Source: Euglena gracilis
Lineage: Eukaryota
Direction: 5' to 3'
NCBI GenBank assembly: GCA_039621445.1
Contig: CP154954.1
Coordinates: 23,200,954-23,264,953 of the forward strand
Length of the DNA stretch: 64,000 bases
The position numbers and the translations under genes are program-made. Under the pieces are notes generated by a model. The model worked only from the letters and a program-made list of their open reading frames with translations. It ran no database searches and was not told the origin of the DNA. Below, piece after piece: positions 1 to 64,000 of this stretch. How positions within the stretch are numbered: the stretch's first letter is position 1; each line of letters opens with the position of its first letter.

Positions 1-541
1 ATTGAGAGCTTGTTCGCGTTCTCCCGAACATCGAGAAAAATTTTGGTGCATTTTTTGGCTCCTTCCTTCAGCTCGATCTTACAGAACGGACCGCATATCG
101 CGGGGTCGATGTCGCACGCGTATACTGCATTTTCCAGCACACCGTGAAATTCGCGGGTGATCCGCGAACAGAATTCGGCTGACTTGGACGCTGACCTGCA
201 CCCTCGATGACTGCGGAAACCACCAGGGTATCCCCTGGGGCTACCGAGTTTCCTCGGCACCGCGAAATCGGACATTCTGAATGCATCGAAGAAACATACG
301 CGAAAAATGATTTCTTGCAAGGGTGGTAATATTTTACCACAAAAATCGGTACATTAGTGGGCAAATCCCACGAACGAAAACACAGATACGATAGTTGGGT
401 GAACCATTCCGCTTCTGGAATGATGGGTATGAGAATAACAAGGCATTCCATATGTGTTTCGCGTATTCATGCACCGGATTTCCGGGTTTAAGGGAATAAA
501 CACAATGAATGGATCCACAAACACGCGGGCTGTCTTCCACT
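1..541 (-). pseudogene. pol: Gypsy pol fragment (methyltransferase-RT linker region) with internal deletion
   Basis: Closely matches 40215-41020 (VILIPIIPEAEWFTQLSY, PGDTLVVSAVIEGAG). About 250 bp of the methyltransferase core is missing at ~440. Abuts a + strand ORF3 fragment at ~542. Confidence 0.85.
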
Positions 542-1613
542 GCTGAGGAGGAAGCCCCGTCAGCGCCAGACGTGACGGCAGAACGGGCACGTCGGGAAAC
601 CCGACCACCCCCGGTCGCGCCGGTTTAGTCGAATCGTGGTGACGCTGAGCAGGAATTTGCTCGAACGCCCAGCACGGAATCCGTGACTTACCCTGTGATT
701 ATACCAGAAGACCCAGAGTACCCGGATTACTGGGCAACATTCGAATGGCTGTCGGGCACAAAGGGTAAGGGCAAAGGAAAGGGCAAGGGTAAGGGGCAAG
801 GAAAAGGCCAGGAGAAAGGTGGGAACGCGCCACCTGGCAAAGGCGGAAAAGCCGCTTGGCCAGCTCCGTGCAAGGGCGGAAAATCTGCCGGACCCCCAGC
901 AGGAAAAGGCGGAAAAGCCGCTGACCCTTCGAAAACGAAGGACTATGACGTTGCCTCGATGTTCAAGTACCTTGAGGAGATCTGGCCGAACATCGATGAA
1001 GATCTCCAAAAGTTCACAAAAGCAGCCAACGTGATCCACCGACCACCGGATCCGGTGCTCGAAGTGGTGCAGAATCGTATGAGAGATCACTGCAAACTTT
1101 TATTCTACAGTTCCGAACCTCATGCTGTTGAGGGATACCCTCATTCGAATGAAGTTGTCCTGGAGCGGATGCCCGCTTCTTGGGAGCTGTGGTTCTGGTT
1201 GGGATACCCCTGTCAGAATTTCAGCATTTTTACAAACCGAAACGGTCTGACGTATGTCGATTTTATGACTACTTGTGAAGACGACGAAACGCTCGTCGCA
1301 CAGCTGAAGGAAATCTTCACGCACATGTATTCCGTGGGAGCACTGGGAATCTAGTGGAAATATTACGCCCTGCCGGGGAAACTCCAGGCGCAGGCCGCGG
1401 TAATGTTCACGTGCAATCTCCCAGTATACTTGGACAGCATATATGTTAAACTTTTCAAGGCACTGGACGTCGACCTCGCGTACCCCCAGCGGGACAAACT
1501 GGAATGCCAGTTTTGCAAGGAAGTTCATATTGCTGACTTCTGGGGTTTCGGAGAACGCGGAAAACCGCCTCCGACTGCCGAGAATGCCGGCAGGCAGCCG
1601 ACCAGGAGATTCC

Positions 1614-1919
1614 AGTGTACGTCTGATCTTCCCTTTTCCCCAAAAAGCCTCGCTTTCGCCTTGGTGCGGACCTACTTAGGGAAGAGAAAATCAGAGTAAC
1701 GAAAAACCCTTTTCCCAACTTCCCGAGAAGCAAAGCACAGAGAGAGGATGGGAAAGGATAACGGACTATAATAAGTCCGAGGAAGAAAGGGGAAAATAAA
1801 TAATATAAAGAATACCACCTGTGGAGAGAGAAGGGGCACCCATTAGGAGATCCTAATAGGATCTGCTTCCATCCTAACTTCCTCAACGGAAGTGGACAGA
1901 AGCGTACGCCTGGTACACA
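1614..1919 (-). repeat. 3' LTR of element B (306 bp)
   Basis: Direct repeat of 11719-12024. PPT (GGGAGGGGGA on - strand) is adjacent at 1920-1929. Confidence 0.95.
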
Positions 1920-3199
1920 TCCCCCTCCCAGGGCTATGCCCGATTTCCCCTTTGGACCAGGCATTCTGGCCACAGGGATTTCGGACACAGACCTGGTCTG
2001 TGGGAGGTGCACCCTGGCGCATCCACAGGGTCCCTTTCCGTCGCACAGGGGTCCACTCAAAAAGAGGGGGGGGGCGGAAAGGAGGGGGACCCAAAAAGCC
2101 AAAACGCGCAAAACGGTTTCACCTATTTTGCTAGGCTTATGGGTATAGTATATTATAGCCCGCTGGGGAAAATGGGGCTGGCAGGTTTCCTTGCTCAGCA
2201 AACCCATCCACCCAGTTTGGGTGTGCCAAAGGCACTTGGGGTAGGGTCCAGGGCATTCCAGGAAAACCCATGGGGAGGGTGTGGAAGGAGGGGGGGCACC
2301 TGACCAGTCAAACCTGGGCAGGGAGCATGGCCAGTCAAACCTGACCACGCAAAAGGAAAGTCCTACTCTACAAAACCAACTGCCGGCGACAGCATTTTGC
2401 CCCCGGGGGGAAAGTAGAGGAGTGGGTGGTTTGGCTTAGGCCAAGAAAAAGTTGTGCTGTCTGGCAGCCTTAAGGCCTCAAACGGCGAAAAGAAAAGGAA
2501 AAGAAAAGTAGGCCTTCGGCCCTGTGCGCTGTGCGTGTCACGCTCGCGAGAGGGGAGATGGGAGAGGGGTGTGCATGCATGCGCACGGAATCCTGCACCT
2601 GGCAGAATCCCGGGTAGGACTTAATGGCGGATAATACCGCAAAGGGTCTTCGGAATAGCTGCTCGGGCGAATACCCGAACAGGGTAGAGGACAGAAATTC
2701 TGCCCTGAGGAGTGGTATATACCACGGAATCAAGCGAATACCTGATACTCGCTCATCCTAAACGAGGCTGGGCTGAGTCTGCTGACTCAGTGTCCCTTTC
2801 TGCTGCCTGTCAGCAGCCAGCTTCGTCGTCCGTGTCTTCACGGAGCCTGGGCTGGGCAGGGCATTCTGGACCCGGACTGCAGCAGCGTGTCACTGCAGCA
2901 GCCACGGCAGTAATGCTGGTGACCACAGGGCCCAGCGCACGTCCCCGTAATGAGGAGCGTGCTGTGGACTGGCAGGTTCCTCGAGGGTATCGTCGACAAC
3001 CATACCAGCCACATCGGCATGCGTTTCAGCCGTCGGCACAGGCGTTGCAGCCACAGGTATATCCCCTGTGGGGCTTCGTCTGGTCGAGGCTGTACAGAAG
3101 TGGGCAGAGCAGCGTAGAGGATATCCTCCACGTTCTCGCCTTCCTCCTGAGCACATTCTACGTCTCCACCTGTCGGTGGATACCGAGGATCGGAGAAAT

Positions 3200-6195
3200 T
3201 TGCAGCCGGAAATGTGACAGAAATCATGGTTATCATGATTCCCATCGTTTTTTCCGCGACTCACATCGCATATTCGCGTATCTAAAAGAAATTAGCCAGA
3301 AATCTGACGGAAATCATGGTAATCATGATTCCGATCGCGATTTCGGCGATTCAGATCGCGGCATTCGCGAATCTGAAAAATTTTCGCGGGAAATGCAACG
3401 AAATCATGGTAATCATGATTCCGATCGCGATTTCGGCGATTCAGATCGCGGCATTCGCGAATCTGAAAAATTTTCGCAGGAAATGCGACGGGAATCATGG
3501 TAATCATGATTCCGATCGCGATTTCCGCGATTCAGATCGCGACATTCGCGGATCTGAAAAATTTTCGCGGGAAATGCGACGGAAATCATGGTAATCATGA
3601 TTCCGATCGCGATTTCCGCGATTCAGATCGCGACATTCGCGAATCTGAAAAATTTTCGCGGGAAATGCGACGGAAATCATGGTAATCATGATTCCGATCG
3701 CGATTTCCGCGATTCAGGTCGCGACATTCGCGAATCTGAAAAATTTTCGCGGGAAATGCGACGGAAATCATGGTAATCATGATTCCGATCGCGATTTTCG
3801 CGATTCAGATCGCGACATTCGCGGATCTGAAAAATTTTCGCGGGAAATGCGACGGAAATCATGGTAATCATGATTCCGATCGCGATTTCCGCGATTCAGA
3901 TCGCGACATTCGCGAATCTGAAAAATTTTCGCGGGAAATGCGACGGAAATCATGGTAATCATGATTCCGATCGCGATTTCCGCGATTCAGATCGCGACAT
4001 TCGCGAATCTGAAAAATTTTCGCGGGAAATGCGACGGAAATCATGGTAATCATGATTCCGATCGCGATTTCCGCGATTCAGATCGAGACATCTGAAAAAT
4101 TTTCGCGGGAAATGCGACGGAAATCATGGTAATCATGATTCCGATTGCGATTTCCGCGATTCAGATCGCGACCTTCGCGAATCTGAAAAAGTTTCGCTGG
4201 AAATGCGACGGAAATCATGGTAATCATGATTCCGATCGCGATTTCCGCGATTCAGATCGCGACATTCGCGGATCTGAAAAATTTTCGCGGGAAATGCGAC
4301 GGAAATCATGGTAATCATGATTCCGATCGCGATTTCCGCGATTCAGATCGCGACATTCGCGGATCTGAAAAATTTTCGCGGGAAATGCGACGGAAATCAT
4401 GGTAATCATGATTCCGATCGCGATTTCCGCGATTCAGATCGCGACATTCGCGGATCTGAAAAATTTTCGCGGGAAATGCGACGGAAATCATGGTAATCAT
4501 GATTCCGATCGCGATTTCCGCGATTCAGATCGCGACATTCGCGGATCTGAAAAATTTTCGCGGGAAATGCGACGGAAATCATGGTAATCATGATTCCGAT
4601 CGCGATTTCCGCGATTCAGATCGCGACATTCGCGAATCTGAAAAATTTTCGCGGGAAATGCGACGGAAATCATGGTAATCATGATTCCGATCGCGATTTC
4701 CGCGATTCAGATCGCGACATTCGCGAATCTGAAAAATTTTCGCGGGAAATGCGACGGAAATCATGGTAATCATGATTCCGATCGCGATTTCCGCGATTCA
4801 GATCGCGACATTCGCGGATCTGAAAAATTTTCGCGGGAAATGCGACGGAAATCATGGTAATCATGATTTCGATCGCGATTTCCGCGATTCAGATCGCGAC
4901 ATTCGCGAATCTGAAAAATTTTCCCGAAAATGCGACGGAAATCATGGTAATCCTGATTCCGATCGCGATTTCCGCGATTCAGATCGCGACATTCGCGTAT
5001 CTGAAAAATTTTCGCGGGAAATGCGACGGTAATCATGGTAATCATGATTCCGATTGCGATTTCCGCGATTCAGATCGCGACATTCGCGAATCTGAAAAAT
5101 TTTCGCGGGAAATGCGACGGAAATCATGGTAATCATGATTCCGATCGCGATTTCCGCGATTCAGATCGCGACATTCGCGAATCTGAAAAATTTTCGCGGG
5201 AAATGCGACGGAAATCATGGTAATCATGATTCCGATCGCGATTTCCGCGATTCAGATCGCGACATTCGCGAATCGGAAAATTTTCGCGGGAAATGCGACG
5301 GAAATCATGGTAATCATGATTCCGATCGCGATTTCCGCGATTCAGATCGCGACATTCGCGGATCTGAACAATTTTCGCGGGAAATGCGACGGAAATCATG
5401 GTAATCATGATTCCGATCCGATCGCGATTTCCGCGATTCAGATCGCGACATTCGCGAATCTGAAAAATTTTCGCGGGAAATGCGACGGAAATCATGGTAA
5501 TCATGATTCCGATCGCGATTTCCGCGATTCAGATCGCGACATTCGCGATCTGAAAAATTTTTCGCGGGAAATGCGACGGAAATCATGGTAATCATGATTC
5601 CGATCGCGATTTCCGCGATTCAGATCGCGACATTCGCGGATCTGAAAAATTTTCGCGGGAAATGCGACGGAAATCATGGTAATCATGATTCCGATCGCGA
5701 TTTCCGCGATTCAGATCGCGACATTCGCGAATCTGAAAAATTTTCGCGGGAAATGCGACGGAAATCATGGTAATCATGATTCCGATCGCGATTTCCGCGA
5801 TTCAGATCGCGACATTCGCGGATCTGAAAAATTTTTCGCGGGAAATGCGACGGAAATCATGGTAATCATGATTCCGATCGCGATTTCCGCGATTCAGATC
5901 GCGACATTCGCGGATCTGAAAAATTTTCGCGGGAAATGCGACGGAAATCATGGTAATCATGATTCCGATCGCGATTTCCGCGATTCAGATCGCGACATTC
6001 GCGAATCTGAAAAATTTTCGCGGGAAATGCGACGGAAATCATGGTAATCATGATTCCGATCGCGATTTCCGCGATTCAGATCGCGACATTCGCGAATCTG
6101 AAAAATTTTCGCGGGAAATGCGACGGAAATCATGGTAATCATGATTCCGATCGCGATTTCCGCGATTCAGATCGCGACATTCGCGGATCTGAAAA
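3200..6195. repeat. 91-bp tandem repeat array, ~33 units
   Basis: Unit GGAAATCATGGTAATCATGATTCCGATCGCGATTTCCGCGATTCAGATCGCGACATTCGCGAATCTGAAAAATTTTCGCGGGAAATGCGAC. Units are near-identical and more degenerate at the left edge. Confidence 0.98.
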
Positions 6196-6199
6196 AAAA

Positions 6200-7455
6200 A
6201 ATTTTTTCAAGTGTTTTGGCCTGAATGGGTACATACCCATTCCATATCGTTCCAGATGGAGGTGTGGAAGGTGTGTGAAACAAATTTTGCGCTTCCCAAA
6301 CAACAAGGCAACACCTCGTTGTTGGAGTACTTGATGTACGGTTGCGCATTGCAAACCGTAACCAAGTGTTGTTTGTGCGCAAAATCAGGGTTAGTGTCGT
6401 TTTTTGAACTGAACATGCAGAAATGAAACATGGCAAAGCGGAAATTCTCCTTGAGTGCACACATTGGTTGGGAGTGTCAGAGTAGTTGTCCTGGGTGCGC
6501 ATGTCGGTCTGGTGGGGTGTGTGTGTGTAAAAATGGGGATGCGCATTTGTGGCTGCTGGGGGGTGTACAGATGTGTCTGAAATCGACACATCTGGTGGAA
6601 AACGGGGTGTTTGTGCAGCTGGGCGACTACTCGACACCGTACGTACTTCTGGCCCTTGGGCTTTCGTCTTGGAACCCAGTGAAACGTGGGAGGTGTACCG
6701 CTACTCGCTTGCCCTGCCCCCTGGGGAACGAAAGTTGGTGTGCCGTTGGGCAGGGGGGTAACTTTCTCGGTACACCCGGTGTAGAAAACGTTGGTAGGTG
6801 TAGTTGAAAACGGGGTAAAGTTTTGGAAAACGGTGTGGAAAAATTGGTGGTCGTCGCGGTTGACGCCACAGGTGATGGGGGGTTTAGGGGGCCAATGAAG
6901 AGAATGGAGTTGTGTGCAAACAGCAGGAGTGGGTATCCACTGCCAGCTGGTACTGACGTAACAGGGCTATCCCAAACTTACGTCAACACCAAGAATGTTG
7001 TGAAACCGAACCCAGTACCCCGAAAATTTTAGCCAGGTGCGGGTTGTGTATGGTGTTGGGACTGATGGGTAGGACACTGTCCAAAATGCGTCCCAATCAC
7101 CTACACACAAGGGGGGGTGTATAAGAGAAATATTGGGCGTGAAAAATGAATTTTTACACGTTGGGTTAAAAAAATTGTGTAAATTTTGGAAAAGTGTTTC
7201 CGCTTGGAGAGCTCGTTTCGTGGGGTTGGGGACAGTGCAAGGTCGGGCTCAAAATTCGATTTCTTGCCAAGTTCTCCTTGACCCTTTCTGTCTTTGCTCA
7301 ACTTTCCCAGCGGAAATTGGGGAGTGTGGGTGGAGGCCGAAAATTTTCCGGGTACTAACCCAAAAGACTGATGGACAAGAGGGGGGAGGGTTCATGACGT
7401 CCTACCTCCACCTGCTCATCAGCCCAGAGTCTGACCCTTCGGACTTCGGGCTCCC
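6200..7455 (-). pseudogene. pol: Degenerate 5' part of pol (protease/linker) of element B
   Basis: Patchy homology to 41150-42344 (e.g. QCATVHQVLQQRGVALLFG vs QCAEIHRVLQQRGLASLFG). Frameshifted. Ends before the methyltransferase domain. Confidence 0.75.
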
Positions 7456-10400
7456 TCACTCCTGGTCCGAACCGGCCAAATAGCCGGCAGCGGGCCTTTT
7501 GGAGGTATACGCGGAGGTGAACGTGCGCACCGCCATGCGGGGCCCGTTGAAATCCTCGTCCAAAGTCTCATCCCCCTCCCTGCCAGAAGCCGGGGTTTCC
7601 TCCTCCAAACAAGGTAACCTGAAACCGACTTTATGGCGGTTGGAGGAGTGACCGTTGTCACCGCGATTCATACCGCGATGGCGGTGGCTTGGCCGGGGGG
7701 AACGAGACCCTGGGCATAGGGATGAGTGGTGATCACTCAATCCGCACAGTGAACAACGAGATTTGTGACGAGATTCAGAATGGCGGGGTGATCGGTTTCC
7801 CGATTTACCGTCAAACCGCCGTGGTGAACGGGCATTCCGTTGACCAGGACTCGTGTATCGGGGTTCTCCCGATGAAGTTGACGAAGAGGATGATCCGCTT
7901 CGCCAAATGAATCGCGATGCCTCGCGATATGAATCACGCTTCTTGGCAGGGGCACCGGGTGACCTACCCCGAGGGGTACCGTGTTTCCGCTCATCGCGGA
8001 ACGGGAACCGGGGGCTAATACCGCCGGAACGGGGACCCGATGACCGTGAATTGCCCGACTGGCGTGAAAATCCAGAGGAACCCGAACCTCGTGATGATGT
8101 CGATCCTCGCGGACTCAAGATACGCCTTCGCGCATCAGGATTCGGACAATCACGAGACATATGTCCCGGGTTATTGCACAAAAAGCACAATTTGTCCGTG
8201 GATTGATGCGAAGAACGCGTATATCGCGTTTTCGATCCCGTGGTTGGTGGAGTGGGTGAAACCAGTGATTTTTGCACTGCGTTCACCGAACCAGGCGGTA
8301 ATCCAGCGGTTGGGTGTGCGTTATACGCGGATTGAATTTGACCAAGAAGCTGTGATAGCTTCAACTGCTTGGAAACGTAATTCCAGCGTTGGTCAAGAGT
8401 CATTGGATGATCCGCTAGCTCCTCACGATGGATATCCTTGATGAGGCTAGGCGTGAAATGCATGAGAACAGCGTCAAACTGTTCACGCATTTGCTTTTCA
8501 CTCAGCTCATCCACTTCAGAGGCAAGTCCCAACCATTTGGCATACCAAAGGTCAATGGACTTCCACTTGCGGTCGGGTGGGGCGCATTGTCGCCACTTGG
8601 TCTCCAAGGTAATCCTGGCGACCAAACTTGAACTGTTGGAAGCGTATTGCTCCACCAGGTCGTCGAAGGAAATGCGGTAGCGAATCACGAGTTGTCGTGC
8701 GCGCTCCTTCTCATCCCTTGGGAGGCAATCGATGAACTCCATCTTGATCACCTCCGGGTTTGTGTCCTGGGTTGGCCCTTTCAATGCCCAGTAATACTCC
8801 CAGTCCCGGAAAAACTGTCTCCACGTGGTTGGATCACCATCCCACTGGGGTTTCACCTTGTTCGCGATTGCGATGGTGCCCTTGAAGTCTTCCTGAGGAA
8901 CCCAATGACCCTCGGTGGTATTCCGTGGATTCGGGCCCGGGTACTCTCGAGCACCAAGCGTATCCTTTCCGGATTCTTGTTGGAATCGCGAAATTTCTGG
9001 TGAAGGTGAATCCTGGTACCGGAAATCCGGTCGCAAACCCTGTTGGTCACCCGTAATAGGGGGACACTCCGGTGTGGGGGTATGTCGCGCATGCAACATG
9101 TGACCCACTCCCGGTGTACGGGTTTGGCTCATTCCACGCACAAGCCTGGAATGATGGATTTCTTGGTGGAGACTTGGCGGAATCGCCGTGTTTTCCGAAA
9201 ATTCGGTTCCCGTAATGGGAAATTCATCCGAAAACTGGGTTTGGGTTGTGGACAAGGCCAATGGTGGTACAATTCGCGGAATCGCGGATTGTGACAATCG
9301 GGACACGGGTGGTGGTGGTGCATGTGCACCCAGATTCGGGTTGTGGAAACGCGAATCTGGAGCATTTGGCGCATTTTCGGCAATGCATACTGCCGAATCA
9401 CGGTGTGAAACCCGCTGTTGGTTGGACACATTATCCAAACCGACAGACAAGTCATGCACACTTTGCTCCAAATGCTCAACGAGTTGGAGTTGGCCGCAAA
9501 TACAGTCAACTTCATCCTCCAAAGCGCGAATACGCTTGCGGTAACGGGAAAAGTCATCCAGATGCGGAATCCTTTCGGAAATTTCGGTGACATCTCGGAC
9601 TAGTTTCCCGTGAGACTCATCCAATAATTGGAGTTGTCCCATTAATGCTTTCACAGCACTTGAGAGGATCTGCAAAGGTGGTGTCACCTTGGTTGGTGTG
9701 TTAGTGGGTGCAACCGGTGCAGGGTCATCCGACAACGCGGTTGTGGTACCCACGAGCAAATTTCCGGGTTGTGGCTTATCCGACAACGCGGAAATCCGCT
9801 CATCCAACCTGGTAATCTCACCTTGGGTGGATCGGGCATTCCGATTCACCGATTCCTCAAGCCGTAATAGGCTGTTGCAGAATTCCTGCAAGGTTTCCTG
9901 ATTACCAGTGAGCATTTTGTCATAAAATGCCTTGAAATTACAGTTCTCGGTAATCCGAGAACTGGAACTTGCAGGTATAGACTGCATTTCCATTACTTTG
10001 GTAGACACCGATGCATACCGGGTCTGGAGTTCCCCAAAAGCAGTCTGAATACCGCTAATGTCCGGAACTCGGTGGGAAAGTGCGGAAAAGCTCTGTTGCA
10101 AACCCGCAATGGCCGAGTTAATCCCGCCAATGTCGGATTGCAATTGCAACTGCAGGGAATCCTGCCGTTGTGTCATTTCCGCCACTTTCGCGCTCAGATT
10201 TGATAATCCAACCTGATTCGCGTCACAATAGCAGGTTTTCTGCTCCAAACGGGAAAGTCGCTCCTCCAACTGCCGCACATACGTGTGGGGAGCAAAATTC
10301 TCGTTGGCTTGTGACTGCAATTGCCGAAACTTTTCCGTTTCATCGCACAACTGCATAATGCGGTGTTGCGATTCATGGAAAGTTGCGGACAAAGTGGTGA

Positions 10401-11433
10401 AATGGTCCATAGACACAAATCCACCATTGTGGGTTGTTGCAGACGAGGAATCTCGTGCATGCAACTGTTGTTGCAAATGCAACAACGCGGATGAACAGGA
10501 CTCCATTTGTCCCGATAGGTGTTGTAGTGAGTCATGCAAGTGCAGAAACTTGGAGTCATTCCGCGTTTCCGCTTCATGCATGCATTCACTAATTTGCCGG
10601 AAGTTTAGCGGGAGTTGTTGGCACATTCTGTCAAAGGTTTCCCGAAAGGTTGCAAGGTCAATACCCGCACTTTCGAAATTCCTTTGGCAATATTTGCCAA
10701 CTTCCTGCAAGTAATTCCAGCAGTGTTCCAGCTTGGTGAAGACATGTTTCTGGTTGTCCTCATCAAACTGAAGCACTTTGTTCAATGCGGTTGCACACTC
10801 TGCAACGCATTGTTGCACATGGTTGAACTGCCTCACAAGGGGGTGATCCCCTGGAAGCCGAACAACAATATCCTGCACATCCTCAGCAGTGAGGAGTTCA
10901 CTAGTGCCCTTCCCATAGTCATCCATGGGTTGGGATGTACCGGAGAATTCCGGCACCACTAGGCGAGTCTCCGGTTGCCAAGGTAGTGCGGGATAGCACC
11001 CGATATCGGGTGGTGGTGGCAAAGCTCTGTAAGGGCTTGCCGGTGGAAGAGCGGGTGGGGGTTGAAAGAAACACGGCGTTTCTAGCCCACCATCACCAGA
11101 GAAGCCCGGTGGCGGAATCACCACGGGTCTCTCCGGTGTGCGCAGCTGCACCATTGCCGCAGACAGAGGCGAATACCCCCGTTGTGGCAAGGTGAGTGCG
11201 GAAGAGGCCGCATTAGCCTCTGAAGCCGATGATGTGGAGGGCTCATCGCCGACCACTGTCAATGACGACAAGTGTTGCAATTGTGACAATTGAACCAATT
11301 GTGCCTCATCGGCGTGGGAACTGGAAGCACTTTCACATAAAAGCTTCCAATCCCCAGTTTCTTGGTCAATGTCTTGCAATGATGCCTGTAATAAGGCATA
11401 GTTGAATTGATGGTTGGGGCCTGTGCTTTGCAT
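7456..11433 (-). CDS. gag: Gag polyprotein (~1325 aa): long coiled-coil N-half, capsid-like domain, two CCHC zinc knuckles
   Basis: Open ORF. Start MQST is conserved in copies C and D. Contains PQWDGDPTTWRQFFRDWEYYW, CFLCNNPGHMSRDC and CSLCGLSDHHSSLC. Confidence 0.9.
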   Translation of the reverse strand: MQSTGPNHQFNYALLQASLQDIDQETGDWKLLCESASSSHADEAQLVQLSQLQHLSSLTVVGDEPSTSSASEANAASSALTLPQRGYSPLSAAMVQLRTPERPVVIPPPGFSGDGGLETPCFFQPPPALPPASPYRALPPPPDIGCYPALPWQPETRLVVPEFSGTSQPMDDYGKGTSELLTAEDVQDIVVRLPGDHPLVRQFNHVQQCVAECATALNKVLQFDEDNQKHVFTKLEHCWNYLQEVGKYCQRNFESAGIDLATFRETFDRMCQQLPLNFRQISECMHEAETRNDSKFLHLHDSLQHLSGQMESCSSALLHLQQQLHARDSSSATTHNGGFVSMDHFTTLSATFHESQHRIMQLCDETEKFRQLQSQANENFAPHTYVRQLEERLSRLEQKTCYCDANQVGLSNLSAKVAEMTQRQDSLQLQLQSDIGGINSAIAGLQQSFSALSHRVPDISGIQTAFGELQTRYASVSTKVMEMQSIPASSSSRITENCNFKAFYDKMLTGNQETLQEFCNSLLRLEESVNRNARSTQGEITRLDERISALSDKPQPGNLLVGTTTALSDDPAPVAPTNTPTKVTPPLQILSSAVKALMGQLQLLDESHGKLVRDVTEISERIPHLDDFSRYRKRIRALEDEVDCICGQLQLVEHLEQSVHDLSVGLDNVSNQQRVSHRDSAVCIAENAPNAPDSRFHNPNLGAHAPPPPVSRLSQSAIPRIVPPLALSTTQTQFSDEFPITGTEFSENTAIPPSLHQEIHHSRLVRGMSQTRTPGVGHMLHARHTPTPECPPITGDQQGLRPDFRYQDSPSPEISRFQQESGKDTLGAREYPGPNPRNTTEGHWVPQEDFKGTIAIANKVKPQWDGDPTTWRQFFRDWEYYWALKGPTQDTNPEVIKMEFIDCLPRDEKERARQLVIRYRISFDDLVEQYASNSSSLVARITLETKWRQCAPPDRKWKSIDLWYAKWLGLASEVDELSEKQMREQFDAVLMHFTPSLIKDIHREELADHPMTLDQRWNYVSKQLKLSQLLGQIQSAYNAHPTAGLPPGSVNAVQKSLVSPTPPTTGSKTRYTRSSHQSTDKLCFLCNNPGHMSRDCPNPDARRRILSPRGSTSSRGSGSSGFSRQSGNSRSSGPRSGGISPRFPFRDERKHGTPRGRSPGAPAKKRDSYREASRFIWRSGSSSSSTSSGEPRYTSPGQRNARSPRRFDGKSGNRSPRHSESRHKSRCSLCGLSDHHSSLCPGSRSPRPSHRHRGMNRGDNGHSSNRHKVGFRLPCLEEETPASGREGDETLDEDFNGPRMAVRTFTSAYTSKRPAAGYLAGSDQE

Positions 11434-11708
11434 CTTTCTGATGGCAAAAACAGCAAAAACCCACAAAACTAAGCAGTTGTGCTGGCACCAGAGGGGATGT
11501 AACGGGTAATACCGTACAGAGCCTTCCGGAGCCTGCTCGTCTGCTTAGACGTTGACTAGAAGCCGGGAGCTGACGCTGCGACCGTGTAATAACGGTGCAG
11601 GGGCTCTCCGCTGCCAGTCAGCGTAGGATTGTAACCAATCTGCTACCAAGTGTAATACTTGGTAGCGTTTCTTTCTGTATGGGCTGTATGTGTAGGATCG
11701 TGACCTAA

Positions 11709-11718
11709 TCTGCTACCA
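11709..11718 (-). promoter_or_regulatory. Primer-binding site TGGTAGCAGA (likely initiator tRNA-Met)
   Basis: Immediately follows the 5' LTR. Complementary to a tRNA 3' end ...TCTGCTACCA. The same PBS occurs at 13701-13710 and 45741-45750. Confidence 0.85.
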
Positions 11719-12024
11719 AGTGTACGTCTGATCTTCCCTTTTCCCCAAAAAGCCTCGCTTTCGCCTTGGTGCGGACCTACTTAGGGAAGAGAAAATCAGA
11801 GTAACGAAAAACCCTTTTCCCAACTTCCCGAGAAGCAAAGCACAGAGAGAGGATGGGAAAGGATAACGGACTATAATAAGTCCGAGGAAGAAAGGGGAAA
11901 ATAAATAATATAAAGAATACCACCTGTGGAGAGAGAAGGGGCACCCATTAGGAGATCCTAATAGGATCTGCTTCCATCCTAACTTCCTCAACGGAAGTGG
12001 ACAGAAGCATACGCCTGGTACACA
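11719..12024 (-). repeat. 5' LTR of element B
   Basis: Direct repeat of 1614-1919, followed by the PBS. Confidence 0.95.
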
Positions 12025-13289
12025 ATTCCTCCTGCATCAGTGCAGGAATCCCAATATCGGAACACAAGACCGCAGGGTGCGGAAACAGCACCGGCAGAAA
12101 ATATTTCTGCTGCAACAATACTGGCACAGGGCGTGGATTACCTACGTCCTGGAGGTGTATATCTATTTCCAGGAATACATGACCGCTGATGTGGATATCC
12201 ACAGAAAGTGGTTACCTCGGGGATACACCGAGGTAGACGCCAGACCCAATGATCCAGACCAACGCAGGATGAACCTGCAACCGGACTAGGAAGAGGCCGA
12301 AATCGGCCTCCAGGAGCACCTGGACACCCGGTTCGTGAAGATCCTGATCTGGGAAGGTTTCCGGATGTTTTTCGCGGCACTCAAGGGGAAACAACCTCGT
12401 TATGCGTTGCCGCTGCCCGCTTTCCTGGAAGACACAGCAGAATACGGCATGCACGAGAATTGTCGACAATGGTGGGAAGACCTCTGCCTAATCGACGACG
12501 ACGAGCCGCAATCTCTACCCGGAAGCTGGGTGAGAGCGTCGTGGCCGCCCCCATACCCCAAGTCTGACAGGAGTGAAAGTATAAGCTTTTACCGTCTGTC
12601 AGACGCACAAGGGTGCTACAGGAGCGGAAAAGACCCGCGTACTGCAGCACAACTACACACAGAGGAATCCCCTCCGGAAGCGGAGGAGGAGGAGGAAACG
12701 GTCCCAATGGCCGACGATGAACCTCAGCCAGCAGAACGTCCGGCACGGGAAACCCGTAGCCCATCGGTGGTGATGCTGGACACTGTGGCAGAAACTCCCC
12801 AGCGCCCAGGACCGCCGACAGGTGAACTGACACCCGTGCCACTGTCACCGACCTCACTGGGTACGGCAGGCGTACCGCCCCCTCCGCGGGAAAACCCTCC
12901 GGAAATGTACCACACACGCCCGAGGTAGTACGACTCAACCTCCCTGTTTCCGGGAAACCCCGTCGACAGAGGAGCCAGCGGAGGAGCCCACTTCAGGTGA
13001 AGGACCTGAACGGCGCACCTCGCTGGGCGGACGCGTACTTGGTGGTTTGTGGTCATTGATCGCTGTTGTCGCTCCACGTGGCACTGCGGTCAGTTCTTCC
13101 ACAGCTGCGGCGGAAACTGCCCAGCCGGTGGAAGAAACACCTGATACTGCAGCCATGGTGGAGGATGAACCTCCCCCAACGGCAGCGCCACCGCCGGTGT
13201 CGGAAGCGACACGGACAGAAGGCGAACAGACCGCCATGGCCGTGGAGACAAAACCAACCGTGCCAGTACAGGGACCATCAGCTCGAGAA

Positions 13290-13700
13290 TGTGTACCAGG
13301 CACGATCCCAGCTCTGTAGGAAACCTACGGAGTCTGGATCCGTCACAATCTGACGGCTGTGATGAACACAGCCTGACGATCGTGGCAGATCCTATGGGAT
13401 TTAGCGACACGTATCACACGTGCCTGCGTGATCTCTTTTCCTCACAGGTGGTATTCTATTCTTCACATTTTGATTGTTTTGAAGTAAGAGGATAAACCTC
13501 TGAAAGGACTGAACACGACTGTGAAGGAAAATTCTTACACAGCGACTTGTCTTGTGCTCTGCCTTAGCATAGGGGAATTGGGAAAAAGGGCTTTGTTACT
13601 CCAAGGATTTTTAGTCACCTAAGTAGGTGCGCACCAGGAGAAAGCGAAACAGGCTTTTCTGGGACAAAAGGGGTCAAAGGGAAGTCTTTGGACGTACACT
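13290..13700 (+). repeat. 5' LTR of element C
   Basis: TGTGTACCAGG...GACGTACACT followed by PBS TGGTAGCAGA. Confidence 0.9.
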
Positions 13701-13954
13701 TGGTAGCAGATTTAGGCAACGATCCTACACAGACATTCCACACAGAGAAACTCTGTGGTTGACTGTTGGTGAGGATCGTGCTGAGCCGTGAAACACGGTG
13801 AAAGTACTGTTCCTGGCCCCTAGCGAACCTTTAAGAAAGGATACAGGTCTCAGAAGGCTCTGTTCGGTAATCGCCGATACAACCTTTCTGGTCCCTGTTT
13901 CTCTGCTTATTTGTATGAATTTTTGGGTTTTTGTTTTTTTACCCATCTCAAAAG

Positions 13955-16900
13955 ATGCAGAGCACAAGCCCCAACCCAAAATTTGATTATGATTTGTTGA
14001 TGAGTTCATTGAGCAATTTTGATGAAGATTGCGGGGATTGGAACGGTTCAAGTGAAACAGGTTCCAATTCCCGACCCCTCGAGCAAGAAGAAGGCAATTT
14101 GACTCATTTGTCATTGTCAAAAGGCGAAACGCCTTTATTGTTACATGGGGGTAATGAACCCTCTTCATCATCATTGTCATTGATTGTGCGGGATGTTGGT
14201 GGCAAAATTCCTTCCTCCATCCCGGTTCACCCATCATTGATGCGGCGAGGGGATGAACCCCTTGCACCTTCACACTTGGTTACTCATGTTACCCGTGAAC
14301 AAAGTGAGGGGTATTTGCCCTTTGCTCTGTTCACACCCAAAAGATCCCCGGTGGAAGCACCGGTGGGCCTTTTGGAGTGCAACTCGGTGGAAAAACCGTG
14401 TTTTTTCCAACCCCCGCCCTCAATTTCCACCCCCCCGCACCATTTCACGCATTGCCTGGATTACCCGCGGAAACTACGGTTTTCCCTGTTTTGCCATGGA
14501 ACCCAGATATGCGTCTGGCGGTGCCGGAAATCTCTGGTGCCGTTTCCATTGTGGAGGACTATGAGGAAGATTTGCGGGATAACCTCACCCCCGGTGATGT
14601 TTACCGAATTCTCGGTCTACTCCCAGCGGTTCACCCGCTGAGCAAGCAAATTTTGCATGTCCACCAATGTGTTGCGGAATGCGCAACCATGCTCAACAAG
14701 GTTTTGCAGTTTGATGAGGACAATCAAAGGGTTGTCAACACCAAACTGGAATATTGCTGGAATTATTTGCAGGAAATTGGCAAATATTGCCAACACAATT
14801 TTGAAAATGCGGGGAAAGACCTTCAGCATTTTCGGGAAAGTGTTGACTGTATTTTGCGAATCCAACTTCCACAAAACTTCCAACAAATCATGAAGCGGAA
14901 ACGCGGAATGATTCCAAGTTTCTGCATGTGCAAGATGGTATGAGCCATCTTTTTGCCAAAGTGCAATCATGTTCAACCATGCTACTGCAATTGCAGCACC
15001 AGTTACAAGCGCAAAATGCCACCCCCAAAATGCCGGAAATCGGTAACTTTGTTGCGGTTCAGCATTTTGCCACACTCACTACTTCTTTCAAAGAAGCCCA
15101 ACAACGGATTTTACATCTTGGCTCGGAAATCGAGCATTTGAAGCAATTTCAGGCGAACGTGCAAGAAAATTTTGTTCCCCGTTCGCAAATCCAGGTTTTG
15201 GAGGAACACATCCTACACTTGGAGCAGAAATCCTGCCATTGTGCCGCAAATCAGGATGGATTAACCACCCTGCACGCGAAAATCGCCCATTGCGCACGAC
15301 GGTTGGATTTCGCGCAGCAACAATCGCAAACGGACATTTGCGGTATTAATGCCACCGTTGTCGGTTTGCAGGAGCATATTTCCGCACTTTCCAAGCGAAT
15401 TCCCGACATTAGTGGTATTCAAGCCGCTATTGGGGAATTACAAACCCGTTGCACCTTGTTGTCCACCACAGTAGCGGAAATTCGCGCACTTCCCAATATC
15501 TCGCGCGCTCGGATATCGGAGTCACCCGAATTTCGCTCATTTTATACAAAATGCTTGGTGACAACAAGGAAACCTTGCAAGCATTTTGCACGAGTTTGAT
15601 TCAACTTGAGGAATCTGTGAATCGGAATGCCCGTTCCATGCAAGACGAGGTTTCACGGTTGGATGGACGAATTTCTGCGTTGTTGGAAAAGCCAACCGCG
15701 GAAAGTTCGGACACCACCGCGGAAACCCCCACCAATTCACTCCACCAATTGCAAATTGTCTCAAATGCAGTAAAAGCGCTTGCGGGTCAACTCCGGAATG
15801 TGGAGGAGTCCCAAGGACAACTTGTCCAAGATTTACACTTGGTTTCTGAAAAGTTACCACACTTGGACGATTTTTCCCGTTACCGCAAACGCGTTAGGCA
15901 TTTGGAGACTGAGGTTGACCGTATTTGCGGCCAACTCCAGTTGGTGGAACATTTGGAAGAAACGGTGCATGTCTTGTCCGCGAGTTTGGATAAAATGTCC
16001 ACTCCGGTACCGGTTGTGCCACCACCCACCGCGGTAAGCGCTGCGGTTGCTATTCCAAATGTCCCGGAATCACGTTCTCAAATTACCATTTCTGGAGTAG
16101 GAATCCCTACATCCACCGCGAATTTGATACAACCACCTGCGAAAACGCGAATTGTACCACCTTTTCATCTGCCCACACCGCAACCCCACTTTCCACAACA
16201 CATTTCCGATGGGGAAATTGACCCCCCGCTCGAAAATTCGGGTCTCCACCAAGAAATTCAAAATTCCAACCTTGTACGAGGAATGAGCCAACAGCCCACA
16301 CCTGGTGTTGGTCATGTGTTGCATTCGCGACCATACCAATCACCAACGGTTTCTGGATTACCAGACCACCCGTCGGGTTTTCGGCGGGAAACCCGCCCCA
16401 CCGGGCAAATTTCACCGCATTTTTCGCAATTCCCGCAGTAAAATCCTGCCACCCCTACACTCGGTGCGGGAAATCGTGCACGGGGTTCACATGGAGCGGA
16501 AAATCCGCGAAACGCGTTTGGTGTTAAGAATTACCCTGACCCAAACCCCTGGAATTCCAGGGTCAGCGGGTTACTCAGAGAGACTTCAAGGGCACCATCG
16601 CAATCGCGAACAAGGTGAAACCCCAATGGAACGGGGATCCAACCACATGGAGACAATTTTTTGGGGACTGGAGGTACTACTGGGCACTAAAGGGACCCAC
16701 CCAAGACCCGAATCCCGAGGTAGTCAAGATGGAATTCATCGATTGCCTACCGAGAGAGGAGCGAGAGCGCGCACGCAACTTGGTGATACGTAATGGCGTA
16801 TCATTCGATGACCTGGTTGAGCAACACGCTTCAACCAACTCAAGCTTGGTCACCAGGATTACCCTGGCGAAGAAATGGCGACAATGCGTACCAACGGATC

Positions 16901-18015
16901 ACAAATGGAAATCCATCGACCTTTGGTATGCCAAATGGTTTGCACTTGGTTCCAAAGTTGATGAACTTAGTGAGAAGCAAATGCGCGAACAATTCGATGC
17001 GGTTTTGTTGCATTTCACACCATCCCTCGTGAAGGATATCCATCGCGAGGAGTTGGCGGGGCATGAGATGACTCTTGCCGAACGTTGGAATTATGTGTCA
17101 AAGCAACTCAAGCTCACACAAGTTTTGGGACAAATACAGTCCGCTTTCCAAACGCATCCCACCGCGGGAATCCCTGCGGGTGCCGTTAATGCGTTGCAAA
17201 AATCACCCATGTCACCAAGATCACCCACCACGGGACCGAAAACGCGGAATCAGCGTTCTTGGGATCAAGGCGCGGATAAACTGTGCTTTATGTGCAACAA
17301 ATCTGGTCACATGTCTCGGGAATGCCCGAATCCCGATGCGCGAAAGCATATTGGAAGCCCAAGGGGCTCGCCCTCCTCACGGGGATCGGGTTCCTCGACG
17401 TTTTCACGACAATCGGGAGTTTCACGTTCTTCGTAGAACCGCCTTAGCGGTAGTAGGCCCAAGTCACCATCGCGTGATGGTCGGGAAACTTGTCCTTCTC
17501 GCGGTCGGTCACCTGGACCCCCTACCCGAAAACGGGATTTCAATCGAGACCCTTCACGATCTCGTTCGCGAAGTGGATCATCCTCTTCGCGCGAGTCAAC
17601 GGGGAAGTCCCGGTACACCGGTCATGGTCGACGGGAAACCCGTTCGCAACGACGGTTCGACGGAAGAATAGAATACCGTTCTACCCGATATGCGGAATCC
17701 CGCCACAAATCCCGTTGTTCACTTTGCGGTTCCAAAGACCACCACTCATCCAAATGTCCCAGATCTCGTTCCCCCCGGCCCGGCTACGGAAATCGCGGTA
17801 AGCGCCGGGAGGACCGTGGTAACTCCTCCAAACGGCAAAAGGTCAGTTTCAAGGTATCTTGTTTGGAGGAGGACACCCCGGCTTCGGGCAGGGAGGGGGA
17901 TGAGACCTCGGACGGGGAATTTAATGAGGCCCGAATGGCGATGCGCTCATTGAATTCCATCTATTCCACCAAGAAGTCCGTTGCCGGCTATGCGGCCGGT
18001 TCGGACTTGGAGTAG
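13955..18015 (+). pseudogene. gag: gag of element C (frameshifts and stops)
   Basis: Fragments homologous to the B Gag, knuckle CFMCNKSGHMSREC, ends AGSDLE-TAG. Confidence 0.9.
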
Positions 18016-21000
18016 GGGAGCCCGAGGTGCGAGGGCACGGACCTCTGGGCTGATGAACAGATGGAGGTAAGACCTGATCAACCTTACCCCCCCTGCCCAT
18101 CCGCCTTCACGGTCAGTACCCGGAATTATTTCGCGTCCCCTACCCCCCACTCCACATTTACGCTCGGAATGCTGAGCAAAGTAGGAAAGGGTTCATGGGA
18201 AAGCTGGCATGCAAACGTATTTCCGCCAGACCCTTCACTTTGCGTACCACCAATGGAATTACTTGTCCAAGCGGAAATCCGCATTCAAAATTTTAACTGA
18301 CACTGGTTGTCGCATTGCACTGCTCTTTCGGTTGGGGTTGATACCGACCCCGCTCTTGGTAAACGCCAAGAAACCGATCGAAATTGCAACCGCGGATAAC
18401 ACCCGCATGTGTAGTGGTGATTTGGGATGTGTGCTCGAGATACTCTTGCCATCATTCCGAAGCATTACTCACAACCCCCACAATTACGACATTTCACCAA
18501 TATTTGGGGTTACGAGTCCGGAATTCACGGGTCTGACGTAATTTTGGGATGCCCATTTTTACGCCAGTACCGATTGGTTGTGGATTGCCACTCCCACGGT
18601 TTGCGCATAGCACCCACCACTTCATTGACACCCAAACCACTATCACCGTTGGCATCCGCCATGATGACCACCACTTTTCTAACACCGTTACCCACGATGG
18701 CAACATCGTTATCCACCACACCAACAACCGTTTTCCACACCCGGGGTACGGAGAAAGCCTCCCCCCTGCCCAATGATACACCAGCAGGCGTTCTACCTGA
18801 GGCAGGGCAAGCGAGTAGCGGTACCCCCGCCGTTTCACTGGGTTACAAGACGAAATCCCAAAGGCCTGCGTACGGTGTCGAGTAGTCGCCCAGCTACACC
18901 ACCACTCCGTTTCCCACCAGTTGTGCCGAATCCAGGCACACCCGTACAAGACTCACCGGCTAGTGCCACCGGCACCCACTTACACACACACCCGTCACAC
19001 CATCACACTTCCTACCAATGTGTGCACTGCAGGAGAATTTCCACCCAATCGGATTTCGATTGTGGATGTTTAGTTGAAAATTCGACACTAATCGCATTTC
19101 CGAATACGGAATCCACACGCCATGATACACTTGGTTGTAGCCCGCAATGCGCGGAGATACACCGAGTACTCCAACCACGCGGATTAACCTCGTTGTTCCG
19201 AAACGCGAAAAGCGTTATGCCTAATCACCATCCCGAGTACACTTGGTATGAATTTGACGCGGAATGGGGAAACCCCAGCCTGTCCAAACTCCCTTGGGTT
19301 TAACCTTTGCGGTTGTGGAAGACAGTCCGCATGTTTGTGGATCCCTTCATTGTGTTTCGTCACTCCTACCCGGAAATCGGGTGCATGAATACGCGAAACG
19401 CGTATGGAATGCTTTCAATTTTGGTCAATATCGCATTTTGGAACGATGGTTTTCCAAAATCGCGACATTGGCTGATTCTTTTTATTTGGCATTGTAAATC
19501 GATGCCTTTTCATCCAATGCACATGTCCGTTTGCCACGTCATTGGTCACAACACTCCAACGCATTTGATAAATTTTGGGGTGATACGGTGATATGGATGC
19601 ACCCTCCCCCAAAACTTATCGAATGTGCGGTTGAGAAAATTCTGCGGGATGAAGCCCGTGCAGTTATTATTCTCATACCCATCATTCCGGAAGCGGAATG
19701 GTTCACCCAACTATGGTATGTGTGTTTTCATTGGTGGGATTTACCCACTAATGTACCGATTTTTGAGGATTTTTGTGGTAAAATATTACCACCCTTGCAA
19801 AAAATCATTTTCCGCGTATGTTTCTGCGATGCATTCGGAATGTCCGAATTCGCGGTGCCGAGGAAGCTCGGTAGCCCCAGGGATACCCTGGTGGTTTCCG
19901 CAGTCATCGAGGGTGCAGGTCAGCGTCCTAAGTCAGCCGAATTCTGTTCGCGGATCAACCGCGAATTTCACGGTGTGCTGGAAAATGCAGTATACGCGTG
20001 CGACATCGACCCCGCGATACGCGGTCCTTTCGGTGTTTGCAAGATCGACCTTAAGGAAGGAGCTAAACCAATGCACCGGAAATTTGCTCGTTGTTCGGGA
20101 GAACGCGAACAAGCTCTCAATGAAATGATTGAGAAGCTTATTCAGCGCAAGTCGATCGTACCCTCGAAAAGCGAGTGGACATCCCAGGCATTCGTTGTTC
20201 CTAAACCCCCAGATCCCTCAGGTCAGAAGAAGTGGAGACTGGTGCTGGATTACCGGTACCTGAACTCCCAAAAAAGGGATGATCCCTTCCCGCTCCCCCT
20301 GATCGAGAACTTGATCACCACACAATCGGAAAACCGGTTGTGGTCAATTTTCGATCTGGAGGACGGTTTTCACCAAATGCACTTGCACCCTGACTCACAA
20401 CCATACACGGCATTCGTGACATCCAAGGGTGTGTACCAATGGACGGTACTCCCCATGGGTGTTAAGAATGGTCCTGCCATGTCTCAACGCATGATACAAT
20501 GGGTTTTACGCGATGTACCGTTTGCCATTGTGCACATTGATGATGTGCTGGTGGGGACACCACCACCAACCACATAATCGAGCGAGGATATCCTCGTCAC
20601 ACACGTCCACCATGTTTACGCGGTATTAGACACTTTTCAAAAACATGTGCTTTACGTGAAAGGCGCGAAAATGCATTTGTTTCGGATACTTATAAAATTT
20701 TGCGGTCGCATCCTCAGCAATGGACAGCGGAAATCCGCTCCGAGTAAACTCGAAGCCATTAAGAAATGGACCCCTGAGGTAATCAAAACTATTACACACC
20801 TCAAAGGATTTTGGGATTAGCCCAATATTACGCGATTTATATGAAGGAATTCGCGAAAATCGCGGTGCCCCTCACCAAACAGCTCAAAAACCGGGCTGTT
20901 GACAACACCAAAGTCATTTGGGATGACCAAATGCGCGAGGCCCTTGAGAAAATCAAGGTTTTGCTTTTGGAGAATGTTGTCCTCGAAATCGCGGACCGGT

Positions 21001-23083
21001 ACAAACCATATGTCCTGACAGCAGCGATTACGCTGTTGGCGGAGTTCTTAGCCAGCATAACGCGGCGAATAAGCTCCGACCTGTGGCTTTCTTCAGCAGA
21101 AAGTTACAGGGCGACGACGGAAAAGGACAAGTCAAGTGGAGTATACGCGAGAAGGAAACCTACGCAATCGTGCTTATACTCCAGAAATATCGGAGCTGGG
21201 TAGCCAGCAGCCTCGTCCAGATCCTCGTCAAGACCGACCATGAGAGTATGCAACACTGGTACACCGAGGATTTGAACAAGGCCATGTCATCGGTCGGAAG
21301 GCGATGCAGATGGCATGAGTGCTTGAGTCAATTCAACCTTGTGGTTATTTATACCCCTGGTCACACACAAACAGTAGCGGATCCGCTGAGTCGGGCCCCT
21401 TGGTATTACCCTGGGAACCCGGACGAGGGAGACGCGACTTTTCATGGAAGTCAGGAAGCTGACGAATACGCACGTCGAAACGACGCTGCGGACAATCTTT
21501 TGGATTCTTTTCCCGGTTTCACAACTATTCCTGGTCGCTCCAGTGCGCGGAAGGCGCCGACGTGGAAGCACGTCCGGACCCCGGCGTATTACACGCACGG
21601 AGTCCCCTTCCCAACTGTTCTTTCGCGAATGGGATTATAGTCGTGACCCGGTATATGACACCATTGTCACCAGACTTCGTAATGGCGAAGTGCTGGACAA
21701 TTACACTCTTTCACCTTTACGGTTGGTTTTTCGCAATGAATCGGGTTACAAATATTGTATCCCCCAGGACCTGGTAGATGATGTGATTTTATGCTATCAC
21801 AACCACGGTCACCCTGGGGCCCCCAAACGTATTTCGTTGGTGGGCCGCAGGTATTGCACAACCCTGAGCGAGAAAGAGCTTTACTCACGCTGTTTGCGAA
21901 TAGCGCAACGGTGTCAAATTTGTCAAGCGGTAAAACCGCGCAGAGGTACCCCCCCTGGTACGATGGACTTTTGTCCCGTACCCCCTGACATTTTTACATC
22001 CCTCTGCATGGATTTTCTGGAATTAGAACCGTGCAAAGGAACAGACGACAAAATTTACGATTACTTTTTTGTTGTCGTCCGCAGGCTGAGTGGGTACATT
22101 GTAGCCATTCCATGCCAGAAGTCAGGGTTGACTGCCCAAAGTTTGGCAACTATATTTTTGGAGAAATCTATTTGCTTAATGGGTTTACGGAATGAAATCG
22201 TGAGTGATCAAGACCATTTGATTTCTTCAAGTTTTTTCACCACTTTGCGCGGTTTACTCGGAATCGAGCAACATTTTTCCATTGTATACTGACCCAAAGG
22301 CAATGGTAGAGCCGAGGCAGCCGTGAAATCCGTCGTGAATATGCTTCGCCTTTCACTGGCTGACTCGCGCAGCAACTGGATATCAGTTCTACCATGGTCT
22401 TTGTTTTATATCAATACCCTACCAGGGTTGGTTTTGCCTTACTCCCCCTATAAATTAATTTTCGTACGGGACCCTCCGGCAATAGGGGATGTCCCTTCGG
22501 AGAGACCCGCCCGAATGAGTGTCAGTTGCGAACCTGGTTTGCGGAAGTAGAAAATCTACGTTCTGCAGTCAAGAAGCGCGTGACTGATATTCATGCAACC
22601 AAACGGAAATCTTTTTTGCAGAATTTCAAGTCACCTGTGTTTAGTCCCGGTGACCGCGTGTGGGTGCGGAATAGCCGCACTCGCATGCAGTGTTCCAAGC
22701 TGGACCCCCTCTGTCTCGGCCCCTGTGAAATCCTGGAAAGACTAGGTACCAGCGGGCGTTACAAGGTTGCATTACCGAATGGTGTTGAGGACGTTCATAT
22801 GGACGACTTCAAACCATACCTGTAGCCACCGGATGGGAAACCCATCCCGTGTTCGCACTTCAAACCCCGTTCCAGATTACCTGAGACGGACGACTTTGTA
22901 GTCGATAAAATCATCGATCACAAAATCGACAAAGGTATGCACCTTTGGAAGGTCCGCTGGAAAGGGTATGGGCCCGAGGAGGACACTTGGGAGCCAGCAA
23001 CCAGTTTTGTTGGGTATATCTAGCAATATTGGAAGCTGTGGAACAAGAAGCATAACATTGATGTTTCCATGACACGTTTTTGA
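18016..23083 (+). pseudogene. pol: pol of element C (PR-MT-RT-RH-IN-chromo), multiple frameshifts and stops
   Basis: TDTGC, WMHPPP, LVLDYRYLN, HIDD, KTDHES, HNHGH..CQIC, SDQD, VRWKGYGPEEDTWEP. Confidence 0.92.
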
Positions 23084-23242
23084 GAACGCATGGGAAACCC
23101 ATGTTGTTTTCTCTTCCTTTTATCATTGATTGTTATCATTCTTTCCTTCCGCAGACTTTTTAGCAAATCATACTCAAGCGGTTACCATTACCAACACAAC
23201 CGACCACACAACCATCCCACCGTACCGACACCGGGCGGTATC

Positions 23243-26200
23243 ATGTTGCCCGGTGGAAGGCAGCCAGGCGGAGGACCGCCTTACCACCCCACCACTCACC
23301 CTAAACCTGACCAGTATGCGTACCGATACGGTACACAGCCACCTGCACGGACTGCAGCTCAGGGAAACCCTGAAGCCAGCAGCAGTAGCAGGATGACCCA
23401 GATGTCCGCGGAAGCGCGGCCATCTCAGCCATCAGGCTCTCGTCGCCTCCCACCGTATGCGGGTGTGATGATCCACCGCACGGCGGAGACGATGAGCCGG
23501 GTTATGCGTATGAGCGCAAACCCGGCACCAGACCAACTCACCCAGGCATTGTGGGATGACCACTGGCGTAAAATTTTGACCATCGCGAATACCCCTCCGG
23601 CCCGGTGGTGTATGTGCACCCAGGTGACGATGACAGGTCTGGTGTATTACACCGACCCGGACGCTCAGGATTCGCGGCGGACATTACCATGTGTGACCTG
23701 TGGAAGTCCCGCCACAGGTCGCACGGCAGGTACCACCAGTTGGCACTTACACTGCACATTTTTGTGCTCACTCCCCCGGATTACCCGAGGAAGAGACAAT
23801 GGAAGCACCTGTCCGGAGTGGACACCCACGTGTGAAAGAAAGTATTTTTCGATCCCCTGAGCGCATGCCCCGGCGGGATCATCCTGTGCAGGAGCCTGTG
23901 TCTCAGTACACCCTCTCTGGGGATTACCACCAGGAGGCGCCAATGCCACGGGATCAGTACGTGCATCCACCTCAACCCCACCCAACCATACCTGACCCTA
24001 TCCCGCGACGTCTTGCGGAGGGAAACCCTCCCCCGACGTCTGACGCGGCCCGAAGCGCTCGTCCGCGGGAAGCCGCGGCAGCGCCTCGTGCGGCACCAGT
24101 TCCCCCGGCACGGGATGAACCCGTTAACCCGTGGACTGGACGGCCGTTCGAGACTGAGGTGGAGCGTCAACAGTATGAATATGCTTTGACAATCCAACGA
24201 CAAATAGCACGTCGTCCCCTGTTTCCGCTGGCCAGCGATACCCTACCCGGGCGGAAATGACACGGCAAGAGCGCCCGCAGTATGACGCTGCTGTGTCGGC
24301 TCTCACAGGAGTCCCAGCTCCATCACGGTCAAGTCAACCAGCGCGACAGCAGGACGTGGCTGTGGCGGAAGCCCCACCAGCACGACCCACAAGCTCTGCC
24401 ACCGGCAAGTATGACCGCGACCCGGAAAATTTGACGCCGCAGCCACAGCGCCGCTCGCGACGTCGGAAAGTCCGCCCGCGACGATGCACGTCGACGCTGA
24501 GGAGGAAGCTCCGCCAGCGCCAGACGTGACGGCAGAACGGGCACGTCGGGAAACCCGACCATCCCCAGTCGCAGCGGTTTACTCGAATCGTGGTGACGCT
24601 GAGCAAGAATTTGATCGAACGCCAAGCACGGAATCAGTGAATTACCCTGTGTTTACACCAGAAGACTCAGAATACTGGGGTTACTGGGCAACGTTCGAAT
24701 GGCTGTCTAACACAAAGCCTAAGGGTAAAGGTAAAGGCAAGGGTAAGGGGAAAGGAAAAGGCCAGGAGAAAGGTGGGAAAGCCCCACCTGGCAAAGGCGG
24801 AAAAGCCGCTTGGCCAACTCCAGGCAAAGGCGGAAAATCTGCCGGACCCCCAGCAGGCAAGGGCGGAAAAGCCGCCGAACCTTCGAAAACGAAGGACGAT
24901 GACGTTACTGTAGTATTCACCTACCTGCAGGAGATCTGGCCGAAAATCGACGAAGATCTCCGGCAGTTTACACACGCAAGCAACGTGATCCACCGACCAC
25001 CGGATGCGGTGCTCGAAGTGGTGCAGAATCGTATGTACGATCACTGCAAACGTTTTTTTTACAGTTCCGAACTTTATGTGTTTGAGGGATATCCTCATTC
25101 GGATGAAATTGTCCTGGACCGGATGTCCGGTTTCTGGGAGCTGACTTCGGCATCTTTACCGACGAAACGGTCATACGTATGCCGACTGTTTGGGAGCATT
25201 TCCTGACGACGAAACGTTCGTAGCACAGTTGAAGGAAATCTTCAACCACATGTATTCCGTCGGAGCACTGGGAATCCAGTGGAAATATTACCCCCTGCTG
25301 GAGAAACTCCAGGCGCAGGCTGCGGTAATGTGCACGCGCAACCTCCAAGTATACTTGGACAGCATGTATGGCACGCTGTTCAAGGTGCTGGACGTCGACC
25401 TCGCGTACCCCCAACGGGACAAACTGGAATGCCAGTTTTGCAAGGAAGTTCATATTGCTGACTTCTGGGGTTTCGGAGAACGCGGAAAACCGCCTCCGAC
25501 TGCCGAAAGTGCAAGCAGCCAGCCGACCAGGAGATTCCTCCTGCATCAGTGCCGGAATCCCCAGATCGGGACACAAGATCGAAAGGTGCTGAAACAGCAC
25601 CGTCAGCAAATATTTCTGCTACAACAGTACTGGCACAGGGCGTGGATTACCTACGTCCTGGAAGTCTACATTTATTTCCTGGAACAGATGACCACTGATG
25701 TGGATATCCACAGGAAGTGGTTACCTCGGGGATACACCGAGGTGGACGCCAGACCTCATGACCCAGACCGACGCAGGATGAACCTGCGGCCGGAATGGGA
25801 GCAGGCAGAAATCGGCCTGCGGGATCACATGGATACCCAGTTCGGGGATATCCTCTACTGGAAGGAGTTCGAACCTTTCTTCGCAGCACGCGAGGTAAGC
25901 CACACTCGGTATGCGGTCCCATTGCCCGCTTTCCTGGAAGACACAGGAGAGCAGGGTATGGGATAGAACCTTCGATCGCAGTGGGAAGACCTCTGCCTAA
26001 TCAACGAGGACGAGCCGCAACCTCCACCCGGAAGCTGGGTGAGAGCGTCGTGGCCGCCCCCATACCCCAACTCTGACAGGAGTGAAAGTATAAGCTTTTA
26101 CCGCCTGTCCGACGCACAAGGGTGATACAGAAGCGGTAAAGACCCGCGTAATGCAGCACAACTCCACACAGAGGAATACCCTCCGGAAGCGGAGGAGGAG

Positions 26201-28626
26201 GAAGAAACGGTCCCCATGGCCGAGGATGAACCTCAGCCAGCGGAACCTCCGGCACGGGAAACCTGTAGCCCATCTGTCGTGATGCTGGACACTGTGGCAG
26301 AAACGGCCCAGCGCCCAGGATCGCCGGCGGGTGAAATGACACCTGTCACAACCTCACCCAACTCACTGAGTACGACAGGTGTGCCGACACCTCCGCGGAA
26401 AAACCCGCCAGAGACGGTACCCCACACGCCTGAGGTATTACGCCTCAAGCTCCCTGTTTCCGGGGAAATCCCGTCGACAGCGGAGCCAGCGGAGGAGCCC
26501 ACTTCAGGTGAAGAACCTGAACGGCGCACCTCGCTGGGCGGACGCGTACTCGGTGGTTTGCGATCATTGATCGCAGTTGTCACCCCACGTGGCACTGCGA
26601 CCGGTTCTTCCACAGCTGCGGCGGAAACTGCCCAGCCGGCGGAAGACACACCTGACACAACACATTTGGTGGAGGATGAACCTCCCCCAGCGGCGGCGCC
26701 ACCGCTGGTGTCGGAAGCGACACGGACGGAAGGCGAACAGACAACAATGGCCGTGGAGACAACAGCAACCGTGTCGGTACGGGATGAACCTGTATCAACA
26801 TCGGTAGCGCCAGACGAGGCACGGGATGAACCCGCACCTCAGCGCACATCCACATCCATTGCACCAGAGCACCGGGTACACGGACACCGGCGCCTGAAAA
26901 ACAGGTTGAGCAGAAGTCCATGCCCCCACCACAGCCTCAACCAGCGCGAAGTGCGCAGGCCAAACATACACCTACACCATCCCCCACGGCTACCCCTGGG
27001 AAACCCACGGAAGCCGCGAAGGAACACGTAGAACAACCCTCAGCTCGGGAAACCCTTGCTGAAGGTCAACGACGCTCGGTGTCGGGGAGAAGACCCCCGT
27101 CCCAAGCGTCACCACACACCTGGGCAAGCAAGCGCGACGCCGATCGGCGGCCCTCGGGTGCTCCGGAAACCGGAAGTCCGAAGGCCCCGGCAAAATCAAA
27201 GCCGGGCGCCGCACCTTGTAAGCCCACACCGAAATCTGGTGATCAACCCCCACCGAAAGGCGGTGGTGGTGCTGGCGGCCAGAGTGCTGCATCCTCTTTT
27301 CGAGGATCAACCTCGGGACAAGGATTCACGCACGTCACATCATCCGGCTATGGGAAAACCTCACAGCCGAAACATTCGCCAAAGGGGCAGGGAAAATCCC
27401 GCGCCTCAACAGCCGAGACACCTTCTGAAGACGAAGTCATCATCGACTGGAACGCGGTCAATCAGGATGATCCTGAGATTCATTACCTGAAAAACAGGTA
27501 CATGATGATCGACCACAAACTGAAGACACAGCAATGCCTCAACCGGTGGATTGAGCCACTGTTATGTCAGGGCCGAAAATGGTCCTTTGATCAGAACGTG
27601 ACCTGGAATTATTACAATTCCAGATCCCCCCGTGTTTTTGCCCAATACTTCGGTGAGGAATTCCTCATCGACAAAACAACGGAAAACCGTTTTGTGCGGC
27701 TTTGCACTGTATGCCACAAGATGTATAACAGTGCACCCGACCTGGGATTACCCCTCGTCCATGTGTGCAACCCTGTGGATCGGAAATCGTTCCATAAGGA
27801 TGTATACATCACCAACTGTGCCGCCTTGGTATGAGCCAAGTGCGTGGACAGTTGGACCCACAAACACTATTTTAGCTACACCGAGTGAGACGGTATGAAT
27901 GTACAGATACTCTGCGTCAATTGCCTTCGAGGTACCTTCTGGCAAACTGCGGAAGGCGCAGTTCGCACAATCGTGCCAAGTGACCAGAAGCCACTGGAGG
28001 AAAAATCCACCTTGCACAAAAATTACAAGGATTTTTTCAAGTACTCCAACCTCAAGCTTGACGACTACCGCCACACAGGAATGGCCCGTGGGTGGCAGAT
28101 CGACAGTGGTGCGATGCGCCTCGCTGCGGAGGAGGCAGGGGTAAGATTACCTTAGCTCTGGGAGACAGCGGATAGGGAAAAGATTTTTCCTCCTGTTCAC
28201 AACCCAGGACCGAAACGGTCGCTGGTGCCTGCCACAATGGCCACCCGAAGACCACGGGATGACCTGCAAAGACTGGCTGTGGGGCCGTATTACGACCCCA
28301 TACAGTCCGCGCCGAATGTGCGTATCACATGCCAATTGACTTCCACCCGGGGAATGCCCCGCAGGTGTCAGCCAAGTACCCACGGATGAATCACTTCATC
28401 TGGCCAGCCACTCTGCCCAGGAAATTATGGGAGAAGCTGCAAAGGTTCTGCAACCAAACACACAGTCCCCGAAGGATGAGTTCGGGACAGGGTGGTACCT
28501 GACTTCGAATGCGAATCGCCAGAAACCTGGCTCGTAGATAGGCCACCACCACTACAGTTCCAGATGGTCCTTGTGGAAGATCCCTTGGCCTCCCGCCATG
28601 ATTATTGGCGTCTGGGACGGATGTAA
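23243..28626 (+). pseudogene. ORF3 of element C (degenerate)
   Basis: Colinear with 31641-37083. Same start MLPGGR and same terminal stop after ..RM. Confidence 0.88.
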
Positions 28627-28694
28627 TGCCGAAACGGCATAACCAGGCTCATACAAGGAAAGTGCCTTCATGGAGTCTGGACATCCATATACTG

Positions 28695-28718
28695 TATATA
28701 TATATATATATATATATA
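28695..28718. repeat. (TA)n microsatellite in the 3' UTR
   Basis: About 12 TA units, versus a shorter run in the paralog at ~31574. Confidence 0.9.
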
Positions 28719-29544
28719 CACTGGTAGCGGAAATCGCTAAACAGCCCTGGGATGAACCTGGGTCTGTGTACCACGCTCTGGATGGAAGCATCCAAGAGCC
28801 CCCCCCCCCCCGCCACCAGCCACCCCTCTGCCAATGGCCATGCGGACGGAAACCGTCTGCAAGAGGTAATCGCCTCTGATTGCGTCGTGAAGGAGCTACT
28901 GCTGTGAAGACATTGGCAGCCGGGAAACCTGGCAAGCCGCTAAGTGACGCACAGCACACAGCGCGCACGCCGTAATAATAGGCCAACTTGTCACTTTTCG
29001 GCCCTAAGGCCCTTAAGGCTGCCAGACAGCAAAAATTCTGTTCTGGCCTAAGCCAGCCCCCCTCTCCTCCCTACTTTCCCCCCACCCCCGCAAAGCTGTC
29101 GCCGGCAGTCGGTTTTGTAAGTAGGCTTTTGTTTCCTAGTGCGGATATGACCGCCTAGGAGCCTTATCCGGGTATGACCAGGATAAGAGCCTGCCCCCCC
29201 CCTTCCACACCTCTCCCTTGGGTTTTCAGCGAATCGCTTGACCAACCCCGCGTGCCTTTGGCACACCCAAACTGGGTGGATGGGACACTTTGTCAGGAAA
29301 CCTGCCAAGCCCCGTTTCCCACAGTGGGCTTTTACACACCCCACCTAAGCCGAAACGGCTAATAGGTAACCGCGAAACGCGGCTAACCTTTTGCGCGTTT
29401 TTGGGCTTTGGGTGGATGCCACTGTGCGGAAAGGAGAGACACCGAATGGAGAAGTGAACCCCACCTGGGGCAGCGTCAGATATCCTGACTGGACTGGGAA
29501 ACCCTGGTCCATGAAGGAAATCGGGCGTAGCCCTGGGAGGGGGA

Positions 29545-29973
29545 TGTGTACCAGGCACGTCCCAGCTCTGTAGGATATCTGCAGAGTGGGTTCTGTGACG
29601 GTCGCACCACTGTGGAAACCCACAGCTGGTAAGATCGTGGCAGACCCTTCTGGGATCTGCCCCTGGACACGTCAGCACTTTTCTCTCCTTCCCCCACAGG
29701 TGGTATTCTTTACTCTCACAATCTCCAAGTTTCACCATTGGTTTTGTCAGAGGGAAAAACCCTCAGAACAATCGACTTTGATCTCAGAAGAAACTTCTGA
29801 ATCTTTGCTTTGTGCTTTGCTTCTTGGGGAATTGGGAAGAAAAGGGGAAAACCACTTTTTGTTACTCCAAGACTTTCCCTACCATAAGTAGGCTGCGCAC
29901 CAAGGCGAAAGCGAAAGGGCTTTTACAGAAAGGCCCAAAAAGGGAAAAGGGAAGACAGCTTTGGACGTACACT
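29545..29973 (+). repeat. 3' LTR of element C (D-type sequence), PPT at 29535-29544
   Basis: GGGAGGGGGA|TGTGTACC...GTACACT. Near-identical in inverted orientation to 45751-46178. Confidence 0.92.
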
Positions 29974-30330
29974 GGTACCAAGGAATTTCAATTGCTTGGG
30001 CCCAAAAAAAGCCCCCGTCGGGCCGGCCGGCAGGACAATAAGGGGGGGGACAAGTAAGGGGGGGGGGGGTGGTAGTACCCCCTGAGAAAAAACATGTTTT
30101 TTATAAAAAAAAACAAAAAAACCGCATGGGGGTTAGGAGAAGTTTTTTTAAAACTTTTTTTTTTACTTTTTGTTTCACTCTCAGCTTCGAGTACCATTAA
30201 AGGGCCAGAAAAACTAAAAGACGTCACTGTTTGAGGAACCAAAATGACCTTAAAACCGTTTCCTCAAACAATGGGCATTTTCGAAGGAAAAAGTCCCCTT
30301 CTGGCCAATGTGGGGGGGGACAACGAAGGG

Positions 30331-30746
30331 AGCTTTCCCTTTTCCCCTTTTTGGAACTTTCTGTAAAAGCCTTTCGCTTTCGCCTTGGTGCGCAGCCTAC
30401 TTATGGTAGGGAAAAGTCTTTGGAGTAACGAAAAGTGGTTTTCCCCTTTTCTTCCCAATTCCCCAAGAAGCAAAGCACAAAGCAAAGATTCAGAAGTTTT
30501 CTTCTGAGATCCAAGTTGATTGTTCTGAGGGTTTTTCCCTCTGACAAAACCAATGGTGAAACTTGGAGATTGTGAGAGTAAAGAATACCACCTGTGGGGG
30601 AAGGAGAGAAAAGTGCTGACGTGTCCAGGGGCAGATCCCAGAAGGGTCTGCCACGATCTTACCAGCTGTGGGTTTCCACAGTGGTGCGACCGTCACAGAA
30701 CCCACTCTGCAGATATCCTACAGAGCTGGGACGTGCCTGGTACACA
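30331..30746 (-). repeat. 3' LTR of element D (terminus lost or garbled)
   Basis: Direct repeat of 45764-46178. Confidence 0.9.
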
Positions 30747-31640
30747 TCCCCCTCCCAGGGCTACGCCCGATTTCCTTCATGGACCAGGGTTTCCCAGTCC
30801 AGTCAGGATATCTGACGCTGCCCCAGGTGGGGTTCACTTCTCCATTCGGTGTCTCTCCTTTCCGCACAGTGGCATCCACCCAAAGCCCAAAAACGCGCAA
30901 AAGGTTAGCCGCGTTTCGCGGTTACCTATTAGCCGTTTCGGCTTAGGTGGGGTGTGTAAAAGCCCACTGTGGGAAACGGGGCTTGGCAGGTTTCCTGACA
31001 AAGTGTCCCATCCACCCAGTTTGGGTGTGCCAAAGGCACGCGGGGTTGGTCAAGCGATTCGCTGAAAACCCAAGGGAGAGGTGTGGAAGGGGGGGGCAGG
31101 CTCTTATCCTGGTCATACCCGGATAAGGCTCCTAGGCGGTCATATCCGCACTAGGAAACAAAAGCCTACTTACAAAACCGACTGCCGGCGACAGCTTTGC
31201 GGGTTGGGGGGAAAGTAGGGAGGAGAGGGGGGCTGGCTTAGGCCAGAACAGAATTTTTGCTGTCTGGCAGCCTTAAGGGCCTTAGGGCCGAAAAGTGACA
31301 AGTTGGCCTATTATTACGGCGTGCGCGCTGTGTGCTGTGCGTCACTTAACGGCTTGCCAGGTTTCCCGGCTGCCAAGGTCTTCACAGCAGTAGCTCCTTC
31401 ACGACGCAATAAGAGGCGATTACCTCCCGCAGACGGTTTCCGTCCGCATGGTCACTGGTATAATGGGTTGGCAGGGGGGGGGGGGGGGGCTCTTGGATGC
31501 TTCCATCCAGAGCGCTGAGGGACACAGACCCAGGTTCATCCCAGGGCTGTTTAGCGATTTCCGCTTCCAGTGTATATATATAGTGTATGAGCTCCATGAA
31601 GGCGCTTACCTTACATGGGCTTGGTAATGCCGTTTCGGCA

Positions 31641-34600
31641 TTACATCCGCTCCAGCCGCCAATAGTCATGGCGGGAGTCCAAGGGATCTTCCACAAGGAC
31701 CATCTGGAATTGTGGTGGCTGTGGCCTGTCGACAAGCCAGGTTTCTGGCGAGTCGTAGTCGAAATCAGGTGCGATCCAGTCCCGAACCCATCCTTCGGGT
31801 ACTGTCTGCTTGGTGGCACTCGCTCTTTCCGCGAGAAACCACTGCAGCTTCTCCCAGAATTTCCTGGGCAAAGTCGCTGGCCAGATGAAGTAGTTTCTCC
31901 GAGGGTGATTGGCTGACACCTGCGGGGCATTCCCCGGGTGGAAGTCGATGGGAACGTGATAGGCGCATTCCGCCCGGACTGTATGGGGTCGCAATACGGC
32001 CCCTAGCCAGTCCTTCCAGGTCATCCCGTGTTTTTCGGGTGGCCATTGTGGTAGGCACCAGCGACCGTTTCGGTCCTGGGTTGTGAACAGGCGGAAAAGT
32101 ATCTTTTCCCTGTCCGCTGTCTCCCAGAGGTAAGGTAATCTTACCCCTGCTTCCTCAGCAGCGAGGCGTATCGCCCCACTGTCGATCTGCCACCCACGGG
32201 CCATTCCCGTGTGGCGGTAGTCGTCGAGCTTGAGGTTGGCATATTTGAAGAAGTCCTTGAACTTTTTGTTCAAGGTGGAGTATTCCTCCAGTGGCTTCTC
32301 GGCACTCGGCACGATTGTGCGAACTGCGCCTTCCGCAGTGTGCCAGAAGGTACCTCGCAGGCAGTTGACGCAGAGTACTGGTACATTCGTACCATCTCGG
32401 TCCGTGTAGCTAAAATTGTGCTTGTGGGTCCAACTGTCCACGCACTTGGCGCATACCAAGGCGGCACAGTTGGGTATGTACATATCCTTGTGGAACGATT
32501 TCCGCTCCACAGGGTTGCACACATGGACGAGGGGTAATCCCAAGTCAGGGGCACTGTTGTACATCCTGTGGCAAACAGTGCAGAGCCACACAAATCGGTT
32601 TTCCGATGTTCTGTCGACGAGGAATTCCTCGCCAAAGTATTGGGCCAAAACACGTGGTGATCTGGAATTGTAATAATTCCAGGTGACATTCTGGTCAAAG
32701 GACCATTTCCGTCCTTGACAGAACAGTGGTTCAATCCACCGATTGAGGCATTGGTCTGTTCGCAGCTTATGTTCGATCATCATGTACCTGTTTTTCAGGT
32801 CATGAGTCTCAGGATCATCCTGAGTCATCGCATTCCAGTCGATGACAACTTCGCCTTCCGAAGGTGTCGTAATCGTAGAGGCGCGGGATTTTCCCTGCCC
32901 CTTCGTAGGTGGTTTCGGCTGTGAGGTTTTCCCATAGCCGGATGATGTGACCTGTGTGAATCCTCCTCCCGAAGCTGATCCTCGAGAAGAAGATGCACCC
33001 TGGCCTCCAGCACCACCACCGCCTTTCGGTGGGGGCTGATCACCTGTCTTAGGTGAGGGTTTGCAAGGCGCGGCACCGGGTTTTGATTTGGCCGGGGCCT
33101 TCGGACTTCCGCTTTCCGGAGCATCCGAGGGTCGCCGTTCGGCGTCACGCTTGCTTGACCAGGTGCGTGGTGACGGCTGGGCCGGGGGTCTTTTCCCCGA
33201 CACCGAGCGTCGTTGACCTTCAGCAGGGGTTTCCCGAGCTGAGGGTCGCCCTACGCGTTCCTTCGCTGCGCTCGTGGGTTTCCCAGGAGCAGCCGTGGAG
33301 GATGGTGTGGGTGTGGGCGTCGCCGCTGCACTTCGCGTTGGCGGAGTCTGTGGTGGGGGCATGGATGTCCGTGTAGCCTGTTTTTCAGGTGCCGGTGTCC
33401 GTGTGTCCGCACGCTTCGGTGCAGTGGCCGATGTGTGGAGGTACGGGCTCATCCCGTGCCTCTGATGCCGCTACCGGTGCTAATGTGGGTTCATCCTGCA
33501 CTGGCACGGGTAGCGTTGTCACCACTGACATTGCCGTTGGTTCGTCCTCCGTCCGTGTCGTTTCCGACACCGGCGGTGGCGCGGCCATTGGGGGAGGTTC
33601 ATCCTCCTCCATGGCTGCAGCTTCAGTTGTTTCGTCCGCTGGCTGGGCCGTTTCCGCCACAGCAGTGGAAGAACTAGCCGCAGTGCCACGTGGGGTGACA
33701 ACTGCGATCAGTGATCGCAAACCACCGAGTACACGTCCGCCCAGTGAGGGGCGCCGTTCAGGTCCTTCCCCTGAAGTGGGCTCCTCCACTGGCTCCTCTG
33801 TCGTCGGGATTTCCCCGGGGACAGGAAGCTTGAGGCGTAATACCTCAGGCGTAGGGGTTACCGTCTCCGGCGGGTTTTCCCGCGGAGGGGTCGGTCCGCC
33901 AGGCGTACCCAGCGAGGATGGTGACAGTGGGACAGGCGTCAGTTCACCTCTCGGTGATCCTGGGCGCTGGGCGGTTTCCGCCACAGTGTCCAGCATCACG
34001 ACCGACGGGCTACGGGTTTCCCGTGCCGGGGGTTCCGCAGGCTGAGGTTCATCCTCGGCCATTGGGACCGCTTCTCCTGTCTCCTCCGCTTCCGGAGGGG
34101 ACTCCTCTGTGTGTAGTTGGGCTGCAGAACGCGGGTCTTCCCTGCTTCTGTAGCACCCTTGAGCATTTGACAGGCGGAAAAAGCTAATACTTTCACTCCT
34201 GTCAGAGTTGGGGTATGGAGGTGGCCACGACGCTCGCACCCAGCTTCCGGGTGGAGGTTGAGGCTCATCCTCGTTGATCAGGCAGAGGTCTTCCCACTGC
34301 GATCGACGGGCCTCACCCATACCATACTCTCCCGTTTCTTCCAGGAAAGCTGGCAGTGGTACTGCGTAGCGAGGTTGGCTTAGCTCGCGGGGAGCGAAGA
34401 ACACTTCGAACTCCTGCCAGTCCAGGATTTCCCCGAACTGGCTCTGCAGGTGTTCCCGGAGGCCGATTTCTGCCCCCGTCCAGTCCGGCCGCAGGTTTAT
34501 CCTGCGTCGGTCTGGATCATACGGTCTGGCATCTACCTCGGTGTATCCCCGAGGTATCCACTTCCTGTGGATATCCACATCGGTGGTCATCTGTTCCAGG

Positions 34601-37083
34601 AAATATATATATACTTCCAGGACGTAGGTAATCCACGCCCTGTGCCAGTATTGTTGGAGCAGAAATATTTTCTGCCGGTGCTGTTTCAGCACCTTCCGGT
34701 CTTGCGTTCCGATCTGGGGTTTCCGGCACTGATGCAGGAGGAATCTCCTGGTCGGTGGGCTGCCGGCATTCTCGGCAGTCGGAGGCGGTTTTCCGCGCTC
34801 CCCGAAACCCCAGAAGTCAACAATGTGGACTTCCTTGCAAAACCGGCATTCCAGTTTGTATCGTTGAGGGTAGGCGAGGTCCACGTCCAGTACCTTGAAC
34901 AGCATGCCATACATGCTGTCCAAGAATACTTGGAGGTTGTTTGTGAACATTACCGCAGCCTGCGCCTGGAGTTTCTCCGGCAGGGGGTAATATTTCCACT
35001 GGATTCCCAGTGCGCTGACGGAATACATGTGGTTGAAGATTTCCTTCAACTGTGCTACGAATGTTTCATCGTCTTCACATGTGTTCAAACAATCGATGTA
35101 TGTCAGACCGTTTCGGTCGGTGAAAATGCCAAAGTTCTGGCAGGGATATCCCAACCAGAACCAGAGTTCCCAGAAACCAGACATCTGGTCCAGGACCATT
35201 TCATCCGAATGAGGGTATCCCTCAAACGGATGAAGTTCGGTACTGTAGATGAATCGTTTGCAGTGATCGTGCATACGATCCTGCACCACTGCGAGCACCG
35301 CTTCCGGTGGTCGGTGGATCACGTTGCCAGCACGCGTGTACTTTTCGAGATCCTGGTCGATTTTCGGCCAGATTTCATCCAAGTAATCGAACAGCTGGTC
35401 AGCGTCGTAATCCTTCGTTTTCGAAGGTTCGGCGGCTTTTCCGCCTTTTCCTGCTGGGGGTCCGGCAGATTTTCCGCCTTTGCCTGGAGGTGGTCCAGCG
35501 GGTTTTCCGCCTTTCCCAGATGGGGCTTTCCCACCTTTCTCCTGGCCTTTACCTTTACCCTTACCCTTGCCTTTTCCTTTACCCTTGCCCTTCGTGTTGG
35601 ACAGCCATTCTATCGTCGCCCGATATGGGTCCCAATATTCCCAGTATTCTGGGTCTTCTTCTGTATACACAGGATAAGTCACGGATTCCGTGCTTGGTGT
35701 TCGAGCAAATTCCTGCTCAGCATCACCACGATTCGAGTAAACCGGTGCGACTGGGGATGGTCGGGTTTCCCGACGTGCCCGTTCTGCCGTCACGTCGGGC
35801 GCTGGCGGAGCTTCCTCCTCAGCGTCGACGCGCATCGCCGCGGGCGGATTTTCCGACCTCGGCGAGCGGCGTTGTGGCTGCGGCGTCAGATTTTCCGGGC
35901 CGCGGTCACGTTTGCCGGCGGCAGAGCTTGTGGGTCGTGCTGGTGGCGCTTCCGCCACAGCCACGTCCCGCTGTCGCGCTGGTTGACTTAACCGTGATGG
36001 AGCTGGGACTCCTGTGAGAGCCGACACAGCAGCATCATACTGCTGGCGCTCTTCCCGTGTCATTTCCGCCCGGGCAGGGTATCCCTGGCCAGCGGAAACA
36101 GGGGGGCGACGTGCGATTTGTCGTTGGATCGTCACAGCATATTCATACTGTTGACGGTCCTCCTCAGTCTCGAACGGCCGACCAGTCCACGGGTTAACGG
36201 GTTCATCCCGTGCCGGGGGAACTGGTGCCGCACGAGGCGCTGTCGCGGCTTCCCGCGGACGAGCGCTTCGGGCAGAGTCAGACGTCGGGGGAGGATTTCC
36301 CTCCGCAGGACGTCGTGGGATAGGGTCAGGTATGGTTGGGTGGGGTTGAGGTGGATATACGTACTGATCCCGTGGCATTGGCGCCTCCTGGGGGTAATCC
36401 CCAGAGACGGTATACTGAGACACAGGCTCCTGCGCAGGATAATCCCGCCGGGGCATGCGCTCAGGGGATCGAAAAATACTTTCTTTTACACGTGGGTGTT
36501 CACTCCGGACAGGTGCTTCCACCGTCTCTTCCTCGGGTAATCCGGGGGAGTGAGCACGAAAATGTGCAGTGTAAGTGCCAACAGGTGGTACCTGCCTGGC
36601 GACCTGTGGCGGGACTTCCACGCCCAGGTCACGCATGGTAATGTCTGCCGCGAATCCCGACGCGTCCGGGTCGGTGTAATACACCAGACCGGTCATCGTC
36701 GCCTGGGCGCACATACACCACAGGGCTGGAGGGGTATTCGCGATAGTCAAAACTTTACGGCAGTGGTCATCCCACAATGCCTGTGTGAGTTGGTCTGGTG
36801 CCGGGTTTGCGCTCATACGCATAACCCGGTTCATCGTCTCCGCCGTGCGGTGGATCATCACACCCGCATACGGTGGGAGGCGACGAGAGCCTGATGGCTG
36901 AGATGGCCGCGCTTCCGCGGGCATCTGGGTCATCCTGCTACTGCTGCTGGCTTCAGGGTTTCCCTGAGCCGCAGTCCGTGCAGGTGGCTGCGTACCGTAT
37001 CGGTACGCATACTGGTCAGGTTGAGGGTGAGTGGTGGGGTGGTAAGGCGGTCCTCCGCCTGGCTCCCTTCCGCCGGGCAGCAT
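31641..37083 (-). CDS. ORF3, unknown ~1800-aa accessory protein (one frameshift at ~33440)
   Basis: 1232-aa and 603-aa frames overlap. Pro/Ala/Glu-rich linkers, KG repeats and two Trp/Cys-rich globular blocks. Conserved in copies A and C. Confidence 0.8.
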
Positions 37084-37245
37084 GATACAGCCCGGGGTCG
37101 GTACGGTGGGATGTTTGGGTTGTTGGTTGTAAGGTGTGTGAGGGTAACCGCTTGAGTATTATTTGGTAAAAAGTCTGCGGAAAGAAAGAATGATAAGAAT
37201 CAATGATAAAAAGAAGAGAAAACAACATGGGTTTCCCATGCGTTC

Positions 37246-40200
37246 TCAAAAACTTGTCATGGAAACATCAATGTTATGTTTCTTATTCCACAGCTTCCAA
37301 TCTTGCTGGACATACCCAACAAAACTGGTTGCTGGCTCCCAAGTGTCCTCCTCGGGCCCATACCCTTTCCAGCGGACCTTCCAAAGGTGCATACCTTTGT
37401 CGATTTTGTGATCGATAATTTTATCGACTACAAAGTCGTCCGTCTCAGGTAATCTGGAACGGGGTTTGAAGTGCAAACACGGGATGGGTTTCCCATCCGG
37501 TGGCGACAGGTATGGTTTGAAGTCGTCCATATGAACGTCCTCAACACCATTCGGTAATGCAACCTTGTAACGCCCGCTGGTACCTAGTCTTTCTAGGATT
37601 TCACAGGGGCCGAGCCAGAGGGGGTCCAGCTTGGAAGACTGCATGCGAGTACGGCTATTCCGTACCCACACGCGGTCACCGGGACTGTAAACAGGTGACT
37701 TGAAATTCTGCAAAAACGATTTCCGTTTTGCTGCATGAATATCAGTCACGCGCTTCTGGACTGCAGAACGTAGATTTTCTACTTCCGCAAACCAGGTCTC
37801 GCAACTGACACTCGTTCGGGCGGGTCTCTCCGAAGGGACATCCCCTATGGCCGGAGGGTCCCGTCCGAAAACTAATTTATAGGGGGAGTGAGGTAAAACC
37901 AACCCTGGTAGGGTATTGATATAAAACAAAGACCATGGTAGAACTGATATCCAGTTGCTGCGCGAGTCAGCCAGTGAAAGGCGAAGCATATTCACGACGG
38001 ATTTCACGGCTGCCTCGGCTCTACCATTGCCTTTGGGTCGGTATATAATGGAAAAATGTTGCTCGATTCCGAGTAAACCGCACAAAGTGGTGAAAAACCT
38101 TGAAGAAATCAAATGGTCTTGATCACTCACGATTTCATTCGGTAAACCCATTAAGCAAATGCATTTCTCCAAAATATAGCTGCCAAACTTTGGGCAGTCA
38201 ACCCTGACTTCTGGCATGGAATGGCTACAATGTACCCACTCAGCCTGCAGACAACAACAAAAACGTAATCGTAAATTTTGTCGTCTGTTCCTTTGCACGG
38301 TTCTAATTCCAGAAAATCCATGCAGAGGGATGTAAAAATGTCAGGGGGTACGGGGAAAAAGTCCATCGTACCAGGGGGGGTACCTCTGCGGGGTTTTACC
38401 GCTTGACAAATTTGACACCGTTGCGCTATTCGCAAACAGCGTGAGTAAAGCTCTTTCTCGCTCAGGGTTGTACAGTACCTGCGGCCCACCAACGAAAGAA
38501 GTTTGGGGGCCCCAGGGTGACCATGGTTGTGATAACACAAAATCACATCATCAACCAGGTCCTGGGGGATACAATATTTGTAACCCGATTCATTGCGAAA
38601 AACCAACCGTAAAGGTGAAAGAGTGTAATTGTCCAGCACTTCGCCATTACGAAGTCTGGTGACAATGGTGTCATACACCGGATCACGACTATAATCCCAT
38701 TCGCGAAAGAACAGTGGGGAAGGGGACTCCGTGCGCGTAATACGCCGGGGCCCGGACGTGCTTCCACGTCGGCGCCTTCCTCGCACTGGTGCGACCAGGA
38801 ATAGTTGTGAAACGGGAAAAGAATCCAAAAGATTGTCCGCAGCGTCGTTTCGACGTGCGTACTCGTCAGCTTCCTGACTTCCATGAAAAGTCGCGTCTCC
38901 CTCATCCGGGTTCCCAGGGTAATACCAAGGGGCCCGACTGAGCGGATCCGCTACTTTTTGTGTGTGTCCAGGGGTATAGATAACCACAAGGTTGAATTGA
39001 CTCAAGAACTCATGCCATCTGCATCGCCTTCCGACCGATGACATGGCCTTGTTCAAATCCTCGGTGTACCAGTGTTGCAGACTCTCATGGTCGGTCTTGA
39101 CGAGGATCTGGACGAGACTGCTGGCTACCCAGCTTCGGAATTTCTGGAGTATAAGCACGATTGCGTAGGTTTCCTTCTCGCGTATACTCCATTTGACTTG
39201 ACCTTTTCCATCGTCGCCCTGTAACTTTCTGCTGAAGAAAGCTACAGGTCGGAGCTCATTCGCCGCATTATGCTGGCTAAGAACTCCGCCAACAGCGTAA
39301 TCGCTGCTGTAGACTTCAAACACGTATGGTTTGTACGGGTCCGCGATTTCGAGGACAATATTCTCCAAAAGCAAAGCCTTGATTTTCTCAAGGGCCTCGC
39401 GCATTTGGTCATCCCAAATGACTTTGGTGTTGTCAACAGCCCGGTTTTTGAGCTGTTTGGTGAGGGGCACCGCGATTTTCGCGAAGTCCTTCATATAAAT
39501 CGCGTAGTATTGGGCTAATCCCAAAAATCCTTTGAGGTGGGTAATCGTTTTGATTACCTCAGGGGTCCATTTCTTAATGGCTTCGAGTTTACTCGGAGCG
39601 GCTTTCCGCTGTCCATTGCTGAGGATGTGACCACAATATTTTATAAGTATCCGAAACAAATGCATTTTCGCGCCTTTCGCGAAAAGCACATGTTTTTGAA
39701 AAGCGGTTAACACCGCGCAAACATGGTGGAAATGTGTGACGAGGATATCCTCGCTCGACCTTGCGGTTGGTGGTGGTGTTCCCACCAGCACGTCATCAAT
39801 GTACACAATGGCAAACGGTAAGTCGCGTAAAACCCATTGTATCGTGCGCTGAAACATAGCTGGGCCATTCTTAACACCCATGGGGAGTACCGTCCATTGG
39901 TACACACCCTTGGATGTCACGAATGCCGTGTATGGTTGGGAGTCAGGGTGTAAGTGCATTTGGTGAAAACCGTCCTCCAGATCGAAAATTGACCACAACC
40001 GGTTTTCCGATTGTTTGGTGATCAAATCCTCGATCAGGGGGAGCGGGAAGGGATCATCCCTTGTTTGGGAGTTTAGGTACCGGTAATCCAGCACCAGCCT
40101 CCATTTCTTCTGACCTGAGGGGTCTGGGGGTTTAGGAACAACAAATGCCTGGGATGTCCACTCGCTTTTCGAGGGCACTATCCACTTGCGCTGAATAAGC

Positions 40201-42344
40201 TTCTCAATCATTTCATTGAGAGCTTGTTCGCGTTCTCCCGAACAACGAAAAAATTTCCGGTGCATTGGCTTGGCTCCATCCTTAAGCTCGATCTTACAAA
40301 CACCGAACAGACCGCGTATCGCGGGGTCGATGTCGCACGCGTATACTGGATTTTCCAGCACACCGTGGAAATCGCGGGTAATCCGCGAACAGAATTCGGC
40401 TGACTTAGGATGCTGACCTGCACTCTCGATGACTGCGGAAACCGCCAGGGTATCCCTGGGGCTACCGAGCTTCCCCGGCACCGCAAATTCGGACATTCCG
40501 AATGCATCGAAGAAACATACGCGAAAAATGATTTCTTGCAAGGGTGGTAATATTTTACCACAAAAATCCTCAAAAATCGGTACATTAGTGGGTAAATCCC
40601 ACCAATGAAAACATACATACGATAGTTGGGTGAACCATTCCGCTTCCGGAATGATGGGTATGAGAATAACTCCACGGGCTTCATCCCGCAGAATTTTCTC
40701 AACCGCACATTCGATAAGTTTTGGGGGAGGGTGCATCCATAACACCGTATCACCCCAAAATTTATCAAATGCGTTGGAGTGTTGTGACCAATGACGTGGC
40801 AAACGGGCATGTGCATTGGATGAGAAGGCATCGATTTCCAATGCCAAATCAAAAGAATCAGCCAATGTTGCGATTTTGGAAAACCATCGTTCCAAAATGC
40901 GATATTGACCAAAATTGAAAGCATTCCATACGCGTTTCGCGTATTCATGCACCCGATTTTCGGGTTGGAGTGAAGAAACACAATGAATGGATCCACAAAC
41001 ATGCGGGTTGTCTTCCACTACCTCAAGGGGTAATCCCAAGGGAGTTTGGACAGGTTGGGGGTTTCCCCATTCCGCATCAAATCCGTACCAAGGGTGATCG
41101 CGATTGTAATTAGGAATCGCGCTTTTCGCGTTTCCGAACAACGAGGCTAATCCGCGTTGTTGGAGTACTCGGTGTATTTCTGCGCATTGCGGGCTACAAC
41201 CAAGTGTATCATGGCGTGTGGATTCCGTATTCGGAATTGTGATTAGTGTCGGATTTTGAACTAAACATCCACAATCGAAATCCGATTGGGTGGAAATTCT
41301 CCTGCAGTGCACACATTGGAAGGAAGTGTGATGGTATGACGGGTGTGCGTGAAAGTGGGTGTCGATGACATTAGCCGGGGAGTCTTGTACAGGTGTGCCT
41401 GGATTCGGCACAACTGGTGGGAAACGGAGTGGTGGTGTAGCTGGGCGACTACTCGACACCGTACGTACTGCAGGCCTTTGGGCTTTCGTCTTGTAACCCA
41501 GTGGAACGGCGGGGGTACCGCTACTCGCTTGCCCTGCCTCATGTGGAACGCATGTTGGTGTGTCATTGGGCAGGGGGGAGGCTTTCTCCGTACCCCGGGT
41601 GTGGAAAACGGTTGTTGGTGTGGTGGGTAACGGTGTTGCCATTGTGGATAACGGTGTGGTTAAAGCGGTGGTCATCATAGTGGATGACAACGGTGATGGT
41701 GGTTTGGGTGTCGATGAAGTGGTGAGTGCTGTGCGCAAACCGTGGGAGTGGCAATCCACAACCAATCGGTACTGGCGTAAAAATGGGTATCCCAAAATTA
41801 CGTCAGACCCGTGAATTCCGGACTCGTAACCCCAAATATTGGTGAAATGTTGTACTTGTGGGGGTTGTGAGTGATGTTTCGGAATGATGGGCAAGAGTAT
41901 CTCGAGCACACATCCCAAATCACCACCACACATGGGGGTGTTATCCGCGGTTGTAATTTTGATCGGTTTCTTGGCGCTTACCAAGAGCGGGGTCGGTATG
42001 AACCCCAACCGAAAGAGCAGTGCAATGCGACAACCAGTGTCAATGAGAATTTTGACTTTGGTGGAGAAAGTTTGAACGCGGATTTCTGCTTGGACGAGTA
42101 ATTCCATTGGTGGTACGCAAAGTGAAGGATCTGGCGGAAATACGTTTGCATGCCAGCTCTCCCATGAACCCTTTCCTACTTTGCTCAGCATTCCGAGCGG
42201 AAATGTGGAGTGGGGGGTAGGGGACCCGAAATAATTCCGGGTACTGACCGTGAAGGCGGATGGGCAGGGGGGGTAAGGTTGATCAGGTCTTACCTCCATC
42301 TGTTCATCAGCCCAGAGGTCCGTGCCCTCGGACCTCGGGCTCCC
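37246..42344 (-). CDS. pol: Pol: aspartic protease, Dam-like methyltransferase domain, RT, RNase H, DDE integrase, chromodomain (one frameshift at ~38172)
   Basis: ILIDTGC..VILGYPFL; IDAFSS..NAFDKFW..WMHPPP; DLEDGFHQ, PMGVKNGP, YIDD; REKETYA, TDHESL, ADPLSR; HHCC, MDF, SDQD, NGRAE, LGPCEI; FVVDKIIDH..VRWKGYGPEEDTWEP. Confidence 0.95.
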
Positions 42345-45300
42345 CTACTCCAAGTCCGAACCGGCCGCATAGCCGGCAACGGACTTTTTGGTGGAATAGA
42401 TGGAATTCAATGAGCGCACCGCCATTCGGGCCTCATTAAATTCCCCGTCCGAGGTCTCATCCCCCTCCCTGCCCGAAGCCGGGGTGTCCTCCTCCAACTT
42501 CGGAAGCAAGTGCTAACCATTTGGCATACCAAAGGTCAATGGATTTCCATTTGCGATCCGATGGCGCGAATTGTCGCCACTTCTTCTCCAGGGTAATCCT
42601 GGTGACCAGACTTGAATTGGTTGAAGCGTATTGCTCAACCAGGTCATCGAATGATACGCCATTACGTATCACCAAATTGCGTGCGCGTTCTCGCTCCTCC
42701 CTCGGTAGGCAATCGATGAATTTCATCTTGACTACCTCGGGATTCGGGTCTTGGGTGGGTCCCTTTAGTGCCCAATAGTACTCCCAGTCCCGAAAAAATT
42801 GTCTCCATGTGGTTGGATCCCCGTCCCATTGGGGCTTCACCTTGTTCGCGATTGCGATGGTGCCCTTGAAGTCTCTCTGAGTAACCCGCTGACCCTCGGT
42901 GGTATTCCAGGGGTTTGGGTCAGGGTAAGTCTTAACACCAAACGCGTTTCGCTGATTTTCCGCTCCATGTGTAACCCGTGCAGGATTTCCCGCACCAAGT
43001 GTAAGGTTGGCAGGATTTTCCTGCGGGAATTGCGAAAAATGTGGTGAAATTCTCCCGGTGGGGCGGGTTTCCCGCCGAAAACCCGATGGGTGATTCGGTA
43101 ATTCAGAACCCGTTGGTGGTTGGTATGATCGCGAATGCGACACATGACCAATACCAGGTGTGGGGTGTTGGCTCATTCCTCGTACAAGGTTGGAATGTTG
43201 AATTTCTTGGTGGAGACTCGAATTTTCGAGTGGGGGGTCAATTTCCTCATCGGAAATGTCGTGTGAAGAGTGAGTTTGTGGTGTGGGCAAATGCAAAGGT
43301 GGTACAATTCGCGTTTTCGCGGGTGGTTGTACCAAATTCGCGGTGGATGTAGGGATTCCTACTCCAGAAATGGTAATTTGAGAACGCGATTCCGGGACAT
43401 TTGGAATACCAACCGCAGCGCTTACCGCGGTGGATGGTGGCACAACCGGTATCGGAGTGGACATTTTATCCAAACTCGCGGACAAGTCATGCACCGTTTC
43501 TTCCAAATGTTCCACCAACTGGAGTTGGCCGCAAATACGGTCAACCTCAGTCTCCAAATGCCTAATGCGTTTGCGGTAACGGGAAAAATCTTCCAAGTGT
43601 GGCAACTTTTCAGAAACCAAGTGTAATTCTTGGGCAAGATTTCCTTGGGACTCCTCCACATTCCGGAGTTGACCCGCAAGCGCTTTTACCGCATTTGAGA
43701 CGGTTTGCAATTGGTGGAGTGACTTTGTGGGGGTTTCCACGGTGGTGCGCGAATTTTCCGCGGTTGGCTTTTCCAACAACGCAGAAATTCGTCCATCCAA
43801 CCGAGAAACCTCATCTTGCATGGATCGGGCATTCCGATTCACGCTTTCCTCAATTTGGAGCAAACTTGTACAAAATGCTTGCAAGGTTTCCTTGTTGTCA
43901 CCAAGCACTTTGTCATAAAATGAGCGAAATTCCGGTGACTCGGATATCCGAGCACGCGAAATGGGGGGTAGTGAGCGGATTTCCGTCACTGTCGTGGACA
44001 ACAAGGTGCAACGGGTTTGCAATTCCCCAATAGCGGCTTGAATACCACTAATGTCGGGAATTCGCTTGGAAAGTGCAGAAACATACTCCTGCAAACCGAC
44101 AACGGTGGCATTAATACCGCCAGTGTCCGTTTGCATTTGTTGTTGCGTAAAATCCAACCGTTGTGCGCAATCCGCGATTTTCGCGTTCAAGGTGGTTAAT
44201 CCATCCTAATTTGCGGCACAATGGCAGCATTTTTGCTCCAAGTGTGAAATTCGTTCCTCCAAAAGCTGGATTTGTGTACGCGGAACAAAATTTTCTTGCA
44301 CTTTCGCCTGGAATTGCTTCAAGTGCTCGATTTCCGAGCCAAGATGCAAAATCCGTTGTTGGGCTTCTTGGAAAGAAGTGGTAAGTGCGGCAAAATGCTC
44401 AACCGCGACAAAGTTACCGATTTCCGGCATTTTGGGGGTGGCATTTTGCGCTTGTAACTGCTGCTGCAATTGCAGTAGCATGGTTGAACATGATTCCACT
44501 TTGCCAAAAAGATGGCTCATACCATCTTGCACGTGCAGAAACTTGGAGTCATTCCGCGTTTCCGCTTCATGCAGCATTTCGCTGATTTGTTGGAAATTTT
44601 GTGGAAGTTGGATGCGCAAAATACTGTCAACACTTTCTTGAAAATGCTGAAGGTCTTTCCCCGCATTTTCAAAATTGTGTTGGCAATATTTGCCGATTTC
44701 CTGCAAATAATTCCAGCAACATTCCAGTTTGGTGTTGACAACCCTTTGATTGTCCTCATCGAACTGCAAAACTTTGTTGAGCATGGTTGCGCATTCCGAA
44801 ACGCATTGATGGACATGCAAAATTTGCTGGGAGTTGACCGAGAATTCGGTAAACATCACCGGGGGTGAGGTTATCCCTCAAATCTTCCTCATAGTCCTCC
44901 ACAATGGAAACGGCACCAGAGATTTCCGGCACCACCAGACGCATATCTGGGTTCCATGGCAATGCAGGGAAAACCGCCGCTTCCGCGGGTAATCCCAGCA
45001 AAGCGTGAAATGGTGTGGGGGGTGGTAATTGAGGGGGGGGTTGGAAAAAACACGGTGTTTCCACCGAGTTGCACTCCAGAAGGCCCACCGGTGCTTCCAC
45101 CGGGGATCTTTTGGGTGTGAACAGAGCAAAGGGCAAATACCCCTCACTTTGTTCATGGGTAACATGAGTAACCAAGTGTGAGGGTGCAAGGGGTTCATCC
45201 CCTCGCCGCATCAATGATGGGTGAATCGGGATGGAGGAAGGCATTTTGCCACCTACATCCCGCACAATCAATGACAATGATGATGAAGAGGGTTCATTAC

Positions 45301-45496
45301 CCCCATGCAACAATAAAGGCGTTTCGCCTTTTGACAATGACAAATGAGTCAAATTGCCTTCTTCTTGCTTGGGGGGTCGGGAATTGGAACTTGTTTCATT
45401 CAAACCGTTCCAATCCCCGCAATCTTCATCACAATTGCTTAATGAACTCATCAACAAGTCATAATCAAATTTGGGGTTGGGGCTTGTGCTCTGCAT
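42345..45496 (-). pseudogene. gag: gag of element D with frameshift/stop and a ~0.9-kb deletion removing both zinc knuckles
   Basis: At ~42497 sequence equivalent to 16960 is joined to sequence equivalent to ~17865 of element C. Confidence 0.88.
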
Positions 45497-45750
45497 CTTT
45501 TGAGATGGGTAAAAAGGCAAAAACCCAAAAATTCACACAAATAAGCAGAGAAACAGGGACCAGAAAGGTTGTATCGGCGATTACCGAACAGAGCCTTCTG
45601 AGACCTGTATCTTTGCTTAAAGGTTGGCTAGGGGCCAGGAACAGTACTTTCACCGTGTTTCACGGCTCAGTACGATCCTCACCACCAGTCAACCACAGAG
45701 TTTCTCTGTGTGGAACGTCTGTGTAGGTTCGTTGCCTAAATCTGCTACCA

Positions 45751-46178
45751 AGTGTACGTCCAAAGCTTTCCCTTTTCCCCTTTTTGGAACTTTCTGTAAA
45801 AGCCTTTCGCTTTCGCCTTGGTGCGCAGCCTACTTATGGTAGGGAAAAGTCTTTGGAGTAACGAAAAGTGGTTTTCCCCTTTTCTTCCCAATTCCCCAAG
45901 AAGCAAAGCACAAAGCAAAGATTCAGAAGTTTCTTCTGAGATCAAAGTCGATTGTTCTGAGGGTTTTTCCCTCTGACAAAACCAATGGTGAAACTTGGAG
46001 ATTGTGAGAGTAAAGAATACCACCTGTGGGGGAAGGAGAGAAAAGTGCTGACGTGTCCAGGGGCAGATCCCAGAAGGGTCTGCCACGATCTTACCAGCTG
46101 TGGGTTTCCACAGTGGTGCGACCGTCACTGAACCCACTCTGCAGATATCCTACAGAGCTGGGACGTGCCTGGTACACA
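45751..46178 (-). repeat. 5' LTR of element D (428 bp)
   Basis: TGTGTACCAGG...GACGTACACT followed by the PBS. Confidence 0.95.
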
Positions 46179-47078
46179 GGTACCCCTAACCCCCCCCCCC
46201 CAATTGGCCATCTGGACCCCGTCCTTCATAATCGCGAACCCCCGAAAAACACCCGAATAAAGGCATTTTCCCTTGAAATGAGAACCCCCCCCCCCTAATT
46301 GGCCACCTGGGCTCTGGCCAATTAGGGGGGGGACAAATAAGGGGGGGGTCACGTTAAGTGTTTAAAGTGAAAATACTGGCTACCACTCTTTTTACAAGAC
46401 ACAAATTTTTGTACACAAATTTTTGTAACAAATTTTTCGCAAAATCCATCATTGCCAACCTCAATTGGACGAAAAATGTCGCAACTATCTCGGGGGTAGG
46501 CAGTACAGTTGTGATTTTCTGGGGACCCCCCCCTCCCCCCCCTGTACAGCTTCCAACCCCCCCCCCTCGGACCCCCCCTCCCCCCCTGTGCCTTGTCTCC
46601 GCTGCTAAGCAAGCTTGTCAGATGAAGCCACATGCTATGGCTTGGGCCTCCGTTACGCCGTCAGCCGCCACAAGGACGCTCATACCAACAAGGGAATTCC
46701 AGGCCCTGATGCAATGGTCCCTGGGTGCTCCGGTTGTTTCGCCTTCAGGTGCCTGTCCCGGGTGCCCTCGGTGACACAACCCCTTGGACGCAAGAGGCCA
46801 TCACCTCGTTTGTTGCCACCGGAACAACATTGTTCGGCGACACGGGGCGGTGCAGTCCTACATCCTTGGGCTGGCCCAAAAGGCAGGTTTCCCGGCCAGA
46901 AGAGGGGAGAGTGCCCCTGATGGTTCCCGCCCGGGCGACGTATATTGTGATGCGATATGATGCAAACGGTCCGGCGGCAATCGACGTGACCGTTCGCCAC
47001 CCCCTTGCACCTTCCCGCGTACGGCCAGGATTGGAATACCTTGGGAAATGGCATGAGAGCCAGGTCCTGGTTCCAGGT

Positions 47079-48411
47079 CAAGGTTCGGCAAATTTCGAAA
47101 ATTTGGGAATTCAATTGAAAAATTCGAAAAATTATATTTTTCAAAAATCGCGGAGCGCGAATCTAGGTATTCCTAATTCATCAGAATTGTTGGTGCTCGG
47201 CGGAAGAGACTTGCATTTTGTGGACTGTGCAGACAACTCTAAGATGCCAGCCTGACGCAGGAGCATATGGTGAATTGGGCAATTCTTTCAGTGAATGTAT
47301 ATTTTTCTCTGTTGCAGATCTCACGGGCAAGGAATTACCGAAGTTTATCACGCTTGAAATGAACTTATTGGAAGGAGGTTTGGTAATCTGGACCTGAGCA
47401 TGTCCCTGCTAAACTGCTCCGTTTGTATTACAGCCAACAACGTGTGTGTTTTCTGGTTCCTGTTGCTGTTCCTGTTTGCTTTTCAATGGCAAAGAACTGG
47501 CCAGTTTTGGGCCAGATGTGGTGGCCAGTTTTGGTCACAGTTGTGGGCAGAAGTGCTGGCCAGTTTTGGGCCCATGCTGGCCAGTTTCGGGCCAGATGGG
47601 GTGGCCAGTTTTGGGCCACATGCTGGCCAGTTTTTTGGCCAGATGTGGTGGCCAGTTTTGGGCAGAAGTGCTGGCCAGTTTTGGGCCACATGCTGGCCAG
47701 ATGTGGTGGCCAGTTTTGGGCCAGATGGGGTGGCCATTTTTTGGGCCACATGCTGGCCAGTTTTTTGGCCAGATGTGGTGGCCAGTTTTGGGCCAGATGG
47801 GGTGGCCAGTTTTGGGCCACATGCTGGCCAGTTTTTTTGGCCAGATGCTGTGGCCAGTTTTGGGCAGAAGTGCTGGCCAGTTTTGGGCCACATGCTGGCC
47901 AGTTTTGGGCCAGATGTAGAGAGGGTTTGGTGCAAAATATTGTCAGAAATCCTGCCAAATTTTCCGGCTTTGATAATCCTGCCTCAAAAATTTCAAAATC
48001 ACGCTTTTTCCAGTCATCTTGCAAACAAAACCTGCCATTTTTTTCTCGGGCTGTTTTCAGGTTTGGCACCAATTTTTTCGGCTCCCAATTTGTCTAGCTT
48101 CAATTTCCCCCCCGCGGTACGGGGTGGGGTGGCCAGGGGGGGGGGGGGCGGGGCCAAAGCTCAGCAAAAAAAAATACCCCGGTGGAGTCACGAGCGGGAT
48201 TTTCCGCAAAAGGCAGGCAAAAACTTCTCGAGGTGTTTTTCTTATCTGCGAGTACCTTGGAAATGCCGTCACCGAGGGGAGGGAGAAAAACAGATACTCC
48301 ATGCAGTGCTTCACCCTGTGGATTTTTTGGAAATTTTCCTCACGAAAAATTCGAATAATTCAACTATGAAAAATTCGAATTATTCGAAACGGAAAAAAAC
48401 GCCGAACCCTG
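47079..48411. mobile_element. Non-autonomous TIR DNA element (hAT-like ends)
   Basis: CAAGGTTCGGC ... GCCGAACCCTG imperfect 11-bp TIR. It interrupts CRE coding sequence at KWHESQ|EEDKK. Possible degenerate 8-bp TSD AGCCAGGT/AGCCCGGA. Confidence 0.6.
47497..47916. repeat. Minisatellite, ~23-25-bp units TGGCCAGTTTTGGGCCA(G/C)ATG
   Basis: Direct inspection shows many variant units built on TGGCCA. Confidence 0.9.
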
Positions 48412-49579
48412 AGCCCGGAGGAAGACAAAAAAAATGTATGGAGACGGTTGTAAGCGCAGAGGGTGGACGTTCATCCCGTTTGTCCTCGATTGCTACGGAG
48501 GAATGGGGGAGGCAGCGCTTACCTTTGTTGGAAACTGTGCTCACTTGCTTGCGGGACAACATGACGCATGGGAGAGGCGAGCAGCGGAGGCAAACTGCTG
48601 GCAAGGCCTCATCATGACCCTTGCCAGAGAACTGGCGAAACAGCTCGTGTGGGGCCAAAGACCCTTGAGTAGTATTGTGCACCTTGCCAAATTGGTGCCT
48701 GAAAACATCATCCCCAAACCAGAGCTGACTCTCATTCATTGGATCGATCATGAGCCAAACAAACAAAAAAATTAAAAACCACACGCATCTCTGTTGCCGA
48801 GTCTAATGGGTCAGATAGCCAAGTTGGCGTAAATTCATTCGCACAAACATGAGCGCATCAACGGAGCAATGGGGGTGGGGCGGGACACGGGGGGGACACG
48901 GGGGGGTACACGGGGGAAACATGCCTCTTTTCTGGACCTTCTGGGACGAAATTTGCGACTTTTTGAGGGACAAAAAATTCATTTCACATTGACCCGAGCC
49001 AAGCTCCAGGCCATACTAGGTGGAAAAAAAAGGGATTGTGGGTGGGGTAAAGTCAAATGGCCTTGAGAGTCCATGAAAAACCGTGGAAAATAATGCCAAA
49101 CAGCAAAAAATTAATGCTCTATGTTGCCTTGGCCGCCTTCTAGGGACCCCCCTGAAGTGCGGGACACGGGGGGGGGACACGGGGGGGGACACGGGGGGGG
49201 GGACACGGGGATCACACCCCCAATCACCAAGGCGATTGCGCAAATCACTGGGGTCGGAGCTTCTTTCATCTGATGACAAATACCACCCCTCCTCGAAGGG
49301 TTATGTTCGGTGTTGCAGTTGAAAATTGCCCCTTTTCCAAAAGGGAATTTCAATTACCCACACAACGAGGTCTATCCCCCACCCGGTTTCTAAGTCCCCA
49401 AAGGGTAGAGAAATGTTCCCAAACCCGAGACATCTTTGATTTCTGCAAAAAAAAAAGTCGATTAACCGGGGGGGCCACAAGCGATTAACCGTTTTTTGAT
49501 TAACCATGGTTAATTGTCCCCCCCACAAACGATCGATTAACTGGGGGGGGTCACAAGCGATTAACTGTTTTTCGATTGA

Positions 49580-50760
49580 CCATCCAACCCTGCTCCCTGG
49601 CACCTTGTGAGGAAGGGGATACTTGCGACGGGGGCTGCAACGGAGGCATGGTTGTCGCCATGAGGAAGCCAATTGTACGCTCTGTGTTTTGTTCAAAGTC
49701 AAACTGCATTGGCACCAAGGTGTTGTTCGCTTCCGGGAAGGTTGGTGGACCCGGGCCTGGGTTTGATTCGACATCCCCTGATGTCAGCAGGCTGTCACCT
49801 CTGCCGGTCCGAGGGTGAGCGGAGGCATGGAGCTTGCAGGGAAGGCCGTTCCGCTTTCCAAAAGGTCCAAGGATTTGACAAATGCCCGTTCTGCCGGCTC
49901 CACCACGTCCATCCGAGAGGATAATTGAACTCAGTGACCTGAAAAACCCTCTGCCTGGCCGCTTTGGGTGGATTGGAGAATCCGCCAATGCCCATTCTCC
50001 GCAGGGGGCGAGGAGCTTGAGGCTTCGCTCTCTACCAGGACGGTATTGACGAATGCCGGCTCTGGCGGCTCCACCACGTCCGTGTGAGCGGATATTTGGA
50101 CTCGGCGACCTCAAAAACCCCCCTGAGGGGACTCTCAGTGGGCTGTGCCCGGTGATTTTTGCGAAGAAATAATGGCTGGTGCCCGGCGGCAATGGTTCCC
50201 GTACTCCACGGTAAGGGAAAATTCAGCATGGCCGTTTCCGGCCTCCCGCCGCATTTCGGCGGGACGAGGACCGCTTTTTCGGGTCTGCCACCCTCGAAAA
50301 CCCTCCTTGTGGGCATCTGAGCGGGCTCCGCCGGGTCGTCATTATGAAGCAACTGTGATGGCCGATGCCTCAGGGCACTGGTTCCCGTGTGCCACCAGGA
50401 CGGTCTTGACGAATGCCGGCTCTGGCGGCTCCACCACGTCGGTGTGAGCAGATATTCGGACTCGGCGACCTCAAAAACCCCCATGAGGGGCCTCTCGGTG
50501 GGCTCCGCCGGGTCATTTTGGCGAAGAACTTGTAATGGCCGGCGCCGGGCGGCTGTGGTTCCTGTGCTCCACGGGACAAGAAAATTCAGCATGGCCGTTT
50601 CTAGCCTCCCGCCGCATTTCGGCGGGACGAGGACCGCTTTTTCGGGTCCGCCGCCCTCGAAAACCCCCCTTGTGGACATCTGAGCGGGCTCCACCGGGTC
50701 TTCTGAATAAAGCAACTGTGATGGCCGCTACCGGAGGGCAAGAGTTCCCGTGTGCCACGG
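49580..50760 (-). mobile_element. 5' fragment of a CRE-like element: ~360-bp leader repeats plus 2A-containing N-terminus
   Basis: RTGRGDSLLTSGDVESNPGP..RTIGFLMATT is homologous to the N-terminus at 59380-59520. Confidence 0.7.
49880..50760. repeat. ~360-bp tandem repeat (about 2.3 copies)
   Basis: GAATGCCGGCTCTGGCGGCTCCACCACGTC at 50051 and 50411, with a degenerate copy at ~49881. Confidence 0.85.
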
Positions 50761-50769
50761 ACTCCAACG

Positions 50770-50943
50770 GAGTACCATGCCCCCCCCCATATTGTACCCC
50801 TCCCTGGGAGCCATTTTCTGGGGGGAGGTACATTATGGGGGGTGCAATATGGGCGGGGCCAAGGTCATGGTCCATGGTGGGGGGTACCCCATGAGGGGGG
50901 TACATTAGGGGGGGGGGGTACAATATGGGGGGGCATGGTACTC
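50770..50943. mobile_element. MITE-like element with ~30-bp terminal inverted repeats
   Basis: GAGTACCATGCCCC..CATATTGTACCCC ... GGGGTACAATATGGGG..GCATGGTACTC. Confidence 0.7.
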
Positions 50944-51689
50944 GACAAGGGTCGAAACCTCCAAAGAGCATTTTGAGTGCAACAGCAATTTTTGCAGTCT
51001 TTTCGCAAGTGGATATAGCGGCCTTCTGCTCATAATGGCGGGCCCTTCGCCCAACACCCTTCCAACCGGGGGGGAATGACATGGCACTAATCCGGGAATC
51101 GTCGTGGGCGTCTTTGGGGCAAAAAGTCCACATGTTATGTTTTGTTCGCTTCTCATGATTTCGGTGATGATGGTGATGTCGATGGCTGCTCCGGGGCTGA
51201 CCTCCCGGGCTGCTGCTCCAGTGCTGATCTCCTGGGCTCGTTGGGGGTTTGGGTGCTCACCCCTTTGGTTGGCATGCTGGGTGTTGCAAGGCTTGTTCTC
51301 TTGCCCCTGAACGCTGCGGGGCTGTGTCTCCCGCTGCTCTGGAGCTGTGGGGCTTTGCATCCCACAGGAATCAAGCTGGTTTGTCAAGCAGAGAACTGGT
51401 CACGATCAACAATTGCAAAGGAGTGGAAGTAGTCGATGACTTCAGAAAGCAATATCTTGAAAAGTCAGATACCCAAGGTAAATAAAAATGCTTGACTCCG
51501 ACCCCGGGGATTTCAAGACGTTTTATGCGGAAGACGAAAAAAAATAGACACTCAGAAAGTAGGACAATCAAAAAACACTCACCCAAACGTCTGTGGGAGT
51601 TGGCGCAGGGAAGGCTCTGTTTTCAGTGCGGTAAGGGTTTGGACGTCTTTGTAGACTTGGTCCATTCGTTGCAAGGTGTGATTTGCTTG

Positions 51690-51895
51690 TTTTTTTTGGT
51701 TTAATTAGTCTTGTGGTTGGTTATGCGTACGGTTGGTGTGTCATGGAGTCTTCGGCCCTGTGGTCAAATTGCTTACTCCGTTTCATATGGGAAATGGGTG
51801 GTGGGATCCACCGCTCCAGATGGCTCCGCCACTGTTCCTCAAGCCAGCTGGCGGGCCACTTCTCTTGCCAATGTGGGACACAGGTTGCTGATGGT
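51690..51895 (-). pseudogene. Extreme 3' end remnant of another CRE-like element
   Basis: Encodes LAREVARQLA-GTVAEPSGAVDPTT-like sequence and ..THQPYA*, followed by a short A-tract on the - strand. Confidence 0.6.
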
Positions 51896-51982
51896 TGGGT
51901 ACCGTTGTTTACTTTTTTGACAAGTTGTGGATGGTTTAACGACAATTGTTTGTTCTGGGTCTAGGGGTCGTAGTGGTCTTCT

Positions 51983-54900
51983 TTACAGACAATAGGGCTG
52001 GTGTATGGTGTTGGTTACCTCTGGATCTGTGTCGTTGCCTGCATACCGTCCCCAGATTACTTGTCGCGCGATCTCTCGCGCAACAGTTATTGATAGAAGT
52101 TGCCATGTGTCGGCTTCAGTTTTGCGTTTTGACCATGCATCTTGTTGACCGAGGAGAAGCTTCATCAGTGCTGACATTAAAGTTAGCGCTTCTTGGCCTA
52201 GGCCGCCATAGCAGTCAACAACAAATGGAATGCAGGTCCATCCCATCCTCCCACAGGTGGCGTCATATTTTGAATGTTTTTCCTTCTCTTGGCGTTCATA
52301 CCATTCGGTTAGTTCAGCTGTGTCACGCAACGGTCTGTACGGTGCTGCTGTGTGTTTCACTGCAATATCCACTGCTCCAGGACCATTGGCGTCAAGTCTG
52401 CTGACGAGGACATCGCCCGGGCGTGTTCTCTCTGGACCTCCTCGTTCTTTTTTTGCTGTAAACCCAGCATCATGTGCCAGTTGGAACACAAAGTCCTGGA
52501 TTGCACCATGTCGCCGCGTGATGCCATTTGAGCTGCAGCATACAAGGTGATTACCCAGGTTGTCCATTGGCTTGGTGCAGCGTGGGCACGTTGATCCCGT
52601 TGGTGGGCAAACTGGTGCTCCCAGTCACCACTTTAGAAATCATTTGAATTCGGCAGAAGCAACCAATGTTTTCAGTCCAAAGGATGGTGTGACAGAAGCC
52701 CAGGCCGTTGCGTGGCGCCGCTGTTGGCTTGCGAACCGGACGGCGTCTTGACCGTGAAGGTTGGAGGATAATACCTTTTGTCGTTGTTTCACAAAGCATT
52801 CACCCCACCACTTCTGTTGAATGTGTGGGCTTTGGGCTTCGTTCAGGAGTGATACATCCGCGGCCCATGTTTGCGTTGGGGGAGTTCCTTCGAGGATGGA
52901 GTTGGCAGAGGACAGGCACTCCGCAGTGTCTTTCGGTACTCCTCGGTCTGCCAGGCCCAGGGTGCGTCTGCCATTGCTGACAAACGTCACAATGCCGGAT
53001 ATCCGTGCTGGGAGACGTTCCCGTGATGGGTCCCGAATTCCGAGTCCGCCATGACGCACGGGTAGGGTGGCCTGAGCCCATTGGTTGTCATCGATGGGGG
53101 ATCCAACAATGTTGCTCGTTGTGTTCCTGATTTCTTTGGTCAACAGAGTACATGCGTCATTTGCCTGCCCCAGTTCTGTTGCACGCATGAGGGCATTAAC
53201 TTTTCATGCATCTGGGCAAGTTCGTAAGAGACAGAACTGAATATGGGCTTGCGGCAGGTTCAAAAGGGCCCGGCAAGCTTTCTGCACACCTGTTGCACGT
53301 TCAACCCACACTTCCCCCGCAAAGCCTCCGCTTTGTGGATGGCATACCGGGATTCCCAGGGCCCGTATACCAGAATTAGGGGAGTAGTTCACGATTGGGA
53401 CTGCACGAAGTGGGCTGTTTTGCGGCATTTCAGCACGATTGGCTTCTGTTGCTGCAGGGCGCCACAGGCGGCATTTTTTTTGCGTTGAGGTGTATGCCTA
53501 GTAGCGTCCGCAGTCGTTGAATTTCTGTAATTGCTGCATGTAATTATGGGAGGGTTCCCAGGATGTGTCCATCATCCAAATACCACAATTGCAGTGGCAC
53601 CACGTCTTGAGAGGACTCGACGAGAGATTGCAACGCCAAGGCGAATCCGGCTGGGCCACAAGGGTCCCCTTGTTGTACGCCAGAGGCACTCCGAAGGTGT
53701 GATGACCCACAAAAGAGCGGGCTGTGTTCGGCGTAGCAACTCTCGAACCAAACGTACGCCTCCGGGCAGCGTTTAGCCACTTCAGCAAGGACTGTCTTTC
53801 TTTTTACGCAATTAAAAGCATTGCTGAAATCTACCTGTAACAAAGCCCAGGTGCTGTCCTGTTGCATGTGCAGGTGATTTACTTCTTGCTGCAGTCCCAT
53901 AGCAATGAGTTCACATGCCCCCTGGACCCCTACACCGCATTGTAGTGGCTGCAGTTCTTTAAGGCGGTCCCTGATTTTGGGGTGCCTCATCAAATATTTG
54001 CCCACCAATCGGTGCAGGCATTTGACAGCTGCAATTGGTCGCGTGCCATCCTTCTTTGGGTCAGGAATGGGGTTGGTATTGCCAAGCTCATCAAGGTTTT
54101 CGCTTGGATTGCAGGGTTTTCGAAGAGGAGTCAAACAGGCACCAGCGAAAATCCATGCCGCAGAGTTGTGGATTCCGTTTGTCAAACATGTTCGGACGAA
54201 TTGGTCCAAAATTGTGAGGAGTTGTTCTGATTGTGTCCCCAGGGGATCAGAGAGCATGTCTTTAAGATGATCTGGACGAAGTCCAGACGGTCCTGGTGAG
54301 GACTCCTTCGGGAAAGACATGACTGCTTTCCGTATTTCAATTAGGCGCTCCCTGGTTGCATCTTCACTGAGATCGAATTCGAGGCGAGGGACGTCCGGAG
54401 GCAGATTTTGCCTTCCAGGTTGGGGTTCAGGAGGGTGCAAGGCAGCCAACCGTTCCAAGATTAGCGGGTCATCTGCATCTTGGATTCCATCAGAAGTCAG
54501 CATGCGGCAGGTTTTACTGACCGCCCCATGGCTGACAAGGCTTTGAACACGGTTGCACAATCCTTCTTGGCTTTCTGCATCGAATTTTTTTGTCTGACTT
54601 CGTGTTCTCTTCTTTGGGTTTTGTGCATCGCGAATTTGGCGAGTCTCATCCCACGAGTCTTCTGTGGACCGGTTGAGGTAGGCATTGGCTCTCTCAGTAA
54701 TTTTCCGTCCAACTGCAGCCCAATGGCTTTTCTCGCTCCGCTTCAATGGAGCAAGCACAGCTTTTGGGAAGCACCAAAGTGCGTGTAGGGTCTCCCATCC
54801 TGGCTTTGACACAAAGCGACTGAGGGTGCTGCAAAAGGCGAGCCCAACGTTTCGCAACGCTCCCCGTACGAACGCTGATACGCTGCAAGTCACTCCCTTC

Positions 54901-55579
54901 TCGCAACCTTGTCCACCAATGCAGCCATCTTGGGAAGAAATTTCCCAAGACACTCGGGGCACGTTGGTCCATATCCCATTGCGCTGGTGCTGGAGCCACG
55001 GGGTGCTGCGGCCTGCGACCATTTTGGCAGTCTTGCTCTTGCCCTTGTGGTGAGGACGGCACAAAATTCTCAATCAACCCCTGGCCCTGCGGCGCACGCC
55101 GGCGGGTTTCTGTGGGACCTGGGTTGCTTTCAATGTCGCCACAGCTGGCAAGGCTTTTGCCCCTGCCACAACGGGCAGGACTGTACCCATACCGCGTTTG
55201 GTCAATCAGTTACCGTACGTGGTTGGCGTGCCCTGGGGCCATATGTGACAACTTAGAAGGCCCTGGGGCCATAGAGCAAGTTGGTCGTCGGCAATGGGGC
55301 CGGGTGCTAGGTCGCAGGGATAGGGGTCCTTCACGTGGGGTTATCCGGTGAATAGGTCCTGGCTCGAGCTGAACGTCACCACAAAGTGTGACATTTTGGT
55401 GTGTGGGCCTCTCGGCTATGACAGCGTCGTTAGGGCTTATGTCACCTTGTTGGTCACCTCGTTGGTAGTTTGGTCGTCTTTGTGCTGTCCGTCGTGCCCT
55501 CCGGACGTGACGGTCAACTGAAACTACTGATCTTGTCGGACGTAACAAGGCGATGACGTCCAGGATAGGAGAATAGGAC
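51983..55579 (-). mobile_element. CRE-like non-LTR retrotransposon, degenerate (2A motifs, RT, CCHC plus restriction-like endonuclease)
   Basis: RPIAA, DFSNAFN, GVQQGDPCGP, WYLDD, QATLPVRHGGLGI, HLVCC, RPGDV..AVDI..KHSKY, IPFVVDCYGGLG. Confidence 0.9.
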
Positions 55580-58500
55580 AACGCTTTCACTTGTGCGCGG
55601 TGGTGGGGAGAACCGAGTCCACCGACCAGTGTCACTGCCTACTGGATTTGACGTGTTCAGGGGGTAACGCTATGTACAGAAGCGACAGTATCAGGGTAAG
55701 GTGGTCAGGATCGGCCATGTGGGGTGAGGTGGCAGGGAGCAGGCGGGGTGGGGTGGCATTGTTGGGGGCAGGCTGTTCCCCGGTGTGCTCAAAGGAGGTT
55801 TCGGGTTCGTCTGACCTTTCGGCTTTCACTCAGGTGTGCTTACCATCCTGTCGCAACGGGACGTAGCCAATAATACCGGCCCTTGGTGGCCGGTGTAGGC
55901 TGCCTTGGCTTGGCCTCAGCGGCCACAGGTGTTTACATGGTGTTCGCCCTGACCCCCCTTTTTTACTCCGTGGCATATGGGGTGTGGGTAGTGAGATCAA
56001 CGTCGCCTTATGGCTCCGCCACTGCCCCCCAAGCCAGCTGGCGAGCCAATTCCCTGGCCAACGTTAGACTCAGCGCTTGCCATACCGTGGCCTCTGACGA
56101 TCGTCGTTGAGGAACATCGGTCTTCGCCACCACAGTGCGGAGGCACTTGGATATGAATCCTGCCCCTCGCTCCCCCATCCCTCCGAAGCAATCAACCACA
56201 AACGGGATGAACGTCCATTCCAGCCGTTCGCAGGTGGCTGCATACTTGCGTTCTTTGTCTCCCTCTTGTAGTTCGTGCCACCGTGCTAAGGCGTCCTTTG
56301 AGGAGACCGGGTTTGCTGGTTGCAACGGGTGGCGGACCGTGACATCCACTGCAGCAGGTCCGTCCGCGTCGAATCTCGTGATGAAGACATCTCTGGGTCT
56401 TGTCCGGTTGTCAGCCACCTCTTCTCGTCGAGCCATGAAACCGGCCCTTCTCGCCAGGTCCAAAACGAACGTCTGGAGGGCACCATGTCGCCGCAAAGTG
56501 TTGTTTTTGGGGCAGCAGACAAGGTGGTTTCCTCCAACATCCATTTGTTGGTGGCAGCGGGGACATTCCGGCAAGGAGCCATCTGTCGCTGTGGGGCAAA
56601 CTTGGCATCCCAAGGACCACTGAGGCAGGGCTCTGAATTCTGCCGGTGGGATGAGGGTTTTCAGGGGGGCGGAGGGGTTGACCGCTGCACACGCCATGGC
56701 GTGCGGCCTCCGCTGGCATGCGAAACGGACCGCGTAATTTCCAACAAGGACAGCCAAAAGCAGGTCCGCCCGGACCTTGAGGACCTCATCTGTCCACCAC
56801 TTTTGTCTCACCATTGAGGGAGACAGGGAACTCACCTTGCTCGGGTCCGTTAGGAGGTCACCCACAGGCGCCACCCCTTTGGTAAGGCCCGAGATCACCA
56901 AGCCCGTCTCTCCGTAATCCCGTGGGAGCTGGGGGCAACCCTCGGGTAGGCACAGAGTGCTATCCGCTCGTGAGAGGAAGTCAAGGATGGCCGCCCACCT
57001 TGCCGGTGCTCTGGATACCTCTGGGTCTCGGATCCCGAGCCCCCCCAGGCGGACTGGCAGGGAGGCTTGTGCCCACTGTTTATCATCCAGCGGGCGAGCG
57101 GTGATGACGGACATTGTGTCCCGAAGGAGAGTGGCAAAGGAATGGCATGGCGCCTTGGCTCCCGAGAGGTGTGTGGTTCGAAGCAGGTCGTTTACTTTAC
57201 GTGCATCAAGACATTGCCTGAGCACCGTGAACTGTAGGTGCAGCGACGGCAGCAATTGCAGCAGGTCACACGCTTTCCGGACTCCCGAGAGGCGCTCCTC
57301 CCAAAGGACAGTGGTAAAGTCCGGGCGTCCTGCCGGGTGGCAGACGGGCACTCCTAGCGTACGGACGCCAGAGCCGGGTGTGAAAGGTTCCACTGGGATG
57401 CCTTGAAGCAGGCCTTCTCCACGAGCAACAAATGCAGGCCCCCAGAGTTTACACTTTGTCAGGTTGAGTCCCACACCAATCTGTGGTCCCTCGTTCAGGA
57501 TCAGCCGTACTGCCCTTTCGAGCTGTTCCTGCGTGCCCATGATGTGGGCATCATCCAGGTACCAGGCTTGCCAGCCCACGATACCTTGCAGCTTGTCCAA
57601 GAGGGACTGTATCCCGAGGGCAAAGGCAGCCGGCCCACACGGGTCCCCTTGTTGCACACCGGACCTGCTTCGGAGTGACGTTTTTCCGAGATACAACTGA
57701 GAATGGCGGGCGTAACAACTCTCCAACCATGGAAGCAGCGGGGGGCATCGCTCAGCGACTTCTGGCAGCAAATTGTCTCGAGAGATGCAGTTGAATGCGT
57801 TTAAAAAATACAGCTGGAGCAGTCCCCAATCTGCCTTTCCAACATGAGACAGGCCATCCACTAGCTGCTGGATACCCATTCCTATCAGAGCGCATGCATC
57901 AGGTACGCCCACTCCCAGTTGCTGAGGTAGGGCTGTGGCCAGGGACCGACGGACCTCCGTGTGACGCATTAGCACTTTCGCCACCAGGCGGCGCAGGGTT
58001 TCCCCAGCTGCGATGGGCCGAGTGCCCTCCTCTTCTGGGGATGTCTTGCCCACGGGGTCTGTGGGTGCCCCTGTCCCGGCTTTGGTTTTTCGGAGGGGGG
58101 TCAGGCGTGCAGCGCACATCACTTGTGCTGTCCCATTGGGGACTCCCCCAAGCACGCACCCGAAGACAAACTCCGTCAACTCATCCAAGACATCCTCTGC
58201 CGAGCCCCCGGCCTCGTCGTTGAGCAAGGCCTTCAGGTGTTTTTTTTTTCTCAGGCCGAAGTCCTGAGGAGCCTGCTGCAGACTCCGGGCTGAAGCTACG
58301 CACTGCATGTTTCACCATACGGCGGTCGTCTCCCACATCGTCGCTGCGTGATAGTGGTTTCCACCTCGAAGTGGGTCCCCTTCCGGGTTCCGCCTCTGTT
58401 GGGTGCATCCGGCGTAATCTCTCCCGCACGGCGGGATGAGCCGCGTCCTGCACTCCTTCGGAGAGGAGCAACTGGCAGGCCTTCCCCACAGCCCCTCTCG

Positions 58501-60800
58501 CCACCAACGTTTCCATCCGGCGGATGAAGCGTTCCGTCTGGACCTCTTCCGCTCTGCTTGCGGCGGAGCGTGTGGACACCGAGGAAACAGGGTTTTCGGC
58601 CGGCTTTTGTGACTGCTGCCAAGAGGTTGCGACTGGTTGCAGGAGATAGGCGCGTGCCCTGGTTCCGATGGCTTTCCCTAGCTGTGCCCAATGGTTTCTG
58701 CCGGAGCGTGCCAAGGGTGCCAGCACCGCCTTCGGCACACACCACAGCGCGTGCAACGACTCCCACGAGGGGCGCTGGTTGTAGTCTCGCAGTAGAATTG
58801 CGTACATTTGAGCCACCGCCTGCACCGCACCCCGCGGGATGTGAGCGATGGTCCCCCTGAGGTCATGCGAAATGGCGTCCCAGGTCGGCTCGAGCAAAGG
58901 GCAGGGCTGAGAAAGGGGTGTTCCTTCCCGTCGGCATCCGGGTACGAAAGGCAAAGTGGGGCCATCGGTGTCCATCGCCCACTGCAAAGGAGCGGACGAC
59001 GCCGCCGGGGCAGGGGCCACGTCATCAACGTCAATGGCCACCGAGATCTCTGGCCCCAAGCAAGCCCCGGTATCAATGTTCTGAGCCGGCCGGCCGTGTT
59101 TTCGACTTCTTTTTGGCCACCCCGTTCTCGGGCCCGGGTTTTCCTCAATATCACCGCAACTAGGGAGCCCGCCTCTACCCGTCAGTCTGGGTCCTCGATC
59201 GGAAATTCCCCAAGGCTGTGAAGGGCCGCGAGTCGTGGCTCTGGTACCATCAATGGGGAGAGCGGCTTCGGGTGGTGGTCGGCTCAGGAGGGTCTGCAGA
59301 AGTTGTTGAAGGTCCCGGGCGTCCTGCGTCGAGGTCTCCTCAAGTGGGCCTAGAGCGGAAGGGGGCACCGGCGTTGTGGCCAGTAAGAACCCTACCGCTC
59401 TTGTGGGGTCCCTAGTCAGGTCGATATCCATGGATCCCGTCGGCGGATCCGCCGGGGGGGTGGGTCCCGGGTTTGCTTCCACGTCGCCCGATGTCAGGAT
59501 GTCGTCACCTCTGCCTGTCCGGCAGTGGTAGCTTACGGCCAAGGAATTCCTTAGTGCCGAGAAGAGACATGGCTTTTTTGCTCCAGGAACATGGCGTGAG
59601 GCAGCGCGGACTGTCTGGCCTGTTTTTTTGCGTCTGGTCAGGGTGTGCGGCAGAAGCAGGTGAGCGGTTGTATGTCCGGGTCCTTGTTGCGTGGCTGTGC
59701 TGTCTGCTGAGTGGCTGAATCTCACCCTGTTGACCATTGGGGGCTGTTGACTCGATGCCTGCCAAAGCTGATGCACAAGGTTGTTTTTGCAGGGGTTGGA
59801 TCTTTCAGGGCCAGCTGCAATGTCTGCCAAATCCCCGGTACATTGCTGACGGCTGTGTGGTTGTTGAATGGGGGCTTTTGGTCCAATGTCTGTCAAATGC
59901 TGCTGGCTGTGCGTTTTCTCCTGCACCAGTTGCATTTGGCAGAGGCAAAAAACACGGGCCAAAACCACTTTGAAGACCACAGTGTGCGATGAGGAGATGC
60001 GGAGCAGGAAGGCAGACAGACAGCTTGAGTTGGAAAGTTTTGACATCGAGTGCAGCAGGATTATAGCATTGACACTGCAGGCCGAATGTCTCACTCACCT
60101 CCTGCTGGGTTGATCCTCCGGGGCTGAAGTTCTGGGTTGACCCCTCAGGGGTTGCCCCCCCCCGTTGGCAATAAGGGGGTGGAATGCTGAGCAGGTACTC
60201 CAAGGTTGAGCTCCCGGGCTGTTGCTGAGGGGCTGAATCCCTGGGCGGGCACGACAGGGCTGAATTCCTGGGCCAACTCTCCAGGGCAGACTGGGGAAGA
60301 TTCTTCTGGGGGGGAACTGGGTGCACAGGATGTCCCAGGGCCAGGTACAAAGATGTGATGTCTGGGGTCTGTGGTGCTGGGTGGCTGAGTCTCACCGTGC
60401 TGTAAATTCATGGCTGACAAATGCTGCTGGCTGTTTGAAGCCCGCTGCATGTTTTTCCCTTCCACCATGTGAATTTGAATTTGGGAAATGCAAAACACAT
60501 GGGCCAAGACAACGTTGATGATCAGAATGTTCAGCATGATTGGGCAAGTTGTGGTTGTAGTGGCTGTGCCTGCTGCAGCTGCAGTGGGAGCCATTATGGG
60601 CTCGACCTCTGCTGCATTTTGCTTCAGTTCCTTGGGCTCCATAGTGAACAATTCTCCTGGGGCTGGATCTCCCAGGGCTTGGATCGCAGATGTTGATGTA
60701 CTGATGCTGGGTGGCTGAATCTCACCCTGCTTCCCCAGGGGCTAGATCTCCAAGGGTTTGAGTCGATGTGCTGCTGCTGGGTGGCTGAACCTCACCCTGC
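55580..60800 (-). mobile_element. Near full-length CRE-like non-LTR retrotransposon (ORF ~55963-59700, frameshift near 58240-58310, premature stop 56008)
   Basis: Two 2A motifs, RPIAAGETLRRL, GVQQGDPCGP, WYLDD, CPRC..HLVCC, RPRDV..VDVTV. The 3' UTR is shared with 61020-61420. The 5' boundary is approximate (degenerate repeats GTGGCTGAATCTCACCCTG at 59711, 60382, 60712, 60781). Confidence 0.88.
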
Positions 60801-61002
60801 AATCAGTGGACCTTGCTCTCCACCAAGAAGGCTGACTCCAGATTAGATGAACTGAAGAAACTGCAGCGATCAAATCAATTTGTCAATTGTTGATTGTAAA
60901 CTTCGTCTCCTTGGGGGTCTGCAGTACGCTTTTACGGGCCACCCGCCCGCTTGTCCGACATGTTCATGTGGAGACGAAAAAAAATAGACACTAAGAAAGA
61001 CA

Positions 61003-63446
61003 ATTTTTTTTATAAGGTAAAACGCTTTCACTTGTGCGCGGTGGTGGGGCGAACCGAGTCCACCGACCAGTGGCACTTCCTACTGGATTTGACGTGTTCA
61101 GGGGGTAAGGCTATGTACAGAAGCGACAGTCTCAGGGTAAGGTGGTCAGGATCGGCCATGTGGGGGCCAGGGCCCGATGGGTGAGGTGGCAGGGAGCAGG
61201 CGGGGTGGGGTGGCATTGTTGGGGGCAGGCTGTTCCCCGGTGTGCTCAATGGAGGTTTCGGGTTCGTCTGGCCTTTCGGCTTTCTCTTAGGTGTGCTTAC
61301 CATGTTGTCGCAACGGGACATAGCCAATAACACCGGCCCTTGGTGGCCGGTGTAGGCCGCCTTGGCTTGGCCTCAGCGGCCACAGGTGTTTACGTGGTGT
61401 TCGCCCTGACCCCCCTTTTTTACTCCGTGGCATATGGGGTGTGGGTAGTGAGATCAACGTCGCCTGATGGCTCCGCCACTGCCCCCCAAGCCAGCTGGCG
61501 AGCCAATTCCCTGGCCAACGTTAGACTCAGCGCTTGCCATACCGTGGCCTCTGACGATCGTCGTTGAGGAACATCGGTCTGCGCCAACACAGTGCGGCGG
61601 CACTTGGATATGAATCCTGCCCCTCGCTCCCCCATCCCTCCGAAGCAATCAACCACAAACGGGATGAACGTCCATCCCAGCCGTTCGCAGGTGGCTGCAT
61701 ACTTGCGTTCTTTGTCTCCCTCTTGTAGGTCGTGCCACCGTGCTAAGGCGTCCTTTGAGGAGACCGGGTTTGCTGGTTGCAACGGGTGGCGGACCGTGAC
61801 ATCCACTGCAGCAGGTCCGTCCGCGTCGAATCTCGTGATGAAGACATCTCCGGGTCTTGTCCGGTTGTCAGCCATCTCTTCTCGTCGAGCCATGAAACCG
61901 GCCCTTCTCGCCAGGTCCAAAACGAACGTCTGGAGGGCACCATGTCGCCACAAAGTGTTGTTTTTGGGGCAGCAGACAAGGTGGTTTCCTCCAACATCCA
62001 TTTGTTGGTGGCAGCGGGGACATTCCGGCAAGGAGCCATCTGTCGTTGCGGGGCAAACTTGGCATCCCAAGGACCACTGAGGCAGGGCTCTGAATTCTGC
62101 CGGTGGGATGAGGGTCTTCAGGGGGGCGGAGGGGTTGACCGCTGCACACGCCATGGCGTGCGGCCTCCGCTGGCATGCGAAACGGACCGCGTCATTTCCA
62201 ACAAGGCCAGCCAAAAGCAGGTCCGCCCGGACCTTGAGGACCTCATCTGTCCACCACTTTTGTCTCACCATTGAGGGAGACAGGGAACTCACCTTGCTCG
62301 CGTCCGTTAGGAGGTCACCCACAGGCGCCACCCCTTTGGTAAGGCCCGAGATCACCAAGCCCGTCTCTCCGTAATCCCGTGGGAGCTGGGGGCAACCCTC
62401 GGGTAGGCGCAGAGTGCTATCCGCTCGTGAGAGGAAGTCAAGGATGGCTGCCCACCTTGCCGGTGCTCTGGATACCTCTGGGTCTCGGATCCCGAGCCCC
62501 CCCAGGCGGACTGGCAGGGAGGCTTGTGCCCACTGTTTATCGTCCAGCGGGCGAGCGGTGATGACGGACATTGTGTCCCGAAGGAGAGTGGCAAAGGAAT
62601 GGCATGGCGCCTTGGCTCCCGAGAGTGGTTCGAAGCAGGTCGTTTACTTTACGTGCATCAAGAAATGGCCTGAGCACCGTGAACTGTAGGTGCGGCGACG
62701 GCAGCAATTGCAGCAGGTCACACGCTTTCCGGACTCCCGAGAGGCGCTCCTCCCAAAGGACAGTGGTAAAGTCCGGGCGTCCTGCCGGGTGGCAGACGGG
62801 CACTCCGAGCGCACGGATGCCAGAGCCGGGTGTGAAAGGTTCCACTGGGATGCCTTGAAGCAGGCCTTCTCCACGAGCAACAAATGCAGGCCCCCAGAGT
62901 TTACACTTTGTCAGGTTGAGTCCCACACCAATCTGTGGTCCCTCGTTCAGGATCAGCCGTACTGCCCTTTCGAGCTGTTCCTGCGTGCCCATGATGTGGG
63001 CATCCTCCAGGTACCAGGCTTGCCAGCCCACGATACCTTGCAGCTTGTCCAAGAGGGACTGTATCCCGAGGGCAAAGGCAGCCGGCCCATACCGGTCCCC
63101 TTGTTGCACACCGGACTTGCTTCGGAGTGACGTTTTTCCGAGATACAACTGAGAATGGCGGGCGTAACAACTCTCCAACCATGGAAGCAGCGGGGGGCAT
63201 CGCTCAGCGACTTCTGCCAGCAAATTGTCTCGAGAGATGCAGTTGAATGCGTTTGAAAAATACAGCTGGAGCAGTCCCCAATCTGCCTTTCCAACATGAG
63301 ACAGGCCGTCCACTAGCTGCTGGATACCCATTCCTATCAGAGCACATGCATCAGGTACGCCCACTCCCAGTTGCTGAGGTAGGGCTGTGGCCAGCGACCG
63401 ACGGACCTCCGGGTGACACATTAGCACTTTCGCCACCAGGCGGCGC
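61003..63446 (-). mobile_element. Second copy of the same CRE-like element, cut by LTR element E, with A-rich 3' tail
   Basis: Near-identical to 55580-57995. T-run at ~61004-61011 corresponds to poly(A). ORF ends 61420. Confidence 0.9.
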
Positions 63447-64000
63447 AGTGTACGTCCCACCCCGGCTTTTCTACTTATGCTTTCCTCCCGAAAAGCCCTT
63501 GGTTGGAGTAACAATAAAATTTGCTTCCCTTTTCCCCTTTTGAATGCAAAGCACACAAGCAGAAGAATTTGTGGGACCGCAGTCCCTTATATGAAAGTGA
63601 CTTTTGCTCTTTCGAGCTTTGTAAAAGAAAGAAATAAAACTTGTATTCAAATGGGACTTCGCCCTCAGAATTCTAAGCTTTCGCTAGCTCTGAGATTCTC
63701 TCTTTGTCTTATGGTTTAACCATGCCACTGTGTACAGCCCGGCCGTAGCCAGCTTGTAGGCCGTAGCCCATTGTATCTGGTACACAGTGCCATGGCAGAA
63801 TGGCTGCCTGGTACACATCCCCCTCCCAGGGCTCTGCCCGATTTCCCATCTGGACCAGGCCAGTCGGGATGCCAGGCACAGTCCCAGGTTCAGGGAGACA
63901 GTACCAGGATACCATGGTCTGGTTCCCAATTATGGTTACCGTGTTTGGAGCACAAAGCGCAAAAGAATTCTGGCGCGCATGCTGTGCTTCGTGTGTCTTT
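63447..64000 (-). mobile_element. Element E: 3' LTR (63447-63817), PPT (63818-63827) and 3' UTR of another family member running out of the window
   Basis: AGTGTACGTC...CCTGGTACACA|TCCCCCTCCCAGGGCT, the same termini and PPT as B, C and D, with a diverged LTR interior. Confidence 0.88.

Follow-up and report, generated by a model that had tools for sequence, protein, structure and literature searches.

The window, the whole stretch of 64,000 nucleotides of Euglena gracilis DNA that was analysed, carries on its minus strand a 15.8 kb retrotransposon (element B) whose LTRs are 99% identical over 416 nt and whose Pol open reading frame (ORF) holds a Dam-like (DAM) domain. The gene for this domain lies on the minus strand, and a plus-strand reading of 40500-40915 was dropped because the plus frame there is full of stops. 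The features of element B, all on the minus strand, are as follows.

45753-46178, minus strand: 5' LTR, about 426 nt, TG...CA, direct repeat of 30331-30746 at 99% identity
45735-45750, minus strand: primer-binding-site-like sequence, opening with TGG 2 nt past the LTR end
42457-44877, minus strand: two gag-like coiled-coil ORFs of 223 and 582 aa, with Pfam matches of coiled-coil type only
38151-42344, minus strand: Pol ORF (P0001), 1397 aa, comprising protease, linker, DAM domain, reverse transcriptase (RT), RNase H, integrase zinc domain and the start of the integrase core
42033-42041, minus strand: aspartic protease DTG motif, read in the Pol ORF
41265-41315, minus strand: CxxC...CxC motif in the protease-DAM linker, conserved in P0001, P0002 and P0004
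40488-40955, minus strand: Dam-like methyltransferase-fold domain, Pol residues about 464-619, with the PF05869 match at 40865-40626
40904-40881, minus strand: YRILERWF, in the Pol ORF
40835-40818, minus strand: IDAFSS, in the Pol ORF
40722-40733, minus strand: position of motif IV, HPPP (family consensus NPPF), after the strand of model residues 95-98
40646-40623, minus strand: EAEWFTQL, in the Pol ORF
39624-40136, minus strand: reverse transcriptase, PF00078 E=3.9e-24, YIDD at 39803-39792
38994-39416, minus strand: RNase H of Ty3/Gypsy type, PF17919 E=7.7e-22 and PF17917 E=1.9e-20
38388-38570, minus strand: integrase H2C2 zinc domain, PF17921 E=3.2e-6, 27.6 bits (cut-off 25.5)
38162-38180, minus strand: the integrase core loses its frame here, at a homopolymer run 1 base shorter than in copy C
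37246-38340, minus strand, next frame: remaining integrase core, SH3-like domain (37680-37525) and chromodomain (37434-37327)
31641-37158, minus strand: two more long ORFs, a proline-rich one of 1257 aa and one of 609 aa, lying past the chromodomain and ahead of the 3' LTR
30747-30756, minus strand: polypurine tract GGGAGGGGGA, immediately upstream of the 3' LTR
30331-30746, minus strand: 3' LTR, lacking the last 11 nt present in the 5' LTR and in the 3' LTR of copy C

The four motifs listed within the domain (YRILERWF, IDAFSS, HPPP and EAEWFTQL) are all in frame, preceded by DTG and followed by YIDD, and the preliminary description was correct in placing a methyltransferase domain in frame between protease and RT. 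RVT_1, RT_RNaseH_2, RT_RNaseH and Integrase_H2C2 all score above their Pfam cut-offs; a Pfam scan of P0001 returned no protease family match. Beyond the frame break, the ORF in the next frame matches the chromodomain family PF00385 (E=1.4e-10, 41.4 bits), PF24626 (E=3e-7) and, weakly, rve, the last because the break splits the integrase core. At the break itself, one contig from each of X15, X16 and X17 and 23 X1 contigs have 1 base more, and rve is complete in the Pols of relatives. Direct LTRs with TG..CA ends, a polypurine tract, the order protease-RT-RNase H-integrase and a chromodomain at the integrase C-terminus are the marks of a Ty3/Gypsy chromovirus, and the Pfam matches and LTR identity bear out the earlier claim of a chromodomain-bearing LTR element whose integrase is of DDE type. 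The closest named proteins are fish sequences annotated 'Gypsy retrotransposon integrase-like', at about 30% identity. The first 10 nt of the primer-binding-site-like sequence presumably resemble the complement of an initiator tRNA-Met 3' end.

Element B is a recent but defective insertion, with a gag deletion, a break in the integrase frame and a truncated 3' LTR. The deletion removes about 0.9 kb of gag that carries CCHC knuckles in copy C, where 16960-17863 is unmatched in B; the CCHC motif also occurs in a related ORF at 7456-11544. Target-site duplications were sought at both ends of element B, and none was recognisable. The 1257-aa and 609-aa ORFs are conserved in copy C and in other fragments; a Pfam scan matched neither to a family, and an ESM Atlas search with the 1257-aa ORF gave zero matches. 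Contigs from X17 (an RNA-Seq metatranscriptome) and from two runs guessed to be RNA cover 30, 29 and 30 of the 30 bins of the element, the DAM region included, which suggests transcription weakly at most, as DNA may have been carried over. In copies B and C the observed/expected ratios are 0.88 for CpG and 0.82-0.87 for GATC, values that leave no clear methylation footprint.

The window as a whole is a nest of repeats with ORFs of retroelement type only, and each long ORF elsewhere in it either matches RT or has no Pfam family. Two further copies of the domain lie within it.

19380-19850, plus strand: DAM domain of copy C (older and broken; element about 13290-29973), with HPPP kept
1-441, minus strand: third copy, a frameshifted fragment with the DAM domain's C-terminal half and the stretch linking it to RT, 90% identical to B 40215-40670

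The conservation of the domain in copy C, as first described, is thus confirmed, though the copy has one in-frame stop just upstream of IDAFSS and one additional codon.

Several lines of sequence evidence speak for a Dam-type domain. Searched as an isolated 221-aa stretch, it has PF05869 as its sole Pfam match (E=1.3e-4, 22.1 bits, below the gathering cut-off of 28.1), over positions 22-105 of the 169 in the profile only. An exhaustive HMMER search yielded 336 homologous proteins at E<=1e-3 and 94 at E<=1e-10; a word-based search with the same domain gave P0002 alone. Among 78 aligned relatives, 56 match PF05869 by themselves (E<=1e-3, best 2e-13), and P0017 (31.6 bits), P0042 (29.5 bits) and P0122 (49.2 bits) exceed its curated cut-off. 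Given the PF05869 match, the 336 homologues and the relatives' own matches, the likeness is not due to chance. Sequence searches of the PDB with the single domain and with a 78-sequence profile gave no relevant match, scores in an ESM Atlas search with the domain were all below 0.8, and scans of metagenome contigs for loci confirmed none.

An AF2 model of the domain has a pLDDT of 86, exceeding 90 over Pol residues about 464-619. Every PDB match to this model is a class I methyltransferase. The best is PCIF1 (Foldseek E=4e-5; Z 10.6, rmsd 2.7, 128 residues aligned), followed by METTL5, KsgA/Erm, M.BseCI, T4 Dam (Z 7.7) and E. coli Dam (Z 7.5), with Z 9.6 and 8.7 for the PH1948/METTL5 type. In BFVD the best matches are phage DNA N6-adenine methyltransferases, at E-values of 1e-9 to 3e-7. 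The Foldseek comparison proposed in the preliminary description returns class I methyltransferases in the PDB, and the phage-Dam-type (PF05869) assignment made there is supported by the Pfam match, the homologues and the fold matches alike. The predicted fold of the domain is that of class I (Rossmann-like) SAM methyltransferases, with phage Dam as the nearest kind.

Phage PF05869 methyltransferases share with the window domain a single order of elements, a DxF-type strand, the next core strand and then the PP loop. They differ from it in that identity is about 10-19%, the window domain forms part of a polyprotein and HPPP replaces the catalytic motif. PCIF1/CAPAM and METTL5 (Z 10.6 and 8.7), its best neighbours of solved structure, are cellular RNA-acting enzymes with extra domains, and their sequence homology to the window domain is undetectable in PDB sequence searches. 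By a simple offset of the aligned ranges, we take the HPPP of the model to fall near the NPPF of PCIF1.

In DIRS1-type elements, a homologous methyltransferase domain (PF05869) lies in Pol after RNase H according to the available text of PMC3783388, in agreement with the location given in the preliminary description. These elements thus share with the window element a Dam-like domain inside a retroelement Pol, but DIRS elements have a tyrosine recombinase and inverted or split repeats and lack a protease and a DDE integrase, whereas the window element has protease, integrase, chromodomain and LTRs, and its domain precedes RT. A Pfam search for a tyrosine recombinase (Phage_integrase) in all scanned ORFs found none. 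DIRS membership was rejected on these grounds.

A closer counterpart has been described. The part of a bioRxiv preprint of May 2026 available to us (Fernandez-Moreno et al.; 10.64898/2026.05.21.726589) reports DAM domains in Ty3/Gypsy LTR elements, chromodomain-bearing ones included, under the name DAM-LTR, and it puts forward the same role for them, 6mA placed on replication intermediates or new insertions. The novelty that the preliminary description had implied for a Dam domain in a Gypsy chromovirus does not hold. The window element is a member of these DAM-LTR retrotransposons, a kind already described in 2026: it is a non-DIRS LTR element with DAM in the same ORF as RT, and it resembles especially the 'Chlorophyta DAM-chromovirus-like' lineage in its LTRs, DDE integrase, chromodomain and PF05869-type DAM in Pol. 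It departs from the published set in its catalytic triplet, which is Asn-Pro-Pro in almost all DAMs of the preprint and His-Pro-Pro here. In the available text five lineages are described and the DAM position is stated for one, between RT and integrase. The screen reported there used a threshold of 1e-5, against which the PF05869 match of the window domain is weaker, so that lineages of this kind may have been missed.

The catalytic motif IV of amino-methyltransferases has the form (D/N/S)-P-P-(Y/F/W). HPPP, read directly in both B and C as the preliminary description had it, lacks both the D/N/S and the aromatic residue; P0002 has HPPL. Of 143 domains, 88 begin the motif with N, 36 with H, 12 with C and 7 with some other residue, and on starred branches of the tree H arises at least 7 times. 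The aromatic fourth residue is present in 66 of the 88 N-type domains, compared with 6 of the 36 H-type domains. Repeated N-to-H changes, usually accompanied by loss of the aromatic residue, suggest at the level of sequence that catalysis was weakened or lost in a domain that is still retained.

We lean towards a reading, drawn from these substitutions, in which catalysis in the HPPP lineage would have been weakened or lost and the domain would serve Pol as a module that binds nucleic acid or has a structural role. For the DAM-LTR family, the Pol-borne domain would most likely act within the particle, on the cDNA or RNA:DNA hybrid through which its own element replicates, or on the new insertion, and this action would deposit or exploit N6-methyladenine (6mA). 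In the HPPP lineage, the change from NPPF to HPPP would have left the domain retained as such a module. The derived HPPP in this lineage weakens the earlier idea of 6mA self-marking coupled to chromodomain targeting. METTL14, the catalytically inactive partner of METTL3 in the MT-A70 family, has lost the D/N and the aromatic residue of motif IV and serves as a nucleic-acid-binding scaffold. By analogy only, as its family is unrelated to the window domain, METTL14 may offer a precedent for a retained inactive methyltransferase fold. As a whole, we consider it probable that 40488-40955 on the minus strand encodes a phage-Dam-type (PF05869 lineage) domain and an integral, in-frame part of a Ty3/Gypsy chromovirus Pol of the DAM-LTR kind, with catalysis in this lineage more likely impaired than not.

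The HPPP domain could instead still be an active N6-adenine methyltransferase that marks cDNA or the new insertion, with His taking over the hydrogen-bonding role of Asn towards the target amino group. The window copy retains 16 of 19 family-core residues (the core columns were defined on the N group, whose own retention value is thereby inflated), and its fold is predicted at high confidence. H is moreover inherited stably throughout whole clades, and the changes from N are nearly all to H and C, a pattern that resembles a selected alternative and not decay, so that activity may persist. Higher 6mA on DAM-LTR insertions in three species, in the available text of the preprint (10.64898/2026.05.21.726589), points the same way, whereas expression of eukaryotic DAMs of NPP type in E. 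coli yielded no 6mA in that same source. Against continued activity stand the two missing residues of the motif and the rarity of the aromatic residue among H-type domains, and we regard this alternative as possible but rather doubtful.

That the domain acts on RNA and not on DNA, for example by N6-methylating the element's genomic RNA or a cap-adjacent adenosine, is suggested by its top solved neighbours, PCIF1, the PH1948/METTL5 type and KsgA/Erm, which are RNA adenosine N6-methyltransferases. A fold held in common does not determine substrate, however, and the sequence homology of the domain is solely to PF05869; in BFVD the phage DNA N6-adenine methyltransferases are closest, with better E-values than PCIF1-like viral proteins. 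We judge an RNA substrate improbable.

Another proposal is that Pol carries the domain along as a relic without function. Copies B and C are both broken elsewhere, motif IV is non-canonical, and the comparison of dN/dS across copies that had been suggested, run for B against C alone, gave a ratio for the domain of 0.42, which lies below 1 but not significantly so (13 substitutions, 5 synonymous and 8 non-synonymous, an underpowered sample). Yet 30 of the 31 Pol relatives compared can be aligned to the domain, over about 74-100% of its length at 26-70% identity and down to 39% RT identity, whereas the adjoining protease-DAM linker is alignable over 0-42% in the same comparison. Its conserved core residues are moreover common to the 336 homologues, and we consider a relic very unlikely.

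That the arrangement is an artefact, through insertion of a DIRS fragment into a Gypsy element or through chimeric assembly, would be favoured by a window packed with nested repeats and by the warning of nested insertions in Euglena in the available preprint text (10.64898/2026.05.21.726589), but it is rejected as exceedingly improbable on the unbroken reading frame from protease to integrase, the same order in copy C, in P0002 and in 66 independent proteins from metagenomes or genomes, the contigs of three other runs that span the DAM region, and the lack of a tyrosine recombinase among the scanned ORFs.

The 66 proteins are drawn from 269 collected, and 24 of them have the full order protease-DAM-RT-RNase H-integrase; this shared arrangement, with the domain upstream of RT, is neither chimeric nor an assembly artefact. 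The nearest relatives are proteins from metagenomes or assemblies. A more speculative interpretation, which we offer tentatively, is that these sequences represent a large unsampled radiation of protease-DAM-RT chromoviruses, plentiful in environmental assemblies and amplified on a huge scale in one organism, in which Asn was repeatedly replaced by His or Cys and the stacking aromatic residue lost, so that a writer may have turned into a module that binds or reads adenine or 6mA in nucleic acid without catalysis, or into an enzyme of altered chemistry. If true, the model of DAM-LTR elements as 6mA writers would fail for at least a quarter of the family.

A DNA-modification domain borne by a retrotransposon is a route by which mobile elements could manipulate host chromatin. 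The first description of the DAM-LTR class dates from 2026, and any activity of it as a 6mA writer is putative. The window element adds a member diverged below the published PF05869 screening threshold, with a protease-DAM-RT arrangement that is the usual one for its relatives from public assemblies. The supposedly conserved triplet has become HPP or CPP in about a third of the 143 domains, in a clustered and recurrent manner, which bears directly on whether DAM domains are enzymes, and the family itself supplies natural pairs of variants, NPPF against HPPx, for comparison.

The preliminary description placed a Dam-like domain at 40500-40915, and we confirm these coordinates with the minus strand as the coding strand; coding on the plus strand was rejected because that frame is full of stops. 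The domain (hereafter DAM) was further said to lie in the Pol of a Gypsy chromovirus between protease (PR) and reverse transcriptase (RT). Direct reading of the Pol ORF of element B, the 15.8-kb element that carries the domain, supports this arrangement, with the protease motif, the domain and the RT motif following one another in a single frame.

Features of the Pol ORF of element B
42344-38151, minus strand: Pol ORF, 1397 aa (P0001)
42041-42033, minus strand: protease motif DTG
41315-41265, minus strand: conserved CxxC...CxC
40904-40881, minus strand: YRILERWF
40835-40818, minus strand: IDAFSS
40733-40722, minus strand: HPPP, the catalytic tetrapeptide position (motif IV)
40646-40623, minus strand: EAEWFTQL
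39803-39792, minus strand: RT motif YIDD

Conservation of the domain in element C, the older broken copy, was borne out: the domain is present at ~19380-19850 on the plus strand, but it carries an in-frame stop immediately upstream of IDAFSS and one additional codon. A third, frameshifted fragment at positions 1-441 of the window holds the C-terminal half of the domain.

Element B is a Ty3/Gypsy chromovirus, young by its LTRs yet defective. Its direct repeats (30331-30746 and 45764-46178) are 99% identical; the 5' LTR, read directly, has TG...CA ends (46178-45753, minus strand), a TGG-initiated PBS-like sequence starts 2 nt past its end, and the polypurine tract GGGAGGGGGA adjoins the 3' LTR. 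The 3' LTR is without the last 11 nt found in its own 5' LTR and in the 3' LTR of element C, and no target-site duplication was found at the LTR ends. Pfam matches in the ORFs comprise RVT_1 (E=3.9e-24), RT_RNaseH_2 (E=7.7e-22), RT_RNaseH (E=1.9e-20) and Integrase_H2C2 (27.6 bits, over its cut-off), followed in the next frame (38340 to 37246) by the end of rve, SH3_Tf2-1 and a chromodomain (E=1.4e-10). Between chromodomain and 3' LTR (31641-37158, minus strand) lie two long ORFs, one of 1257 aa that is rich in proline and contains a GK repeat and one of 609 aa, for which neither a Pfam family nor an Atlas match was found; both are 84-89% conserved in copy C and further fragments. About 0.9 kb of gag is missing, the same stretch in copy C holding CCHC knuckles, and the integrase core is split where a homopolymer run at 38162-38180 differs by one base from C. 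The longer form of this run occurs in contigs of three RNA-type runs and in 23 DNA-run contigs, and is a minority of DNA-run depth (71,073/540,529); therefore, either the break is common to many genomic copies or assembly or read errors account in part for the shorter form.

PF05869 (Dam) is the sole Pfam family to match the isolated 221-aa domain (E=1.3e-4, profile positions 22-105 of 169); the score, 22.1 bits, falls short of the gathering cut-off of 28.1. The same profile region is matched by the closest relative, P0002, whose domain is 63% identical. All eight long homologues scanned match the family, three of them above the curated cut-off (P0017, 31.6 bits; P0042, 29.5; P0122, 49.2). Exhaustive searching of 1.84 billion representatives with phmmer returned 336 homologues (E<=1e-3), of which 94 reach E<=1e-10 and 10 reach E<=1e-30. 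In an alignment of 78 domain relatives, 56 sequences have a PF05869 match with E<=1e-3 (the best at 2e-13), and PF05869 is the only methyltransferase family that Pfam gives for any of the 78.

An AlphaFold2 model computed from this alignment (pLDDT 86, pTM 0.72; pLDDT above 90 across domain residues ~25-180) finds its best BFVD matches in small phage DNA N6-adenine methyltransferases (E 1e-9 to 3e-7), including that of Serratia phage Tsm2 (target-normalised TM 0.81, rmsd 2.6). Against the PDB, all six Foldseek matches at E<=1e-3 are PCIF1/CAPAM, followed by KsgA, DIMT1 and Dot1L. A full PDB scan with VIA-align likewise ranks PCIF1 top (Z 10.6, rmsd 2.7, 128 aligned), ahead of PH1948 (Z 9.6), METTL5 (Z 8.7) and KsgA/Erm, with M.BseCI (Z 7.9), T4 Dam (7.7), E. 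coli Dam (7.5) and M.TaqI (7.5) at lower ranks. Because of these three sets of matches, DAM is predicted to adopt a compact class I amino-methyltransferase fold; the Rossmann-fold methyltransferase matches on which the preliminary description had made its assignment depend were found with this model. HPPP directly follows the strand at model residues 95-98, which is the place proper to motif IV.

We then considered domain order across 269 collected proteins, in which PR, DAM, RT, RNase H (RH) and integrase (IN) were located with segments of the window serving as profile seeds. In 66 proteins DAM precedes RT, and 24 of these show the full PR-DAM-RT-RH-IN order; a chimeric origin was rejected on the basis of those 66. 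Other orders are RT-RH-DAM-IN in one protein (P0122) and RH-DAM in two fragments. When P0001 is compared with 31 Pol relatives, the DAM segment is alignable in 30 (26-70% identity over 74-100% of its length); RT shows 39-84% identity, PR 23-52% in the relatives having it, and the PR-DAM linker only 0-42%, often being unalignable. At the level of the family, the retention of DAM across these relatives is evidence of constraint. Within the otherwise poorly conserved linker, a CxxC-(10)-CxC (Pol residues 344-360) is shared with P0002 and P0004; it could form a small zinc-binding module accompanying DAM. Codon-level estimates come from a single pair, element B versus element C.

dN/dS between elements B and C
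DAM: 0.42 (5 synonymous, 8 non-synonymous; not significant)
RT: 0.25
RNase H: 0.19
IN: 0.15
PR: 0.98
PR-DAM linker: 1.11

Motif IV, as first described, reads HPPP in both copies. The homologue consensus is LW-i-NPPF-S, against LWMHPPPK in the window and LWLHPPLK in P0002. Among 143 domains of at least 110 aa, 88 begin the motif with N, 36 with H, 12 with C and 7 with another residue. The motif states cluster on a FastTree of these domains. Parsimony requires 13 changes for H, and starred branches force no fewer than 7 of these. In one starred clade, 14 of 15 rows carry H; the starred clade that includes the window comprises 22 rows, 13 with N, 8 with H and 1 with another residue. Given the consensus, the N majority and the H changes on the tree, HPPP is a derived state. 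The aromatic fourth residue is present in 66/88 N-type and 9/12 C-type domains and in just 6/36 of the H type, and mean retention of 19 family-core residues is 0.66 for H, 0.80 for C and 0.91 for N, the last inflated since the core was defined on N-type domains. Overall, the pocket of the H lineages is thus relaxed, although they keep the fold. The window copy keeps 16 of the 19 core residues. Replacements of N are nearly all H or C, and this pattern does not resemble random decay. For the lineage of the window copy we slightly favor catalysis that is weakened or lost, with a non-catalytic role retained; an altered yet active enzyme is the less likely alternative. CPPF makes separate clades (12/143 domains, 4 tree changes; P0189, P0206 and P0178 among the carriers) and retains the aromatic residue, unlike most HPPx variants; some CPPF domains occur in proteins from multi-megabase assembly contigs.

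The window's ORFs are retroelement ORFs only. The closest Pol relatives, 44-87% identical over RT-IN, are JGI/ENA assembly proteins, for many of which PF05869 and chromodomain matches are precomputed, and the nearest named proteins are fish Gypsy-type (~30% identity). Part of the Pol stretch is present in 20 of the 24 sequencing runs listed: fourteen runs from one organism hold 0.71-0.83 of its sampled words, and the share is 0.37 in a leaf-litter RNA-Seq metatranscriptome. One DNA run has 107,497 contig pieces that map to the element at >=90% identity (33,572 at >=99%), and the B/C family is therefore highly amplified in that run's source. Contigs from an RNA library and two runs guessed to be RNA cover 30, 29 and 30 of 30 element bins, which is no proof of transcription.

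The window is a nest of B/C-family copies, elements B and C themselves being 92-94% identical and lying tail to tail. A second element (1614-12024, minus strand; 306-nt LTRs at 1614-1919 and 11719-12024, 99.7% identical) appears to sit inside another B/C-family copy, whose parts at 542-1613 and 12025-13274 are contiguous in C. It retains a related gag (ORF 11544 to 7456, 1362 aa, with a CCHC knuckle) and PR/linker bits, carries a 91-bp tandem array (~3184-6334, ~30 copies) where DAM-RT-RH-IN would be, and looks like a satellite-carrying non-autonomous derivative. A 2.4-kb segment present twice (55580-57996 and 61021-63448; 97% identical, ~5.45 kb apart), with ORFs giving weak RVT_1 matches, is another retroelement family, and the B/C-family polypurine tract and LTR-start string recurs at 63810-63827 (minus strand). 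Next to the LTR ends of B and C (30000-30330, 46179-46200) there are long G and C homopolymers and low-complexity sequence rich in A/T, which could reflect an insertion preference or noise in the assembly of the repeat nest.

In DIRS elements the methyltransferase domain, found by PF05869, is located after RNase H (PMC3783388), in agreement with the preliminary description. The implied novelty of a Dam domain in a Gypsy chromovirus does not hold: a bioRxiv preprint of 22 May 2026 reports, as a first, DAM domains in Ty3/Gypsy elements (10.64898/2026.05.21.726589). Our literature search, over such text as was accessible, turned up no previous account of Dam in non-DIRS LTR elements. Of the preprint's DAM-TEs, 30.9% are chromodomain LTRs and 21.3% non-chromodomain LTRs, and five DAM-LTR lineages are distinguished (Chlorophyta chromovirus-like, Chloro-Ochrophyta, Ichthyosporea, Pyropia and Euglena); in the text available, the position of DAM is given for one lineage only, between RT and integrase. 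Expression of domains in E. coli brought no 6mA gain, and the authors propose that 6mA is deposited on RNA-DNA intermediates and that host AMT1 is recruited (10.64898/2026.05.21.726589). The same text states that the Asn-Pro-Pro triplet is retained in almost all DAMs, in contrast to the HPPP of the window. The preprint screened 880 EukProt genomes and transcriptomes with hmmsearch at a threshold of E<=1e-5 (10.64898/2026.05.21.726589); because the window domain scores E=1.3e-4, lineages like it may have been overlooked. The window's element is an added member of a kind already described, and what it contributes is the recurrent, derived HPP/CPP motif and the breadth of PR-DAM-RT relatives.
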